From a virus (taxonomy: Duplodnaviria > Caudoviricetes): a stretch of DNA of 64,000 nucleotides. The stretch is from the IMG/VR virus record IMGVR_UViG_3300037313_001002, positions 1 through 64,000 of that record; one strand, given 5' to 3'. Positions 1-64,000 of the stretch are shown here, in pieces (the first letter of the stretch is position 1; every line of letters starts with the position of its first letter). The notes beneath the pieces were generated by a model. The model was not told where the DNA came from. It saw only the letters and a list, made by a program, of their open reading frames with translations, and did no database searches. Position numbers and translations under genes: made by a program.

Positions 1-150
1 TTTTTTTTTTACCGTCAAATCTTCAAAAGGATTAACAGCACCGACACTTTTTACCTCCGATGTTATGGCTTTCCCCTGCTTAAACCTACGCAAAGCCTCT
101 AAAGGTGATTCACCGTTATCCTGTGGGTTCGGTACTGCTGCTCCCGCCAT
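1..150 (-). CDS. 5' end of a gene running off the window; probable virion cargo/ejection protein (MAGAAVPNPQDNGESPLEALRR...)
   Basis: ATG at 148-150 overlaps the TAA of the upstream gene (TAATG coupling); frame is open to the window edge. Confidence 0.55.
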   Translation of the reverse strand, partial: MAGAAVPNPQDNGESPLEALRRFKQGKAITSEVKSVGAVNPFEDLTVKKK

Positions 151-1793
151 TATTTGATATGATAGTAATTAGTTAAAAATTCAAGCCTGTCCTGCGCTGA
201 CAAAGATTTAAAATCAGGGCTATTTATCAAGTCCTGAAAATCCTGCTGCGCCTTATCAAAGTTAGCTGTTTTTATCTTGGAATTTCCGCGTATCGCATCA
301 TAAGGAAAAGCCACTGGTTTATAGTTAACGTGATTGGTTTTAGGGTCTTTTACCGGGCGTACTCCATATACCATTGGCGAAAATGATATTTGGTTAAGAT
401 TGTTTGTTTTAATCGCTTCATCCAATTGCCTTTTACTCATTACCGCACCCTCACGATTATCTTTCGTGTTGGTAAATACGGGTTCCATTTTAACCGTTCC
501 GGTAGTTACCTCAAAGGGCTGCCTGTTTTTATAAGCATGACCATTAAGGTCAAGTACCGTAGCAGGTGTAACGACCATTTTTGTTTGAGGTAAATTTTGG
601 CTGAACAAGGTCGCGCCCTGTTCATTTTGTGTAAACGTAACCGGAGATATGGGTTCTCCTTTTTTATTGGTAGTCGTAGTAAATGGTACACCTACTGAAC
701 TTTCCTGATTACCATAAACTACTTCCGCATTCCCACCTGTTTCTTTTTCCTCTAAACGTTTTTCCCGCCTCAACGCTAAATTATAATTCAGACCCTCCCA
801 ATCCATCACATTTTTATGAACTTCTTTAGCGCGTGAGCGTGCCATATCCACGTAACTGCCCATAAATTGGTCATACTTCTGCTTGTTCAAAAAGTCCTGC
901 TGTGATTTTTGCTGTAAAAGCTGATTATATTTAGGGTCATCATAACTTGTAATACCCAACTGAACTAAAGCAGCTCTGCCTTGTGGTGTACTCCTGAACA
1001 TGGCATCGTTTAGTTTGGTTACCCCGTCCAAGCTATTGGGAATTATTTTTGCCTGGTCAGGCGTTAAACCTGTTTCCTGCTTTACAAAATCAGTTCCACC
1101 GGGACTTGCCATAAAAAGCCCTTCTACATTTTTCTTAGTCTCTTTGGCTTTAAAAAGGTTCGTGGTTATCCTATGACCGTTATGCTCGTACTCCTGCTCA
1201 CCTGTCATTGAGATGGCATCGTTCAGCTTGGGCAAAATTTCCTTATTCGGGTCAAATGCTTCTTTTATTCTCGGTATCTGTAAATGATTATTGTAAATAT
1301 CCTGTAAGGTGTGGTTGGCTATAAAATCATGCTGCTCCTGAATGCTTTTCGGGTCGTACTTGCCTGCGGGTGCTTTTGCCAACAGGTTTTGATCTTCTAA
1401 AAACTCCTTTTGCATCTGGTCGCGGGTATCCTGCAAGGAATAAAGATTACGCCTGTCGGCCATGTGCTGATTAGATGCATCTACCTGTGACTGAACATTG
1501 GGATTAGGATTATATACATCAAATCCCTGTTGCTGATATTTTTGTCCCTGCTCTAAATGCTTTTGAAAAAGTCCGTTCAGTTCATCCTGCCACAGCGTTC
1601 CATAGGTGGCATTGGCCTGATTATCCTTATAGGACTTAGCCATATTCTGCGCCTGTAACAGTTTTTGCTGCTGATTATACTGCTGAACTTTTTGGTTGTA
1701 GTCAATGGTCTGTAATAGCCTGTCAGCGGCTTGACTGCCTTCTGGTAATATATAGGGTGCTGTACCCGTTCCCGGTGCTGAAAAACTTGCCAT
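150..1793 (-). CDS. putative virion cargo (ejected) protein, 547 aa
   Basis: Q/N-rich helical protein downstream of the tail genes, the usual cargo position in crAss-like podophages; coupled to neighbours. Confidence 0.5.
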   Translation of the reverse strand: MASFSAPGTGTAPYILPEGSQAADRLLQTIDYNQKVQQYNQQQKLLQAQNMAKSYKDNQANATYGTLWQDELNGLFQKHLEQGQKYQQQGFDVYNPNPNVQSQVDASNQHMADRRNLYSLQDTRDQMQKEFLEDQNLLAKAPAGKYDPKSIQEQHDFIANHTLQDIYNNHLQIPRIKEAFDPNKEILPKLNDAISMTGEQEYEHNGHRITTNLFKAKETKKNVEGLFMASPGGTDFVKQETGLTPDQAKIIPNSLDGVTKLNDAMFRSTPQGRAALVQLGITSYDDPKYNQLLQQKSQQDFLNKQKYDQFMGSYVDMARSRAKEVHKNVMDWEGLNYNLALRREKRLEEKETGGNAEVVYGNQESSVGVPFTTTTNKKGEPISPVTFTQNEQGATLFSQNLPQTKMVVTPATVLDLNGHAYKNRQPFEVTTGTVKMEPVFTNTKDNREGAVMSKRQLDEAIKTNNLNQISFSPMVYGVRPVKDPKTNHVNYKPVAFPYDAIRGNSKIKTANFDKAQQDFQDLINSPDFKSLSAQDRLEFLTNYYHIK

Positions 1794-2611
1794 TAACTTG
1801 CGTATCGGTATTGTTGATTATAATTTACAGGTACATCCGTAGGTGAAACAAAGTCAGGTGATGAACTGTTAGTCGTGTTATTGCTTTTAAAAATGCTTGG
1901 CAATAGATTAGCATTGCTTGTATTGCCCATCTGATTTATAGAAGCCCGTGGCATAAACAGCGAACTTAACACACTTGCTCCTGTATCTAAAGCATTATAC
2001 TCATTGGTCGCCCCTGCTGCTGTAAGGCTGTCCTTACGCGCTAAGTCCTGATAGTACTTTTGCAGCTCATATTGGTTTTTGTTCCTGAATTCCTGTCCTG
2101 CCAACTGGTTAGCCTGTACATATTGCCCTAAAGCCGAATCTTTTCCCTGTTGCTGCTGTGCCTGTAATTCATTTTGCGCTATGTTTTTGCTATAAGCGAG
2201 TTTAGCGGCTAAATCAGCCACATCCTGTCCGCTTGTAGCACCCTGCGACCCTTGCACAAAGGCGTTTTGGTAAGTATTGTTGATATTGTTTTGGGCAGCC
2301 GTTTGTCCCGGTAAGCTGTAATTGTAATACCTGTCCCTTAAAATCCTTGCGTTGTCGATAGCTTGGTTATTCATCTGGTAACCGGGATTGTAAGGATTGA
2401 TTTGGGCGGCTACCTTTCTTTGGTTAGCTCCGCTAAAAAACTTAAATATGGACGGTGCTAACCCGGCTATCGTACCTACACCTGCCCCTATCAGCGAACC
2501 CCACGGCCCAAAAGCTGTCCCTGCGGCAGCACCGGAACCCGCATTTTTGGCGACACTATTCCAATTTACGGAGTTGTCGTTTATTTTTGCCCAATCTATG
2601 CTATCTGCCAT
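1793..2611 (-). CDS. putative ejection/pilot protein with a glycine-rich hydrophobic N-terminal segment
   Basis: GAAAGTAFGPWGSLIGAGVGTIAG segment followed by an A/Q-rich coiled coil; position after the muzzle gene. Confidence 0.55.
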   Translation of the reverse strand: MADSIDWAKINDNSVNWNSVAKNAGSGAAAGTAFGPWGSLIGAGVGTIAGLAPSIFKFFSGANQRKVAAQINPYNPGYQMNNQAIDNARILRDRYYNYSLPGQTAAQNNINNTYQNAFVQGSQGATSGQDVADLAAKLAYSKNIAQNELQAQQQQGKDSALGQYVQANQLAGQEFRNKNQYELQKYYQDLARKDSLTAAGATNEYNALDTGASVLSSLFMPRASINQMGNTSNANLLPSIFKSNNTTNSSSPDFVSPTDVPVNYNQQYRYAS

Positions 2612-2632
2612 ATTACAAATATATTATTTTAA

Positions 2633-3568
2633 TCATCTATTTGCTGTGTAACTAAAATTCTGACCCATCGTGGACACATCAATACTTACCAATCTTATTT
2701 CCGATATACTATTGTTGGTTAAGGTCACTTCCAATAGCTTTCCCTGCAACGGTGCGCCGCTAAATAATGCCTGCACCACGTCATTAAATCTTGGGTCGGT
2801 CATATCCCTTAATAAATCAGCGAACCAATCCCCCTGCAAGTTCCTGAAATTATTAGGCTGTAACCGCGACTGCTGACCGTTTGGCTTGCCGTCATACGGT
2901 GGTACGCTTATATCTCCCTGATTAACTGCTCCCCATACCGAATTAGACTGAACCCTCATAGAATAAAAGTTCTTAACCATATCGGGGTCTAAGTTGATAT
3001 AAAAAGTGACTACCGATGGATATTGAACGCCAAAAAAATTATTGAAAAGCGTACTATTATCCGCAAGCCACGGCGAACCGTTTTTAAACTGGAATAGCTT
3101 ATCGCTGTATCTTAAATACATTTCCGCTTCGTGCGAACGATTGCCGCTCCATTGTTTAAACCTTTCGTTGAACACCACCGTCTGCCCGTTATCGGGATTG
3201 AGCAGATGTTCTGCTATCACAACCTGACTGATACTAAGTTGTCCGTCTGAATAAAACTGAAATGAATCTGTGCCATCCCATGTAAAAGTTTGGCTTACTG
3301 GCCCATTCGCTGTTTGAGAAATGCCGTTTTGTGAGCCTAATATGCTATATACTTGACCTGAAACATAATTGCTGATTAAATAGGATACATCATATTGCTC
3401 CCCGGCGACCATACCCAACTGCAATAAACTTTCTCCATAAATCAAATAGCCGGGATTACACGGGAAATGGACAGCTATACTTTGCTGTAACTGCCACCCG
3501 CTATCGGCGAAATCCTGCTCCGGGTCTACGTAGGCTACCTGCCCTGCTATGATTGTTACCAGTCCCAT
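2633..3568 (-). CDS. C-terminal portion of a crAss-like tail muzzle/stabilization protein
   Basis: VVFNERFKQWSG...FQFKNGSPW...NNFFGVQYPSVVTF...KNFYSMRVQSNSVW resembles the C-terminus of crAss-like muzzle proteins (from memory). Confidence 0.55.
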   Translation of the reverse strand: MGLVTIIAGQVAYVDPEQDFADSGWQLQQSIAVHFPCNPGYLIYGESLLQLGMVAGEQYDVSYLISNYVSGQVYSILGSQNGISQTANGPVSQTFTWDGTDSFQFYSDGQLSISQVVIAEHLLNPDNGQTVVFNERFKQWSGNRSHEAEMYLRYSDKLFQFKNGSPWLADNSTLFNNFFGVQYPSVVTFYINLDPDMVKNFYSMRVQSNSVWGAVNQGDISVPPYDGKPNGQQSRLQPNNFRNLQGDWFADLLRDMTDPRFNDVVQALFSGAPLQGKLLEVTLTNNSISEIRLVSIDVSTMGQNFSYTANR

Positions 3569-3916
3569 TTATATACCGCCACTTGCTCCTGATGCCCCTA
3601 TCGGGCATGATGTTATATTGTAAATCGGTGGAACATACCAGTTATTTTGCACCCTATCGGTCAATAAAGTCCATGTTCCTAAAATATTTTTATATAATGT
3701 ATCAGCGGGCTGATTATACCAAATATCGTTTGGAGAACCGCCGCTTGGTGTAACATTTGCATAAACATTATAAGTAATACTTGTGCCATCAGGGACAATC
3801 GCCTGTGGGCTTATCATAGCTATATTGGGCATAATAAGTCCGTCAAGTGAGCTATCGTCAAGATAAATCCCTTCAAGAATAGTCCAATATTGATAACCGT
3901 TATTAACTAATGGCAT
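3569..3916 (-). CDS. small tail-associated hypothetical protein
   Basis: PSGGSPNDIWYNQPADTLYKNILGTW fibre-like motif; its TAA abuts the next ATG. Confidence 0.5.
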   Translation of the reverse strand: MPLVNNGYQYWTILEGIYLDDSSLDGLIMPNIAMISPQAIVPDGTSITYNVYANVTPSGGSPNDIWYNQPADTLYKNILGTWTLLTDRVQNNWYVPPIYNITSCPIGASGASGGI

Positions 3917-3927
3917 AATAAATTAAT

Positions 3928-6900
3928 TTAAAAAGCATCAAGTTCTACAATTATAGGTGTATGAACTAAGTATTGTGTTATTGTCAAGCCTGAACTTGGA
4001 ATAGAATAAGGTGTTACAACACCATTTGATGATATTCTTAAAATTCCAGTCCCGCCGTCTGTGCTTGCAAATATTTTAACGTTTATAGTATAACTCCCGA
4101 CTAAAATACTATCCGAACTGCTCCATCCCGGCGTAACATTGGTCTTGCTAAATACAGTAGTTGACCCCTGAAACGCCTTTACATAAGCCATTGTAAAATC
4201 AGTAGTTGTATTATTTATATTAATAGTGGAATACGTTGGCGGTGGCGGTGGAGTCGTAGTTAATTCACAAGCCGCCGAAGATGCCCTTGTCCTGTATCCT
4301 TTCGGCCTGTTAGCGGGTTCAACTACTGTAATACAGCAATTTTTAACAGCACTAAACCCACCACCTGATAATTGCAGTTTATAGGTAAACCCGTCTGAAC
4401 CCACAAATCCACTATTCATGGTTACCACAAAATTGCCACTTACGGGGTCATAAACCACATTGCCATTCGCGGGTTGCGTTACCACAACGCCTGTTGCGCC
4501 TGTTATGACACCATCATCCGTTATCCATGTATTAGCTGTAAAATCATTGCCATATAAAACCGGGATATAAGGTAGGATTGTCCACAATATTTCGCTGTTC
4601 TTGCGGTCTACGCCTGAATACAGCCTTAATTTAAACCTGTCAACTATCTGCAATAACTGACGGGTTGCAGTGTCAAACTGATATATGGTAGAAATAGCAT
4701 CCTGCCCATCACCACCAATCCTCAAAAAAACACCTGAATTTGGCGATGCATGATACTGCATAGTGCCGTTCGATGTCCAGCTTTCAGGATTATTGCCTAT
4801 ACCACCCTCCCATGCCAAGTACTGCATCTCGTTAAGCAAAAATTCCGTAGCGGCCAATAAGGTATTTCCCTGCGCGTCTGTCGTTAACGTGTGGTTGATA
4901 GGAACCCATGCATCCCTCAACTGCTTAAATGCCCACATCCTTGACTCCCTGTACTTGGTAAGCATAATATCGCCATAGGGGTCATCAAAATCCTTCCTGT
5001 CGGCATTATCGAAGTCATTCAGCCCGTTTATGGAACTATCCTGAATATAATTGTTAGAAAACCGCACCCTGCTGCCAAAATGCTTCGCACCTATCCCGGT
5101 GTCCTGCGGGTAAACCCTGCCAATATCATGCAGGTCTGAATAATAAAAATCAGAGAAATTAGGGTCTACGGCTTTGTACACGACCACTTCTGTTCCGGGG
5201 AAAATAGTGTTGGTAGGATATTCCCTGTTCCTGATATAAGCATCGCCGTTGATAATGGTCATTAGTCCCGGCAATAAATCGGTTTGGTTCTGCGTATTAC
5301 AGCTATGATAGGCTTGCGATGTCCCCCAATTTAAAATGGGATATTTAATGCCAAAATCAAAGAAAAGCATATAATCCGGCGAAATATCAGATGCAGGTGG
5401 CTTATACAGTTCAATAATTGAATTGGGGACAATCGTAATCCCGTTGGGTTTTGAAATCCTTATTGTTCCGCGTCTGTCTATAAGCACATAATTCGAGTAG
5501 GATACTGGCGTAAGCGGATTTGTCGTATTATCACTTGCGATAGGCTGGTCTAAGGTATATTGGTTTGAACCTGTATTAACTGCTGTTATTAAACGCTCAT
5601 TGCCGTTTATCTGTATATAAAACCCTGCCTGACTTGCCAAAACCTGAACGGTTACCGATACGATATTTGTTCCGTTTACCGTAACAAGGCCATTCATTTG
5701 TTGGCTTGTTTCCACATTGTAGCCCAATACCTCGCAATCATAAAATTTCGTATAAAGCGTTCCGGTTGTGGTATCGGAACAAATCGGGCGCAACCTGTCA
5801 CCCCTTGCAAAATCATAAGCTAAAATAGAGTTCGGATGAAGCTCATTATAGGTTGGTAAACTACCTATCGTCAAATCAAGATATGTGCCTGCACCATCCT
5901 GCGGGTCAACTTCTATAACTTGCTGAATAAGCACCCAAATAAAAGTAGATGTGTCGGGTGTTCTTACCAAACGCCAGTATTTCGCCCATAATGGCGGTCG
6001 GTGATTGATGGTAATCGTATGAACAGGCTGTTGATAATCGCCATTTGAATTTAAACCTATCTCGGTGATAAAAGGTGTCCTTATAACGCACGTAGATGAT
6101 GTATAAGCGTTGCTTTCCCTGCCATCATCATCAATGTATACAAAAGCATAATTTCTCGTTGTACCGTATTTAATGATGTTTATAGAAGTACCGTCATCTT
6201 TAAGAGTTTCATAGTTCACCGGGTTTACGCTGCCTGAAAAAACGGTCTGCGTTTCTTTCCACTTGCCCAAATAACCGTAATCAAAGGAATTGCTGCCATC
6301 GGCATTCTGCGTTTCATTGGTAATAGCCGCCGCATTGGAGGGATAACCACGACCTATAGACCTTAAAAAGTTTTTAATATTGGCTGCTACCGTTCCTGCG
6401 GTGTCGTTTGGCCCTGCTTTATATTCGTAATAATAGTTATCTGAACCACCCTTATGCGGGTCGATAAAAGGCACGTTATTTAATTTCTGCAAGATGCTCT
6501 GACCACCGTTCCTGCCATACACCCGGAAAATATTGCCTGCCTTTACATCAGCACCTATGGTAAACCTGTAAATAGGATTATAACGCACTATTTCCACGAT
6601 AGCTATAATCAATCCTATTCTCCTCACTTTATCAACAGAAACCAAATCTACGGTAATAGACGGATTATTCAATTGATTCTGAACACCGGGGGGGATGTAC
6701 AAATCCACCCACGATATATTTACCGAAGCATCTACCAAAACCTTGTCAAACCCTTCGGTAAAATTGCTGTAAGTAATGGCATTCTTAACAAAGGACTGAC
6801 ATAAAGGAACACGCGGCAATGCAGGGTTTATGCGATTTATTTTAGCCTGATCGGTGCTTGAATAGGAACCATCATTATAAAATACCCATGTATAAGTTGA

Positions 6901-7794
6901 GTTATCCGAAATATTCAGTTCATCTTTGTCCAGCACCTGACAAATAACAAAATCAGTACTTTGTATCTGATTGTCGGCATTTAACTGTGTATTATTGACC
7001 TTAACGGCTATTTGTATCTTTTTGACAAGCCTGCTCCCGGTCGCAACATTTACATTGATAGCGTTATTGGTATTAGTAATGTTACCCACACCGATATAGG
7101 TTTCACTGGTCGGCAGGGGCACTTTGCTCCAATCACTCCAATTGGAAAGCTCACCATCATCGTAAATGAATTGCAGTGTAAACTTAAAAAGGTTGGCGTA
7201 AAGATTATTGGCATTCCTTGTGGTATCGGTAAAATAAGCGCACGTAGGCGCAAATGGAGCCGTCTGCTTATAGGCGGTAATATATTCAGAGAGTACAGAT
7301 AAGCCGTAGCCAAGCGGTGAACTGTCCAGCATTTTGGCAATGTTGAACTTTCGCGCCTTGTTTAGTCCATCTACCCAATAGATGAGGTTTTCAGCAACAA
7401 TGTCTATATGAAGTATGGGGTAATTGGGGTCAAACGTAAGAATATCAATGTCATCACTCTGCGTGATTGACTGAAAAACGACCGACACCTGCTGATTGAT
7501 GTCGCTGTACTGATATATAGTGTGGTAACCATTAGAATTGTAAACAAAAAAAAAGAACCGATTATTAGCCTCGTCTGCGTAAGAACCTATCGTTTGATTT
7601 GTCCCTGCGGGGAGCGAAGTAAAAACTAAAGTATTACCCCTGATATTTGTTATAACACCTATATTGCCAAAGCTGAATGCCCGGCAGTTGAGCATGTAAC
7701 GCGCCCGGTTTTGGGGAATATATTCAGGTGCGCTATCTGTGTCTATACCGCCTTCAAACGTTTGCTTTCTATATTGTTTCGGTGGTATGTTCAT
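3928..7794 (-). CDS. crAss-like tail muzzle/stabilization protein, N-terminal part (about 1288 aa) with Ig-like C-terminal additions
   Basis: Start moved to the ATG at 7794 (TAATG overlap). Beta-propeller-like N-terminus, FSDFYYSDLHDIGR and RFSNNYIQDSSINGLNDF motifs, then VTQPANGNVVYD...FVGSDGFTY Ig/cadherin-like domain. Confidence 0.7.
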   Translation of the reverse strand: MNIPPKQYRKQTFEGGIDTDSAPEYIPQNRARYMLNCRAFSFGNIGVITNIRGNTLVFTSLPAGTNQTIGSYADEANNRFFFFVYNSNGYHTIYQYSDINQQVSVVFQSITQSDDIDILTFDPNYPILHIDIVAENLIYWVDGLNKARKFNIAKMLDSSPLGYGLSVLSEYITAYKQTAPFAPTCAYFTDTTRNANNLYANLFKFTLQFIYDDGELSNWSDWSKVPLPTSETYIGVGNITNTNNAINVNVATGSRLVKKIQIAVKVNNTQLNADNQIQSTDFVICQVLDKDELNISDNSTYTWVFYNDGSYSSTDQAKINRINPALPRVPLCQSFVKNAITYSNFTEGFDKVLVDASVNISWVDLYIPPGVQNQLNNPSITVDLVSVDKVRRIGLIIAIVEIVRYNPIYRFTIGADVKAGNIFRVYGRNGGQSILQKLNNVPFIDPHKGGSDNYYYEYKAGPNDTAGTVAANIKNFLRSIGRGYPSNAAAITNETQNADGSNSFDYGYLGKWKETQTVFSGSVNPVNYETLKDDGTSINIIKYGTTRNYAFVYIDDDGRESNAYTSSTCVIRTPFITEIGLNSNGDYQQPVHTITINHRPPLWAKYWRLVRTPDTSTFIWVLIQQVIEVDPQDGAGTYLDLTIGSLPTYNELHPNSILAYDFARGDRLRPICSDTTTGTLYTKFYDCEVLGYNVETSQQMNGLVTVNGTNIVSVTVQVLASQAGFYIQINGNERLITAVNTGSNQYTLDQPIASDNTTNPLTPVSYSNYVLIDRRGTIRISKPNGITIVPNSIIELYKPPASDISPDYMLFFDFGIKYPILNWGTSQAYHSCNTQNQTDLLPGLMTIINGDAYIRNREYPTNTIFPGTEVVVYKAVDPNFSDFYYSDLHDIGRVYPQDTGIGAKHFGSRVRFSNNYIQDSSINGLNDFDNADRKDFDDPYGDIMLTKYRESRMWAFKQLRDAWVPINHTLTTDAQGNTLLAATEFLLNEMQYLAWEGGIGNNPESWTSNGTMQYHASPNSGVFLRIGGDGQDAISTIYQFDTATRQLLQIVDRFKLRLYSGVDRKNSEILWTILPYIPVLYGNDFTANTWITDDGVITGATGVVVTQPANGNVVYDPVSGNFVVTMNSGFVGSDGFTYKLQLSGGGFSAVKNCCITVVEPANRPKGYRTRASSAACELTTTPPPPPTYSTININNTTTDFTMAYVKAFQGSTTVFSKTNVTPGWSSSDSILVGSYTINVKIFASTDGGTGILRISSNGVVTPYSIPSSGLTITQYLVHTPIIVELDAF

Positions 7795-8219
7795 TAGTAG
7801 TTTACGGTTGCAAAACCCATATCCTTGCCATCTTTGATATAACGCGGGAAATAAGTCTGTGAAGTTTTTGAGCCAAGCCACCCGTCAACAGGTGAAAGGT
7901 TTGGCATAAATTCATCTATTGTAGCAACGTCCGTTTTGGCTTTTCCTTTAGAAATAGCGTTCCACGCATCGTTACGGTATTTGTTGAACCATTGCTGAAT
8001 AACGGGCACATCTTCATAATTTAAGGAAACGGTAGGGTTTTCGGTTTTATATTGTTCTAAAAGCTGCTTACCTAAATTGGTATCACGCGCATCAAGCATT
8101 TTATTGCCTGACATGCCTTTATTTTTCAGGTAGTCAATAAACCCGTTCCATTCCGTCTTTTTCTGTTCGGGGACGCTGTTTTGTACAGCCTTATATTTAC
8201 CCATGTCAAAACTTGCCAT
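7794..8219 (-). CDS. hypothetical protein, 141 aa
   Basis: Tightly packed between the DHS-like and muzzle genes; VDGWLGSKTS weakly resembles a peptidoglycan-binding motif. Confidence 0.5.
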   Translation of the reverse strand: MASFDMGKYKAVQNSVPEQKKTEWNGFIDYLKNKGMSGNKMLDARDTNLGKQLLEQYKTENPTVSLNYEDVPVIQQWFNKYRNDAWNAISKGKAKTDVATIDEFMPNLSPVDGWLGSKTSQTYFPRYIKDGKDMGFATVNY

Positions 8220-8220
8220 T

Positions 8221-9246
8221 TTATTCTCCTAATACGTAAGCAAAAATTAAAGGGGCTACAATACTTGCATCGCTCTCCACAATGAACTTTGGCGTGCTGA
8301 CGGCCAGTTTACCCCATGTTATCTTTTCATTCGGTACAGCACCGCTATATGAGCCATAAGATGTTGTTGAATCACTTATCTGACAGAAATAAGCCCAAAC
8401 AGGCGTATCTTTCTCTTTCATCTCCTGCGACAGAAAAGGTACGACACAAATCGGGAAATCCCCCGCTATGCCGCCGCCAATCTGAAAAAAGCCTATCTTC
8501 TTGCCGTTCTTTTTATACCATTCCGCAAGCCACACAAAATAATCAATACCGCCTTTTACTATTTCACATTTGCACTCTTTGCGCATAACGCAAGCGGCAA
8601 ACATATTTCCGGCACTTGAATCCTCCCATCCGGGTACAACAATAGGCAGGTTCTTTTCGGCGGCGGCCAGCATCCATGAGTTTTTGGGGTCAATTTCATA
8701 TTGCTTTTTCATATCACCGCTTAAAAGCAGTTCATACATATATTCATGCGGGAATTTGGGTTCCTTAGACTCCTTCCACAGCTTTGACAGGTGTTCCTCC
8801 ATCCACTTCATAGCTGAACTGTCGGGAATACAGGTATCGGTTACGCGGTTATATTTATCATCCAGCAAACTTTTTTCCTCTTTGGCATTCAAAGTGCGAT
8901 AATCGGGCACTCTTTTATAGTGAGAGTGCGCCACCAGATTCATTATATCTTCTTCCAGATTAGCCCCGGTGCAACTGATGATTTGAACTTTATCCTGACG
9001 TATCATTTCAGCCAGCCAAATACCTAACTCTCCCGTGGACATCGCCCCGGCAAGCGTTATCATCATTTTACCGCCCTTGTCGATATGTTCAGCGTAAGCC
9101 TCTGATGCTTCGACCATCGTCATAGCATTAAAGTGCTTATAGGAATTGACCATAAAACTGCCGATAGCCCCTAACTTGCGTTTTGGCTTTTCAGGTTCCC
9201 CGATTTTACGTTCCTGCTGTAACCGTTTTATCTTTGTGATGTCCAT
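8221..9246 (-). CDS. deoxyhypusine synthase family protein (DHS-like, possible homospermidine synthase)
   Basis: TLAGAMST, SCTGANLEED, PGWEDSSAGN, QIGGGIAGDF and GSYSGAVPNEKITWGKL with the catalytic-position Lys. Confidence 0.9.
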   Translation of the reverse strand: MDITKIKRLQQERKIGEPEKPKRKLGAIGSFMVNSYKHFNAMTMVEASEAYAEHIDKGGKMMITLAGAMSTGELGIWLAEMIRQDKVQIISCTGANLEEDIMNLVAHSHYKRVPDYRTLNAKEEKSLLDDKYNRVTDTCIPDSSAMKWMEEHLSKLWKESKEPKFPHEYMYELLLSGDMKKQYEIDPKNSWMLAAAEKNLPIVVPGWEDSSAGNMFAACVMRKECKCEIVKGGIDYFVWLAEWYKKNGKKIGFFQIGGGIAGDFPICVVPFLSQEMKEKDTPVWAYFCQISDSTTSYGSYSGAVPNEKITWGKLAVSTPKFIVESDASIVAPLIFAYVLGE

Positions 9247-9987
9247 TTAATGTACTGATGACCTGTAATGTTCTGCCATAGAATTGGCTATAAAAAGAGC
9301 TGTACGATATGAGTATAGTCTTTTTACCTTCGTGTACTCACGTTCATAAGCCAACCTGTTATATTGTGCCAAATTCAGGTTTTTACCCGCGTACCACTCG
9401 CTCAAAGCGTAGTATTTTAGCGCGTTCCACCACTCGGTAGGGACAAGCGTCAGCCCATCTATCTGTCCTGAACTCTGATATTCTATGACGATTTCTGCGT
9501 CAGGTGGCAGGAGGGAACCAATATATATTTCACCTTTACCACGGTCGATGTTGTAATATCCATTGCAGTTGTAAACGCCACCCCAACCATAAAGTTCACC
9601 AAGCCCTCCATTCCAATAATAGTTGTAAAATACATATTCGTTCCCCCAAAAGTTACCGTTCCAAATATCGCATAGTTGCCTTTCTGTTTCCTGTTGTGTC
9701 AGTAATTTCGGTTGTATGTCGTCATTCAGGCTTAACACCGCTATCCTGCCGTTATGCTTAATGCCCACTTTGGTTTCGTACACAAAGTCCTCCGGTAACT
9801 GTATCACGTTATCCACTTCCAAAACAGCCGTTTTTACACAAAAGTCCTGACCTATATACAGATTCATATCCCTGTAACCTGCCAATAACTTTCTTAAAAT
9901 GGAAAACTTATAGCGTGAATTGGAATCGCCCAAATCTGCCGCTACGTCATCTGCAATTACTTCTATATTGGTTAACGCTTTGCTCAT
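9247..9987 (-). CDS. tail ring (tubular) protein, crAss-like
   Basis: Size, position after the capsid genes, and KTAVLEV...IQLPEDFVYETKVG pattern. Confidence 0.6.
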   Translation of the reverse strand: MSKALTNIEVIADDVAADLGDSNSRYKFSILRKLLAGYRDMNLYIGQDFCVKTAVLEVDNVIQLPEDFVYETKVGIKHNGRIAVLSLNDDIQPKLLTQQETERQLCDIWNGNFWGNEYVFYNYYWNGGLGELYGWGGVYNCNGYYNIDRGKGEIYIGSLLPPDAEIVIEYQSSGQIDGLTLVPTEWWNALKYYALSEWYAGKNLNLAQYNRLAYEREYTKVKRLYSYRTALFIANSMAEHYRSSVH

Positions 9988-9990
9988 TTT

Positions 9991-10605
9991 TTATTTTACT
10001 ACATTGACATCACTGCTATCTACTGTTTTATCTGCCGGGGTTTGTCTTTGTGCACTAAAATGCGCGATACAGATGTCCAAAAACTCCTGTTCCAAGCCTG
10101 CCTGTATCGGTAAATCATCGGTATCGGCAAAGTTTTCAGGCGCAACCAATATCACCACATTCACGCTCGTTGCAAGCGGCGATAAGTTCCATAACTGCGC
10201 TACCATACCTGTTCTCCTGTAAAACCGGATATTTGGAAACTGCGTCTTATAGAAGTTTATCATCGGCACTTCGCCATCATTTAAAGGGGTGTAGGTATTG
10301 CCGCAATTATCTATCACATATCTTATCCCCTGATTAGATGGCAATGGAACTACGGTCTTGGGAAAAGTTATGGTTCCTATCCCATTATTCTGCGTTATCG
10401 TACAAGTATATGTGCCGTAAAAACTGGAAGGGAAATCCCTGTCACCCTCTTGCTGCCTGTTAAGGTAATAAGCCTTTGAGGTGACTAAATTATAGGCAAC
10501 AGGCAAATAAGCGCGTATATCGTCACGCAATACATCGCCGTCATCTGTTAATTGACCGCCATTGACCCTGATCGAAATCAGATCGACTGCTACTCCCTGC
10601 AACAT
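9991..10605 (-). CDS. tail ring (tubular) protein, crAss-like
   Basis: Second of three coupled 200-250 aa genes in the ring-protein position. Confidence 0.55.
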   Translation of the reverse strand: MLQGVAVDLISIRVNGGQLTDDGDVLRDDIRAYLPVAYNLVTSKAYYLNRQQEGDRDFPSSFYGTYTCTITQNNGIGTITFPKTVVPLPSNQGIRYVIDNCGNTYTPLNDGEVPMINFYKTQFPNIRFYRRTGMVAQLWNLSPLATSVNVVILVAPENFADTDDLPIQAGLEQEFLDICIAHFSAQRQTPADKTVDSSDVNVVK

Positions 10606-11285
10606 TATGCTTGCCCTCCCGTTAATGTACTGCTGACATAGGCTTCTTTTGGAATACCTAACTGTGAATATTCGTAAATAATCTGGTCTTTACACTCAAT
10701 ACCGAGCATTTCAAGCATGGTGTATTGAAACAGGTTAAACAGCAAGGGTGACCATACTAAATCCGTCCCTGCCGTTGGTACAATATAATCATAATTCCAG
10801 CTTGATTCAGGTGTCAATATGATACTTGCTGTTGGTGGAACTTTACAGTACAGTATTTTTGACTGTATGGCTATCAAAGGCAACATTTGTATTGCGCCGT
10901 CCAAATAATAATAAACCGTCCGGTTTTTGCTTAAATCGGGTTTCCTCACAAAACTGGTAATATAAACCGGAACTTGGTTCAAAGCTATTTTTTGAGACAG
11001 GTAATAAACCCCGTTAATATTTACCCACATCGTTATCAGCCTGAAATAATCGCTTGGCGTTGAAACAATGCCAAAACTACTGGTAACGGTTTCCTGTGAT
11101 ACGATAAGCCCAAACAGCGCATCCTCTACTTTATTACTAATGTCGTAGTTATCGCAAAGGACGTTACATATCCTCGTCTGTGCGGTGGCTAAGTCCCTGT
11201 TGAACTCGTCTTGTGTCTGATAGCCTGTAGTTCCGGTTTTTGCCGTTTGCTGTACTTGGTTCCATAATGCTACTACGCTTATCAT
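10605..11285 (-). CDS. tail ring/adaptor protein, crAss-like
   Basis: GYQTQDEFNRDL...PSDYFRL pattern typical of ring/adaptor proteins. Confidence 0.6.
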   Translation of the reverse strand: MISVVALWNQVQQTAKTGTTGYQTQDEFNRDLATAQTRICNVLCDNYDISNKVEDALFGLIVSQETVTSSFGIVSTPSDYFRLITMWVNINGVYYLSQKIALNQVPVYITSFVRKPDLSKNRTVYYYLDGAIQMLPLIAIQSKILYCKVPPTASIILTPESSWNYDYIVPTAGTDLVWSPLLFNLFQYTMLEMLGIECKDQIIYEYSQLGIPKEAYVSSTLTGGQA

Positions 11286-11300
11286 GCCCTAAAAATAAAT

Positions 11301-11331
11301 AAAAAAACCCGCAAGTTTTTATACCTGCGGG
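11301..11331 (-). terminator. rho-independent terminator
   Basis: CCCGCA/TGCGGG stem followed by T7 on the minus strand. Confidence 0.55.
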
Positions 11332-11361
11332 AAACCATTAAAAACCTAAATCCACAAATTA

Positions 11362-11658
11362 CTATGATGATGCTTCTGTTGTTTCGGGTGTGGTATCTTC
11401 AGTAGCAGGGGGCAACTCCGGTTCTCCTGTCGGCGGTACGGCTGCGGTATCAACAATTTGCAAGGTTGAACCGTCTGCCTTTAATGCCGCGTTAACCGCT
11501 TCAATATTAGCACTCTCAATAGCGTTCACAACGGCTGCATTTGCCAGTTCGCCGTTAATGCTGTCCAGTTGTGCCTGTTTTGCTGTAATATCGTCTTTAT
11601 CTGCCTGTATTTCAGATGTTAGCTGTGCTGCTTGCGCTTCGAGTGCGGTAGTATCCAT
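11362..11658 (-). CDS. small acidic coiled-coil protein
   Basis: 98 aa, A/E/D/T-rich, heptad-like N-terminal half. Confidence 0.5.
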   Translation of the reverse strand: MDTTALEAQAAQLTSEIQADKDDITAKQAQLDSINGELANAAVVNAIESANIEAVNAALKADGSTLQIVDTAAVPPTGEPELPPATEDTTPETTEASS

Positions 11659-11706
11659 TTCCTGTTTATTTTGAATGACTAAAGATAAATACTTTTTTTG
11701 AGTTTT

Positions 11707-12846
11707 TTATACAGGCATTCCAATCTTATTTTTCATGTTCTGCTCAAACCACTCTTTTGCGCCTTCCTCATCCATACCGGCTTCTATTGCCTTTAAGAAT
11801 GGTGATATTTTAGTGTTTGGTGGACGCTTCCCCCCGTTCATCCTTGTCAGGTATAATACCGCTTCGTTGAAGTTGGTTGGCAACGCACCGTTCTTGCCTA
11901 TACTTTTCAGGTGTTCAGGCACTTCGGTCTGCCCCAACTTTTCCAACACTTTCTGCGCATTCTCATTAGCGGTCACTTCTGCTTGTAAATTGTTCAACTC
12001 GAAGATAAAGTCCTCCAAATGATTTTTGATGTGAACCTTTAACGCTTCCCTTGCATTGGCGGTCTGCTGCATAACATCGGTAATGGTCTGACCCTGCTTA
12101 TCGCCTTTTGTCCAAGTCCAGCGTCTTACTGTACCTATCTGCTCCATGTGGAAGATGTCCTTATCGATAAAGTGTTCTATCTTGCCATCTATCATGGTTA
12201 GTTGCTGGTTCTTTTTCTCGATGTATAGCTTCGGATTCTTGGAAGCGTAGTCCATCAGTTCAGCCGTAATCTCTCTTTCGGACTTCATGTCGATTCCGGC
12301 TATTCCCAAGCCTTTAGCAAGGATAATTTGGTTCAACCCTGTAATCATCTTAGCATGTACCAAAGCCTCACCTAAAGCGTCCAGATCGCTTACTTTCTTA
12401 TCTGCCCTTGCCTGATAGTCTACAAACTCAAAGGCTGCTTTAGTTCCTTTATGGAACGGGGAATGCTCGCTGTCGGGGTGCAAAGCTGCAAATACTGCCA
12501 AATCCAAATCCTCGGATAGCTGCATACCCTCCCCGTCAAAAATAACACGTGGTGGCTGATAATCCCACCCGTCCTTTTCTTTGGAGTACTTACGGGTAGC
12601 TGCATAGCGTATCTCCATAGGCATCTGCGTTTTCTTGTCCTCTATCCAAAAACGGGCAAGCCTGTTGTAGCCTGCGTTATAACGCTTTTTACCGCCGTTA
12701 ATAGCATCAATAAATACCCTTTTACCCTCAAATTCAGGTCTTTTAACAACCTTTTTGTAAAATTCTTCTCCATCCCATTCCGGGGTAGTGAATTTCCTGC
12801 ATAACTCCTGACGGCTGATTAGCGTGTCATCTATGTAAAGTCCCAT
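11707..12846 (-). CDS. conserved crAss-like virion protein downstream of the capsid gene
   Basis: 379 aa, position, and DLDLAVFAALHP motif. Confidence 0.5.
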   Translation of the reverse strand: MGLYIDDTLISRQELCRKFTTPEWDGEEFYKKVVKRPEFEGKRVFIDAINGGKKRYNAGYNRLARFWIEDKKTQMPMEIRYAATRKYSKEKDGWDYQPPRVIFDGEGMQLSEDLDLAVFAALHPDSEHSPFHKGTKAAFEFVDYQARADKKVSDLDALGEALVHAKMITGLNQIILAKGLGIAGIDMKSEREITAELMDYASKNPKLYIEKKNQQLTMIDGKIEHFIDKDIFHMEQIGTVRRWTWTKGDKQGQTITDVMQQTANAREALKVHIKNHLEDFIFELNNLQAEVTANENAQKVLEKLGQTEVPEHLKSIGKNGALPTNFNEAVLYLTRMNGGKRPPNTKISPFLKAIEAGMDEEGAKEWFEQNMKNKIGMPV

Positions 12847-12994
12847 TCTCTATAAGTTTAATTTCTTGTTTTGTTTGAAATATTTTCTCCTGAATAGCCA
12901 ACCGTATAAACGCTTCTATCGAAGTCCCCTTGTTCTTTTTTAAGTCCACAAGAAAACTGAAATCTTCGTCATCTATATCAATCAACTTTTTCAT
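12827..12994 (-). CDS. ribbon-helix-helix-like DNA-binding protein, 55 aa (not in ORF track)
   Basis: Hand translation MKKLIDIDDEDFSFLVDLKKNKGTSIEAFIRLAIQEKI...; TATATTTG box upstream. Confidence 0.55.
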   Translation of the reverse strand: MKKLIDIDDEDFSFLVDLKKNKGTSIEAFIRLAIQEKIFQTKQEIKLIENGTLHR

Positions 12995-13233
12995 TGCTCA
13001 AATATAGATATATGTTTTCATATATTTTTTCGGTAAAACAAAACGTTGAGAAATCGGTTATTAAATCATGCAAATCGTACCAATCTATATATGGTTATCT
13101 ACGATAGTATTTACCATTATAACCATTTTACCCTTTACAGCACCAATATTTCAGTTCCATTGGGCTATAAGGGCTTTGTGTGCCGTTTTAATGATTATCG
13201 GTTGGGTAATTATCATCAAAAATTTTATCCATT

Positions 13234-13267
13234 AAAAAAGCCCCGAATCAATTAAGAAACTGGGCTT
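13234..13267 (-). terminator. terminator downstream of the HNH gene
   Basis: AAGCCC/GGGCTT stem with a T-run on the minus strand. Confidence 0.45.
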
Positions 13268-13276
13268 CGATGTAAA

Positions 13277-13825
13277 TTATTCGAGATAACGACCGCTTAT
13301 ACCGTTATCTTCATAAAACTGTTTCAAATCATTAAAAGCTTCTTCTTCGGTTTTAAAGCCAAATCTACGTTCATGTTTTCCTTTGAAAAATATAGCCCAC
13401 CGCCAAGTAACGCAAGTTCTATTTTTTCTCATAGAAACACCTTTAAACCTGCTGCTTTTATTTTTTCTTGAAGCCAATTGTCCATGCAGTGTATTCTCAT
13501 GATGCGTAGACCATTCAAGATTAGTGTAATGGCAATTATTTCTGTTACCATCCAAATGATTAACCTCTGGTTTACTTTCGGGATTTGGTACAAAATACAT
13601 AGCAACTAATCTATGTATGGGAAATATTTTTTCATTGCCATTTTTATCAAAAAGTCTCACTTTGATATATCGTGATGACTTAGTAACTTTGGCATTAGGA
13701 CTCAGTATCCTATGCAACTTAAACTTTGTGGACTTAACCCGCCCACAATTACTGATTTCGTACAGCCCAACGTACCCTGCGATAGACTTCCATTCTTCGC
13801 CGGGTAAATTTTCAATTAATTTCAT
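13277..13825 (-). CDS. NUMOD4-HNH homing endonuclease with an AP2-like C-terminus
   Basis: EEWKSIAGYVGLYEISNCGRVKS; IHRLVAMYF...VNHLDGNRNNCHYTNLEW; SSRFKGVS. Confidence 0.9.
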   Translation of the reverse strand: MKLIENLPGEEWKSIAGYVGLYEISNCGRVKSTKFKLHRILSPNAKVTKSSRYIKVRLFDKNGNEKIFPIHRLVAMYFVPNPESKPEVNHLDGNRNNCHYTNLEWSTHHENTLHGQLASRKNKSSRFKGVSMRKNRTCVTWRWAIFFKGKHERRFGFKTEEEAFNDLKQFYEDNGISGRYLE

Positions 13826-13828
13826 AAT

Positions 13829-13864
13829 AAAAAAACCTGTAAGCTTTAAATGCCTACAGGTTTT
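13829..13864. terminator. bidirectional terminator after the major capsid gene
   Basis: AAAACCTGTA/TACAGGTTTT inverted repeat. Confidence 0.6.
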
Positions 13865-13907
13865 AAATATATGTAATGTTTCCTAATAAATCAAATTTAT
13901 TTTTTAT

Positions 13908-15449
13908 TTATAGCGTCATTGACTCAGGGTGGCCTAAAATAAACGAGGAACCCAAAGCAAAATGTGGGGCAATCTCAGACCTCAAGAACAACAACTGAAC
14001 GTCATCTGCTATTGATTTGGAGAAAATTGCTTTCATCTCACCTGCGCTTGTGATAGCGCGCCCATTGCCTGCACCCCCAATCATCCATACTTCGTTCTCA
14101 CGGCTATAACCGTCTGTGCCACGATATTCGTAACCAACATAAGGCACACCCTGTGCGTCTGAATCGGATGCTTTACCGAAAGGTGAAGCGATGAACACGT
14201 CCTTGTAGCCTACTGCGCCTGCTCCTTGAGCATTAGAAAATTCTTCTGCCTTAGTTTGCAGGAAAGTGAAGTTGCCTACGCGGAATCCGTCGATACCCAA
14301 ATTAATGAACATGCCCTCGGTATCGAAGCCGTTATCGAGCGATTTAGCGCGTGTGATAGCATCTCCCATGTACCTGTCAGAAACACCTGCTACCCAAGAG
14401 TAGTTGATGATGTCGGCGAAATACTTTTGGAAGGCGATATTTACGTTATATCCCTCGAACAGCATGATTTCCGAAGTGGTCACGCGGATGTCGTTGTAAT
14501 AACCCGAAATAGCAAACAGGTCGTCAATGGTCAGATTGTTAGGGTCATAAGCAAAGTCATAGCCCCATTTCCTTGCAAAGTCTACCAAGCCTTCTGTGCC
14601 CTGTATAGGTGCTGTTCCGGTGTAAGTAGATGTGCCTGTCCAGTTTGTCGCCTGTGAACCGAACATGAAGATATTGCCTTTCTGCATTTCGTGGCGCATT
14701 TCTTCATCCTTAACACCTTCCAAGTAAAGCAGGTTGCTTCCGGGAACTGGCTGAAAACGAACCTCGGTGGTCATGTTCGTACCTGTTACCAAGTTGGTTT
14801 CCTTGCAAATCGCAAAGGTGTTTTGGTATTTGTATTGCAGCAAGCGCAGGCTGTCAGGTTGCGCTGTACCTTCCGCAAACATGGTCGATACGTAGAACAG
14901 TTTTGTTCCCGTGGTAATATCGGCCAATGCGGTTGCGCCTGTGTTTACCTGTACGGTGATATAGTGCAAAGCAGGGTTGGTGGTAGTGTCTTTGGCGGTT
15001 ACCAGATACTTGTTACCGTTACCTATTCCCCAAACCTCACCCGGACGCGGACGTGAATAATATACGGTTGCCCCGGCGTAGTTGACTTCCTGATCCATCT
15101 GGTCTGATGTCAGCGCAAACTGGATCGTGTTGCCTGATGGGTTGGAGATTATCGAACCTACGATCATCACCATGTTGGGACGTGGCTTTTCGTAGTGTTG
15201 TGTAACCGGGCCTTGTACGGCGCGGCTCATGTTCAGTCTTCCGAATTTAAAAGCCCTGATTTTTGCTAAGGTCGAAACAGGGTAGCCTGCCTGCTTAAAG
15301 TAGGTAGGCAAGATTTGGGGGTTATCGGCTAATAGCGCAGACCCCAAAATAAAGACATCACCATAACCGCCATCGACCGCGGTTGGCGGGTTAATTCCGG
15401 TGTTTACATTACCCTTTTCTAATTGAGGGTTTAATCCTTGATATGGCAT
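13908..15449 (-). CDS. major capsid protein (crAss-like, HK97 fold)
   Basis: 513 aa following portal and scaffold; crAss-like size and layout; terminator downstream. Confidence 0.75.
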   Translation of the reverse strand: MPYQGLNPQLEKGNVNTGINPPTAVDGGYGDVFILGSALLADNPQILPTYFKQAGYPVSTLAKIRAFKFGRLNMSRAVQGPVTQHYEKPRPNMVMIVGSIISNPSGNTIQFALTSDQMDQEVNYAGATVYYSRPRPGEVWGIGNGNKYLVTAKDTTTNPALHYITVQVNTGATALADITTGTKLFYVSTMFAEGTAQPDSLRLLQYKYQNTFAICKETNLVTGTNMTTEVRFQPVPGSNLLYLEGVKDEEMRHEMQKGNIFMFGSQATNWTGTSTYTGTAPIQGTEGLVDFARKWGYDFAYDPNNLTIDDLFAISGYYNDIRVTTSEIMLFEGYNVNIAFQKYFADIINYSWVAGVSDRYMGDAITRAKSLDNGFDTEGMFINLGIDGFRVGNFTFLQTKAEEFSNAQGAGAVGYKDVFIASPFGKASDSDAQGVPYVGYEYRGTDGYSRENEVWMIGGAGNGRAITSAGEMKAIFSKSIADDVQLLFLRSEIAPHFALGSSFILGHPESMTL

Positions 15450-15503
15450 TTTTTTAAAGTTTTAAAAGTTGTTGACTAATTTGGGTTAACTTTTAAAACA
15501 ACC

Positions 15504-16655
15504 TTAGTTTGTTGGCATTCCTGCTATTCTCCTTTCAAAGTCATAACGTGCTTTGTCAAGATTTTCTGTCGGTGTATGCACTTCGGCACTCTTAGGTAAG
15601 CCTGATTTATTTTCATATTTGTTTACAGCTTTCTCCCATGCGTTGGCGTATGCCTGCTCGTATATTTTTTGAGCGACCTGCGGAAAATTCTGGTCAAGGT
15701 AATTGGCGTTTATAGCCCTGAATGCCTGTCCTATCGTTTCCTGATTGATTTGGGTCATGCCATCGCTGAAATAGTCGAACAATAAATTGCCCATGTTCTT
15801 TTTAAAGTCGTCCGGGTAATCAAAAGCCATCTTGAACTCATCGCCGTCCTTTATTTTGAACGTGAGTTCGCCCATGCCTTTCAGTTCCTTTGTGATTTGA
15901 GGGACTGTCTGTTTAACATAATCGTCGTGCTGCTTTTGCGCAGCTTGCTGCTGTAAAAGAACTTCTTCGGTTGCTACGGCTTTCGGCGTTGACATATCCG
16001 TTTTATAGTCATTCAACGCTTTCTTATCCTGCTCTGCCGATATGCGCAAACGTTCTTCCATTATCTTGCGTTCGGGGCTGTCTGCCTCGTAGTCGTCAAG
16101 CGGGAAGTCCTGCGCCAACTGCAATTTGGCAATATCCTCTTTCCACCCGTCTACCAACACCATTTTGGCTAATTTGGCATCAAGTGGGTTTAAGTCGTTT
16201 ATATTGCCAACGCGGTTAATCTTATGAAAATTATCAATTTGCTCCTGTGAAGCTCCCGAAGCTAAGAGTTCGTTTATCTTTTTAGCGTACTGGTTAACAA
16301 AGGGGTCTTTTTCTGCCTTTTCTTTGAGGCTGTCCCTCTCCCTTATCACCTCATCGTAACTGCTGAATTTAGGTAAATTACTCTTAAACTCATCGGTTGT
16401 CTTAAATATACCACCGGACGCTTCCGCTATGAACTTGTCAAAGTCGGGTGCTTCGGTGGTAGGTGCTGCGGTCTCTGCCGCCGCTACTGGCTCTTGATTA
16501 CCAGTTGGCGTTTCTGTAGCCTGAACCATCTCGGTTGCTGGCGTTGCTTCGGTCTGAACGGGTGGTGCAGGGTCAACCATCTCGGTTGCCTGCTTACTAT
16601 TTAGTTCAGCCTCTTTTGTCAGAATGCCTATTAACTGTTGGTCTACTGAATCCAT
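15504..16655 (-). CDS. putative capsid scaffolding protein
   Basis: Acidic P/T/E/A-rich N-terminus then helical body; between portal and capsid. Confidence 0.6.
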   Translation of the reverse strand: MDSVDQQLIGILTKEAELNSKQATEMVDPAPPVQTEATPATEMVQATETPTGNQEPVAAAETAAPTTEAPDFDKFIAEASGGIFKTTDEFKSNLPKFSSYDEVIRERDSLKEKAEKDPFVNQYAKKINELLASGASQEQIDNFHKINRVGNINDLNPLDAKLAKMVLVDGWKEDIAKLQLAQDFPLDDYEADSPERKIMEERLRISAEQDKKALNDYKTDMSTPKAVATEEVLLQQQAAQKQHDDYVKQTVPQITKELKGMGELTFKIKDGDEFKMAFDYPDDFKKNMGNLLFDYFSDGMTQINQETIGQAFRAINANYLDQNFPQVAQKIYEQAYANAWEKAVNKYENKSGLPKSAEVHTPTENLDKARYDFERRIAGMPTN

Positions 16656-16689
16656 ATTGCAATTATAAGTTATTTTATCTGATATTTTT

Positions 16690-19185
16690 TTATGCTACCT
16701 GTTGAGTGGGTTGTTGCGGTGGGTTTCCTTGTGCCTCACCCATTGTTTCCGGTGGCGTTACCGGGGGTGGGTTTAATATCTGCTGTATCTTTTGGTTGTT
16801 TTCCTCTACTTGTTGCCCTACCTGTTCACCGCTAATGGGCTGCTCTGCCTTGTTCTTACCTTTCATGTATTCTGCCATTAAGGTCTTATTCTCGGCAAAG
16901 TAACCTTTCAGTAATTGTGTTATCGCTTCGTTATGACCATCCAATTGCGCTTTGGTAACGATATTGGCTTGGTCTCCCTGCTGCTTCATCTGTGCCGATT
17001 GCTGTTGCAATTGTGCGTTGTTCTGGTAATCCTGCTGTTTCTGCTGTGCCATCATAGCTGTTTTCTTCTGCTGTATTTGCGCCATGACGTACATGGCTTC
17101 GCGGATATTACCCGATAAGATACGGTCGTAAATGAACATAAACTCGGCAGGATTTAAGCCCTGCTGACCACCAGACTGGTCGCCCAACGCCTTTTGCTGC
17201 GTGATAGAAGCCAACAGTTCTTTCTTCTGCTCATCATTGATACCTAACTGTATGTCGATATTAAATTCAGCATTAGAGAAGTCTTTACCGATTTCCAGTA
17301 TTTTCATAGACTTTACGCCCAATGGAGAGAACCCTATCTTCATACCGTGGTCTGATGCTACTATCTGCCATTTCTTGACAATATCGTCAAAAGCGTTCCT
17401 AAAAAGGTAACTATATGAATTAAATGTCGGATAAAGTGCGGCGTTAGAAGCTGCCATTGATAGTTGCGTCTTACCTAACCCGTCATATTGTTGAGGTGTG
17501 GAACCGTCTGTCCCTTGCGGGATACCTAAAACCTCGCGTATCTCGTTGACCTTTTCGGCTATAATATTGCCGTAAGTCTGCAAAACACCGATTATTTTTG
17601 TTATATCCAAAAACTCTATGGGCTTTTGACCGCCTGCCATATAAAGCGGTTTTCCCTGATCGTCAAGACCGTTATAGTACAAAATACCCCTTTCCTGCAA
17701 TACCGTTAAAATATCTTCGGGTTGTTGCTTTTTACCGTTCAGGAATACGTTTTCTATCAGGTCTTTTTGAATGGCTATACCCGGTGCTGCGGGGACGGTG
17801 GCAAGCGTATTACGCTGTTTAATGATAGCTAAGTCAATATCGTCTATCAGCGCGATACAGCGTTCCACCAAAGAGGCATTGCCTGTCTTAACAAAGAAAA
17901 AGTCCAGTTTGGGAACCTTGTTACCATCAGGGCCATAGTACACTACATCCTGACACACGCCGTAATTTAAAAACAGGTCTGTGCCTATCACCCACTGCGC
18001 TTCGTATTTTCTGATAACATTTTTGCGAATAACCTCATCACCGTTTTTCTTGCTCTTATCGTCCTGATTAAAGTAAAATGGTATTTCTTTGTAAAAAACA
18101 GAACCGTCTGAACGCTGATTTTTCAAGTTGGTTTCAATATCGGCTGACAGCCATTGCGCATCAAGTACCATTATCCTTACCCTGCTGATAGGGTCAAGGT
18201 CGATGACATTCGGTGCGTTAAAGCGATTATTGGCTAAGAATAAGGTTGATGCGGTATTAAAGTTAAATCCCTGATTATACCATTGAAAACTTTCCGCTAA
18301 ATACAAAAGGTCGTTTGCTGAAAGATTAGGGTTTTCTTTCCAAGCATCCGCAATCGTCATTATCCTGATTTCCGCTGCTCTCGTATTATCGGAAAAGTCA
18401 TTTATCTCTGAATAAGGGATAATACACCTGTCAATCCAGCATTTGCGTATTTTAGGAAGTTTGGTTGACTTTTCTATGTAGGTTTTCCATCCGGTAAGAC
18501 CAACGGTTATCAGGTCATCAAAAGTAGCATCCTGCGTCACCTTATAATTGGAAACCATTTTTGTCTTTTGGCAGGCTGCAACACAAGCTATTTCCCTTTG
18601 CGTAGAATAACCGCCAGTTTCAAAATAAAGGTCAACATCGTTTTGCGATTGAATGCCCATCGCCTTTGGGTTCATATTTTGCGGCAGTTTATGACCTGTC
18701 GCTTGCAGAAACGCCTGTGTAGCAGGGTGAATAAGGTATTTAAGCATCTCCCGGTCTGCCTCTTTAGTGGCTAAGCTATCCTCATCTATACAGGTTACGT
18801 CAACATCATACTCCGTTTGCATGTTGCGCTGACGGATAATGTCAAACATTTTTGACATCAGGTAATAGGTATCCCACGAAATGTTCATTTTGGTGGGATA
18901 AGTGCCATCCGGCTGACGCTTTTTTGCGCCTATGACCGTATCTTTAAGTTTATTGGAAGATTGCTGACCTGTGGCATAAGCCCTTAAAGTGGCAAATGAA
19001 CGTTTCTGACCGAACTCGAAAGGGATATAACAATAGTTATTAACAAAATCCGCAATTAGACTTTCGCAAACATTTTGATACCATTGCTTCTGCTGTTTTA
19101 ATGCAGGGTCAATATTATCAGATGGTGTAGGATACTGATACCGTTTACCCTTATAGTCCTCAAGTTTTTTATATTCTCTTGCCAT
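16690..19185 (-). CDS. portal protein (crAss-like)
   Basis: 831 aa after TerL; LRAYATGQQS, MKMNISWD-like N-terminal motifs and a Q-rich coiled-coil C-terminus. Confidence 0.8.
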   Translation of the reverse strand: MAREYKKLEDYKGKRYQYPTPSDNIDPALKQQKQWYQNVCESLIADFVNNYCYIPFEFGQKRSFATLRAYATGQQSSNKLKDTVIGAKKRQPDGTYPTKMNISWDTYYLMSKMFDIIRQRNMQTEYDVDVTCIDEDSLATKEADREMLKYLIHPATQAFLQATGHKLPQNMNPKAMGIQSQNDVDLYFETGGYSTQREIACVAACQKTKMVSNYKVTQDATFDDLITVGLTGWKTYIEKSTKLPKIRKCWIDRCIIPYSEINDFSDNTRAAEIRIMTIADAWKENPNLSANDLLYLAESFQWYNQGFNFNTASTLFLANNRFNAPNVIDLDPISRVRIMVLDAQWLSADIETNLKNQRSDGSVFYKEIPFYFNQDDKSKKNGDEVIRKNVIRKYEAQWVIGTDLFLNYGVCQDVVYYGPDGNKVPKLDFFFVKTGNASLVERCIALIDDIDLAIIKQRNTLATVPAAPGIAIQKDLIENVFLNGKKQQPEDILTVLQERGILYYNGLDDQGKPLYMAGGQKPIEFLDITKIIGVLQTYGNIIAEKVNEIREVLGIPQGTDGSTPQQYDGLGKTQLSMAASNAALYPTFNSYSYLFRNAFDDIVKKWQIVASDHGMKIGFSPLGVKSMKILEIGKDFSNAEFNIDIQLGINDEQKKELLASITQQKALGDQSGGQQGLNPAEFMFIYDRILSGNIREAMYVMAQIQQKKTAMMAQQKQQDYQNNAQLQQQSAQMKQQGDQANIVTKAQLDGHNEAITQLLKGYFAENKTLMAEYMKGKNKAEQPISGEQVGQQVEENNQKIQQILNPPPVTPPETMGEAQGNPPQQPTQQVA

Positions 19186-19221
19186 TTAACGGTAAAGATA
19201 ATAAGTTATCACACATAATTT

Positions 19222-21429
19222 TTAGACGTACTGCTCGTAAAAATGAACCACGGTCGTATCTTCCTGCGGTGGTCTTGTATATCTTGAGCGCGGGATTGAT
19301 GCACTGTAATAAGCCCACCCTGTCGAAACACCCAAATCCTTCTTCCCCCTATTAGCATAATTCATGGATAAAAGCTGTTCCAACAAATCAACATGATCTA
19401 TAGTGTTCCACCATTTGCAGCTTAAAGTAGTTAGAAAAGAAAAATAAGCGTCAATATTCCCTTCCGTTGCTGAAACACCCTCACGTTCCTCCTGTCCACG
19501 GTAGTTTTTGTAACTGGTAGGACGTTCCATTTTATAAAGTTCATAACCCCTTAACGAAAGATAGGTAAATAAAGCGGCTGACTTATTTTTTTCTACTAAG
19601 CAATCCGTACCGAAATAAACCATTGTTAATATCCAGTCCTCAAAATATTCATTCGGGTCACCGCTTGTTGTCGCCCGGTCAAAAAGATAAGTACAAACAA
19701 CCCTGTTAGTAATAAAATTAGCCCCACCGTCAACAGGGTCACCGATTACTATTCCTCTTGACGGGTCATCAAACTGGTAATATCGGTCAGGCGAACCGTC
19801 TATAAACTCATTTAAGCGCGCCAAAACCGTTATAGCACCCTTTGATGGGTCATCATCCAGTACCGTTTTTTGATCGATAGGGTCAGTTGCAGAACAGAAC
19901 ACATGCGTATTAGCGGGTTTTGGTGAGATAATACCCCTGACCTTTGCATTTGGTTCTACACCAAAATCTTTAGGGTGCTTAGAAATAAGCCATTTTCCCT
20001 TTGGATTAGGCTCCCAAACAACTACCGTATCTTTAACGCCGTCTTTCCATTTAAGGTTTCCGCGCACCGTTAGACTTTTTGGTGCTTCATTGCAAACATA
20101 AAAATAACGCGCTTCGAGTTTCAATACATCGAACTGCGAATTATCATTTGCACCTTTAAATACATCGTCAATAGTTAAACAGTTCTTCCTTCGGTAACTT
20201 ATAACACCCTTAATATCCCCTTTTTCCATTAGGATTTTGATGGTACTGTTTATTTCTTCAAGCGTCTTTTCTTTTAAAGGGAACCCCCATCTGTCAACAT
20301 CACCCCTGTCAATAGCATTCCTGAATATCCTGTAAAGCCCGTTGGCTGTTTTCCCATCAATGGTACGCGCTGACGGGTCTGCCTGCGTCCATATTTTCAA
20401 AGCCCATGCCAGACAATCGGGTGTTATTTCTTCCACCGTAGATGTAAGCAATAGAAAACCCATCTTTTTATTCAGTATTTTACTGTATGAGGCTTCGCGC
20501 ATTACCCTTATCCATTCAACAGGGTCAAGTTTACCATCCGATTTACCAAACTCATCTAAATAAGCCCTGCCTACCGTTGCACCGTCAAACTCATTTGCTT
20601 TAGATGGGCCGAAATAGAATTGTGAATTTATTTCCGGATATTCATAATCTTCGGATGACGAACGGTTAACCATTTCCCCGGCTTTTATCTTTTCACGGAT
20701 AGAAGCATGTGTTTGATGCTGTGCAGGATAACTAAGGTTAAGTCCTTTTTTGGGGTCTTCCGTTCCCTGATTTAAAGGGCGGAAATAATAAATCATTTTC
20801 TTATGCCCATGAACCAAACGGATATAAGTTTTCTTAGCATGTCCCTCGTTGATGCAGGATTGAATGGTATTTATCGTACCCCTCACGCGACTACCGTAAT
20901 CCCACATAATTAGTATAATATTTTCAGTATCACCAATTTGTCTACATTTAAAGTCACAAATACCATCGCATTTCGGGTCATACAGGGCAAAAAGAAAAAA
21001 GTTAAAAAACTCCCAATCTGAAAATTTATAAATGAACTCATTACCTGTAATAGAAGTCCAATGGTTCATTTTCATCCATAATAGACCGGGTATATAAGTT
21101 TTTTTACCTTTAATGAAAAACCAAACTCCATGCCTGCGCCTGTTCCACTCGGAATCTATAAAAGCATCAATATCTTCCTGCGACCACCCATCTTTCATAT
21201 TGGGACTTAAAACCTGTTTAGGTATTAAAGTTCTGCGAAATATTTGCTCATGTTCGGGCAAGCCAAAATTAACGCAATGGCTGTCAGGTGGTGCAGCGGG
21301 TAATGGGATTTTATATTCGTAAATATCAACAATTTCGGAAGTTTCATCCCAATGCAGGTTATAGTAAGGCATACCTTGCATATCGATATACTTATCGTCA
21401 CGACTAATCCTTTTCTTCCAATTAATCAT
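19222..21429 (-). CDS. terL: terminase large subunit
   Basis: Walker A-like FKCRQIGDT, Walker B AYLDEFGK, LTST motif, nuclease ATDPID, C-terminal KDLGVSTGW. Confidence 0.9.
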   Translation of the reverse strand: MINWKKRISRDDKYIDMQGMPYYNLHWDETSEIVDIYEYKIPLPAAPPDSHCVNFGLPEHEQIFRRTLIPKQVLSPNMKDGWSQEDIDAFIDSEWNRRRHGVWFFIKGKKTYIPGLLWMKMNHWTSITGNEFIYKFSDWEFFNFFLFALYDPKCDGICDFKCRQIGDTENIILIMWDYGSRVRGTINTIQSCINEGHAKKTYIRLVHGHKKMIYYFRPLNQGTEDPKKGLNLSYPAQHQTHASIREKIKAGEMVNRSSSEDYEYPEINSQFYFGPSKANEFDGATVGRAYLDEFGKSDGKLDPVEWIRVMREASYSKILNKKMGFLLLTSTVEEITPDCLAWALKIWTQADPSARTIDGKTANGLYRIFRNAIDRGDVDRWGFPLKEKTLEEINSTIKILMEKGDIKGVISYRRKNCLTIDDVFKGANDNSQFDVLKLEARYFYVCNEAPKSLTVRGNLKWKDGVKDTVVVWEPNPKGKWLISKHPKDFGVEPNAKVRGIISPKPANTHVFCSATDPIDQKTVLDDDPSKGAITVLARLNEFIDGSPDRYYQFDDPSRGIVIGDPVDGGANFITNRVVCTYLFDRATTSGDPNEYFEDWILTMVYFGTDCLVEKNKSAALFTYLSLRGYELYKMERPTSYKNYRGQEEREGVSATEGNIDAYFSFLTTLSCKWWNTIDHVDLLEQLLSMNYANRGKKDLGVSTGWAYYSASIPRSRYTRPPQEDTTVVHFYEQYV

Positions 21430-22028
21430 ATATAAGTATTGCTTTCAGCGTATTTTTCAGCATAGGTTATTATCCGTCTGCTTTTCATCAAATTTATCGC
21501 CCTTGCCGCCCTGCTGTCAGGGAAAATTTTTGCTTCAAGGTTTTTAAGGTCTGTACCTATTTTTTTTAAATGATTCTGAACCTTTACTCGCCTGTCAACA
21601 TAATCGTCAATATTTTCATCACTATTTCTTTTTCGGTGTGATTCAACGACAAGCACATCATAGGTCTGCTTTGTAGTTTGGTATTCAGTCCAGTCTATAT
21701 CGTGACAGAAACGCAAATAAGCTGAAAGACATTCTAAAACATCATCATTCTCATAAATAAGAACTTCATGGAAAAATTTTTTATCCTTTTCGGTTTTTAA
21801 TGGAATTTCTATAAACTCAAAAAGCGAATTAAGCATAAGTTCCCTGTCCTTGATTCGAACAAAAGGACTATCCGGGTCGGAAGATGCACTGGCAATTTTA
21901 ATATAAACATCATCTTTGCAATCCCTAAATTCCTCAAAAGCCGTTAATTGCGGAAAAAAATCCAGTAACGGTGTTCCTTTAGGGCATTTGGTAAAATCAA
22001 TAGCGCATTTAGACAGATCGTAACTCAT
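21426..22028 (-). CDS. hypothetical protein coupled to terL
   Basis: ATGA overlap with terL; function not recognised. Confidence 0.5.
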   Translation of the reverse strand: MSYDLSKCAIDFTKCPKGTPLLDFFPQLTAFEEFRDCKDDVYIKIASASSDPDSPFVRIKDRELMLNSLFEFIEIPLKTEKDKKFFHEVLIYENDDVLECLSAYLRFCHDIDWTEYQTTKQTYDVLVVESHRKRNSDENIDDYVDRRVKVQNHLKKIGTDLKNLEAKIFPDSRAARAINLMKSRRIITYAEKYAESNTYI

Positions 22029-22822
22029 TCCACCTTTCCATAAATATCTTTCCGCTGTATGCGTAAAAGTCTTTTCTCGTCAAATATACGATGTAAACCA
22101 AACTCTAATTCTTTGGCATATCGCGGGTCGTAAATTATTCTTTCGGCTATTTGGTTGCCGTCCCTTATTCCACGAAGCTCCAGATATGCTTTTACCCGTG
22201 TGCCGCAATAGCGAACTTTAGCATAGGCATGACTGCGTGTTTTATGGTCTTTTACGTGCAACTGCTTGATAAATCCTTCGGTGTCTGCTTCCTGAACTTC
22301 ATTCTCCACCAAAACATTACCGTTGAGCATAATTACTTCATTATCTCTTTTTGCCAGTATCAGGTCATCGTATTTTACCATCATCATTGTTCCCTGTGAG
22401 GTAGGAACCCACCGTCCGTAGGTGTCAGCCATCATGTGCGCCATATACTCGAAATAAACCCTGTCCCCAACTTCGACCTCAACTTCGGTATCAAAGCGCA
22501 CCGAATCAAGCCTAAGGCTGTCTATTTCGCGCTGTACCGATGGTTCCCTTGTGGTGTTGGTGTCCCGGCGCGGCATGTGCCTGTCCTGTAATTCCCAAAT
22601 CTTATAACCGTTAAAAACGAGTTTTTCAGGAACCTGATAAACAATACCGCTTATAGAAATATGTTGCTGTTTAGCAGATATTTCGTTTTGTTTTTCATCC
22701 TTATAAACCAACGGTGCTAAAATACCCGTTTCCTTGCCTTCCATTTGGTAAGTTTCAAAATCTTCGTCAGGCTTGACTAAAACGTAGTTATGCGGTATGC
22801 GCAACTTATTCGGGTCAATCAT
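22025..22822 (-). CDS. GroES-like co-chaperonin with two tandem domains
   Basis: LRIPHNYVLVKP...GILAP...VEVGDRVYF...MMVKYDDLIL, then a second MLNGNVLVE...AKVRYCG...LLRIQRKDIYG unit. Confidence 0.75.
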   Translation of the reverse strand: MIDPNKLRIPHNYVLVKPDEDFETYQMEGKETGILAPLVYKDEKQNEISAKQQHISISGIVYQVPEKLVFNGYKIWELQDRHMPRRDTNTTREPSVQREIDSLRLDSVRFDTEVEVEVGDRVYFEYMAHMMADTYGRWVPTSQGTMMMVKYDDLILAKRDNEVIMLNGNVLVENEVQEADTEGFIKQLHVKDHKTRSHAYAKVRYCGTRVKAYLELRGIRDGNQIAERIIYDPRYAKELEFGLHRIFDEKRLLRIQRKDIYGKVE

Positions 22823-23811
22823 AATAACTTCATAATTTGGCCGTGCCTTTGCTGGTTAACTTTTGAAAGCAACAAGTTTTCTTTGATGTATGCCCATGCT
22901 TTTTCATTTTCCTCCTCCAATTCTTTCAGGGTATCGGGAAACTGTTTTATGGTCGCCAAATCAATATCCAAATTTTCTATCGGAAAAATTGATTCGTGGC
23001 TAAATTCAGACAGTTCAGTATTGCCATAAAGCACACCACCCGCATAAGTGATTTCAAGCCAACTGATATTTGATTTGCAACGGTTAAATTCATTGTTTAC
23101 CAATGGAAATATAAGAATATTCGGGTTATAATCCAACAGTGCATTGAAATATTGCAAGGTATCAGATGCTCCGCGCCTTAAATAATTGTTTTTGCATCTC
23201 ATTTCGAGGTACGTAAACGACCAACCCCAGAAGTTAAAAGTCCAGTCGGTATTTTTATTGATTACACGGATGAGATCATCTGCGTTTTCATAAACATCCA
23301 TTTCATGCGTACTCCCACCTCTCCAAAGGCAATAACGGGTATCATGATTAAATTTCAGCTTTTTTTCTTCCGGGAAAAGATAATTGTTCCAAGCGTTAGG
23401 AATTACAGTGATATTCTTGTTAAACTTCTCGTAAACCGATTTAATCATTTCAGTGGTAACCCAAATTTCATCCGACATTCTTAGGCATTTAAGGATATTG
23501 ATGCGCATATCCTGATAAAACTGCCATGTAGGATTATCCATACCTACCGCGAAAAGATTGTCATCAAAATCTGTTATGACCTTTGCTCCCTTGTCTTTAG
23601 CCAACTGAATTATATTCACATGGTCTGGCGTACATGGTCGATGAATAAATAAAACATCAGCAAGTAATACCGTTGTCCAATTCCAGTCGGCAATACCAGA
23701 AGCGTTAATAATTTCATACTCATCACTGTTCAGATAATATAATGGCGCAGTGCGCCAAAAAGCCGTATTGTCATACTCTATCGGACTAAAACACAGTATT
23801 TTTTTCTTCAT
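22819..23811 (-). CDS. glycosyltransferase (GT-B-like)
   Basis: DVLFIHRP...VITDFDDNL, DEIWVTT...VIPNAW, FNRCKSNISWLE. Confidence 0.75.
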   Translation of the reverse strand: MKKKILCFSPIEYDNTAFWRTAPLYYLNSDEYEIINASGIADWNWTTVLLADVLFIHRPCTPDHVNIIQLAKDKGAKVITDFDDNLFAVGMDNPTWQFYQDMRINILKCLRMSDEIWVTTEMIKSVYEKFNKNITVIPNAWNNYLFPEEKKLKFNHDTRYCLWRGGSTHEMDVYENADDLIRVINKNTDWTFNFWGWSFTYLEMRCKNNYLRRGASDTLQYFNALLDYNPNILIFPLVNNEFNRCKSNISWLEITYAGGVLYGNTELSEFSHESIFPIENLDIDLATIKQFPDTLKELEEENEKAWAYIKENLLLSKVNQQRHGQIMKLL

Positions 23812-23939
23812 GTCTTTTAAATAAGTTTGGGAGTTAAGAATTTTTTAGCAACAAGAAATTACAAAGGACTACGCCCCTCCCAAACTGTTCCTTAAATATT
23901 TTGATTGATGGCATGGCCTTTTTACTCTTGTTGCTTCTT

Positions 23940-23983
23940 CAAATATAGCACGAAAAATAGTAGATTTTTTCAGCCTATCTTTA
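23940..23983. promoter_or_regulatory. divergent Bacteroidota-type -7 boxes
   Basis: TATATTTG on minus (23940-23947) and TATCTTTA on plus (23976-23983). Confidence 0.5.
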
Positions 23984-24024
23984 GGCAGTTAACAAAGTTT
24001 CCAACTTAGAAAAAAGTAACAGTT

Positions 24025-24267
24025 ATGCCAAGCGTACAATGTACCATCATGCGCGGCCCCGGAAACAGCGCAAATACCCCCTATCCAGCGTCATACGTTG
24101 GCATAGTAGCAGGTTCAGTAATAGCAACTAAACCTTACGCGGGTAATCAACCGGGAGTAAACACAGTTCTTAAAGTGCGTTCTAACAACAGTCGTACCTT
24201 GAGGATTACAGATACTTACTACGTGAATGAAACAGAAGCTACTATTTGGAGTACACTCAAGTCTTAG
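24025..24267 (+). CDS. 80-aa beta-rich hypothetical protein, opposite strand to its cluster
   Basis: Own promoter box upstream; C-terminal YYVNETEATI weakly resembles FlbD-like proteins. Confidence 0.5.
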   Translation: MPSVQCTIMRGPGNSANTPYPASYVGIVAGSVIATKPYAGNQPGVNTVLKVRSNNSRTLRITDTYYVNETEATIWSTLKS

Positions 24268-24620
24268 GCTTGAATTGCCAGTGGTAGAATAATTTCAGGA
24301 AAAGGTATCCAAAGCTGCATAGGGTCAACAAACCTTATGCGGCTTTTTTGTTGGGGAACTATTAGCGGAACCACTACACATTCTTCCTGTGGCGGTCTTT
24401 TCATCCAAAAATTTAGAGCGGGGGGAGCCATATTCTTTATGGCATTGAAACACTCGGTAGGTGTATAACGCCTGTTATTGCGGTAGGTTACCGCGCATTG
24501 GTTACAGGTTTCTTCGTAGATGTGCATTGCAAGCTCAAACAGATAGATTTCCCTTTCATCCTCATTTTTCCAGTAAGGATGATGAAGCATCTCATCTATT
24601 GTGCCTGCTATGCTGCTCAT
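24264..24620 (-). CDS. hypothetical protein
   Basis: 118 aa with a CxxC; coupled to the upstream basic protein. Confidence 0.45.
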   Translation of the reverse strand: MSSIAGTIDEMLHHPYWKNEDEREIYLFELAMHIYEETCNQCAVTYRNNRRYTPTECFNAIKNMAPPALNFWMKRPPQEECVVVPLIVPQQKSRIRFVDPMQLWIPFPEIILPLAIQA

Positions 24621-24778
24621 TTACCTTTTACACGATTTAAACGTGGATTAGCTTTTTTTGCGGCACTTGATGCATTTCTACTGGCTTTTGCCACAATAGC
24701 CCCTGCTACTTTTTTAGAGTATCCCTCTTTTTGTACTTTAGCTTGCGCTCCTTTAAATCCGATGTGTTTTGTTGCCAT
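24617..24778 (-). CDS. small very basic protein, 53 aa (not in ORF track)
   Basis: Hand translation MATKHIGFKGAQAKVQKEGYSKKVAGAIVAKASRNASSAAKKANPRLNRVKGK; ATGA overlap with next gene. Confidence 0.65.
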   Translation of the reverse strand: MATKHIGFKGAQAKVQKEGYSKKVAGAIVAKASRNASSAAKKANPRLNRVKGK

Positions 24779-24802
24779 GATAAGAATTTTCCTATAAATT
24801 TA

Positions 24803-25474
24803 CTATGACTGATTGGACATTTCCAAATGATAGGGATAATAAATTTTTGGTGAGCTTATCTCTTTAAAGAAAACGTCCTGATTTTGCAGGATAAAATCTT
24901 CTTTATATTCTTCTCCTTTCCAGTGGCTTCTCACGAAATTATGCTGTTCTGCGCCCTCTTTATCCAAGTCCCATGAATAAATGAACTTTTCCCAACCGTT
25001 TACACTCACATACCAACTTGGTGTTAGCCCTGCCTGATGTATGCGCCATGAATAGCCCGCGTGTTCGTAACCATACTTTCCGTATTCTGAATTAATGTAA
25101 CCAACCTTTTCAATGACTTTTCGGGTCAGGAACATCATACAACCCGTGCCTGTTTGATAAAGGGAAACAATGGGTGTCTTTTGAATAAGTTCATTATGGT
25201 TGGGTTTGCAAAGAACAAAATGCTCAATACCTGTCTTTTTATGGGCGTTTATAAAAAAGTCTGCCCATCCGTCTTTTATAGGGAAACAATCGTGGTCGAA
25301 AATGAAAATGCTTTCGCAGCCATCGGCATATAATTCTGAAATTAAATAATTTTTGTCGTTAGCAATCGTATTATGAACATCACAATTTATCAGCCTGCAA
25401 TATGGTGGTCTTACTTTGTTCAGCCTGTCAAACCAGTTTTTATCGCCAGTAACACCAATTCCTATCTTTTCCAT
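24803..25474 (-). CDS. GT-A (family 2-like) glycosyltransferase
   Basis: IFIFDHDCFP DxD motif; FLTRKVIEKVGY...YGYEHAGYSWR. Confidence 0.75.
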   Translation of the reverse strand: MEKIGIGVTGDKNWFDRLNKVRPPYCRLINCDVHNTIANDKNYLISELYADGCESIFIFDHDCFPIKDGWADFFINAHKKTGIEHFVLCKPNHNELIQKTPIVSLYQTGTGCMMFLTRKVIEKVGYINSEYGKYGYEHAGYSWRIHQAGLTPSWYVSVNGWEKFIYSWDLDKEGAEQHNFVRSHWKGEEYKEDFILQNQDVFFKEISSPKIYYPYHLEMSNQS

Positions 25475-26103
25475 TTAGCTACCCTTTCCTGAATATCTTT
25501 TTCACCGTATAAAGCCCAATTAGCTTTGTCCTGTTCAATTATTTCTGCTTTGTTGGGTACAACATTGACCGATTGGCTACCGCCGTTATAGTGGTTGCAA
25601 ATAAGTCCTGATTTGACTACGGTCTGATAGCCCAACCTACGCAACACAGTGTAAATAAATTCGTCACCATGCCAAAGTTTTACGTATTCGGGTATAGGGA
25701 ACACAATTTCAACCATTTCCCGGCTTAAATGAATAAAAACTCCCGGTGTTCCCTCTGTCACTACAACATCTTCGATATGGCTTCCATCAGTTGGTACGCA
25801 GATTTGCTTTGGATTAAGTTTTTTACTCCAACCCGCTTGCATAATCAGATCAGAGTTCATAATGATAAGCGTTTCGTAACCGCTTTCTAAAAACGCTTCC
25901 ATAATCTGATTCCAGCTTCTATTTACAAATTGGTTTTCCTCGTTGGTGATGACAAAAATATCTTCCCGTAAAAGCATCAACTTGGTTTCGTCATCGGAAT
26001 TATTATCCACTACCAATACATCAGCTTCCGGCCAAACGCTGTCAATAGCCATTTCTGTTAATTTAGCATGGCCTATTGTGGGAATACCAACTAAACAGCG
26101 CAT
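25462..26103 (-). CDS. GT-A (family 2-like) glycosyltransferase
   Basis: VLVVDNNS, NRSWNQ, IIMNSDL, WHGDEF. Confidence 0.8.
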   Translation of the reverse strand: MRCLVGIPTIGHAKLTEMAIDSVWPEADVLVVDNNSDDETKLMLLREDIFVITNEENQFVNRSWNQIMEAFLESGYETLIIMNSDLIMQAGWSKKLNPKQICVPTDGSHIEDVVVTEGTPGVFIHLSREMVEIVFPIPEYVKLWHGDEFIYTVLRRLGYQTVVKSGLICNHYNGGSQSVNVVPNKAEIIEQDKANWALYGEKDIQERVAKWKR

Positions 26104-26666
26104 CGTTCAATTATTGTTAAGCCGTTGTTTGTAGGGATTTTAAAAATAACCCTAAAAGTTCCCTGCATTAAAAACGGTTCTAATGCAAACTTTAATCCGC
26201 GTCCGCAAGCAACGTCTGCCGGAATGCCTTCATAGGGAATTTCACCATTGATAAAATAAGTTTCTGTGTCGTGAAAACCAATATATTTCCTTACTTTACC
26301 TGAATGTCGTGCTAACTCCCGTTCAAGCTGTGTGGCTGTATGGAATGTGTCTATGAATAAAAAGTCAGTTTCCTCAATGTCTGCTTTTAAAACATCTTGC
26401 TGTATAAACTCAAAATTAACACCACATTCTTTGGCTAATTTTTCAGCTTCATCAACAGCCTCCCAACGCGAAATATCATAACTAATTAACTTTTTAGGAT
26501 TAGCCGCTAAAAAAGCATACGTTGATGTGGGATTTCTAACACCCATTTCAGTGATATGTTCACATTCTTTGGCATATTGGTACAGATAGGGCAATAATTC
26601 ATGAATATCGCTCGGTTGTGCGCATTTTTCGTCGTATTTGTCCAGTATAGGTTGTAGTTTATTCAT
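26091..26666 (-). CDS. class I SAM-dependent methyltransferase (Methyltransf_24-like)
   Basis: ITEMGVR, ISYDI, FLFIDTFH, IGFHDT; start moved to the ATG at 26666. Confidence 0.8.
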   Translation of the reverse strand: MNKLQPILDKYDEKCAQPSDIHELLPYLYQYAKECEHITEMGVRNPTSTYAFLAANPKKLISYDISRWEAVDEAEKLAKECGVNFEFIQQDVLKADIEETDFLFIDTFHTATQLERELARHSGKVRKYIGFHDTETYFINGEIPYEGIPADVACGRGLKFALEPFLMQGTFRVIFKIPTNNGLTIIERCAV

Positions 26667-27144
26667 GATTAAAAATAAAGTTATCAATATCTTCGCTTAA
26701 AAGTAAATGTGCGTTTTTTAAAATTCTTTCATCATCCCAATTCCACCATGCTATTTTTAGCAATGAGTTTATCGTATGACGCGGGAAACGTAGCCATGTT
26801 TTATGACCTGCTTTTACCGTAAATGGCTCCAAATCTTTTGTTACTACGGTATTCATTCCGATTACACAACCATCACCTATCGTCACTCCGCTTGCAATCA
26901 TAGCGTTTTCACAAATCCAGCAATCAGAACCCACGCAGATGTCGCCGTTCATCTTAATGTTTGATGGCAACTCATTCCAAATCTTTTTTAAAGGGAACGT
27001 GGTTACCATTTTGTAATTATGATTAAAACCAGAATCCCAAATTACGCCTGTTGCTATTGACGAAAAGTTGCCGACAATGACCTTATTCATATTCCCCCTG
27101 AATATTGGGTCACAAGCATAGCTATGTCTGCCCAACTCAATCAT
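26659..27144 (-). CDS. hexapeptide-repeat (LbH) O-acetyltransferase, CatB/Vat-like
   Basis: VGNFSSIATGV, VGSDCWICENAMIASGVTIGDGCVIG, IAWWNWD. Confidence 0.85.
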   Translation of the reverse strand: MIELGRHSYACDPIFRGNMNKVIVGNFSSIATGVIWDSGFNHNYKMVTTFPLKKIWNELPSNIKMNGDICVGSDCWICENAMIASGVTIGDGCVIGMNTVVTKDLEPFTVKAGHKTWLRFPRHTINSLLKIAWWNWDDERILKNAHLLLSEDIDNFIFNHE

Positions 27145-27682
27145 ATTGCGTCATTATTTGTTTAACCTGATTAGGCGTTAAATACTTATCTATCGCATGG
27201 TAACCAAGTGAACCAAGCGAAAAACAAGCTTCAACAGAAAAATTTTTGCATACTTCTCGTGGTGCTAAGTTCATCCCAAACTGCTTCATAGCGTTACCGT
27301 AGAAGACATCTTCATTGCCGTATATCGATGGATTGTATGGTGATTTATTAATAATTTCAAGCATAGCATCGCGTTTTCTCAAACTCAAACCCCCGTTACC
27401 ACCATGTTCCTGCCAACTCCACGATGCGCCAACATAATCCCATTCCAAAAAATCCTCTATCCCGTTGCGTAAAAGCCCTGAATCTGCCTGAAAAATTAAA
27501 ACTACATCGGTCATGCTTTCCCAAAAATGTTTTGAGGTCATAAACAGGTTATAGTCATGTATGGAGTAAATCGGTGGCGTTAAATGAACAATAGCCCAAT
27601 CGGATGGCAGGAATTTAGCGTGACGATCAATAGCGTCTCCAATTGGTCTGTTATCGATAATTACAGCACTTTTCGTACTCAT
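27137..27682 (-). CDS. DUF5672-like protein (GT-A-like)
   Basis: VLIFQADS, WDYVGASW, GGNGGLSLR, NEDVFY. Confidence 0.75.
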   Translation of the reverse strand: MSTKSAVIIDNRPIGDAIDRHAKFLPSDWAIVHLTPPIYSIHDYNLFMTSKHFWESMTDVVLIFQADSGLLRNGIEDFLEWDYVGASWSWQEHGGNGGLSLRKRDAMLEIINKSPYNPSIYGNEDVFYGNAMKQFGMNLAPREVCKNFSVEACFSLGSLGYHAIDKYLTPNQVKQIMTQYD

Positions 27683-28482
27683 GGTATCACGTCTAAATTG
27701 TAATAGGGGTGCTGTTTAAGACTTTCCGGTAAAGTTATTTTATCAAAAAATATGGGAACCCAAATGCCGAAAGCGACAAGATGAACGCCGTTTTCTATTT
27801 CCATTCCCGGCTCCCATTTCATGTAAATGTCTGAAAACCAGTTAGTTCTGATTTCATCTTTATGACCGTGAACCAATAATTTATACTTAATTAGTTCACT
27901 ATCCTGCGCTGTTGAAAAATGATAAACCTTACAAGGGACAACGCCCTCTCCGGCAGGATTGTGTAAATTGATAAATCTTATTGGCGTAAACCCATCATAA
28001 CACGCCCAATTGAATGATTTCCAAAAATTGATAAAGCCAGCAAAACCAATATACCGTTTATCAGATTTCATCGCTAAATCAATCGCATTTGGTAAATCAT
28101 TTTGGTCAAAAACTTCGTCCGCGTCAAAAGCTAAAATACCATCATAGCCATCAGTAAAATTATAAATGTAAGCTCTGTGGTCACCCTCTGTGCCTACGGC
28201 TATTTTATACCATTCTACTTTTGGCGAGGCATTTACAGCTATATCATGTAATTCCTGCTCACTGTCCGGGCAATGCGTGTGCGTCCCGAAACCATAACTT
28301 GGTTCTGCTGAATAAAGTATGATAATGCGCTCTACAAATGGTTCAACGCTTTGGATGGCCTCTTTAAGAAATGGTTTTCCGTAGTGACAAGGACAATATG
28401 CAATCAATTTAGCGTTGTTCATATAGTTGTCGTATTTGCTGTGCCATTTTTGTAAAAGTGTGGTTTTCTTTTGCGAGTTCAT
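27679..28482 (-). CDS. GT-A-like glycosyltransferase
   Basis: FLKEAIQSV, ILAFDADEV; true start may be the ATG at 28422. Confidence 0.65.
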   Translation of the reverse strand: MNSQKKTTLLQKWHSKYDNYMNNAKLIAYCPCHYGKPFLKEAIQSVEPFVERIIILYSAEPSYGFGTHTHCPDSEQELHDIAVNASPKVEWYKIAVGTEGDHRAYIYNFTDGYDGILAFDADEVFDQNDLPNAIDLAMKSDKRYIGFAGFINFWKSFNWACYDGFTPIRFINLHNPAGEGVVPCKVYHFSTAQDSELIKYKLLVHGHKDEIRTNWFSDIYMKWEPGMEIENGVHLVAFGIWVPIFFDKITLPESLKQHPYYNLDVIP

Positions 28483-29338
28483 TTATCCTTTTTCCAAAAG
28501 TTTTAGCTAAATCAAAATATTTTAATGCGAAATCTATTTGTTCTTTTAACATTTGAAAATTTTCCCATAGCCATATATTATTTCCGTTTTCAAAATCTTC
28601 TCTAACAGATTGATAATCATGACTAATAATACAAAGTCCACATCCGGCCATCCTAAACATTCGGTCTGACGTATAACGCTCGTAATCGAAATGGGATAGG
28701 TTTATGCCAATCTTTGCACCCCGGTAAATACATGCCTCCCCGTGTTGATTACCCATGTAATTTCCGTTAGCTAAATCCCCCCAACCACTTCCGTAAAGAC
28801 CAAACCTGTTACCATAGGTACTTCTAAGAAACTGAACCATTTCTTTCCGGTACTGGCTCAATGGAAAGCCACCGCAGTTATTGCCCATGAAAACTATTTC
28901 AGGTGCATCGTATTTTTCGCCGTCAGATTTATAGATTTCAGGGTCATAGCCTATTTGAAGGAAAGATGATTTAAATCCCAAAGCCCTCATTGTCCTGACA
29001 TCTTCCATATTGGAAAAGCAGGTCAGGTCACAACCCCAATGCGCCATTTCGATATAAAAATCCGGCAACGGACTACGAACGTCACCGCTCCAATGTATGA
29101 TAAATGCATTAGTTGCCTTTATATCCTCTATTGTGGATTTTAAAAGACCTTTAGCCTGTATTTGAATAAATACTACATCCGGCTTAAAATAACTCAATAC
29201 AGAGCTTATATTGTCGTTTAAATCGGGTAAGCTGACCGCTATCTCCCTGTATTCATCACAAATACCTTTCATGGCTTTGGTGAACCCATTATCGCTTCCA
29301 TCAGCGTTTACCATGCAGGATATGTTGAGTAGCTTCAT
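28409..29338 (-). CDS. GT-B glycosyltransferase, CgeB/Glyco_trans_1_2-like
   Basis: IVFMGN, FGLYGSGW, YRGAKIGINLSH...TSDRMF. Confidence 0.8.
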   Translation of the reverse strand: MKLLNISCMVNADGSDNGFTKAMKGICDEYREIAVSLPDLNDNISSVLSYFKPDVVFIQIQAKGLLKSTIEDIKATNAFIIHWSGDVRSPLPDFYIEMAHWGCDLTCFSNMEDVRTMRALGFKSSFLQIGYDPEIYKSDGEKYDAPEIVFMGNNCGGFPLSQYRKEMVQFLRSTYGNRFGLYGSGWGDLANGNYMGNQHGEACIYRGAKIGINLSHFDYERYTSDRMFRMAGCGLCIISHDYQSVREDFENGNNIWLWENFQMLKEQIDFALKYFDLAKTFGKRINELAKENHTFTKMAQQIRQLYEQR

Positions 29339-29419
29339 TTATTCAAATGGGTTAAAAGATAGATAGCTTCCAAAATTACCAGCATAAAGATTACAGCACC
29401 CTCATTATCGTTAAGCCAA

Positions 29420-29608
29420 TCAATCAACTTTTTCATAACTTCCCCTTCCTTTACTGTGCTTTCTTTCCTTTTCTACTACGCTTATTTCCCGCACATCTTT
29501 CACTTCATCGATAATAGCGCGTATGGCTTCGTGAAATTCATTTGCCTCAACATCTTTTTGATATTGGGTAACATCGCTATGTAACTTGTAAAAAACTATA
29601 AACTTCAT
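29420..29608 (-). CDS. hypothetical protein
   Basis: 62-aa ORF coupled to the upstream gene. Confidence 0.4.
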   Translation of the reverse strand: MKFIVFYKLHSDVTQYQKDVEANEFHEAIRAIIDEVKDVREISVVEKERKHSKGRGSYEKVD

Positions 29609-30189
29609 AATTGATGTGGTTCAAGTAAAAGGTAAGGTGGCCGTATTTGTGGTTTCCCATGCCATGAACGATCATCTCCATTATGTAAATGATAGGTCTT
29701 AATGGTTCGGCTTGGATTGCTTAAATTATAGCCCGCCTGTTGCAATTCATAAGCCAACCGATTGTCGCAACCCGGAAATCCCAATAAAAAATCATAGTTT
29801 CCTGTTTTTATTTTGCCCCTAAAAAGCCAACTATCCTGACTATCTCTGCGTCCCATAAATTGACCCGTTAGCGCATCCCAACGTGTTAATGCCCAACAGT
29901 CGTCCTTTTCAAGCAATAACTTTATTATCTCCAATCCTTCTTCGTCAAAATAAATGTCAGAGTTCGCTATGATGTTGATGTCGTTATCGTTAGTCACTTC
30001 ATTCACGTAATCGAATATCTCTTTGAAAGTCGGCCTGTTCTGTATTTGCTTGGCTGAACTTAATGTTCCTGTTTCGTCAAGTAGGTAAATTTTGTCGATG
30101 AAGATATTGTTCTCGTTTTTTTGCAAAACCGTGTTAAGTTCGGCAAACCGCTTTTCGTCGTGATAATATGTTGTGAACAGATTTATCAT
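29605..30189 (-). CDS. GT-A-like protein
   Basis: IIANSDIYFD, SQDSW, GCDNRLAYEL; start moved to the ATG at 30189. Confidence 0.6.
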   Translation of the reverse strand: MINLFTTYYHDEKRFAELNTVLQKNENNIFIDKIYLLDETGTLSSAKQIQNRPTFKEIFDYVNEVTNDNDINIIANSDIYFDEEGLEIIKLLLEKDDCWALTRWDALTGQFMGRRDSQDSWLFRGKIKTGNYDFLLGFPGCDNRLAYELQQAGYNLSNPSRTIKTYHLHNGDDRSWHGKPQIRPPYLLLEPHQL

Positions 30190-30319
30190 AAAATTAAAAA
30201 ACCCCACAGTCCTCCATGTCAGAGAAAGCGCGAACAATCCACAAATGAAATGGAACTAACTGCGGGGGTGCTTTAAATATCTTGATTCTCATTTGTGAAT
30301 TTTTAAGATGTTCGCTTTT

Positions 30320-30327
30320 CAAATGTA
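30320..30327 (-). promoter_or_regulatory. Bacteroidota -7 promoter box upstream of the glycan island
   Basis: TACATTTG on minus matches TAnnTTTG. Confidence 0.45.
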
Positions 30328-30356
30328 ATAATGTTTTTGATAAATACAAAAAAGTT

Positions 30357-30758
30357 TTATTTACCGAACTCATCCACCTGAACTAATTTTTTATTTTCTT
30401 TCTCCAATAATTTATTTTTTGCCATCACCGAAACTAACTCTCTGTAAAGGTTTCGGTTTGAAGCCTGTAAATTTGCGTTATAAGACACTATCTTTCCCAA
30501 ACGGGTGTTTATATCCAATAAGGCGATAAGTCGCTCCTTAGAGGCTTTAATTCGCTCTGACGGGTATTTTTTCTCGTAGTCTACAACTTCCTGTAGCATA
30601 TCGAGCAAATATCCGGTCTGTTCGCCTAAAAGTTTACACGGTTCATTAACTGTTTCCAGTTCGCTCAACAAAAGGTAGCGTTCAGCTTCTTTCAGGTCTA
30701 AACTGTCGTTCAGGCTTTCTATGGTTTCCTGTAATTCTTTGATGTAAGTCTTTGCCAT
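30357..30758 (-). CDS. coiled-coil hypothetical protein
   Basis: 133 aa, heptad-rich. Confidence 0.45.
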   Translation of the reverse strand: MAKTYIKELQETIESLNDSLDLKEAERYLLLSELETVNEPCKLLGEQTGYLLDMLQEVVDYEKKYPSERIKASKERLIALLDINTRLGKIVSYNANLQASNRNLYRELVSVMAKNKLLEKENKKLVQVDEFGK

Positions 30759-30772
30759 GGCTAAAATACATT

Positions 30773-31723
30773 TTACTGTGCCGATATAGGCATAATAAAT
30801 TTATCGGCTGAATTTCTATCATGCTCAAAAGCGTACATATCACCTAATTCGTAATACCTGTTACGCTTCCAGTCGAAGTAAAGCGTACACTTACCCTTTT
30901 CAGCCACACCCTTTGGTTTAGCCTTGTCAACATGTACATGCACCTCGTTTGGCTTATACTGCCATCCGCTTGAATCCAGTAAACGACTATCTGGCCTCCA
31001 AAGAGTAATCCACGTCATAGATTTCCGATACAACGCCTGTCCACCTGCGGCCTGACGTGGTAATGGTTTTGGATAGTAAGTTATCCCATCCTTGGTTGTT
31101 ATCGGCATTGATTGAGCGGGGTGTATGGATAAGAAAAAATGCCTGTTTTCCTTTTTGCACCTGCGCCTAACCTCAGACATAATACTTTCGATATACAAAT
31201 CCTGACGCGCTCCAAATTCCGTCATATCGTGGCTAAGTTCGTTATACGGCTCGCCAATGATAATATCAATCCGCTGTTTAGGATGTTGCTTATCCCACTC
31301 ATTGGCACAATCGAATAAATCTTTTATCGAATAAGTTTTTTCGTCCGTGTCTAAAATGACAAAATATTCGTTAAGCCATGCAAGTGCATCATAAAGTTCC
31401 CTGTCGCCAATGCAGTACGGATTTGATTTTAACATAACCTTGCCCGTGTACTTGTGAACAAGTTCGGCTACAATTTCATTTGGCGAACCAGTTTCGGGCG
31501 AACAAACTAAACTTCTCTTTCCAAAAAATGTTTGGTTCATAGCCATTTCAAAAATAAACTCCGATTTGCCATGGGTTGGTTCAGCAAGTATGATTGTGTA
31601 GGTTCCTTGCTTGACTGAATAAATTTTATCCAGTTCTCTAAAGCCTGTATTTTCACCACGGGTTATACCACGCTCACGTAGTGATTCAATTTCAGGCATT
31701 ATGTCAAGAATAGATTTAATCAT
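30773..31723 (-). CDS. SF4 (DnaB/Twinkle-like) replicative helicase domain protein
   Basis: GENTGFRELD, Walker A AEPTHGKS, IIIGEPYN, FFLSIHP, VHVDKAK; no primase domain. Confidence 0.8.
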   Translation of the reverse strand: MIKSILDIMPEIESLRERGITRGENTGFRELDKIYSVKQGTYTIILAEPTHGKSEFIFEMAMNQTFFGKRSLVCSPETGSPNEIVAELVHKYTGKVMLKSNPYCIGDRELYDALAWLNEYFVILDTDEKTYSIKDLFDCANEWDKQHPKQRIDIIIGEPYNELSHDMTEFGARQDLYIESIMSEVRRRCKKENRHFFLSIHPAQSMPITTKDGITYYPKPLPRQAAGGQALYRKSMTWITLWRPDSRLLDSSGWQYKPNEVHVHVDKAKPKGVAEKGKCTLYFDWKRNRYYELGDMYAFEHDRNSADKFIMPISAQ

Positions 31724-31744
31724 GATTTGGTTTGTTTAAGGTTG

Positions 31745-32380
31745 TTAATTCCCAACTTCCCCTGTAACGGGTGTTGCAAAAAATTTCTTAGGTTGTTTAG
31801 CGTTTCTAATCCAGTTGGCTACCCGTAATGGCAACTCCCATGTTTTCTCAAGTTCAAACCTCATACGGGTACGTTTTGGATTTAACTCTGTCCAGTACTT
31901 AAAAAATTCATTTAAATTTTCCTTATCAAAACTTGGATTTCTTTCTCCAAAATTTCGTAATTCATCTTTAAACTTTTCTTTTCTAAATAATATATTATCT
32001 TTATATATATTAGTTGGGGCAGGTGACCGTACGGCAACCGTGCGTTGCACACGGTTAGCATCGTTGTAACTATCATAATTACAGACAGTTATCAGTGTAG
32101 TTTGCGTGTTAATCACACGGGTAATCATGTGTGAAGCTTCTAATGAGGTTAAAAAGTTCCTTGCGGTATCTTTACTAACGCCCCACCGGGATGCCCATCC
32201 CTGTAAACTAAGCAAACATTGCCCCCTTTCGCAGACAAAAACCTCGTTACCAAGATTGACTTTTTTGGTTTGAGTATTTACCGTAAGTAAAATATCAAGC
32301 CACCATTTCAGTTTATTGGAATCTTTCCAAATCCAATGTTCCATGATTTGCCTGTGAAGATTTATAAATTCCTGTGACAT
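31745..32380 (-). CDS. phage replication initiator (replisome organiser-like, wHTH)
   Basis: FINLHRQIMEHWIW...WWLDILL, LASRWG-type HTH, LITVCNYDSY; upstream of the helicase. Confidence 0.75.
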   Translation of the reverse strand: MSQEFINLHRQIMEHWIWKDSNKLKWWLDILLTVNTQTKKVNLGNEVFVCERGQCLLSLQGWASRWGVSKDTARNFLTSLEASHMITRVINTQTTLITVCNYDSYNDANRVQRTVAVRSPAPTNIYKDNILFRKEKFKDELRNFGERNPSFDKENLNEFFKYWTELNPKRTRMRFELEKTWELPLRVANWIRNAKQPKKFFATPVTGEVGN

Positions 32381-32383
32381 GAG

Positions 32384-32926
32384 TTAAGCGGCAAGGTGTT
32401 TCCATGTAATATTATTTTTTATATTTCTAATAGCTGACGGGGTGACAAAACTGAACTCTTTATGAACATCCATTACCCGTGTGCCACACTTTATTAACTC
32501 CTTTATTTTTAGTACATTATCCGTGTTAAGCTTAGAAGATTTATTACGCTCACCTATCGCTAAAAGGCCATTGTCTGATGCGTGTTTCATGTTCTCATTT
32601 TGAGTAACCCATTGAAGATTTGAATAGATATTATTGGTTTTATTGCAATCATTGTGGTTAATCTGTGGCTTATTATCGGGGTTGTCTATAAAAACAGTCG
32701 CAACAATTCTATGAACCTGCATGTGACGCCTTTCATCTAACCTACGGAGTGTTACCAGTAAATAGCCATTCCTATCCTTCCATGGCTTTATTATCTGTGA
32801 TTTGTACTTTAGTCGCCTTGGTTTAAATACAATCCTATAACAGCGCATAACGTTGCCTAAATTTGATATTTCGTAGTAGCCATCCCATCCCGGAATAGGT
32901 TTCCAAATTTCTTGTTGTGTTGTCAT
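32384..32926 (-). CDS. NUMOD4-HNH homing endonuclease
   Basis: EIWKPIPGWDGYYEISNLG; VHRIVATVF...INHNDCNKTNNIYSNLQW. Confidence 0.9.
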   Translation of the reverse strand: MTTQQEIWKPIPGWDGYYEISNLGNVMRCYRIVFKPRRLKYKSQIIKPWKDRNGYLLVTLRRLDERRHMQVHRIVATVFIDNPDNKPQINHNDCNKTNNIYSNLQWVTQNENMKHASDNGLLAIGERNKSSKLNTDNVLKIKELIKCGTRVMDVHKEFSFVTPSAIRNIKNNITWKHLAA

Positions 32927-32934
32927 AATTTTAA

Positions 32935-33447
32935 TTATTGATATTTAAAATCAGGTTGATATTTATAATATTTCTTAAAGTAAACAGACACTTGACGGTT
33001 AATATCAGCGTAAAAATCACAGTAATTAACTTCTGAATAGTTTACATCGGCGTAATTCAAATGATAGTGCAAGGCTAAAAGCGATTTTACGTTATTTTTT
33101 GAACGGTTTAGAAAAACAGAAAGCCAGTTTATCCGTTCTTCAATAGGAATATTCGAGAATAGCACATGACAAACCATAGCCATATATTCTTCATACCAAA
33201 AACCATTTCTATGCGAATCTTTAATAGGCCGTATAGCTGCCTTAAGGCCAATCCACACTACCCCAAACTTAGACAAGGCCCCTGAAATTATTTCTTCAAG
33301 CTGAATATGAGAATCAGCCGAAAATTCGTCCAAAGCAACGGCTTTATTATCCGCTAACGGGGTAATAGGCTGACTTTTTTGACGGGCAAGAAACTCCCGA
33401 ACACTACCGCTTTTTTTGGTGTAAACCGTTTCTGTCATCTCGGACAT
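32935..33447 (-). CDS. hypothetical protein
   Basis: 170-aa ORF in the replication operon. Confidence 0.45.
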   Translation of the reverse strand: MSEMTETVYTKKSGSVREFLARQKSQPITPLADNKAVALDEFSADSHIQLEEIISGALSKFGVVWIGLKAAIRPIKDSHRNGFWYEEYMAMVCHVLFSNIPIEERINWLSVFLNRSKNNVKSLLALHYHLNYADVNYSEVNYCDFYADINRQVSVYFKKYYKYQPDFKYQ

Positions 33448-33478
33448 TGTAAATTGTATAAAGCCGACAAATTGTTAT

Positions 33479-33643
33479 TTAATCCAGTAGAATTAATATT
33501 CCACCACGAATCTCAACGGTGTTGACTGCTTTTGTCTTAATCATATCGCTTACACGCTGGCGGCTTGTCTTTTTTAGCCTCGCATATTCGGCTTGAGTGA
33601 TTAGCTTAGTACGGTCAACCTTTAAAGGTTTGAGTTGATCCAT
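33479..33643 (-). CDS. small HTH (excisionase/MerR-like) protein, 54 aa (not in ORF track)
   Basis: Hand translation MDQLKPLKVDRTKLITQAEYARLKKTSRQRVSDMIKTK... Confidence 0.6.
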   Translation of the reverse strand: MDQLKPLKVDRTKLITQAEYARLKKTSRQRVSDMIKTKAVNTVEIRGGILILLD

Positions 33644-33687
33644 GGCATAAAGTTAAAAAATATTAGTAACCGATTGTAAAATACGGC

Positions 33688-33870
33688 CTAAGATTTTTCA
33701 ACATTATCGTCATTGTTTTCTAAACTTTCCTCAACAATAACTCTGACCATTTCTGACTTGGTTCTCCGTTCTTTCCCCGCTCGTTCCGCAATTTTTTCTG
33801 CCGTTGACGGTTTTACCCTTGTCAGGATGAACTCCGTAAATTTCTCGGTATCTTTTTCCGTATTTTTCAT
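33688..33870 (-). CDS. ribbon-helix-helix (Arc/CopG-like) protein
   Basis: FILTRVKPSTAEKIAERAGKERRTKSEMVRVIVEESL. Confidence 0.6.
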   Translation of the reverse strand: MKNTEKDTEKFTEFILTRVKPSTAEKIAERAGKERRTKSEMVRVIVEESLENNDDNVEKS

Positions 33871-34264
33871 TGATTACTTTTCTGATATTCCTAATATATA
33901 AATTAACTATGGGTAAAGTAAGATGGGTTTCCTCACACACTTCATCAAGCGACAATTGCCTGATAAAATACGCCTCGAACACCGAATTTTGCCTGCGGCA
34001 TCTTATGGTAAATGGCATGTCTTTGACTATATCCATCAATAAATCCTTTTCAGAAAAATTAGCCTGATATACACCATCTACATCAAAAATGTCATCTATT
34101 GACGTTTCCGAAAATACTAACCCCATTCTTGACCTGTGCTTACTTAGGTTAATTGCTTTTGAAATGATTATCTTATGCACATAAGACCACATTGCTACGT
34201 CCCCTGTTGAACGAAAGTTTTTGTTTTGAAGCCAAAATGCTATTGAAAGATTAACTTCTGACAA
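33731..34264 (-). CDS. sigma-70 region-4-like HTH protein
   Basis: YFIRQLSLDEVCEETHLTLPIVNLYIRNIRK; C-terminal tail overlaps the next gene; start uncertain. Confidence 0.45.
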   Translation of the reverse strand: MSEVNLSIAFWLQNKNFRSTGDVAMWSYVHKIIISKAINLSKHRSRMGLVFSETSIDDIFDVDGVYQANFSEKDLLMDIVKDMPFTIRCRRQNSVFEAYFIRQLSLDEVCEETHLTLPIVNLYIRNIRKVINEKYGKRYREIYGVHPDKGKTVNGRKNCGTSGERTENQVRNGQSYC

Positions 34265-34377
34265 TAATTCACTTCTGCTAACATGGTATTTAAATGCCCT
34301 GTTTTTTATCCAAGTTTTAATTTTACCATAGTTTTTGTAAAAAAATTTATGCGTAGGGGGTATAACAGTTTCAACCT

Positions 34378-34638
34378 CTACGCTTGGGTAAAAACCTGTG
34401 TACCACCGTTCAATTTATTTTGTGGGGTAACTTCTATGAACCCGGTATTATCCATTGGGTGACCGTTAAGGATGCGTAAAAAATCATTCTCAACTTTCGC
34501 GGTATCAATTAATGTTTGCGCAAGCGGAACTAAAGCATTTGCTCGTTTAATTTCTTCGTCCAGTTTACAGTCATCGTCCTGCAAACGCTCTATTTGAGCG
34601 AATAGGTGATTTCTCAAATCCTCAAGTTTGTTTCTCAT
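34378..34638 (-). CDS. conserved phage protein (NKLxDLRNHLFAQIERL family)
   Basis: Motif recalled from many phages; function unknown. Confidence 0.6.
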   Translation of the reverse strand: MRNKLEDLRNHLFAQIERLQDDDCKLDEEIKRANALVPLAQTLIDTAKVENDFLRILNGHPMDNTGFIEVTPQNKLNGGTQVFTQA

Positions 34639-35035
34639 TTTTCTTAATTTTCAATATGATTTTTTTTATTCGGTTAATTAAAATTTGGTTTCTTTTTATT
34701 TCAATATTTTCCATGGTTATACCTATACCAGCATCACGAAGTAGTTTTCTAACGTAATAATCAGACACAATGCCAACATGCGATTTAAACCTAATATTCC
34801 ACGCCTGTAAATAATCCTTGTTTTTCTCAAACTCACGCCTCCAATTAAGGCGTTTTTCTCTGTTTTTAGCGTACCAGTTTTTAGCTGATTTTCTTAAAAC
34901 TCCACTATCCCTATTTTTGATATATTCACATTTTTTACAGGTTCTCATAAAGGAAACTGTACCATTCGGTTTTTTATTTTTCCTAAATAACAAAAGGTCT
35001 TTTTCCTCTCCACAAACCTTACAAAGTCTTGTCAT
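34622..35035 (-). CDS. basic CxxC zinc-finger protein
   Basis: CKVC...CKKC, then a K/R-rich helix and ITMENIEIKR. Confidence 0.55.
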   Translation of the reverse strand: MTRLCKVCGEEKDLLLFRKNKKPNGTVSFMRTCKKCEYIKNRDSGVLRKSAKNWYAKNREKRLNWRREFEKNKDYLQAWNIRFKSHVGIVSDYYVRKLLRDAGIGITMENIEIKRNQILINRIKKIILKIKKNEKQT

Positions 35036-35708
35036 TTAATAATTTAATTAATTTTTTTATACGAAAAATAGCTATTTCAGATCGTTTAATATTAATCATT
35101 TCCGGTGTTATTACCGCCAATCGATTACTATGCTTAATTAATCTTTTGGCATATTGCTCGGTTATTTTATCAATATGATATTTATCTTTAACCCTACGTT
35201 CAAGTAATTGAACTTGACTTGGCTTATGGGTTAGTAAATAATTTCTTCTCCATTCTTTATACTTGTCCGAGTTCCTAAACTTATACGAATTAACCCGTGC
35301 GTACTCCCTAACCCTATCTCTATTCCTGTCCTTGAATTTGGCTGAAATTTGCTTTCTTTTTGCAATAAAATCAGGGTCTTTGCACTTTATATTATTTCGT
35401 ATATTCCACAATTCATTAATGCAATCACGACATTTTTTAGCTCTATAAAGTTTGCCCTTTGCATATTTTTTGCTCCCGTTTTTCTTTAATTGGAAAGATT
35501 CAATCGGCTTTAACTCACCACATCTTTTACAGATTCTAAACGTTTCAACAATCTTAGGTTTTCTGTTTTTTATCCGTAAATCTTTCTGCCTATTATATTT
35601 GCAAATCTTGCACTCTGAATTTAATACCCGGTCGGTCTTTTTTCTATTCCAATGAGTATAAAATTCACTATCATCTTTGGATATTTTACATTGATTACAA
35701 ATCTTCAT
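35019..35708 (-). CDS. basic protein with two CxxC...CxxC units, paralog of the downstream gene
   Basis: CNQC/CKIC and CKRC/CRDC; ITPEMINIKR; start at ATG 35708. Confidence 0.55.
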   Translation of the reverse strand: MKICNQCKISKDDSEFYTHWNRKKTDRVLNSECKICKYNRQKDLRIKNRKPKIVETFRICKRCGELKPIESFQLKKNGSKKYAKGKLYRAKKCRDCINELWNIRNNIKCKDPDFIAKRKQISAKFKDRNRDRVREYARVNSYKFRNSDKYKEWRRNYLLTHKPSQVQLLERRVKDKYHIDKITEQYAKRLIKHSNRLAVITPEMINIKRSEIAIFRIKKLIKLLNDKTL

Positions 35709-35819
35709 TACTATCAAATGTTATACAATGTTAACTATTGTTATACATATAAACAAGTGTAAATGATTTTTTACAAACAAAAACTTTTCAACATTGTTAT
35801 GTGGAGTTTTTAAGGACAT

Positions 35820-35853
35820 AAAAAAGCCCCGGAACAGTCACGAAACCGGGGCT
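35820..35853 (-). terminator. rho-independent terminator
   Basis: AGCCCCGG/CCGGGGCT stem with a T-run on minus. Confidence 0.65.
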
Positions 35854-35897
35854 AAACCAATTCACTTAATGAAAAACTTAACCGATGGTAAAGATAA

Positions 35898-36146
35898 CTA
35901 AAAAATTATTCTTTTAGTTGTATAATTTCCAATTGAATAAGTCCCTTTACAAATAGGGCATTTTTTCGCAAATCCAAGCCAATTATGAACTACTCCATAT
36001 TGACAGTTTGGACAGGGTATATTATACTTAGTAATGATAAAACCGATGGCGTTATGATGCATTACCTGTAATCCGATAGGGCTTTTAAGTTCAAATGTTT
36101 CCATATTTAATCTATTTTGAATAAATCCCGTTGTGGGAAGTACCAC
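35898..36146 (-). CDS. small zinc-ribbon protein
   Basis: CPNC...CPIC; true start probably METF. Confidence 0.45.
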   Translation of the reverse strand: MVLPTTGFIQNRLNMETFELKSPIGLQVMHHNAIGFIITKYNIPCPNCQYGVVHNWLGFAKKCPICKGTYSIGNYTTKRIIF

Positions 36147-36382
36147 TCTACATGAACTAATGAATCGCCCTGTTGCCAGATTTCGTCCATGTCAAGATAG
36201 GTCTGCCCGTTTAGTTTGGTGTACGCCTTGTTAACGCTGTCGGCTTTCATGGGGTGATGTGGCTGAAAGGCTCCCTTGTTAAATACATTAGCCCTGACCA
36301 GACAGGTGTCTCCCACTTCACAAGCGGTATAATCTTTCCTGCACCCGTACAGTAAAAATAATAAAATAATTGCTTTTTTCAT
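36107..36382 (-). CDS. putative lipoprotein
   Basis: MKKAIILLFLLYG-C lipobox-like signal. Confidence 0.6.
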   Translation of the reverse strand: MKKAIILLFLLYGCRKDYTACEVGDTCLVRANVFNKGAFQPHHPMKADSVNKAYTKLNGQTYLDMDEIWQQGDSLVHVEWYFPQRDLFKID

Positions 36383-36418
36383 GGTAAATGAGTATATTTA
36401 TATTAGTTCTTTGACATG

Positions 36419-36862
36419 TTAAAAAATATCTTTTTGCTCGTTTGGATAGCAGATTTCCCAATCAAAATTGATTCGGAACCATTGGCGTATGTACTCCAAC
36501 TTTTCTTCAAAGTCAATAGTGCTTTGATCTGCCGATGAACCCGGCTTTCGGATAGGCGTATTGTTAACCACCACAATCTCTCCAAAGAAGTTGGCCTTGT
36601 TCCAGTCATGCACCTGCGATTTATCGTACACTTCCCCCCAAAACTCTTTAAAGCAGTCTATTTCTTCCTGTAAGAAGTAGCCCCAATAAAAATCGTTTTG
36701 GTTCAGGCTGCGTGGTTTACGGCGTGACTTAACTTCAACTGTTACGCGCTCACCGTCTTTAAAGGCAGTTGCCAGTTCTTTATAAACCCATTCATAGCGC
36801 GGAAAGTCAATAAAGCAACTGTTTTTGACGTACTTGATAACCGCATCGAATTTTCTTGTCAT
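36419..36862 (-). CDS. NinB-like recombination protein
   Basis: RKPRSLNQNDFYWG, SSADQSTIDF...EYIRQW. Confidence 0.65.
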   Translation of the reverse strand: MTRKFDAVIKYVKNSCFIDFPRYEWVYKELATAFKDGERVTVEVKSRRKPRSLNQNDFYWGYFLQEEIDCFKEFWGEVYDKSQVHDWNKANFFGEIVVVNNTPIRKPGSSADQSTIDFEEKLEYIRQWFRINFDWEICYPNEQKDIF

Positions 36863-36957
36863 AGTATATTATTTAAGCCCCTCTAAAGCCTTTAAAAGCG
36901 GGTCAAAGTTGCGCCATTTACCCGTGTTATCCTTTTCAAGGTAGAACTTTTGCTCAC

Positions 36958-38135
36958 TCATGGTATTTTATAAAACTTAACTTCGTTTTCAAGAAATTCA
37001 ACCAAATAAGTTTTACCCTCCGGCCTGACTAAAATATAAGCACCGTCAACATTTTCAACCATACCTAACCGTGGTTTTGTCATAGACTTTAAATCCTTAG
37101 ATAAATTGCCGGTCATTTCTACAATATCACCTTTTTCCGGTCTCATACTTTACTAACTAAATTAAGTGTAAAATCAGGTTTCTTAAAATACAGGGACACT
37201 ATCCATAGAATATGCGTCCGGTCGCAATCATAAGCTTTGGCAAGGTCGTTAACTGTTAATTTCCCTGCGATATAGTCCTCGATGACCAAAGCGTAGAACT
37301 GTAAGTCCTCGGTTCTCTGGCTGCGCCTGATGTACCATACAAGGCGTTCCTGTGGTTGTGATAGGTCGGTGGTGAGCATGGCTAAACTAATTGTTCCATC
37401 GGTGGAGTTTTTTCAAATGATATAGTAAAGTTTAAATCAGCTCCTACCATACCTTGAAATTGTGTATAATGTGATTGCTTAACGGTGTTTTCTTTAATAT
37501 ATTCGCCAATATAAGCATCAAGCATGGTTTTTAGGGCAGTATAGTTGTCCTGACTAAAACCTAATTCAATTTCGATCTCGATTTTCATTGTTTTTATGGT
37601 TTAAAATGACTATCTTTATTTAGATGTTCTTTGAAATGTATTCGTTTGGCGCGGCGTTTAACCTTTAAGTTACGTAATTTAAATTCAAACATTGAGTTAT
37701 AAACTTTCACTCTACCAATAGAGATAAGGTAGTTTATTCGTTCAGAAAACATTTGCAGTAATCTTTTATTTTTTCGTCTTTTAAACTGTTTCCCAATAAA
37801 ATTGCATATTGATATAACTTCCATTAAACTTTCTAATTTGCAGAGTATCACACTTAGCGCAATACCTTATACCAACACCCTCACTTTCCCATGAATGCTT
37901 GCACGAATTAGTTTTATTTTTTTTCATTATTAATAGGTATTATGATAAATTCTTTTTTTCCTACTTCTATAAAATACTCAAAATCAACTTCGCCGTCACT
38001 TGATTGAGAAACACACAAATGGTCGTATAGTAGCGTCCACGCCTCGTCTATTTGTTGAGGTGTTTGCTTAATTGGGACAATACCTTTCTTAGACCAATCG
38101 CTCCATTCTGTAAATTCATTATCTGCACTTTCCAT
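36958..38135 (-). CDS. run of five small hypothetical ORFs (36958-37146, 37143-37379, 37382-37588, 37594-37851, 37914-38135)
   Basis: Co-oriented 62-85 aa ORFs; the first two overlap; 37594-37851 is the least certain. Confidence 0.45.
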
Positions 38136-38179
38136 CGTAAAGTTTTTAAAAGGGTGTGTTATTTATTTTGTTGGGGGTG

Positions 38180-38932
38180 TTAATACTTAATCACCCGAAT
38201 TTTTAATTTATGCCTTTCAGCAATATCAATCATTGATTTAGTGCCGGGGCTTTTCCCATCCCAAAAAGCAACAAGCGCATCGGCGTTTTTAGCCATCTTT
38301 TCGTTCCTGTCAATACCCGCTTTAGCGTTATACGGTTTACCAAAGCTGTTATTTTTGATTATAGCCCCCGGTGCTAAAAGATTATCCCATTCGGCATCAT
38401 ACTGCTTCATCTTATACCCGCGTTCCTTAGCGAACGTTATAGCCAGCTTATCAGCACCTTCTGCGCCACCCTGAATGATAGTAATCGGCGTAGTGATATT
38501 TTTCAGTATTTCAATCATTTTATACTTCATTAGCTTATAGTGCTGAAAATCCCTGCCACCCGCAATAATTACTCTCATTTCTTTAAGATTAAGATACTGA
38601 AAAAAATCTATTTTACCTTTTTCAAACGGTTTTTTCTGACGTTCCAATAAAACTTTTATCTCTTTCTCAACTTCTTCCGGCTTGACCTTAAACCAATCGC
38701 CATTGAATTTAAACGGCTTAAACTTTTGGTGCAGGAACTTTTCAACGTCTAATTTATAATACGTGTAATACTTTTTGTACTCAACCGGGTTAGGCAGGTA
38801 ACCAATCTGCGTCTTAATCCTGCTATCATCCTCCCTGCCCGTAATACCTATCCGGCATATACCCTGAACCGTGTCATAAAGGCAATAAACATACCCATCG
38901 GTTCTATCCCTCGTGGCAGAACGTTTTTTCAC
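38180..38932 (-). CDS. T5orf172 (GIY-YIG-like) domain fused to a SLOG (YspA/DUF2493-like) domain
   Basis: GYVYCL..RIGIT...EKFLHQKF...GDWF, then MRVIIAGGRDF...IIQGGAEGAD...LVAFWDGKSPGTKSMI in one frame. Confidence 0.75.
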   Translation of the reverse strand: MKKRSATRDRTDGYVYCLYDTVQGICRIGITGREDDSRIKTQIGYLPNPVEYKKYYTYYKLDVEKFLHQKFKPFKFNGDWFKVKPEEVEKEIKVLLERQKKPFEKGKIDFFQYLNLKEMRVIIAGGRDFQHYKLMKYKMIEILKNITTPITIIQGGAEGADKLAITFAKERGYKMKQYDAEWDNLLAPGAIIKNNSFGKPYNAKAGIDRNEKMAKNADALVAFWDGKSPGTKSMIDIAERHKLKIRVIKY

Positions 38933-38968
38933 TTCCTGTTTACTTCGATTAAAATGTTTATTTAGTTT

Positions 38969-39487
38969 TTATACATTGGCTGTTTTAGCATCTATATTAA
39001 CTTGCGCTTCTTTAAATAAAGCTATTTTGTGGTAATCGTCGAATATCTTTACCTGCGTATCATAATGCTCCTGTGCACCCTTATAAAACAGGCGCGGGTT
39101 AACCATATATTCCGGGCCGCCTATATGAACTATAGTTTTTTTATTAGCAAATTCTCTGACAATACTCCGTATCGTATTAACGCTCAAATTCAGTTCTTTC
39201 GCCATCAACGCTTTAGTATGTGTACTAAAATAGAACATACCACTACGGTCATTATAGTCCTTTAAAATAAAAGCCAGTACCTTGCCCGGATTACCCAATC
39301 CTGATACAAACTCATAAACTTTTTCATCGTTCAAATACATAGTTGCAAATATTGTCTTAACCTTATCTGTTTTAAATTTAGCAGCACTGCTGATAACCTC
39401 CCCGGTCTGCTGGTCAACAATCTCCAATAAGCCAACAAACTTCTTTCTTTTCGCTGACCTTAATGGTAAATTGTTGTTTTTAGCCAC
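38969..39487 (-). CDS. RepL-like / wHTH replication-maintenance protein
   Basis: MAKELNLSVNTIRSIVREF HTH and YMVNPRLFYKG. Confidence 0.55.
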   Translation of the reverse strand: MAKNNNLPLRSAKRKKFVGLLEIVDQQTGEVISSAAKFKTDKVKTIFATMYLNDEKVYEFVSGLGNPGKVLAFILKDYNDRSGMFYFSTHTKALMAKELNLSVNTIRSIVREFANKKTIVHIGGPEYMVNPRLFYKGAQEHYDTQVKIFDDYHKIALFKEAQVNIDAKTANV

Positions 39488-39532
39488 ATCTTTATATCCA
39501 ATTTATTGTATTACAAGTGTACAAAATATTTA

Positions 39533-39621
39533 TTTACTATCCAAATATTTTTCCAAAAATGTTCATATAAGCACATTTACTATCCTAAATCCGCACATTA
39601 AATGTCGTTAAACGCACATTA
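39533..39621. repeat. short phased direct repeats (iteron-like)
   Basis: GCACATT at 39571, 39593, 39614; TTTACTATCC at 39533 and 39576. Confidence 0.5.
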
Positions 39622-40241
39622 ACATCTTCACAAGTAACTAATAATCAGTTATATCCACTAACTCTCCTTATTTTAATATATATCCTTTAAGTAATTAAAC
39701 AATAAATGTGTGCCCATTATAAAGTTTTTTATCCATCAAATTACTCCCCCATAACCCCCTGTTTAGTGCTTCATTGGTTAATGGTTTACAGGTAGTTGTT
39801 CAAACAGTAATATTGGTAAACATTGGGAGTGTTATAAATGGTTAAACCAGTGTGAGGTGTGAGTGATTATTTTTTCAAATTATTTAAATTGGTAAGTGTT
39901 GGGAGTGAATACCCATAAACACCCCCGTACCTTCCTGTTTTTAAAACCAAAAAACGGGTGACCGGGTACCTCACTTTCCAAAGGAACTACTAAGCTATGC
40001 GCGTGAGCGCACTAATATTATGGTCTTATAAACTAATTTCGCTATAGCTAATGATAATTGAACCGATCTTAGTTGACTTTAATAACAGATTGTAAAATCA
40101 TTTATTAAAAGTGCTATTTTTGAATGAGTTCTTTAAAAAGCGATAGGGTAGGGGAGGGGCTTTATAGTTAAAGATATTTCCTGCTTAACATAATGTTGAT
40201 TATGTTGACTTTTTTTAGCATTTGATTTAAAGGCTTTAAAT

Positions 40242-40616
40242 GTGTTATTTTGTTTTATGGATGGTAATATTAGCCAGTTTAAAAACGTTGATTTAAAAGG
40301 CTTAAAAGCGGGTAAAATAGGGCTAAACACCCTACAAACACCTTTAGCCTACGAAACCCACACGAAGCACTTAGATTATTTCAGGAAACATTATAACATC
40401 ACCTTTAATTCCTTTGACACTTTACAAAGGATATATTTAGCTAATAAGCCTGTTAGTTTAGATTATATTTACAAGCACCAGACAAGTACCTATTATTCAG
40501 TAATTGAACGGGTAAACACGTTAATAAACAGGGGATTGATAGAAAAGCTGAATAAACGTTACACAGTCAGCCAATTATTTCTTGATGAAATAGAGAAATT
40601 ACAACGGGAGCTTTAA
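40242..40616 (+). CDS. winged-helix (MarR-like) protein
   Basis: TLQRIYL...YYSVIERVNTLINRGLIEK; start probably MDGN. Confidence 0.5.
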   Translation: MLFCFMDGNISQFKNVDLKGLKAGKIGLNTLQTPLAYETHTKHLDYFRKHYNITFNSFDTLQRIYLANKPVSLDYIYKHQTSTYYSVIERVNTLINRGLIEKLNKRYTVSQLFLDEIEKLQREL

Positions 40617-40955
40617 TACAGACCTTGTAAGCTATTTACTGTTTATTATAGTAGTTGGTATAGGGTATATAAAAGATAATAGATTGTAGGTCTTTTATTT
40701 GGGTTGATCTTTCAAGCAGCGTGTTACCTGGTAACGAGTTTGGGGAAATTGTGTTATATAGATTGTAGAAAATATACCACATATAGGGAATATAATCCAC
40801 ACTGATTAATTACACACTTTTATAAAAACGCCTTTATTTATATATACAAGCTATATTTCATATTTGGCATAGAGTTTGTATATGATATATTGTTGCCGCG
40901 ATGGCACGTAACCATCTGAATACTAACATATTTAGTAATTTAAAACTTAGCAAAA

Positions 40956-43669
40956 ATGAAAAATTTAATCTCAAACAACACAGCGAACAATGCAATAGAA
41001 GCTAAAATTATAGTCGATGGCTTCTTGTCCTCTTTAACAGATAAACAATGTGCTGATTTAGCTTTTAGGTCTATCGAAAACGATGCAATGCACACAATGC
41101 CATTTAGAATATCATACGCAATAGGTTCAAGTTCTTTTTATTATGGTTCTGAATGCAAACGCTTTTGTACCGATGTAATATCAAACACCCTTTTTAACAG
41201 GGGCTTTAAATACATCAGGGAAACCAAAACCTATAAGATTTTAAACCAAAGCAACGGCCAATTTACTTTAGCTAAAACAATAGCCGAAATATCCAGAATG
41301 TTGGATGCTCCGGTTGGCTTGGTTAAGTTGCATATCGATAAACCAGTTCAGTTAAACGGATACCAGATAACGACACTCTAAGTTCTGCTAAGTCTTAGCG
41401 GTCTGCCAGCCGGGGTTGAAACAGCCTCCGGCTTAAGGCAGTAAAAGACAATAACATTATGACAAAGACAAAAGGCATACGCAATATTGAACTATCGGAC
41501 GAGGTAGTATTAGCACTGTTAAAACAGGGACTTGACAAAGGTTTTAAAAACTTCAAGCCATATGCTGAATACATCTTAACCGAGCAAAGCAAAAGAAACT
41601 TAATCAAGTAATATATCGTTTAAACAATTAAAAACAGTCATCAAATAATGAAAACTCAAATTAAAACTACAAAGAACTTCGATAAATTGATTGAGGCTCT
41701 GAAATCAGGTAAGCTGGAAAGCAATAACCAATTAACCTATATGATGTCATGCCTGAACAATAAGCCGGAACTAAAAGAACTTATAGACGAAGTATTGGAT
41801 TGCCGGGAAATTGAACTGGATGCCGAACAAATTGCTAAGGGCTATCAGTGGTTAGTTAACCAGTGGAAAACTCCACGCGGTGTTGAGCGCAAAAACAATC
41901 CATTTGGCTATCGCGAACAGGATGCGCTTGAAAACTTCCAAACTATCTACTTTAAGGGCTATTATGATGCCGGAAACTGGAACTTTCATTACTACCTGCC
42001 TTTGTACTATGTGCAGGGCAAAGAAAGAGGCTTTGAGTATTATGTTTCAGGCGGACAAATACACATCGTCGGATAATCTTCACAGGCTTTTACGGTGACT
42101 TGTTTTTGCCGTGAAGTCTTAGGCTGCTGACTGTATTAATTTACGGAGCAGCCTTTCGAGGTGCAAGACAATGACGTTTTGCTTTAAAAACATAGTCACC
42201 ATGAACACACTTGAAAATCCGGTATCAGCTATCATAGCTATTTACCTCTTGGCCTTAGCCGTCCTTGTATATGGAACGGACTGGAAACATGAATTAACTG
42301 ATCTGTTTAATATCTTTAAAAAATCTGTGAGATGAAACAAAACGATATAGATAACATAGCTTATTTAATTGCTGGCTTATTTTACGGGTTCTTAATTTGC
42401 CTAATGGTTATAGCCATATGTTTAAAGCCATAGAATCAACTAACACCCTTAACTGATAACCAACATTAACCAAAACAATTAACGCGCTCTACGGGCTTAA
42501 AAATAGCCTTAAATCGAAAACCAATGAGAAAGCTATTATTATCTATCATAATCCTGTCCGCTATTTGCGCGGGTTGGTTCGCCTCTGACTATTACCGCTC
42601 TTTGGGCAAGGTCACTATTACCGGGGTTTATCCCGATGGTACAGGCTTTACATCTGTCACCTTTATTCAGGATGGCCGGGAATATGGTTATGACTACTTA
42701 ACCGAAAAAGAGTATTTACAGTTTATTAATCAAAATCATTAACAGTCATGGAAACATTAAAAGATTATCTATTAACGCAAGATATGGGCGAAAAATGCGC
42801 CAATAAAATATGCGATGCTGTTTTAAACGATACGTTTGACGCGAACAGCGACCCGATAAGCGCAATAATTATAAATGCGTTTAAAAACAACCTTTACACC
42901 AAATACCCTTTGTTTGAAAGTGATTTTGACGCTTTTGAAATGGATTTAGATTATGCAATCAACCAACTGAAAAAAGTAAAGCAGTTTGTGAATGAAGTCG
43001 CCAATAAATACCAGTAAATTAATTATGTCAAAGAACCCTTAAAACTACTAAAAAACCTTGATAATAACAAACATTTTAAGTAAATTGTAAGATGAAAAAC
43101 TTAACCAGATTAACTCAAAACAAGGCACTTAACGAAACACTTTTCGCTATTGCCGATAATGCCGCCCTGCGTTCTGCGGGTGTACCCCGTGAACAGGCTG
43201 AACGGATAACCCTTTCCGGGAACTTCCATGAATTAAAACGGTCACGATCTCTCTGCTGTTTCGCCCCTATTGAGGATGGCTATTGTTCATACTGCGGGAT
43301 AGAAACCGATAACCTTTTGTAACTATGATTAAGCACGATATAGTTATCATATTGTCAACTATTGCAATTATGTTGCTTATTCATTTTCTTGCAAAAGCAA
43401 CTGCTAAATGGACTATTATTATCTTATCAATTTACATTGTACTTGTTTTTCAATTTTTATTGATGCTTATTTTAATTTAAATCATGAAAAAACCGGACTA
43501 TATGACACTACTAGCTAAAAAGCTAAGGTCAAAGCAGCGTAAACGTAAACCCATTTTAGGCTGGCAGGCCATAGACCCTGAAACAAGGCGGGTACTGGAA
43601 GAAAACAACAGTATTTGGATTTTACGGGCTAAGTACGGCTCCAATGCCCTTTATAGTTCTATAAGATAA
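40956..43669 (+). CDS. early-region small genes (40956-41381, RHH-like 41459-41602, 41648-42076, TM-anchored 42524-42742, 42748-43017, 43092-43322, 43484-43669)
   Basis: Co-oriented ORFs separated by hairpin-containing spacers; 41459-41602 translated by hand (MTKTKGIRNIELSDEVVLAL...). Confidence 0.5.
43023..43036. repeat. TTATGTCAAAGAAC repeat (also 44377-44390; 12-bp core inverted at 36406-36417)
   Basis: Exact intergenic copies; the reverse complement resembles boxA (GTTCTTTGACA). Confidence 0.6.
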
Positions 43670-43712
43670 GAATTAACAATTAACACTATAAACGATTAAA
43701 ACTTAAAAAAAA

Positions 43713-44354
43713 ATGGCAATTAAAGCAACCGAAATTCAGCAACGAGAATTAATTCCGCCGGGCAACTATGTAGCGATCTGTTACAAGATGCTCCAAATCG
43801 GCACAATTGATAACACTTATATGGGTGTTACCTCAAAAAAACCCGTTATACGTATCGGGTGGGAACTGTGCGATGAACTGAAGGTATTCAAAGAGGGCGA
43901 TATTCCAAAACCTTGGGTGATTGAAAAGGAATATAATTTATTCATGACCGACAAATCAAACCTGCGTAAAGACCTGCAATCTTGGCGCGGTGCCGCTTGG
44001 ACGGACAAAGAGGCGACCGACTTTGATATAACCAAACTTGTTGGTGCGCCCTGCCTTTTAAACATTATCCACAAAACAAATGAGGCCGGGACGAAAACGT
44101 ATGAGAATATAGCGGGTATTACACCGCTCCCAAAGAGCACACCAAAGCCCAAACAGTTTAACACCTCTCAAATCCTTTCTTATGACGATTGGGACGAAAA
44201 AGTATTTCAAATGCAGCCTGATTTCATCAGGCAAAAGATTGAAAGCAGTTTGGAATATCAGACAATGAAAAACCCGCATGATGTTGTCCAATATGTGGAT
44301 GCTCATGGGATGGCTCCAAACTTACAGGACGACGATGATGGGCTACCTTTCTGA
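43713..44354 (+). CDS. phage single-stranded DNA-binding protein (OB-fold-like)
   Basis: LIPPGNYVAIC...KSNLRKDLQSWRG...LVGAPCLLNI; acidic DDDDGLPF tail. Confidence 0.7.
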   Translation: MAIKATEIQQRELIPPGNYVAICYKMLQIGTIDNTYMGVTSKKPVIRIGWELCDELKVFKEGDIPKPWVIEKEYNLFMTDKSNLRKDLQSWRGAAWTDKEATDFDITKLVGAPCLLNIIHKTNEAGTKTYENIAGITPLPKSTPKPKQFNTSQILSYDDWDEKVFQMQPDFIRQKIESSLEYQTMKNPHDVVQYVDAHGMAPNLQDDDDGLPF

Positions 44355-44452
44355 TAACTTATTGATTATCATATAGTTATGTCAAAGAACAACAGTCCCG
44401 GTAATTCAGCCGGGACACTTTAAATATACGAAAAAACCTTTTAAAAAGCAAT

Positions 44453-45714
44453 ATGATGGTAGAATCATTTTTTAATAAAGAACTTTCAGACGTAGCGTTT
44501 GAAGTTGAAGCATTGGACGAATGGAAGTCACTGGCAACAGAATTGGGATTTGAGGCACAATTAAGCCTCGCTAAGGGCAAGGAAAGTCCTATCCCGTATC
44601 CTTTTATCAACGAGGTTATGAATCGCGTGTACAGCACGCTATGCCCCCGTATGGTTGATTTCAAAAAATACAACAAATCAACTATCCCTTTGGAGATAAT
44701 GAAACAGATTGCCTATTCAGTCCGCGAAAAGCATTTCCAAAAGATTGAGATTTGGTACGATGATAAAACACCCGACCCTATTGTAGTTGGCGAACACGGT
44801 GTGTACGCTATCCGCGAAAAGGGGACATGGAGCGATGGCAAAGCTGACTTTGAAACCAAAGAATTAGCCGAGGAAGCAATGGCACGAATGGAAAATTCGG
44901 ATAAGTTAGAAGTCCATTACCGTAAAATAGCTGATTACCTTATTGGCCGTTGGGGTGACGAGCTGCTTGACTTTCCCTCTTTGAAAAAACGCGCCATTGA
45001 GGTTTTTGTTGAGAACGAGGCCGGGGAACTCAAAAAAGAAATAGCTACCAAAACTGAAAAGCTGAAACTCATTAATGAGAACGCGGCCAGTTACATGAAC
45101 GGCAACATGCAAAAATACGAAGTTTTAGGACGTAGTTGGTAACAATTTAAAAAACAAAACCAATGCAATCAAGTAAGGAAATGTTCTTAGATGAACAACA
45201 AAAGCAAGCGGCTGCACCCAATGAGTTGAGCGTGACCCCGTCCGTCAAACTGGCAAACGTACTGCCAACCATCCGGGATATAGACGCGACGACCATAGAC
45301 ACGTTAGCACGTGCCTTAGTGAACGAAGTAGCTGAAGGTAACCGTTCAGGCGTTGATCTGTTTACACAAGCCGTAAAGCTATCCCTGTTCGCTGATACGG
45401 TAAGGGAAAACGTTAAAGGTTATGTTTATGGCAAAACCCTTTGTGAGAAAGGTGCTACATTTACTTTTAACGGCGTGGAACTGTCCCCGGCTGAACTGGG
45501 GGTGTCTTATGATTATTCGTCCTGTGGTTCAAGTAAATGGAAAGAGCTGAAAGCTATAGCCGATGCCGCCAAAAAGGATTTGGAAGACTACCAAAAGTAC
45601 TTGAAAAGCATCAAAGGCAAGGTTATAACCGTTAACGAAGAAACGGGCGAAGTGGAAACTATTTTTGAACCTGTTAAGTCAGGGCAAAGCGGGTACAAGA
45701 CCCGTACTTTATAA
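44453..45714 (+). CDS. two hypothetical proteins (44453-45142, 45163-45714)
   Basis: Long ORFs next to SSB; families not named with certainty. Confidence 0.55.
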
Positions 45715-45795
45715 AGAAAAAAGGTGCGATTTTAAACTTTTAAAAATGAGGTTTATAGGTTTTAATGTCCGGTTTGTGCGCCACCGGACAAATTT

Positions 45796-45985
45796 GATAG
45801 GATGGCGGAATTTTTGGTAGACGCTAAATTTGTAAGAATATCTGATTGAAGTATTAGAGAAAATCAAAAAGCATTACATAAGGTAACTAAGGTTTTTTCA
45901 GTGGAGAACAATTTTGAACCATGTTACGCTTCGAGATACGATCACAAGGATGATATTCATGCAGGTTCGAATCCTGCTCCTATCA
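45796..45985 (+). ncRNA. tRNA-like RNA with a large central insertion (190 nt)
   Basis: Acceptor GATAGGA/TCCTATC+A, Leu-type D-arm GGCGGAAT..TGGTAGACGC, perfect T-arm GCAGG-TTCGAAT-CCTGC; no normal anticodon arm. Confidence 0.7.
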
Positions 45986-46002
45986 CTTAATTTGAGTTAA
46001 TT

Positions 46003-46542
46003 ATGACCGTAGAGGAATTTAAAAAAGATTATCCTGAATTGTCTCATTTAAAAGGTGAGGAACTTTTGGATGCTATGACAATGAAAATGCTTAGACAACA
46101 ATCAGGTGAGGAAATAATTAAAAACACATATCCATTTTTAAAACGCTATCAACTTAGATGGCTTTTTTATAGGAGACCATACAATAGTCCGTTTATAGCT
46201 GAATGGCAATCAGACGAGGTGTGTAAAATATGCGGTCGGGGAGCAAACACCATGATGGCATTTGCTGGTAAAATGTTTTGTTTAGGATGCCATAATGAAT
46301 TAAATAAAGTTCCAAATAAGCGTTTTAAATATCGTGCATGGGTATGGTGGAAACAGATAGATAAAAAGATTGAACTTATATTGGATTATCTACATATTCT
46401 ACGGAAACGAAATGAATCCAGATACGGAGTTTTTGGTGATGAATCACACTATTGCTACCAAACATTTAATCGCGATTTTAGCAATATGAAAAACGTTCAT
46501 AAGCCTCGTAAATGGTTTGAATATATTTTTATTAAAAAATAA
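46003..46542 (+). CDS. hypothetical protein with CxxC pairs
   Basis: CKIC...CLGC. Confidence 0.5.
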   Translation: MTVEEFKKDYPELSHLKGEELLDAMTMKMLRQQSGEEIIKNTYPFLKRYQLRWLFYRRPYNSPFIAEWQSDEVCKICGRGANTMMAFAGKMFCLGCHNELNKVPNKRFKYRAWVWWKQIDKKIELILDYLHILRKRNESRYGVFGDESHYCYQTFNRDFSNMKNVHKPRKWFEYIFIKK

Positions 46543-46549
46543 AATTACA

Positions 46550-47101
46550 ATGCCAAAAACTAATCCAACACTAAGCCAGTTTGCTAAATTGGGCTACGTA
46601 GAAACTGAAAAAGGTTTGGTTAAAGCTGAATCATTGGTTGAAAAAAAACCGGAGAAGCGCGACAACTTAATTAAAGAGTTGGGAAAATTAGTGCCTGAAA
46701 GTTTTGTTAAACTTGCTGAAAAACTTGAAAACAAAAAAGTCAAGAATGCCACTAAAACCGTTGTTGACGGTGTAAAGTTTGACAGTCAGCTTGAGGCTTA
46801 CATGTACAGCCTTTTAAAAGGGGCTAAGATTGAGTTTGAGTTTCAAAAGGTATATGTACTCCAAGAAAAATTTCGTTACGGTAAAGAGGCTGTAAGAGCC
46901 GTTACCTTGACCGTTGACTTTTGGTTGCCATTTCAAAATATGATAATAGACACTAAGGGTTTTGCAAATGATGTTTCACCTTTAAAAATGAAATGGCTTA
47001 AACGTTGGCTTTTGGATTACTATGAGTATGTTAATATCGAACTTCCAAAGAACAAAAAGGAATGTGATGTTTTATTAAACCGCATCCTGTACGATATGTA
47101 A
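46550..47101 (+). CDS. DUF1064-like PD-(D/E)XK nuclease (resolvase-like)
   Basis: KTVVDGVKFDSQLEA, VDFWL..IIDTKG. Confidence 0.75.
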   Translation: MPKTNPTLSQFAKLGYVETEKGLVKAESLVEKKPEKRDNLIKELGKLVPESFVKLAEKLENKKVKNATKTVVDGVKFDSQLEAYMYSLLKGAKIEFEFQKVYVLQEKFRYGKEAVRAVTLTVDFWLPFQNMIIDTKGFANDVSPLKMKWLKRWLLDYYEYVNIELPKNKKECDVLLNRILYDM

Positions 47102-47467
47102 TATAACCAAAAATGTTGGATTTACCAAACCATATTGAACAAAAAAGCGAAAAATGGTTTTTTAACACAAAAACAGGTAAATTCATTCATGCAGACCATA
47201 TCAATGAGTTTTTAGAAAGGTATTGGAAAAACAGGCGACCCGCTAAAAAAGCAGCGATAAGCTATAAGAAAAATGTTAAACTGGCTAAACGCCGTTGGGA
47301 AAATGAAATTTAATTTGACAATATCATTTACTTGGTTTAACTTTGCTTTGTTAAAAGAAGTCAGGCGAGGCGACTTTTGCAAATTAGCATCCATACGACC
47401 CATAAATATCACCCGTATCGAGTTAAGGCCAGCCTCGCAAATCTGCCTTCTTGATGCGGGTTTCTTT

Positions 47468-48262
47468 ATGGAGTATATTTCAACACAGTATCAACACAAA
47501 GTTTATTTGCCCCTGCACCTCATTAGAGAGGCTGTGGATAACGATTGGCTTGATAGCCTGTGTTACTATGTATGGCTGAAAAATAAGCACTCTAAGCCCA
47601 TTATCTACAATCCGTCATTGCGTAAAATTGGAGCCCTGTTAAAATGTAGCCCAACGACTATTAAAACGCACATTTCGGTCTTAAAACAACATAATTTATG
47701 CCATTACGAGCCCGGCGTTTTGATACTAAAATCAACACGGGAATTTAAAGCTGAAAATCGTAGCCAGTTGGTTCCGGTAGGTATCAGCCCAAACAAATCA
47801 GAGCAACGCGACCTGTTAAGGTTCACGCTCATAAAAAGAAATCTACATACTCAATTTAAATCATTTATCACAAAGAACAACGTCTTACAATTTCTCCGGG
47901 GCAAGCGGTTTCCCTACAAGGTGGAAAAGTCACTTTACAGGAAAAACCAAAAGCTCAACCTAAACGCTGAAAGTTCTTTGAATAATGAAATGACGTTGGG
48001 TAATAAAAAGATAGGTTCAATTTGTAATCGAAGTCAATCAACAGGTATAAGGATTCAAAAGTCCTTTAACAACCTCGAACTCATCACATCATACAAAAGA
48101 GTGCATGAAGTCGCCAAATACCATAACAGAAGGTCATTTTTCGAGCAATTTCCGGGGCAATCCTACTTTTTGAGTGAGGTTGGTACGGTCTTTAAGAGAT
48201 TATCCAATGGTATTCTACTTAGACAGGATGGCATGGAGAAATTGTATTATTCCAAAAACTGA
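47468..48262 (+). CDS. basic winged-helix DNA-binding protein
   Basis: SLRKIGALLKCSPTTIKTHISVLK and a second HTH-like segment; start moved to ATG 47468. Confidence 0.55.
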   Translation: MEYISTQYQHKVYLPLHLIREAVDNDWLDSLCYYVWLKNKHSKPIIYNPSLRKIGALLKCSPTTIKTHISVLKQHNLCHYEPGVLILKSTREFKAENRSQLVPVGISPNKSEQRDLLRFTLIKRNLHTQFKSFITKNNVLQFLRGKRFPYKVEKSLYRKNQKLNLNAESSLNNEMTLGNKKIGSICNRSQSTGIRIQKSFNNLELITSYKRVHEVAKYHNRRSFFEQFPGQSYFLSEVGTVFKRLSNGILLRQDGMEKLYYSKN

Positions 48263-48267
48263 ACAGC

Positions 48268-49002
48268 ATGGATTTACACGAATACAACGAAAAGAAACAG
48301 TGCATCGAGTGGATGATAAGACACTACGAAAACAACTGTATGAAATATTTGGACTACGAATCAGTAAAGCACATGAAGCTGGACGACTTAGAAACCCTGT
48401 ACAACTACGATGAAGCAATGGTAGACATGTACTGGTGTGAACTTCATTTATTGGAAGCTAAAAGATTGATTTATGGCACGAAAGCACATTAAAGCCTTTC
48501 AGAACGAACATTACAAAAAGATGGACGACAACATCCTATTAGCAGCGTTCAGGGCTTATATGGTCTATAAAGAGGGTTTACAGCTAAGAGAAAGGTCGGG
48601 CTGTCACAAAAGATTGAAATTGATATGAAAAAGGAAGAAGCCATACAAATGGCCAATAGGATTTTGGCCGGAGAGAAACCGATTACAAAAATGGTTAAGG
48701 TTGATAAGTATACGTTTCCTGCCTTATTTAAGGATGGTAAAATGTTTACCCTCGACGGAAAGACACCTGTAAATTACCCAATATATCACAAATATGATAA
48801 AGGTGATGGTTCTGAATTATCACAACAAGAAAAAGACTATAATTTTAGATTGACTGAAGTCACCGAACAACACAACTCGGAGATTGAATCATTAAAAGAG
48901 ACGATAAAAAAACTGGACATTAAATATCAGGCGTGTTCAAATATATTAGAAAGATTACGAAAAAGTCTTTGGAGTTATATAGCTTTTAGATTAAAAATAT
49001 AA
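48268..49002 (+). CDS. two hypothetical proteins (48268-48492, 48625-49002)
   Basis: ORF track, co-oriented. Confidence 0.45.
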
Positions 49003-49188
49003 AAAAGTTAACATGTGGCAACCTAAAATAATAATTGCTTCAACAAATGAAGATAGTTTATTATACCTAAGATTAGGCAAAAAACTTGTTAGAAAGAAAG
49101 GTTTTTCATGCCATGAAGATGTATTTAATTATATCGACAAGCATAAACTATATGACAAAAAAACTTCTATTAAACTTTATAAGTCGTT

Positions 49189-49596
49189 ATGATAACCCTC
49201 AAAAAGAAGCGTTGTAAGATCTGTAATGAGTTAACCTATATCTTTAGTCATGGTAACTGTAAATCCTGCGACGCGAAAATTAAAATATGCAAACGTATAT
49301 CGCGTGTTAAATACCAGACAAAGCAGATCAAAAAGGTAAGCGACAAACAGAAGAAGTTAAACTTAGCTTACTTGGCACAAAGGGAAATATACTTAGAGCA
49401 GCACCCATTTTGTAAGGTAGGGCTTGAAGGATGTATGGGTAAAGCGACAACGGTACATCATAAAATCGGCAGAAATAAATTTTTACTGGATGAAACCACT
49501 TGGTTACCTTGCTGCATGTTTTGTCACCACTATATTGAGACCCACGGTAAATGGGCGAAAGAAAAAGGATATTCACTTAGCAGACTTGAAAAATGA
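49189..49596 (+). CDS. HNH-type nuclease (NinG-like position)
   Basis: HPFCKV..GCMGKATTVHHKIGR...CCMFCHHYIE. Confidence 0.7.
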   Translation: MITLKKKRCKICNELTYIFSHGNCKSCDAKIKICKRISRVKYQTKQIKKVSDKQKKLNLAYLAQREIYLEQHPFCKVGLEGCMGKATTVHHKIGRNKFLLDETTWLPCCMFCHHYIETHGKWAKEKGYSLSRLEK

Positions 49597-49835
49597 AAAG
49601 GCTGAAATATATTTGGCAGGATACTATATACTTCTTAGAAAACAATAGCACTCCGGGTATTATTGTAAATATGACTTGGATTTTATACCTTTTGGCAAGG
49701 TTGATATTGTTACCATTTCAACTACTAAATGATTATTTAAAACCGCGTTAGGGATTGAAGCGGATACAGGCCATGAGCCTAATGCCTGTGCGCGTATGAG
49801 CGGAAAGCCCGACCCGCTGGTAAGCGGGGAACGCC

Positions 49836-50821
49836 CTACTTCGTCCAACCTTTAGGAAATAGTTCTATGGAGTTTAACCATTTTATTCCTTTACGGTAAA
49901 AGTCTACTCTTACTTCCGGGCTTTCATCAAATACAGGTCTTTTAAGATTAAGTACAGGTTTAGCATCCCTGCCTATTATTTCAGAGATACTAAGGTCAGA
50001 AGAACCCTGTTTACTGACTACTTTAAGGTTAGCGTTTTTCATAGTAACTCATCCTCCTCAATTTCCCCATTAAGCCATTGGATAGCACACAAAGCCATTG
50101 ATTCTTCGTTATGTGACAAATCTTTTTCATAGATTTCATCCTCATCCCATTCATATTTTATAGCATCAACCGCATAGTCAATTGCACTCCAATTATCATC
50201 ACCAAAAACGGAATATTTCGGTAACTTACTTTTCAAACTATTAAGTTTGCCTATCATGGTTTCGATTTCTTGTTCTGTCCTTTTCATCCTAATTTATCAG
50301 TTAAGTAAAACTTTATAATTCTTTCATAATCATTTTCAAGTACCGATTCAGGTCTTAAATACTCCTGTACCACATCATCACCTTTAGTATTAGGAAACTC
50401 TATTTTATGTAAGTTCCAGTCCTCTATAAAAGCTAATAAGTCCTTTTTAAGAATAACATACTGTACCCTGCTATGAGTATGGTGATAAGACAGTTCATAA
50501 CATACGTTATAACCGTTATCCACTTTCTCTATTTTAAGGATGGTCAGTGATGTTGTGGTGGGGTTGTGCATATTTTTAAAGACCTAATACTTTGCGTATA
50601 TTTTCGTTATATTCTTCTAAAATTTTATAGTACAATTCACGAGTTTCGTCATTCAGCTTATAATCAATAGACCGTTTAGCTATTTCACAACGTTGCATCA
50701 TAAGTAATTTTATACAAACCACGGCACGTTGATATGTATCCGAATCGCCTAAATAAATTGCTGTATTTATTTTAGAAATCATTTCTATTCGAGACTGCGC
50801 ACTTGATTCCATAATTTCCAA
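49836..50821 (-). CDS. inverted island of four small hypothetical genes (49836-50042, 50039-50287, 50284-50571, 50576-50821)
   Basis: Coupled minus-strand ORFs inside the plus-strand region. Confidence 0.55.
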
Positions 50822-50947
50822 TGCTTTAAATAATATACAATGTTAGGTAGAAAAAAGGAATTATCAAAATACTTTAACAACAAGTTATTAACATTATTAA
50901 TGATAAATATGTTGGTAACTTTATTAACAAGTTATTAAAAAATGTAT

Positions 50948-50955
50948 TACTTTTG
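50948..50955 (+). promoter_or_regulatory. Bacteroidota -7 promoter box
   Basis: TACTTTTG, 24 nt upstream of the ATG at 50980. Confidence 0.5.
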
Positions 50956-50979
50956 ATTTATTAAAACGATAGGTAACCC

Positions 50980-52837
50980 ATGAATAAAAAAAGATTAGAG
51001 CCATTAAAAAAGATTGACATTGGCGCAATCGCTATCGGTGAGGAGATAGAAATATATGCAGGGCGTTTGGCATCATTTAAAGCCTCTGTAAGCCGTTATA
51101 ATAAAGATAACGGGCTTGCATTCAGGTTTGACTATTCAGACGTTCATAACAACTATGTGACGGCTACACGCGTAACCGATAAAATTGTAACCCTACAACC
51201 ATGAAGCTGGAACTGAAACACCTTTCGCCCTATTTGCCGTATGGATTGAAATGCAGAAGCGATATGCCGGGTAACACAATTTTTGAAATGCGTATTTTAA
51301 GCAACAATAACGCTTATGAAGACGATAGGTCTTGCAGATGGGGAATAGGTACATTTAAACCACTCCTCACCCCACTATCCGAATTGACAAACTCACAATG
51401 GATAGATGTTATTATCGCTGGTGATATTGTATTAGAGCGAGAACAGACCTACGATATGGATTTTGAATGGGATAAGGAAAATGATTTATTGATTATCGGA
51501 ATCCCCCATGATGGCGGTCGAGAGCATATTAAGTTTAGCAAGCATTTTATGGCTTTCGGAGGTTCGCTTTGGATAAATCAATTAGCCGCCTTCAACAAGC
51601 TATATGAACTACACGCAGACGTTTACGGTCTCATAGAATCCGGCTGCGCTCTAAATAAGAACAGTTTAAATAAATGAAAAGATGAACAAGCAAGACCCAA
51701 AGAGAATAGCAGTTGGATTGTGGGATAAGGAAAATAATACTATTCAACTGTCTAAAAATATCTGCCAAGTTGTTACCACATCGGTAAATAAACTCGTGTG
51801 GGAGAACTACGGTAGCGGTGGATGGATAGAAGGTCGCGAACAAGTTGAGAGAACGGTTTATACCCACACGGTTTATAAAGACGGTGTTAAAATCGGCGTA
51901 ATAGACACTTACAATGTAATGTTTGTTAGCCCGGACAGATACAAAGTCATTCTAAATAAAGATTACCGGGACATATTTCCAAAAGTAGAAGTTTAGCCCC
52001 CCTGTTCACAACAACCAAAACAAAGAGAACGATATGAAAAAAATATATACAGTTATCCGAATTTTAAGAGAAGAAATTACAGTTGAGGCTAAATCTAAAA
52101 AAGATGCGCTAGAGGCTGCTAAAGAAAACTCAACGAACTCTCTAGTTAAAATAGAAAGTGAGATTGCATTTTTATATAAAGGTACTGATAAAAAGGATAC
52201 CCCGAACTATATACCGATAATGGATTACTTTAAGAGTTAACCCCTACCACTAAAAACCAAAAAGAAGGATGAAAACCATTGAAGAAAATAATCAACTAAT
52301 CGCTGAGTTTTTAGGATCGGTTTATAAAGCCGATAATGAAGGAATATACGGGTATTATTTTCAAAACCCATTTGCAAAAGACTGGGAAATAGGGTATCAG
52401 GCAGATGATTTACAATTTCACACTTCCTGGGATTGGCTTATGCCCGTAGTTGAGAAGATTGAGGTAATGGGGTATTTGGTAACCATATCAACTTACGGTT
52501 GCAATATTCAAGAGGAAAAGACCGCCGTTTCTGTAACAGGCTTTATTGCTGACGAAACAAAACTTGAAGCCACTTACCAAGCCGTAACAGAATTTATTAA
52601 CTGGTATAAAAAAGCATCAGCATAAGGAGAAAGAACATGGCAAAGCATAATCTAAAAGAACTAAAATGCCCTATATGCGGAAAGCCTATGAAGATTGTTA
52701 TATCTAATCAGGAGCATATTAATCAGGTTTCCAAAATATTAAAGAAATACAAATACTACCAATACCAGTGCGAAACCTGTAATGAAAAGTATACCACGAC
52801 CGAAAGCGATACACTTAGTTTAAAAGACTTTTTTTAA
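50980..52837 (+). CDS. six small hypothetical genes typical of Bacteroidota phages (50980-51204, 51201-51677, 51682-51996, 52034-52240, 52269-52625, 52637-52837)
   Basis: Motifs LKHLSPYLPYGL...KPLLTPLS and NNQLIAEF...FHTSWDWLMPVVEKIE; the last has CxxC pairs. Confidence 0.55.
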
Positions 52838-52848
52838 CCCCCACCCCC

Positions 52849-53250
52849 ATGACACCGACAAAAAGTAAAGAGGAAATACTCGCAGAGTACCCGTGTTTGG
52901 AAAGTATGCCCCCGTATTATCATGAGCCAGACGTTCTTAATGCGATGCAATCCTACGCCGACCTTCAAACAGCAGAGCTTACGCGGGAGAACGAAACCCT
53001 TAAAGCCAAACTTGAAAAACAACAAGCGGGTGAATGGATAGATGTAGAGACACGGTTGCCGGAACTTGGTGAAAAGGTGCTGATATGCCGTTATGGAAAT
53101 CATATACTAATGGGACAATTACTATATAAGGAATTGGATGCCGGAGACACTATTAAGGTTTTCTGTGCCTTTTTTAAGGACAAATTTACTGAATGCGAGC
53201 GCGATAGCGTTACCCATTGGATGCCTCTGCCAAATCCACCCCAGCAATAA
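52849..53250 (+). CDS. DUF551 family protein
   Basis: WIDVETRLPE...VTHWMPLPNPP. Confidence 0.8.
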   Translation: MTPTKSKEEILAEYPCLESMPPYYHEPDVLNAMQSYADLQTAELTRENETLKAKLEKQQAGEWIDVETRLPELGEKVLICRYGNHILMGQLLYKELDAGDTIKVFCAFFKDKFTECERDSVTHWMPLPNPPQQ

Positions 53251-53455
53251 CCAAAAACAGATATGAAAAGTTCAAAAACAGACGGTTCAGATATTTGGAT
53301 ATGTATAATTTTTGAAATGCTTTTAGTATTCATTTTTATTAATTCAATAGGCTTAGAAAGCGTAAAAGGCGTTACAAAAAATTTTATAATTGCACTAAGC
53401 AGTACAAATGTATTTATATGGTCTATCTTTTCATTCCTTAAAATCAAACAATATT

Positions 53456-53827
53456 ATGATGAACATTAAACCAACATTAACATTAATCCTCGCCCTGCTG
53501 ATAGTAACATCGGTGAGGGCGCAAAATATATTTGGGCCGCATACCCATACTGTAATTAAAACAGCGCAGTTATTTTTTGAAGCAGATACGCCAAAAGTTA
53601 TTAAGCGTGACACTATCAGATGTTATTTCAAAGAACTGGAAGTAAATCACGATACCATTACAGAACATTGGCGACACGGATATCAGGTTATTGACACAAT
53701 GGGTTCATATCATTATACAGGCGTTTGGGAAACTATGGAACATGATACACAACTGGAATGTTACCTTTATCCCGACCGCAAGACGAAAGTAACCAATCAA
53801 GTCATTTATTCAATCAGCTCAAAATGA
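53456..53827 (+). CDS. exported protein with a Sec signal peptide
   Basis: MMNIKPTLTLILALLIVTSVRA-Q. Confidence 0.65.
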   Translation: MMNIKPTLTLILALLIVTSVRAQNIFGPHTHTVIKTAQLFFEADTPKVIKRDTIRCYFKELEVNHDTITEHWRHGYQVIDTMGSYHYTGVWETMEHDTQLECYLYPDRKTKVTNQVIYSISSK

Positions 53828-54099
53828 AAAAACCACTCTTAATCTTATTAGCCACCGTCTGCATGAGTGCAGCTTTCGGTCAGCAAAAACCCGACACCGC
53901 TAAAAAAGTAAAAATAAACCAAGCTGAAGTCTGGGATATTCACAGTAGGCTATCCAGAGCGTTAGACATTATTCACCGGGTGCACTTTGACGCGGTTCAA
54001 AGGGATTCTATTGACAGATATCTCGCGCCTTGGATAAGTGAAATCGAACGTAGATACCAAAATGCGATTCCTGAAAAAACGGAAGGAGTTAAAAAATGA
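53824..54099 (+). CDS. exported protein with a Sec signal peptide
   Basis: MKKPLLILLATVCMSAAFG-Q. Confidence 0.65.
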   Translation: MKKPLLILLATVCMSAAFGQQKPDTAKKVKINQAEVWDIHSRLSRALDIIHRVHFDAVQRDSIDRYLAPWISEIERRYQNAIPEKTEGVKK

Positions 54100-54953
54100 G
54101 CTACGCAAGCAATGTTGATTTGCCAAAATCAATGATGGCATTTGAATTAAAAGATGGTACTCTTTTACTCATTCATAAAGAAGATTGTGAAGCAATAGGA
54201 AATAAAATTGCAATGGTATCCGCCTTAAATGCTCACCTTGTCGTTGAAGATTATTTAAAAAACAAAAGTCAGTTATCGATTGGCATAAAAGAAGTTCAAC
54301 AAATACTTGAGAAATATCCAGATATGGATAAAGATAAAAAGAATGAATACTTTGATGTCATGATTCAACTTATCAAAAAAGCAACTGATTTGCCATGAAA
54401 AAGCCCACTAAAACCCAACTATTCCTCCTATTCGTCCTCATAGCCATGATACTGTATACGGTTTGGAGGAGAGAGGAGAAGCCGAATACCGACACTTGGA
54501 TAAGTGAGCATTCGGAGATAACAGGTATTGATACAAGTAAATAAAATGATACAACCACAAGAATTGCGTTTAGGGAACTGGATTGTAATAGGTGGCAAAC
54601 CAGCACAGGTAACATGCGTGTCTACGGAAGGGGTATCGGCTGATAGCAATACCACTTCATACTGTTTTGAAAAGTTTGAGGATATACACCCTATTGCGCT
54701 CACTGCTGAACTATTGGAGAAAGCCGGGTTTGAAAACATCACACCTGAATACGACAATGGAATAGTGCATACTTTTAAAAAATATCTATTGATTATAAGA
54801 TTTACATGGGATGAAGATGGTACTTTATTTACGGCAAGAACGGCAAGTTTGGAAAACGGTATGCGCAATTACAGTATTATATTAACATCATTGCACCAAC
54901 TCCAAAACCTATATTTCGCACTAACAGGCAAAGAACTCGAAATTAATCTATAA
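54096..54953 (+). CDS. three small genes (54096-54398; TM-anchored 54395-54544; 54546-54953)
   Basis: ATGA coupling; the last has ELRLGNW...LHQLQNLYFALTG, a common Bacteroidota phage family. Confidence 0.55.
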
Positions 54954-54981
54954 ATTAGTAAACAATTAAACAAGTAAAAAA

Positions 54982-55518
54982 ATGGGATTTATTATTAAAC
55001 TATTGGAAAGCATCTTTCCGTTCCTTTTCAGCGCATTGCGCCGTTCATGGGACAACCTTAGCCAGCAACAACAACAGGCACTTATTCAATCAGGCACGAT
55101 CGGCCAGTACCTGAAAAACAATTTAACGATCCTGGGCGACGATTTAGTGTCGCTCATATCCAATGACCTCAACTTAGATCGGAATATCGTAGAGGACACC
55201 TTAATAGCCTTAGCGGGCAAATTTGGCGTAACAACCACAAGCGTTAATGATGCGGTTGCCTTTTTGCAAAAGAAACTTCAATCGGCATCGTCTAATGAGG
55301 AATGGAACGGCCTGTTAAGCACGCTGCTCAATGTAGGCGCAACTATCCTTTCCGGCGGTGCTATTGATTGGGTTCATGTAGCATTAGGTTTGGGTGAATG
55401 GGTATATCAACAATTTATAGCACCAAAACAGGTTACGATATTGCAGGTTCAGACACCAGCACCAGCACCAGTTGCAACACCTACACCAATAGCGGAGCCA
55501 GTACCGGGAAACGTATAA
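54982..55518 (+). CDS. helical protein with a P/T/A-rich tail; candidate -1 frameshift extension to 55556
   Basis: 178 aa; slippery G GGA AAC at 55506-55512. Confidence 0.65.
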   Translation: MGFIIKLLESIFPFLFSALRRSWDNLSQQQQQALIQSGTIGQYLKNNLTILGDDLVSLISNDLNLDRNIVEDTLIALAGKFGVTTTSVNDAVAFLQKKLQSASSNEEWNGLLSTLLNVGATILSGGAIDWVHVALGLGEWVYQQFIAPKQVTILQVQTPAPAPVATPTPIAEPVPGNV

Positions 55519-55718
55519 TGCCATCAGTCAAATGGTGGCAGTTTTGGAAATGGTAAAAAATATTGAGGAGCGGTAAAATTCCGCACCGGCTTTCTAACCC
55601 GGCTTGGTGTAATAGACAGCACGTTACTTTTAAACTGTTTCCACTGTTCAGTAAAAACAGAGCTTCATAATCGGTTTAGGTTAAAGGCAGCCAAAACGCA
55701 AGGTAGAGGCTGCCTTGT

Positions 55719-56201
55719 TTGAAAAAAAAAGAAAAGATGAAAAGGGAAGATAAAAAAAGGCTAATTACCGATGTATTAGCTAAAGACCCACATTGTACAG
55801 AGTGCGGTAAATTAATGTTCAATAGCTTTGATTTACCATATCCACCCAAAATCATGCCCAATGATGCCGCAATAGTCGCAACAAGGGGTGATAACGGTAA
55901 AAAATGGGTAATGTGCGCTGAATGTTCAGAGTTGCAACATTTAATCAGAAACGAAAGAATTAAACAGGAAGCTAAAATTTCTATTGATGCCCCTAAGCCT
56001 GAAAAGGTATCAATAAAAGAACTTTCTGCTGATGAAATTAGGCATAAGATACACTTAAATGAAGTGGCAACCAAAGTTATATTGAATGAATTGGGTGTGC
56101 CTGACGATAAGATACACCTTGTAAAAGGGGCTATTCGTGAAAACTTTCATCTAAAATACTATCTACGTTTTGGTAAATTCCTATCAGAAGAAGTTGTTTA
56201 A
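55719..56201 (+). CDS. zinc-binding, degenerate HNH-like protein
   Basis: KDPHCTECG...MCAEC. Confidence 0.45.
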   Translation: MKKKEKMKREDKKRLITDVLAKDPHCTECGKLMFNSFDLPYPPKIMPNDAAIVATRGDNGKKWVMCAECSELQHLIRNERIKQEAKISIDAPKPEKVSIKELSADEIRHKIHLNEVATKVILNELGVPDDKIHLVKGAIRENFHLKYYLRFGKFLSEEVV

Positions 56202-56495
56202 AAATGAAAACCATAGAAGATTTACTTCTTTATTGTCGGGTTAAAATAGCTGAACTTGAATACGAATCTCAAAAAACAATGAAAGATATGGGTTATGTTC
56301 CCGATGATATTTATTATTCAATTCATGATAAAATAGACACCTACAAGGATGTTATTAATTTCATTCAATCATCAAAATGACCTACATCCTCCTCTCCATC
56401 CTCCTGTTCCCACCCCTTGTAATCTTTACGGGGCTGTTTTTAGGGTGCTGGATTTTTAGGGTTGAGGTGAGGGAGGGGGAAGATAAAATTAAGAT

Positions 56496-56780
56496 ATGAA
56501 ACCAGGCTCGTTAGTTCAATTGATTAATGCCAAATGGAGGCACAAAACAGATGGTGTAACCTTTCCTGAAACGGGTAAGATATATACCGTCCGCGATATT
56601 GTAGTTTCTTTGCCGTTCAAAACAGAAATGATACGGCTTGAGGAAATTGTCAATCCGATAGCTCACACCGGTCAAGAATGGGGTTTTCTAAGTTGGCGTT
56701 TCAAAGAAGTATTGCCACCTATTGAAGATGCAGAAAGTCATATCAGGGAAAATATAGTTGAATGCCCTGTCGTTATTTAA
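56496..56780 (+). CDS. hypothetical protein
   Basis: MKPGSLVQ...GKIYTV...EEIVNP...FKEV pattern. Confidence 0.5.
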   Translation: MKPGSLVQLINAKWRHKTDGVTFPETGKIYTVRDIVVSLPFKTEMIRLEEIVNPIAHTGQEWGFLSWRFKEVLPPIEDAESHIRENIVECPVVI

Positions 56781-57064
56781 CTTTGCTCTCCGTCTTTGGG
56801 GTTGACAGTCACGTTTGAGCTATCATTAGCTGTAACGCTTGTAGCATCTGGTTGTTTCTTAGCCAAAGGATTGCCCCCTAAAAGGTACTGAATACCCGAC
56901 ATTAACGCGCCTGTGTTTAACCCACCTATAAGCAAGTCAGCATACTTTTGACCACCTGTTGGTATAGGTATGAACATGACCGCTACATCTACGCTGATAA
57001 CAAGCATAACCATACCTGCTATAAACCAAAAGATGTGATTAAAATGATTGTCCTCTTGTTGCAT
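56777..57064 (-). CDS. holin-like two-TM protein
   Basis: Two hydrophobic segments; adjacent to the endolysin. Confidence 0.55.
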   Translation of the reverse strand: MQQEDNHFNHIFWFIAGMVMLVISVDVAVMFIPIPTGGQKYADLLIGGLNTGALMSGIQYLLGGNPLAKKQPDATSVTANDSSNVTVNPKDGEQS

Positions 57065-57076
57065 TGTGATAATTTT

Positions 57077-57601
57077 TTAAGTTTGATATGGTATTAATCT
57101 TGAAAGCCAGCTATGCCCCCATTGAGCAAAGCCATGTGTATTTTCGTAACGTGCTTTACGCATTGCATTAATTTGGTTGTATATAGCCTCTGCATCCCCG
57201 TTATTGACACCGTTTAGTGTTTGTTGACCAACTATACCATCTTGTATAACGCCTGCGGCAGATTGCATAAAACGGGCTGCTATGCCCGACCCTTGATTAA
57301 TTGAACAGTCAAACAGGTTATTAGCTATTTGTTGGTCGTTCACTTCATCAAGTTTTAGTACGTCCCAATAGTTAGCCTTAAAGAACCCGTGAACCTTTGC
57401 CATGAAGTCGGGGTCATTGAATAGCTTATGTGTAATGTTAGCATCCGTGTCCGGCTTTAACGCATCTACAATAGACCATCCTGACCAATTGGGGTTTTGT
57501 CCTCTGTCAATACCCATAGCAGTCTCGGCTTCGCTACCATTGTTGCTATATCCGGCCTCTGTTTTTTGCGTAATCGCATCCGCTATCAAAAAATCTGCCA
57601 T
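57077..57601 (-). CDS. endolysin, glycoside hydrolase family 108 with a PG-binding C-terminus
   Basis: EAGY...ETAMGI, YWD, LFDCSINQG, QSAAGV..DGIVG..TL, FAQWGHSWLSR; start at ATG 57601. Confidence 0.8.
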   Translation of the reverse strand: MADFLIADAITQKTEAGYSNNGSEAETAMGIDRGQNPNWSGWSIVDALKPDTDANITHKLFNDPDFMAKVHGFFKANYWDVLKLDEVNDQQIANNLFDCSINQGSGIAARFMQSAAGVIQDGIVGQQTLNGVNNGDAEAIYNQINAMRKARYENTHGFAQWGHSWLSRLIPYQT

Positions 57602-57603
57602 AC

Positions 57604-57941
57604 TCAATCCACCGTTTCTATTGTGTTCAAATGTAACTTAGCCCAGATAACTACAAAAGCTAATGCCAGTGCTATTATAGCACCTAAGAAAAGCCATCGG
57701 TTTTTAGGGATATTGGGGAAAGGGGTCATTGTTAACAAGTTATAGGATTTTGCCACCATTGACCGGGAGTTGTATCCCACCGTCTTGGCTGAACTTCATA
57801 ATATGGTTGCAATTCTTGCTTAACGATTATTACCTTATCTTGTTGCGGAACAATAGTTTGCTTTTCATCCATCAATTCCAATGCTTCATCAAAGGTTATA
57901 TGCCCCGCTTTGAATAGCCTTTCAACAATTTCTTTTTTCAT
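57604..57941 (-). CDS. two small genes (TM peptide 57604-57729; 57732-57941)
   Basis: Hand-translated RWLFLGAIIALALAFVVIW; ORF track. Confidence 0.45.
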
Positions 57942-58247
57942 ATTACAAATTAATCAGGTATATAGCCAAAAAATAAGCCAACAGCAATAACACGTAACCT
58001 ATAACTAACTTTTGTTCCGGGTTTTGCATACTGTAAATCTAACAAACTATTTGCAAAATTCAAAGTACCAATAAAATAAGCATAATCAAATATCCTTATA
58101 TTCCATTAAAAAGCTAATTAGTGTAATAAATTTTCGCTTATTCTATTGGAGTGGAATTAAAAAGCCACACCCCTAAAGATAGTCGGAATGTGGCCTGTTT
58201 GGTATTTATATGGTCTGTAAGGGGGAACAATTTCGTACGTGGATTGT

Positions 58248-59492
58248 TTAATGCACCGTAATATTTTTCCTTTCCACGCTCAACAGGTACGCCGCCAACA
58301 GCACCATAGCCGCAACCTTTGGAAAGTGACATACAGCCCTTACCGTTACCTCGTTCCAGTTGTGCAGGTAGCCAATATCCCAAAAACCGTAATAGAGCCA
58401 TTCTAAGCCATGTTCAGCCCCGACCAGTACAAAGTATAGTATCATTAACTTTCGTAGCCTACCATTGCGCATTTGCCAGAATTTAAAGGCTATAAAGCAA
58501 GCCAGTAGAACAATGACAGCATACTCGGTTTGTGATAAGTACATTTCGGGTGTGAGGTTCATTTCTTTCCTAACGTTTCTATTAAGGTTTTAAGGGAGTT
58601 TAATAAATTGAAATTTTGATTATTGGAGTTGATTACCTTTTCGTTGGTTTCGTTCTGCCTTTCAAATTGTCGTTCTATGGTCTGCCGCCACATTTCACGT
58701 TCCTGCTTGTGATCCCTGTCCTTTTTGGCGTACCATATAGCGAATACGATAAGGATAATACCGAGGATACCATAATTGGCTAATTCGTTCACATTACTTG
58801 CTTATTGATTTTTCCAAACCCCAAATGGCCTTTTCAAGACGTTCAAAGTTTTCATTGAGCCTTTCAATATCCGGCTTAACCTCATCCCTGATTAATGTCT
58901 TAACCATTTCCTTTTGCTTGTCAGAAAAGTATTTGAATATCAAGTCGAAAGCTTTCCACAATAAACCAAATATGGTTAAATAAGGCAGCAAGTCCTCGAA
59001 CAGTTGAAGCCATTGATTAGAAGGTATAGGTGGTTGTGCCATCGTTTTTGTATTCATTGTAAATTCTCTAAATATATAAAATTTCGGCTAATCTCAAAAC
59101 GGGTGTTTTAACGGTATTTTTTAGTATTTCAATGTTCGGTTCCTGACTCCCGTCCACAATATAATGATTGTAGTCAGCAACACGGAGGTATTAAAGCAAA
59201 TAGTGAGCCTGAACGTATCACTTAACCACCCATGCCTGTTGGCTATAATAATCAGATAATTTGTCACTATAAGCCAAACACAAACTAAGTTAAACTGTTC
59301 ATGAAAAAATCCTTTGAACTTTCCCATGTGGTCAATCAGGTGGAATAACAACATACCAAGCGTGAGATAGTTGTAAAAAAGTTTGACATAATGCACGTCC
59401 CAATAGGTATGGGTAAGTTCATAAATATACAGGTTAAATAACGCCGTATAAATACATATTACCGATAGTGTGAGTATTGTTCTGAACATCAT
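58248..59492 (-). CDS. four membrane proteins (58248-58562, 58559-58792, 58794-59057, 59121-59492); holin/antiholin-like candidates
   Basis: One to four hydrophobic segments each; two have a TM followed by a charged coiled coil; upstream of the endolysin. Confidence 0.55.
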
Positions 59493-59677
59493 CCGTTATC
59501 GAGGACACATTGCTTTAGTACATTATCCCACACATAACCTGTCGGGCATGTTGGTGGCGTTCCGTCTAAAGGATGCGCTATTTGAGCCTGCGCCAACACT
59601 TCTTCGCCAACGGCCTCATATCCGTAATGTTTTATTAGTTCTGCTACCTGATTTTTCAGGCTTTTTTCTGTTTCCAT
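59489..59677 (-). CDS. 62-aa protein with a C-terminal CPTGYVWDNVLKQC motif
   Basis: ATGA overlap with the downstream gene. Confidence 0.5.
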   Translation of the reverse strand: METEKSLKNQVAELIKHYGYEAVGEEVLAQAQIAHPLDGTPPTCPTGYVWDNVLKQCVLDNG

Positions 59678-59690
59678 TGTTGTTGTGATT

Positions 59691-62600
59691 TTAGTTATTA
59701 GCTATAATAATCCAATTTGCATTATTTGATTGTACTGAAACATATTTCCATTGTGCCGATAGTGCATAAGTAGTTGAACCATCGATGGTTTGAGAGCTTG
59801 TTGTCCCGACCGTTACGGCATTACCTGAACTATCTATTTTCTTAATAATATATATCCGACCTGCACAGCCGACAGCCGTAGGAAGCGTCATAGTGAAGCC
59901 TGCACTCGTAGCATCCCCTGTTACGGTATAGTCGGTGTTGGTTAAGGTATAACCAGTGGTTTTGGCAGTTGTAGAAATAGCGGTAGAAAATGAGGTGGTC
60001 TGTATTTGAGAGCCATTGTCGGTAAAAGTACCTCCATGTTGAAATAGCGCATTACCGTTAGGAAAAATCTGGAATGATGATTGCGTAGCACCATTAGAAC
60101 CGCCGCTGACATCAAAGATGAGTTTACCGGACGACCAAGAATTGTAGATATGTGTATTGTTATCCGCATCCATAGCAGATATACGTCCGTAAACACTGCT
60201 ATTGAACTCCGACCTGATTGCTGCTCCGTTCGGTTGAAAAATATCCCCTTGCGTACCAGTGTTAGCGGTTGTAGTTGCGGCCATTAATAACTGCCCGTGA
60301 TAAAACTTAGCAGCCAACTTACTTCCGGCATTATCACCTGCGTCGTTGTAAAATAGTATTCCCGATCCATTATAATGGTTTCTAAAAACCATATCGGCAT
60401 TTGAATTGAGTAACTCAATTGTGTTTGTAATAAGATTATTGCCACCTGACCATGCGGATACCATTTTGGTTTGGTCTTTTATCACCCAATCCTGAGAACC
60501 TGGGGTCGGTGATGGAACGGTTGCCCCATATTCCCACAGATTGCCCATGATGTTCATTACTCCGTTGTACTTTGTGCCAGATGGAATGGACGATAAAACA
60601 CCCATTTTACCGGATGTGTCCATACCGACTATATAATTATTATCCACGTCAGTTAACGGATAGAAATTTTTAAATCGCAATTTCCATAGATCGACCTGCC
60701 CATTGGCTGCGAGTGATTGTCCCAGCTTATAAACTTGATTATTGATTAATGACTCTAAAACGTTAGCGCGTAAAGCATGTCCATAGTTATTCGGGTGCGT
60801 ACCGATTCCAGTGAAATTTGAACCTAAATCATCCAAAAATAGACCTCCGCTATTTTTTGTAGCTGTATAAATATCAGCTAAAATACTTCCATAGTTAGCG
60901 GCTTCAACCGCAGTTAACGAGTCTACGCTTTTGCGATACGCTTCTGTACTGGGGCTATTTCTTAAATTAGTAGTGCATAAAATAATCCTACCAGCAGGCC
61001 ATCCTTTAGCAATAGTGGCATTCATTACCGTATCCATTGCTGCCTTTAGGTGCGTTAAGTTATATCCGGAATTTGAAGTGTGTCCGTCAATATCATTGAT
61101 ATTAAAATCGTAAACTATATAAGAATAAGTTGAACCATAAGTGGGTATAGAAGATGTATTTTGTGTCATAGCATAACCACCACTATGGGATGGGTTTTCC
61201 CATGTTGATCCACTTACCGCGTTATTTACCTCTGTAAACCCAAGCATCCGGCAAAGCACCGTTGAGTAACGGTAATAGTTGCTTGTAGCATCTGAACCCG
61301 CAGCAATACTGTGACCAAAGAAAACAATATTATTACCTGTTTTTTCAGGCAGGTTTGTGACGCCACCAAAATAAGTACTGTCAATGTTTAGATTAAAACC
61401 ACCATTGCTTACATGCCTGTTTCCGGCCAATGTTCCATCTCCGCTATAAATAGTTGAACCGCCGCCTGAACCGTTACTTGCTGCTGTCAGCCTGCCTTTG
61501 CTGTCTACGGTGATGTTCGCATTGGTGTAGCTGCCCGGCGTTACTGCTGTGGTTACCAAAGTCGGGTTAGGATAGTTTCCCGTCAGGTCACCCCCTGCTG
61601 TCCCTGTTGGTGCAGCACCTGAATAAAAGTCAACATTCCAAGATGCTGCCGTTGTCCCGCTCGTTAGGATACATTTAACGATAGCTGTGGTTCCTGTGGC
61701 TAAAGTCTGTACCGTATTGCCACCCGATGAAGTGACGGTCACAACCCCTGTGCTGTTGTTGCTGATTTTATAGGACATTCCCAAAACTAATGTTGAGGTA
61801 ACAGGTAGCTGAACGGTTTGGGTTGTTGTCCCGGTGATAGTCGTTTGGTAAGGGGAATTAACCGCTAAAGTAGTAGTTGCGCCCGTTGAGTTGATGGACT
61901 GATAACCGCTTATAAAATTAGTGCCGTGAGTATTTGAGTTTCCATCGTATTGCGCAATGACCGAAGCCGTAGGGGTTGCTGTAGCATCGGATATTAAAGT
62001 AACGTTCTGTGAACCATTGAACGAAGTGGCACTGCTTGTCAGATTAAAGTGCTGACCGAAAGTAAGGGGGAAAGTTGTTGTACCACTGCCTTTTTTGCCG
62101 CCCCCACCAACGGTTACTGTCTGCCCAATAGGGGGTATTAATATTTCTGCAATATCTAAGCTATTAGCTGGTATAGACGGTATTGGTGGGATAGGGTCAG
62201 TTGAAAGCCCCCCGTTGTAAGCTGTTATTGTCGCCGTTGCATCAATTCCTAATATCGTATATTGATACCGTGTAGCATCCTGCGCCGGGATAGTTGTGTT
62301 TACTGCGCTACCTAAAGTATAGGTTAAATTATTTATTCGATACGTACCTGTTGTGGTATGCGCTGTTGTCGGCCCCGTAATAGTTGTTACCATCCCGGTT
62401 AAAACAGTATTCACTAATTCAAGATCAGCCAAACGGGCTACCTGTGTCGAATAAATAGGTGCATTAAGAACATTTAAGCTATCCGTTGTTAGCGAAAAGC
62501 CACCATTATGAACATATCTGTTTGAACTTAATGTGCTGTCACCTGTGTAAATCGTTGTCCGGGTTGTGCCACCACCACCGCCTGTAACCCAGCTAAGCGT

Positions 62601-63035
62601 AGTGCCATTTGTCCCTAATACTTTACCCGATTGTCCTGTTATAGAGGGTAGTGCCTGACCGCCCCATTTATCAGAGTTAATGACCGTAAAAGGGTTTGAA
62701 TAACTGCCGTTACCGCCAAAGTAAACAGTACTAAGGTAAAATGAACTGTCGGCAAAAGGATTTGGTGCTCTCCATTGACCGCCAAGATAAAACACTAAAG
62801 TGGTGTCCGATGTGCGTATGCCTATCATGCCATCCCGCGGTGGTGCGTTGAAAGTCGTGGGGTTAGGGAATACAGGTACGGAAAGGTTGTACTGGTAGTC
62901 GCCGTTAGCCCACCCGAAATACTGACTGTTTTTGTTAGCACCGCTTGCGGGTGTTACGTTCTGCTGTGTTACTTTTTGTCCTTGACCGAAACAAAACAGC
63001 GGGATAAATGCTAATATATAAAGTAGTCTTTTCAT
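59691..63035 (-). CDS. fibre/spike-like protein with an SGNH/GDSL esterase domain and an N-terminal signal peptide
   Basis: [18 protein letters not shown] and THPNNYGH blocks; [12 protein letters not shown] and [25 protein letters not shown] fibre motifs; G/T/S-rich. Confidence 0.8.
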
Positions 63036-64000
63036 ATTTTACTTGCCTTTCCATGCACCCGGATAATCACGGTATTTGTTGTAATTGTAAAACTTATCGT
63101 TGTTGTCGCTGTGCCGCCCAAATTAGTTGCGCTGACTGTATAAGTCGTAGAACCCTGCACTACACTTGGTGTACCACTAATAACCCCAGTTGTGGTTGAA
63201 AAGAATAAACCCAAAGGCTGTACAGGGCTGATAGACCAACTAACAGCCGAACCACCCGTATTACTTGGAACTATATTTGATATAGGTGCGTTTACAGGGA
63301 ATGAATAACTATTTGGTGAATAGCTTATCACAGGTGGTGGTGGTAAGTTAACGGTTATCGTTAAATTAAAATGGCTTACGCCTGAAATATTTGTCGCTGT
63401 AACCGTATAAACTGTTGTTGCCGTTACTGCCGTAGGCGTACCGCTTATTACGCCATTAGAAGTGTTTAAAAGCAGTCCTAAAGGCAAAGCAGGGCTGACT
63501 GTCCAAGTGCTTGAACTTCCACCTGAATTTGTTGGCGTTAGGTTAGAAATGGGTGTTCCCACCAAGTACGTTTGAGGGCTGCTGTAACTGATATTTGGTG
63601 CAGGGGGATTAACGGTGATACTAACCGATGTTGAACCTGAACCGCCTGAATTTGTCGCCGTAATCGAATACGAAGTTGTAACCAACGTACTTGACGGTGT
63701 GCCTGAAATAACGCCTGTTGAGGTGTTAAAAGAAAGCCCCGCACCAATAGCCGGGCTAATGGCATAGGAAACAACAACCCCACCTGTGTTATTTGGGGTC
63801 ATGGGAGTTATTGGACTTCCTTGCGTAAAAGTCACCACCGATGGGGTATAGCTGATAACCGGGGGTAACGCATTGACGATAATGGTTAAAGGTGCTGTCC
63901 CGCTACCTGCCGTATTCGTGGCTGTAATGGTAAAAGAACGGCTTGCGGTCACCGTAGTCGGTGTTCCTGAAATAATGCCCGTAGAAGTGCTGAAACTAAG
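63032..64000 (-). CDS. Ig-like (He_PIG) repeat protein, 5' end outside the window
   Basis: Repeated ISY...TPTN.GG...[21 protein letters not shown]...YTVTATN units; frame open to position 64000. Confidence 0.8.

Follow-up and report, generated by a model that had tools for sequence, protein, structure and literature searches.

A Sec-type leader on a fibre-like SGNH esterase of a crAss-like Bacteroidota phage points to export and possible attachment to particles at lysis

The 1114-residue protein P0001 of an uncultured soil phage of Bacteroidota is, with a probability that we rate slightly above even, a receptor-binding fibre bearing a glycan O-acetylesterase, which leaves the cytoplasm via Sec, loses its leader, and becomes attached to the particles at lysis. 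Its gene lies in the window, i.e., the stretch of 64,000 nucleotides that was analysed, which is part of a complete genome of 73 kb with 127-bp terminal repeats. Tailed-phage particles are held to assemble wholly in the cytoplasm. To our knowledge, this applies to every case studied, and we know of no tailed phage that adds Sec-exported parts to its particles.

The open reading frame (Table 1) starts with a 17-residue leader followed by Gln, and both this and the gene coordinates had been given in the preliminary description, which had, however, overlooked that the gene lies on the minus strand and that its upstream neighbour carries a leader as well. No in-frame start codon was found further upstream of the annotated ATG, and this ATG shares bases with the stop codon (TGA) of the preceding gene in an ATGA arrangement indicative of translational coupling within a late operon.

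Table 1. Coordinates of P0001, its predicted modules, and neighbouring genes (window numbering).
Feature	Positions	Strand	Basis
P0001, fibre-like SGNH esterase with leader, 1114 aa	59691..63035	minus	ORF and translation
P0001 residues 1-17, Sec/SPI-type signal peptide, predicted cleavage before Q18	62985..63035	minus	rule and conservation
P0001 residues 18-115, conserved N-terminal domain, candidate virion-attachment domain	62691..62984	minus	family alignment
P0001 residues 116-165, fibre motif and Gly linker	62541..62690	minus	motif in family matches and viral contig ORFs
P0001 residues 205-314, shoulder-like beta-sandwich	62094..62423	minus	AF2 model
P0001 residues 330-500, widespread fibre module, small knob and short motif	61536..62048	minus	sequence matches
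P0001 residues 572-755, SGNH/GDSL esterase	60771..61322	minus	Pfam
P0001 residues 770-1020, domain travelling with the esterase	59976..60728	minus	43% identity to P0223
P0001 residues 1024-1114, C-terminal knob, likely distal binding tip	59694..59966	minus	sequence matches
793-aa beta-helix/He_PIG gene, 3' part	63032..64000, continuing beyond the window to genome position 65413	minus	domain and homologue searches
Lysis cassette downstream of P0001	57077..59492	minus	
Small membrane proteins of the lysis cassette	59121-59492, 58794-59057, 58559-58792, 58248-58562	minus	
GH108 endolysin	57077-57607	minus	

To assess the leader, rule-based criteria (n-region, hydrophobic core, and the residues at -6, -3, -1 and +1) were combined with its conservation among relatives. 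In P0001, an n-region with K2 and R3 precedes a hydrophobic core of 14 residues (L4-G17) with Pro at -6, Cys at -3 and Gly at -1, Gln18 occupies position +1 of the predicted cleavage site, and residues 2-16 form a lone helix in the AF2 model. The family sharing the N-terminal domain comprises 11 diverged relatives (clusters below 50% identity). According to the preliminary description, homologues without a signal peptide would refute export, but in the alignment a leader of 16-18 residues from residue 1 is present in 11/11 relatives, each with Gln at +1 and with G, A or S at -1. These leaders have in common a basic n-region, a hydrophobic core, Pro near -6 and small residues at both -3 and -1. 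With only 13-15 residues, their cores are too short to span a membrane. It is these properties that the family keeps, not the leader sequence. The Gln at +1 corresponds to the Q-rule described for signal peptidase I substrates of Bacteroidetes (PMC5837995, PMC10653852), and a Bacteroidota host fits, as the relatives of the phage's TerL among cultured phages belong exclusively to phages infecting Flavobacteriia. Processing as a lipoprotein by signal peptidase II was considered and rejected: Cys15 is preceded by P-L-F, at odds with the lipobox [LVI][ASTVI][GAS]C, and a Cys near the cleavage site is missing in most family members. Judged by rule and by conservation, the leader is genuine and not accidental. 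Comparison with the relatives strongly supports the proposed export of P0001; of the two fates that the preliminary description had attached to it, addition to virions is in line with the genomic position in a fibre slot and with leader-bearing analogues annotated from MS/MS data, whereas no specific evidence was found for receptor masking.

Behind the leader, P0001 is built from modules. The N-terminal domain (QxxVTQQ..TPASGAN.., with invariant Q18, Q25, P54, G69 and D77) always follows the leader directly, in proteins of 171 to 1557 aa that differ in their distal modules (e.g., K1-lyase_C) and that are encoded on contigs of 69-76 kb, similar to the genome of the present phage. K1-lyase_C is itself one of the phage receptor-binding modules. 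The motif that follows the N-terminal domain is found in up to 11 copies in many of the N-domain matches and is likewise present in ORFs of viral contigs. The phage-fibre motifs noticed earlier are borne out by the module of residues 330-500, which is common to >100 proteins, many of them on IMG/VR viral contigs, and by the beta-sandwich that precedes it. The latter was modelled with a pLDDT of 70-93 within an AF2 model of residues 1-320 (mean pLDDT 54.7; usable part, residues 213-313), and the best matches in VIA-align had Z-scores of 7.6 for the A-1(L) tail fibre, 7.5 each for Mtd and SPP1 gp22, 6.8 each for the phage 1358 RBP and the HFTV1 fibre, 6.2 for the p2 RBP, and 6.1 for TssK. Since every Z-score is below 8, the resemblance of residues 205-314 to the shoulder domain found in receptor-binding proteins of phages is only suggestive. 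Foldseek gave no match for the P0001 model at E <= 0.001, and the model of residues 545-1114 (pLDDT 39.5) was too poor for use. Furthermore, a PHROGs search with P0001 gave no match, a PDB sequence search gave a single, spurious low-complexity match, and the protein atlas yielded only sub-threshold leads (0.88; Mtd_N, viruses).

The C-terminal knob of P0001 shares 80% identity with the C-terminal end of P0019 and 71% with that of P0007, and tblastn found matches to it in tail-fibre genes of a Thermocrinis virus and a Microcystis phage. The esterase and the domain following it are 43% identical to the corresponding part of P0223, a fibre that has no leader, begins with the classical MPTDKKISELP and contains collagen repeats. 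A locus search with the N-terminal 320 aa of P0001 found no related locus. The TerL of the present phage was not matched in five contigs of 38-77 kb carrying the fibre modules, and these phages are thus unrelated to it.

The esterase is the sole Pfam domain in P0001 (Lipase_GDSL_2, PF13472; E 2.1e-10; score 41.8 bits, cut-off 32.9), and the match spans the full profile (1-178). As noted previously, block I reads GHS in place of GDS: FFGHSIAAG retains the nucleophile Ser576, while the His replacing Asp is unique among the four aligned modules, the three homologous esterase modules having GDS. For the oxyanion hole, block II (AVSGS) and block III (NIND, Asn648) align with the relatives, the Gly of block III being changed to Asn. 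Block V (GTHPN) retains His749, and the Asp at -3, present in P0131 and P0009, is missing from both P0001 and P0223. A Ser-His dyad, or an Asp contributed from elsewhere, is possible. Because of the unusual block I and the missing Asp of block V, activity of the esterase is not assured.

With respect to glycosylation, the six D(S/T)(A/I/L/V/M/T) sequons listed in the preliminary description (DTT77, DST166, DSL185, DST552, DTV668 and DSL705) were all recovered, and its suspicion that their number means little was justified: 4.6 would be expected by chance (shuffle p = 0.31), and an excess of sequons was consequently discarded as a sign of O-glycosylation in P0001. In most members of the N-domain family, sequons are 1.5-3-fold more numerous than expected, and in 8/11 the invariant D77 is part of one.

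Based on matches to crAss_MUZ_C and homologues of phi18:3 gp114/gp115, the virion module of the phage is crAss-like. The gene for P0001 is closely followed by the lysis genes, a position that by synteny with the phages G006, phi18:3 and PhicrAss001 is the slot of crAss-like fibres. In G006, a related complete phage (TerL 32% identical), a 194-aa partner, a leader-bearing fibre and the lysis genes follow each other in this order; within the 18.8 kb of G006 compared, the fibre in this slot is the only gene matching P0001, and four of the small proteins of the lysis cassette are conserved as well. A conserved, translationally coupled and leaderless 192-aa protein is encoded upstream of P0001, for which locus searches with the single sequence or an alignment retrieved only G006. 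No enrichment was seen for a promoter pattern of the Bacteroidota type, TTTG-N19-TAnnTTTG (2 matches compared to 0.7 expected). A search of sequencing runs listed no RNA run, and its one full match was a soil metagenome, possibly the sample from which the phage was obtained.

The upstream neighbour encodes a 793-aa protein with a leader of its own (MMMKKALLPLLLFILPLLCFG, followed by DD) and a beta-helix straight behind the leader; the protein also contains four He_PIG Ig domains. Leaders are present in 10/10 of its homologues. The coding DNA of the two leaders shows no significant similarity, and they are therefore not the product of a recent duplication.

Taken together, these features suggest a modular, probably trimeric fibre that would be anchored to a crAss-like tail by its conserved N-terminal domain, with shaft and shoulder modules common to many phages and an SGNH module that would strip O-acetyl (or similar acyl) groups off the host surface polysaccharide, as in G7C-type fibres. 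By means of its 17-residue leader, P0001 would cross the inner membrane via Sec, host signal peptidase I would cut before Gln18, which might then form pyroglutamate, and the fibre would fold in the periplasm. The DNA-filled particle, built in the cytoplasm, would meet it once the holin/endolysin cassette breaches the envelope; because a periplasmic fibre can meet the particle only at this breach, we infer attachment at or after lysis. The coupled, spike-like 793-aa beta-helix/He_PIG enzyme would travel the same Sec route, and these two host-recognition parts of the phage probably mature in the periplasm. More tentatively, and with a probability we place somewhat below even, Bacteroidota tailed phages, including the present crAss-like one, may in general split their assembly: heads and tails would be built in the cytoplasm, while receptor-binding fibres and spikes would leave by Sec, be processed to a pyroglutamate N-terminus, perhaps acquire O-glycans, and fold in the periplasm, so that the holin acts as the last step uniting both halves, and, prior to lysis, the esterase and the beta-helix enzyme could modify the receptors of their own cell from within.

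A genuine and conserved leader would equally be expected if P0001 and the beta-helix/He_PIG enzyme were exported and never became part of the virion, a reading that we consider rather unlikely. Both would then accumulate in the periplasm of the infected cell, be released at lysis, and strip or de-acetylate envelope or capsule glycans, with another protein binding the receptor. Such activity, which we judge just as doubtful, would either aid release or, through loss or masking of the receptor, prevent superinfection and keep progeny from sticking to debris. The position beside the lysis cassette fits this, as does the presence of enzyme domains in both proteins. In the 793-aa protein, the beta-helix directly behind the leader leaves no room for an anchor domain, and its gene is missing from G006 and hence accessory. 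Moreover, the N-terminal 118 residues of gp086 of the Cellulophaga phage phi18:3 are 82% identical between podophage and siphophages; a module common to both would fit a role directed at the host and would be odd as an anchor specific to one type of tail. For genes with Q-rule leaders in Porphyromonas gingivalis prophages, the authors likewise interpreted the products as being secreted and modifying the host envelope (PMC10367356). However, the other large ORFs that were searched had no match to a fibre or receptor-binding protein that could supply the other receptor binder, and a conserved N-terminal domain combined with exchanged distal modules is how receptor-binding proteins anchored to the virion are built. 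In addition, the esterase module is also found on the classical leaderless fibre P0223, and analogues in two cultured phages have MS/MS-based annotations as virion proteins. Finally, P0001 has no NCBIfam match to the T9SS C-terminal sorting domains TIGR04183/TIGR04131 at E <= 1, and neither the 793-aa protein nor the Cellulophaga analogues have one at E <= 0.1, so that P0001 and the 793-aa protein would have no obvious passage across the outer membrane before lysis.

That the N-terminus does not serve export at all is improbable in our view. The fibre would then stay in the cytoplasm, as the assembly of every studied tailed phage would suggest, and residues 1-17 would be buried in a hub or adaptor or tether the protein to the inner membrane face until assembly. 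While the leaderless, coupled 192-aa protein could be a docking partner, and while the first 26 residues of PhicrAss001 gp22 are retained and dock into the hub (PMC10172136), the N-terminus of gp22 is hydrophilic, unlike the leader of P0001. A docking peptide would be expected to keep its sequence, but the P0001 family keeps leader properties instead; a membrane anchor would need approximately 20 hydrophobic residues, and the same kind of leader is kept by the unrelated beta-helix family. Leader-bearing, fibre-like adhesins are known from bacteria (PMC10769870), and the only named homologue, P0223, stems from a MAG labelled Bacteroidetes bacterium, so P0001 might instead be a host-derived secreted adhesin or esterase carried as a passenger (moron) that plays no part in the phage cycle, or an assembly chimera. 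This is very hard to reconcile with a complete genome bounded by terminal repeats, a gene translationally coupled within a late operon, an orthologue in the same slot of an independent complete phage (G006), and family members on phage-sized contigs, and we give it little credence.

If the receptor-binding fibres of Bacteroidota phages do travel through Sec, lysis would also be the step that completes the virion. This would explain possible periplasmic modifications of fibres (pyroglutamate, O-glycans and disulfides) that affect stability and host range, and it would change how fibres are expressed for host-range engineering, structural work, and the discovery of depolymerases and esterases from Bacteroidota phages of gut, marine and soil habitats, crAss-like phages included. 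A Q-rule leader on a fibre would furthermore provide a simple sequence marker for predicting the host phylum, and the proposal is directly testable in cultured Cellulophaga phages.

The closest known parallels are found in two of these. In the podophage phi18:3 (KC821620, Pachyviridae), gp085, gp086 and gp087, and in the siphophage phi10:1 (KC821618, Assiduviridae), gp091-094, all carry Q-rule leaders. Like P0001, these seven are large late proteins with a leader and Gln at +1, and their genes occupy the fibre slot next to, and upstream of, the lysis genes; some are of the beta-helix 'pectate lyase' type, like the 793-aa neighbour. Their presence in the virion rests on the GenBank annotation 'structural protein ... 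experimental MS/MS proteomics', a method by which co-purifying envelope or secreted proteins can be detected as well. While their phage lineage is related to the present phage (TerL 24% identical, homologues of phi18:3 gp114/gp115), the seven proteins are positional analogues, with no detectable sequence similarity to P0001 or the 793-aa protein and no esterase. In the literature searched on signal peptides of phage fibres, structural proteins of Cellulophaga and Flavobacterium phages, and Pachyviridae, we found neither a comment on the leaders of the Cellulophaga structural proteins nor a description of exported tailed-phage fibres.

With regard to the esterase, gp63.1 of Escherichia coli phage G7C is reportedly a deacetylating SGNH receptor-binding protein. 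The fibre of Pectobacterium phage Possum is another of this type (PMC9569702), and, together with the esterase domain of the epsilon15 tailspike, they share with P0001 an SGNH esterase placed within a fibre or spike, where it recognises and de-O-acetylates the host polysaccharide. However, these proteins lack a signal peptide and assemble in the cytoplasm, whereas P0001 bears a leader, has no sequence match to any solved structure, and differs in its GHS block I and in a block V devoid of Asp. PhicrAss001 resembles the present phage in its crAss-like tail with a muzzle protein and in its modular, enzymatic fibres in a slot by the lysis genes (gp22-26, directly upstream of these and assigned as tail fibres by cryo-EM; PMC10172136), but all five are leaderless. 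The P. gingivalis prophage proteins are, like P0001, phage-encoded with a Q-rule signal peptide; unlike P0001, they are not fibre-like and have no assigned function. In architecture, P0001 can be compared to the MAT fibres of Bdellovibrio bacteriovorus, which are exported by Sec and fold outside the cytoplasm into phage-like trimers (PMC10769870): these likewise combine a signal peptide, a conserved beta-rich N-terminal domain (~130 aa), a long trimeric fibre and swappable tips, although they are chromosomally encoded bacterial adhesins on the cell and not parts of a virus.

P0001, the 1114-aa fibre-like esterase under study, starts at the first possible codon of its frame, and its ATG shares an ATGA overlap with the TGA of the upstream gene, which makes the two genes translationally coupled. 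When residues 1-320 were used as query, an exhaustive HMMER search identified ten further N-terminal-domain matches (cluster representatives, <50% identity), all of which align from their own residue 1. Throughout this family (11/11), the proteins begin M-(K/R)-(K/R), contain a 13-15-residue hydrophobic core with Pro near -6, carry G, A or S at -1 and Gln at +1, and keep the mature start xVTQQxxTPASGAN after the leader. The cores diverge in sequence but conserve their properties, the pattern expected when selection maintains a signal peptide and not a docking peptide; their length is also insufficient to span a membrane stably. Gln at +1 corresponds to the Bacteroidetes Q-rule for signal peptidase I substrates, in which this residue is then cyclised to pyroglutamate (PMC5837995, PMC10653852). 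Since the leader lacks a lipobox and P0001 matched none of the C-terminal domains of type IX secretion, the predicted destination is the periplasm. Judged by these sequence features, the leader very probably functions as an export signal.

Within the N-terminal domain (residues 75-77 of P0001), the invariant Asp77, next to a nearly invariant Ser76, belongs to a D(S/T)x motif. This motif fits the Bacteroidota O-glycosylation sequon, D(S/T)(A/I/L/V/M/T), in 8 of the 11 family members and could be either a glycosylation site kept across the family or no more than a structural element. The preliminary description had located six such sequons in P0001 and cautioned that their count was weak evidence; all six sit at the claimed places, and the caution was justified, since 4.6 are expected from composition (p = 0.31) and the count is thus at chance level.

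The sole Pfam domain is Lipase_GDSL_2 (residues 572-755, score over the curated cut-off), while PHROGs, NCBIfam and PDB sequence searches gave no useful match. Block I indeed reads FFGHSIAAG, with GHS in place of GDS as first described. In an alignment with three relatives, the nucleophile Ser, block II Gly, block III Asn and block V His all align, with His before the nucleophile only in P0001 and Asp in the relatives. Both P0001 and P0223, a leaderless fibre with a related esterase, lack the triad Asp expected at -3 relative to the block V His. The predicted esterase is likely, but not certain, to be active. Among the receptor-binding proteins of phages, SGNH fibres and spikes with deacetylating activity are an established class (PMC9569702 and other papers).

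Several lines of sequence and structure-model evidence agree in identifying P0001 as a fibre. Residues 330-500 form a module present in >100 proteins, many on IMG/VR contigs, and the C-terminal knob is common to tail-fibre genes of other phages. The esterase and the next ~250-aa domain are 43% identical to P0223, which has a classical MPTDKKISELP start, collagen repeats and a canonical GDS. Residues 205-314, the only confidently modelled part, match the A-1(L) fibre, Mtd, SPP1 gp22, the phage 1358 and p2 RBPs, the HFTV1 fibre and TssK at Z 6.1-7.6, compared to 4.6 or less for unrelated fn3 folds; this resemblance to the shoulder domain of phage receptor-binding proteins is, with all Z <8, suggestive only. 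Furthermore, N-domain family members range from 171 to 1557 aa and include other receptor-binding modules, e.g., K1-lyase_C; such a constant N-terminal anchor with swapped tips points to a receptor-binding protein design. Leader-like starts also occur on ~20 of 86 fibre-module ORFs of unrelated IMG/VR viral contigs (loci L026-L028, L025 and L033). Because some of these starts are of lipoprotein type (LSGC) or do not follow the Q-rule, export of fibre-like phage proteins may extend beyond Bacteroidota.

Features of the phage genome, with L002 coordinates for genes lying partly or wholly beyond the window
Feature	Position	Strand	L002 coordinates
P0001 (1114 aa)	59691-63035	-	
Asp77 region, P0001 residues 75-77	62805-62813	-	
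793-aa protein	63032-64000 in window, on to 65413	-	7033-9414
192-aa protein	65418-65996	-	9419-9997
2050-aa protein	66846-72998	-	10847-16999
311-aa ORF	2633-3568	-	
1317-aa ORF	3928-7881	-	
Deoxyhypusine-synthase-family ORF	8221-9246		
HNH_3/NUMOD4 ORF (182 aa)	13277-13825		
Small leader-like ORF	36107-36382	-	
Small leader-like ORF	42524-42742	+	
Small leader-like ORF	53408-53827	+	
Small leader-like ORF	53758-54099	+	

The record, assembled from a soil metagenome, is a complete virus of 73,032 bp with 127-bp direct terminal repeats, and the window covers its bases 1-64000. Among 50,697 phage records, its TerL matched only the Cellulophaga podophages phi18:3, 46:3, 19:3 and 13:2, Maribacter phage Panino and the Flavobacterium 'elemo' phages (22-24% identity). 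For the 1317-aa ORF the match is phi18:3 gp114 and for the 311-aa ORF gp115; the latter ORF also hits the Crassvirus muzzle C-terminal domain (E 6e-8). These matches identify the virion as crAss-like and make a Bacteroidota host almost certain. The muzzle protein seems to be split in two genes here, as in phi18:3. When followed on the minus strand and through the terminal repeat, the late genes are arranged from TerL, portal and head genes through the muzzle and three more ORFs to the 2050-aa protein, the 122-, 154- and 192-aa proteins, the 793-aa protein and P0001, followed by four small membrane proteins and a GH108 endolysin. The 2050-aa protein, without Pfam or PHROG match, has 0 D(S/T)(A/I/L/V/M/T) sequons (5.8 expected by composition); it is possibly a cargo protein of the crAss type. 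A homing-endonuclease-like ORF lies among the head genes, and Pfam agrees with the earlier assignment of a deoxyhypusine-synthase-family ORF (DS, E 9e-41). Off the late operon, four small ORFs with leader-like N-termini, one lipoprotein-like (LLYGC) and two with internal MKK/MNIK starts ending AQ or GQ, may encode exported early or moron proteins.

The 793-aa protein encoded directly upstream begins MMMKKALLPLLLFILPLLCFG|DD, with a predicted cleavage CFG|DD that does not follow the Q-rule. A right-handed beta-helix directly follows this leader, and four He_PIG Ig domains form the C-terminal end. Leaders are found at the start of 10/10 of its homologues, and no DNA similarity is shared between its leader and that of P0001. 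Since one homologue and P0010, the closest relative of P0001, are both carried on 74,381-bp contigs, the pairing probably recurs. The leader-bearing protein P0228 (beta-helix/He_PIG) and the leaderless double-SGNH fibre P0009 (1756 aa) both come from 25,704-bp contigs and are probably encoded on one contig, in which case the two partners can differ in leader use. The 192-aa protein, which lacks a leader, is a candidate adaptor or chaperone for the fibre.

N-domain family members are carried on 69-76-kb contigs, and the same local gene order is found in another complete phage with terminal repeats, G006 (73,487 bp), whose TerL is 32% identical. There, a protein of 194 aa that shares 42% identity with the 192-aa protein overlaps the start of P0131, a 1557-aa leader-bearing fibre that is 39% identical to P0001 in the N-domain and 27% in the esterase region, the latter with canonical GDS. 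Next come the same four small proteins of the lysis region, and G006 lacks the beta-helix gene. In phi18:3, all three genes in the slot corresponding to that of P0001 (gp085-087) start with Q-rule leaders, as do five consecutive genes (gp091-095) of the unrelated siphophage phi10:1; 7 of these 8 are annotated 'structural protein; annotation based on experimental MS/MS proteomics analysis'.

We propose that P0001 would be a receptor-binding, glycan-deacetylating fibre, synthesised as a Sec precursor, which would mature in the periplasm and reach the particle only once the adjacent lysis cassette acts. That fibres combining a leader, a conserved N-domain and a phage-like trimer can be Sec-exported is known from Bdellovibrio MAT fibres (PMC10769870). 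Mature P0001 is probably a virion part; for export by the leader and virion incorporation jointly, we lean only slightly towards acceptance. The main rival, in which the enzyme is exported but never becomes part of the virion, appears rather unlikely; it suits the accessory 793-aa enzyme better than P0001. Less plausible still, the hydrophobic N-terminus could be a cytoplasmic docking segment. In PhicrAss001, gp22 docks in the tail hub through residues 1-26 (PMC10172136); a docking role for the P0001 N-terminus is at odds with gp22, as well as with the conservation pattern of the family leaders.

Esterase-bearing phage fibres are already known, and phage genes without a known function have once been noted to carry Q-rule leaders, in Porphyromonas prophages (PMC10367356). 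In the literature searched, we found no description of leaders on tailed-phage fibres or of a periplasmic route for virion parts. P0001 provides an esterase-bearing leader fibre with a chance-level sequon count, a defined N-domain family with Q-rule leaders in 11/11 members, and a second leader-bearing family (beta-helix/He_PIG). Furthermore, it provides a syntenic complete relative (G006) and a direct contrast with PhicrAss001, in which gp22-26, directly before the lysis genes gp27-30, are tail fibres by cryo-EM (PMC10172136) and occupy the same slot as P0001, but none of the five carries a leader.
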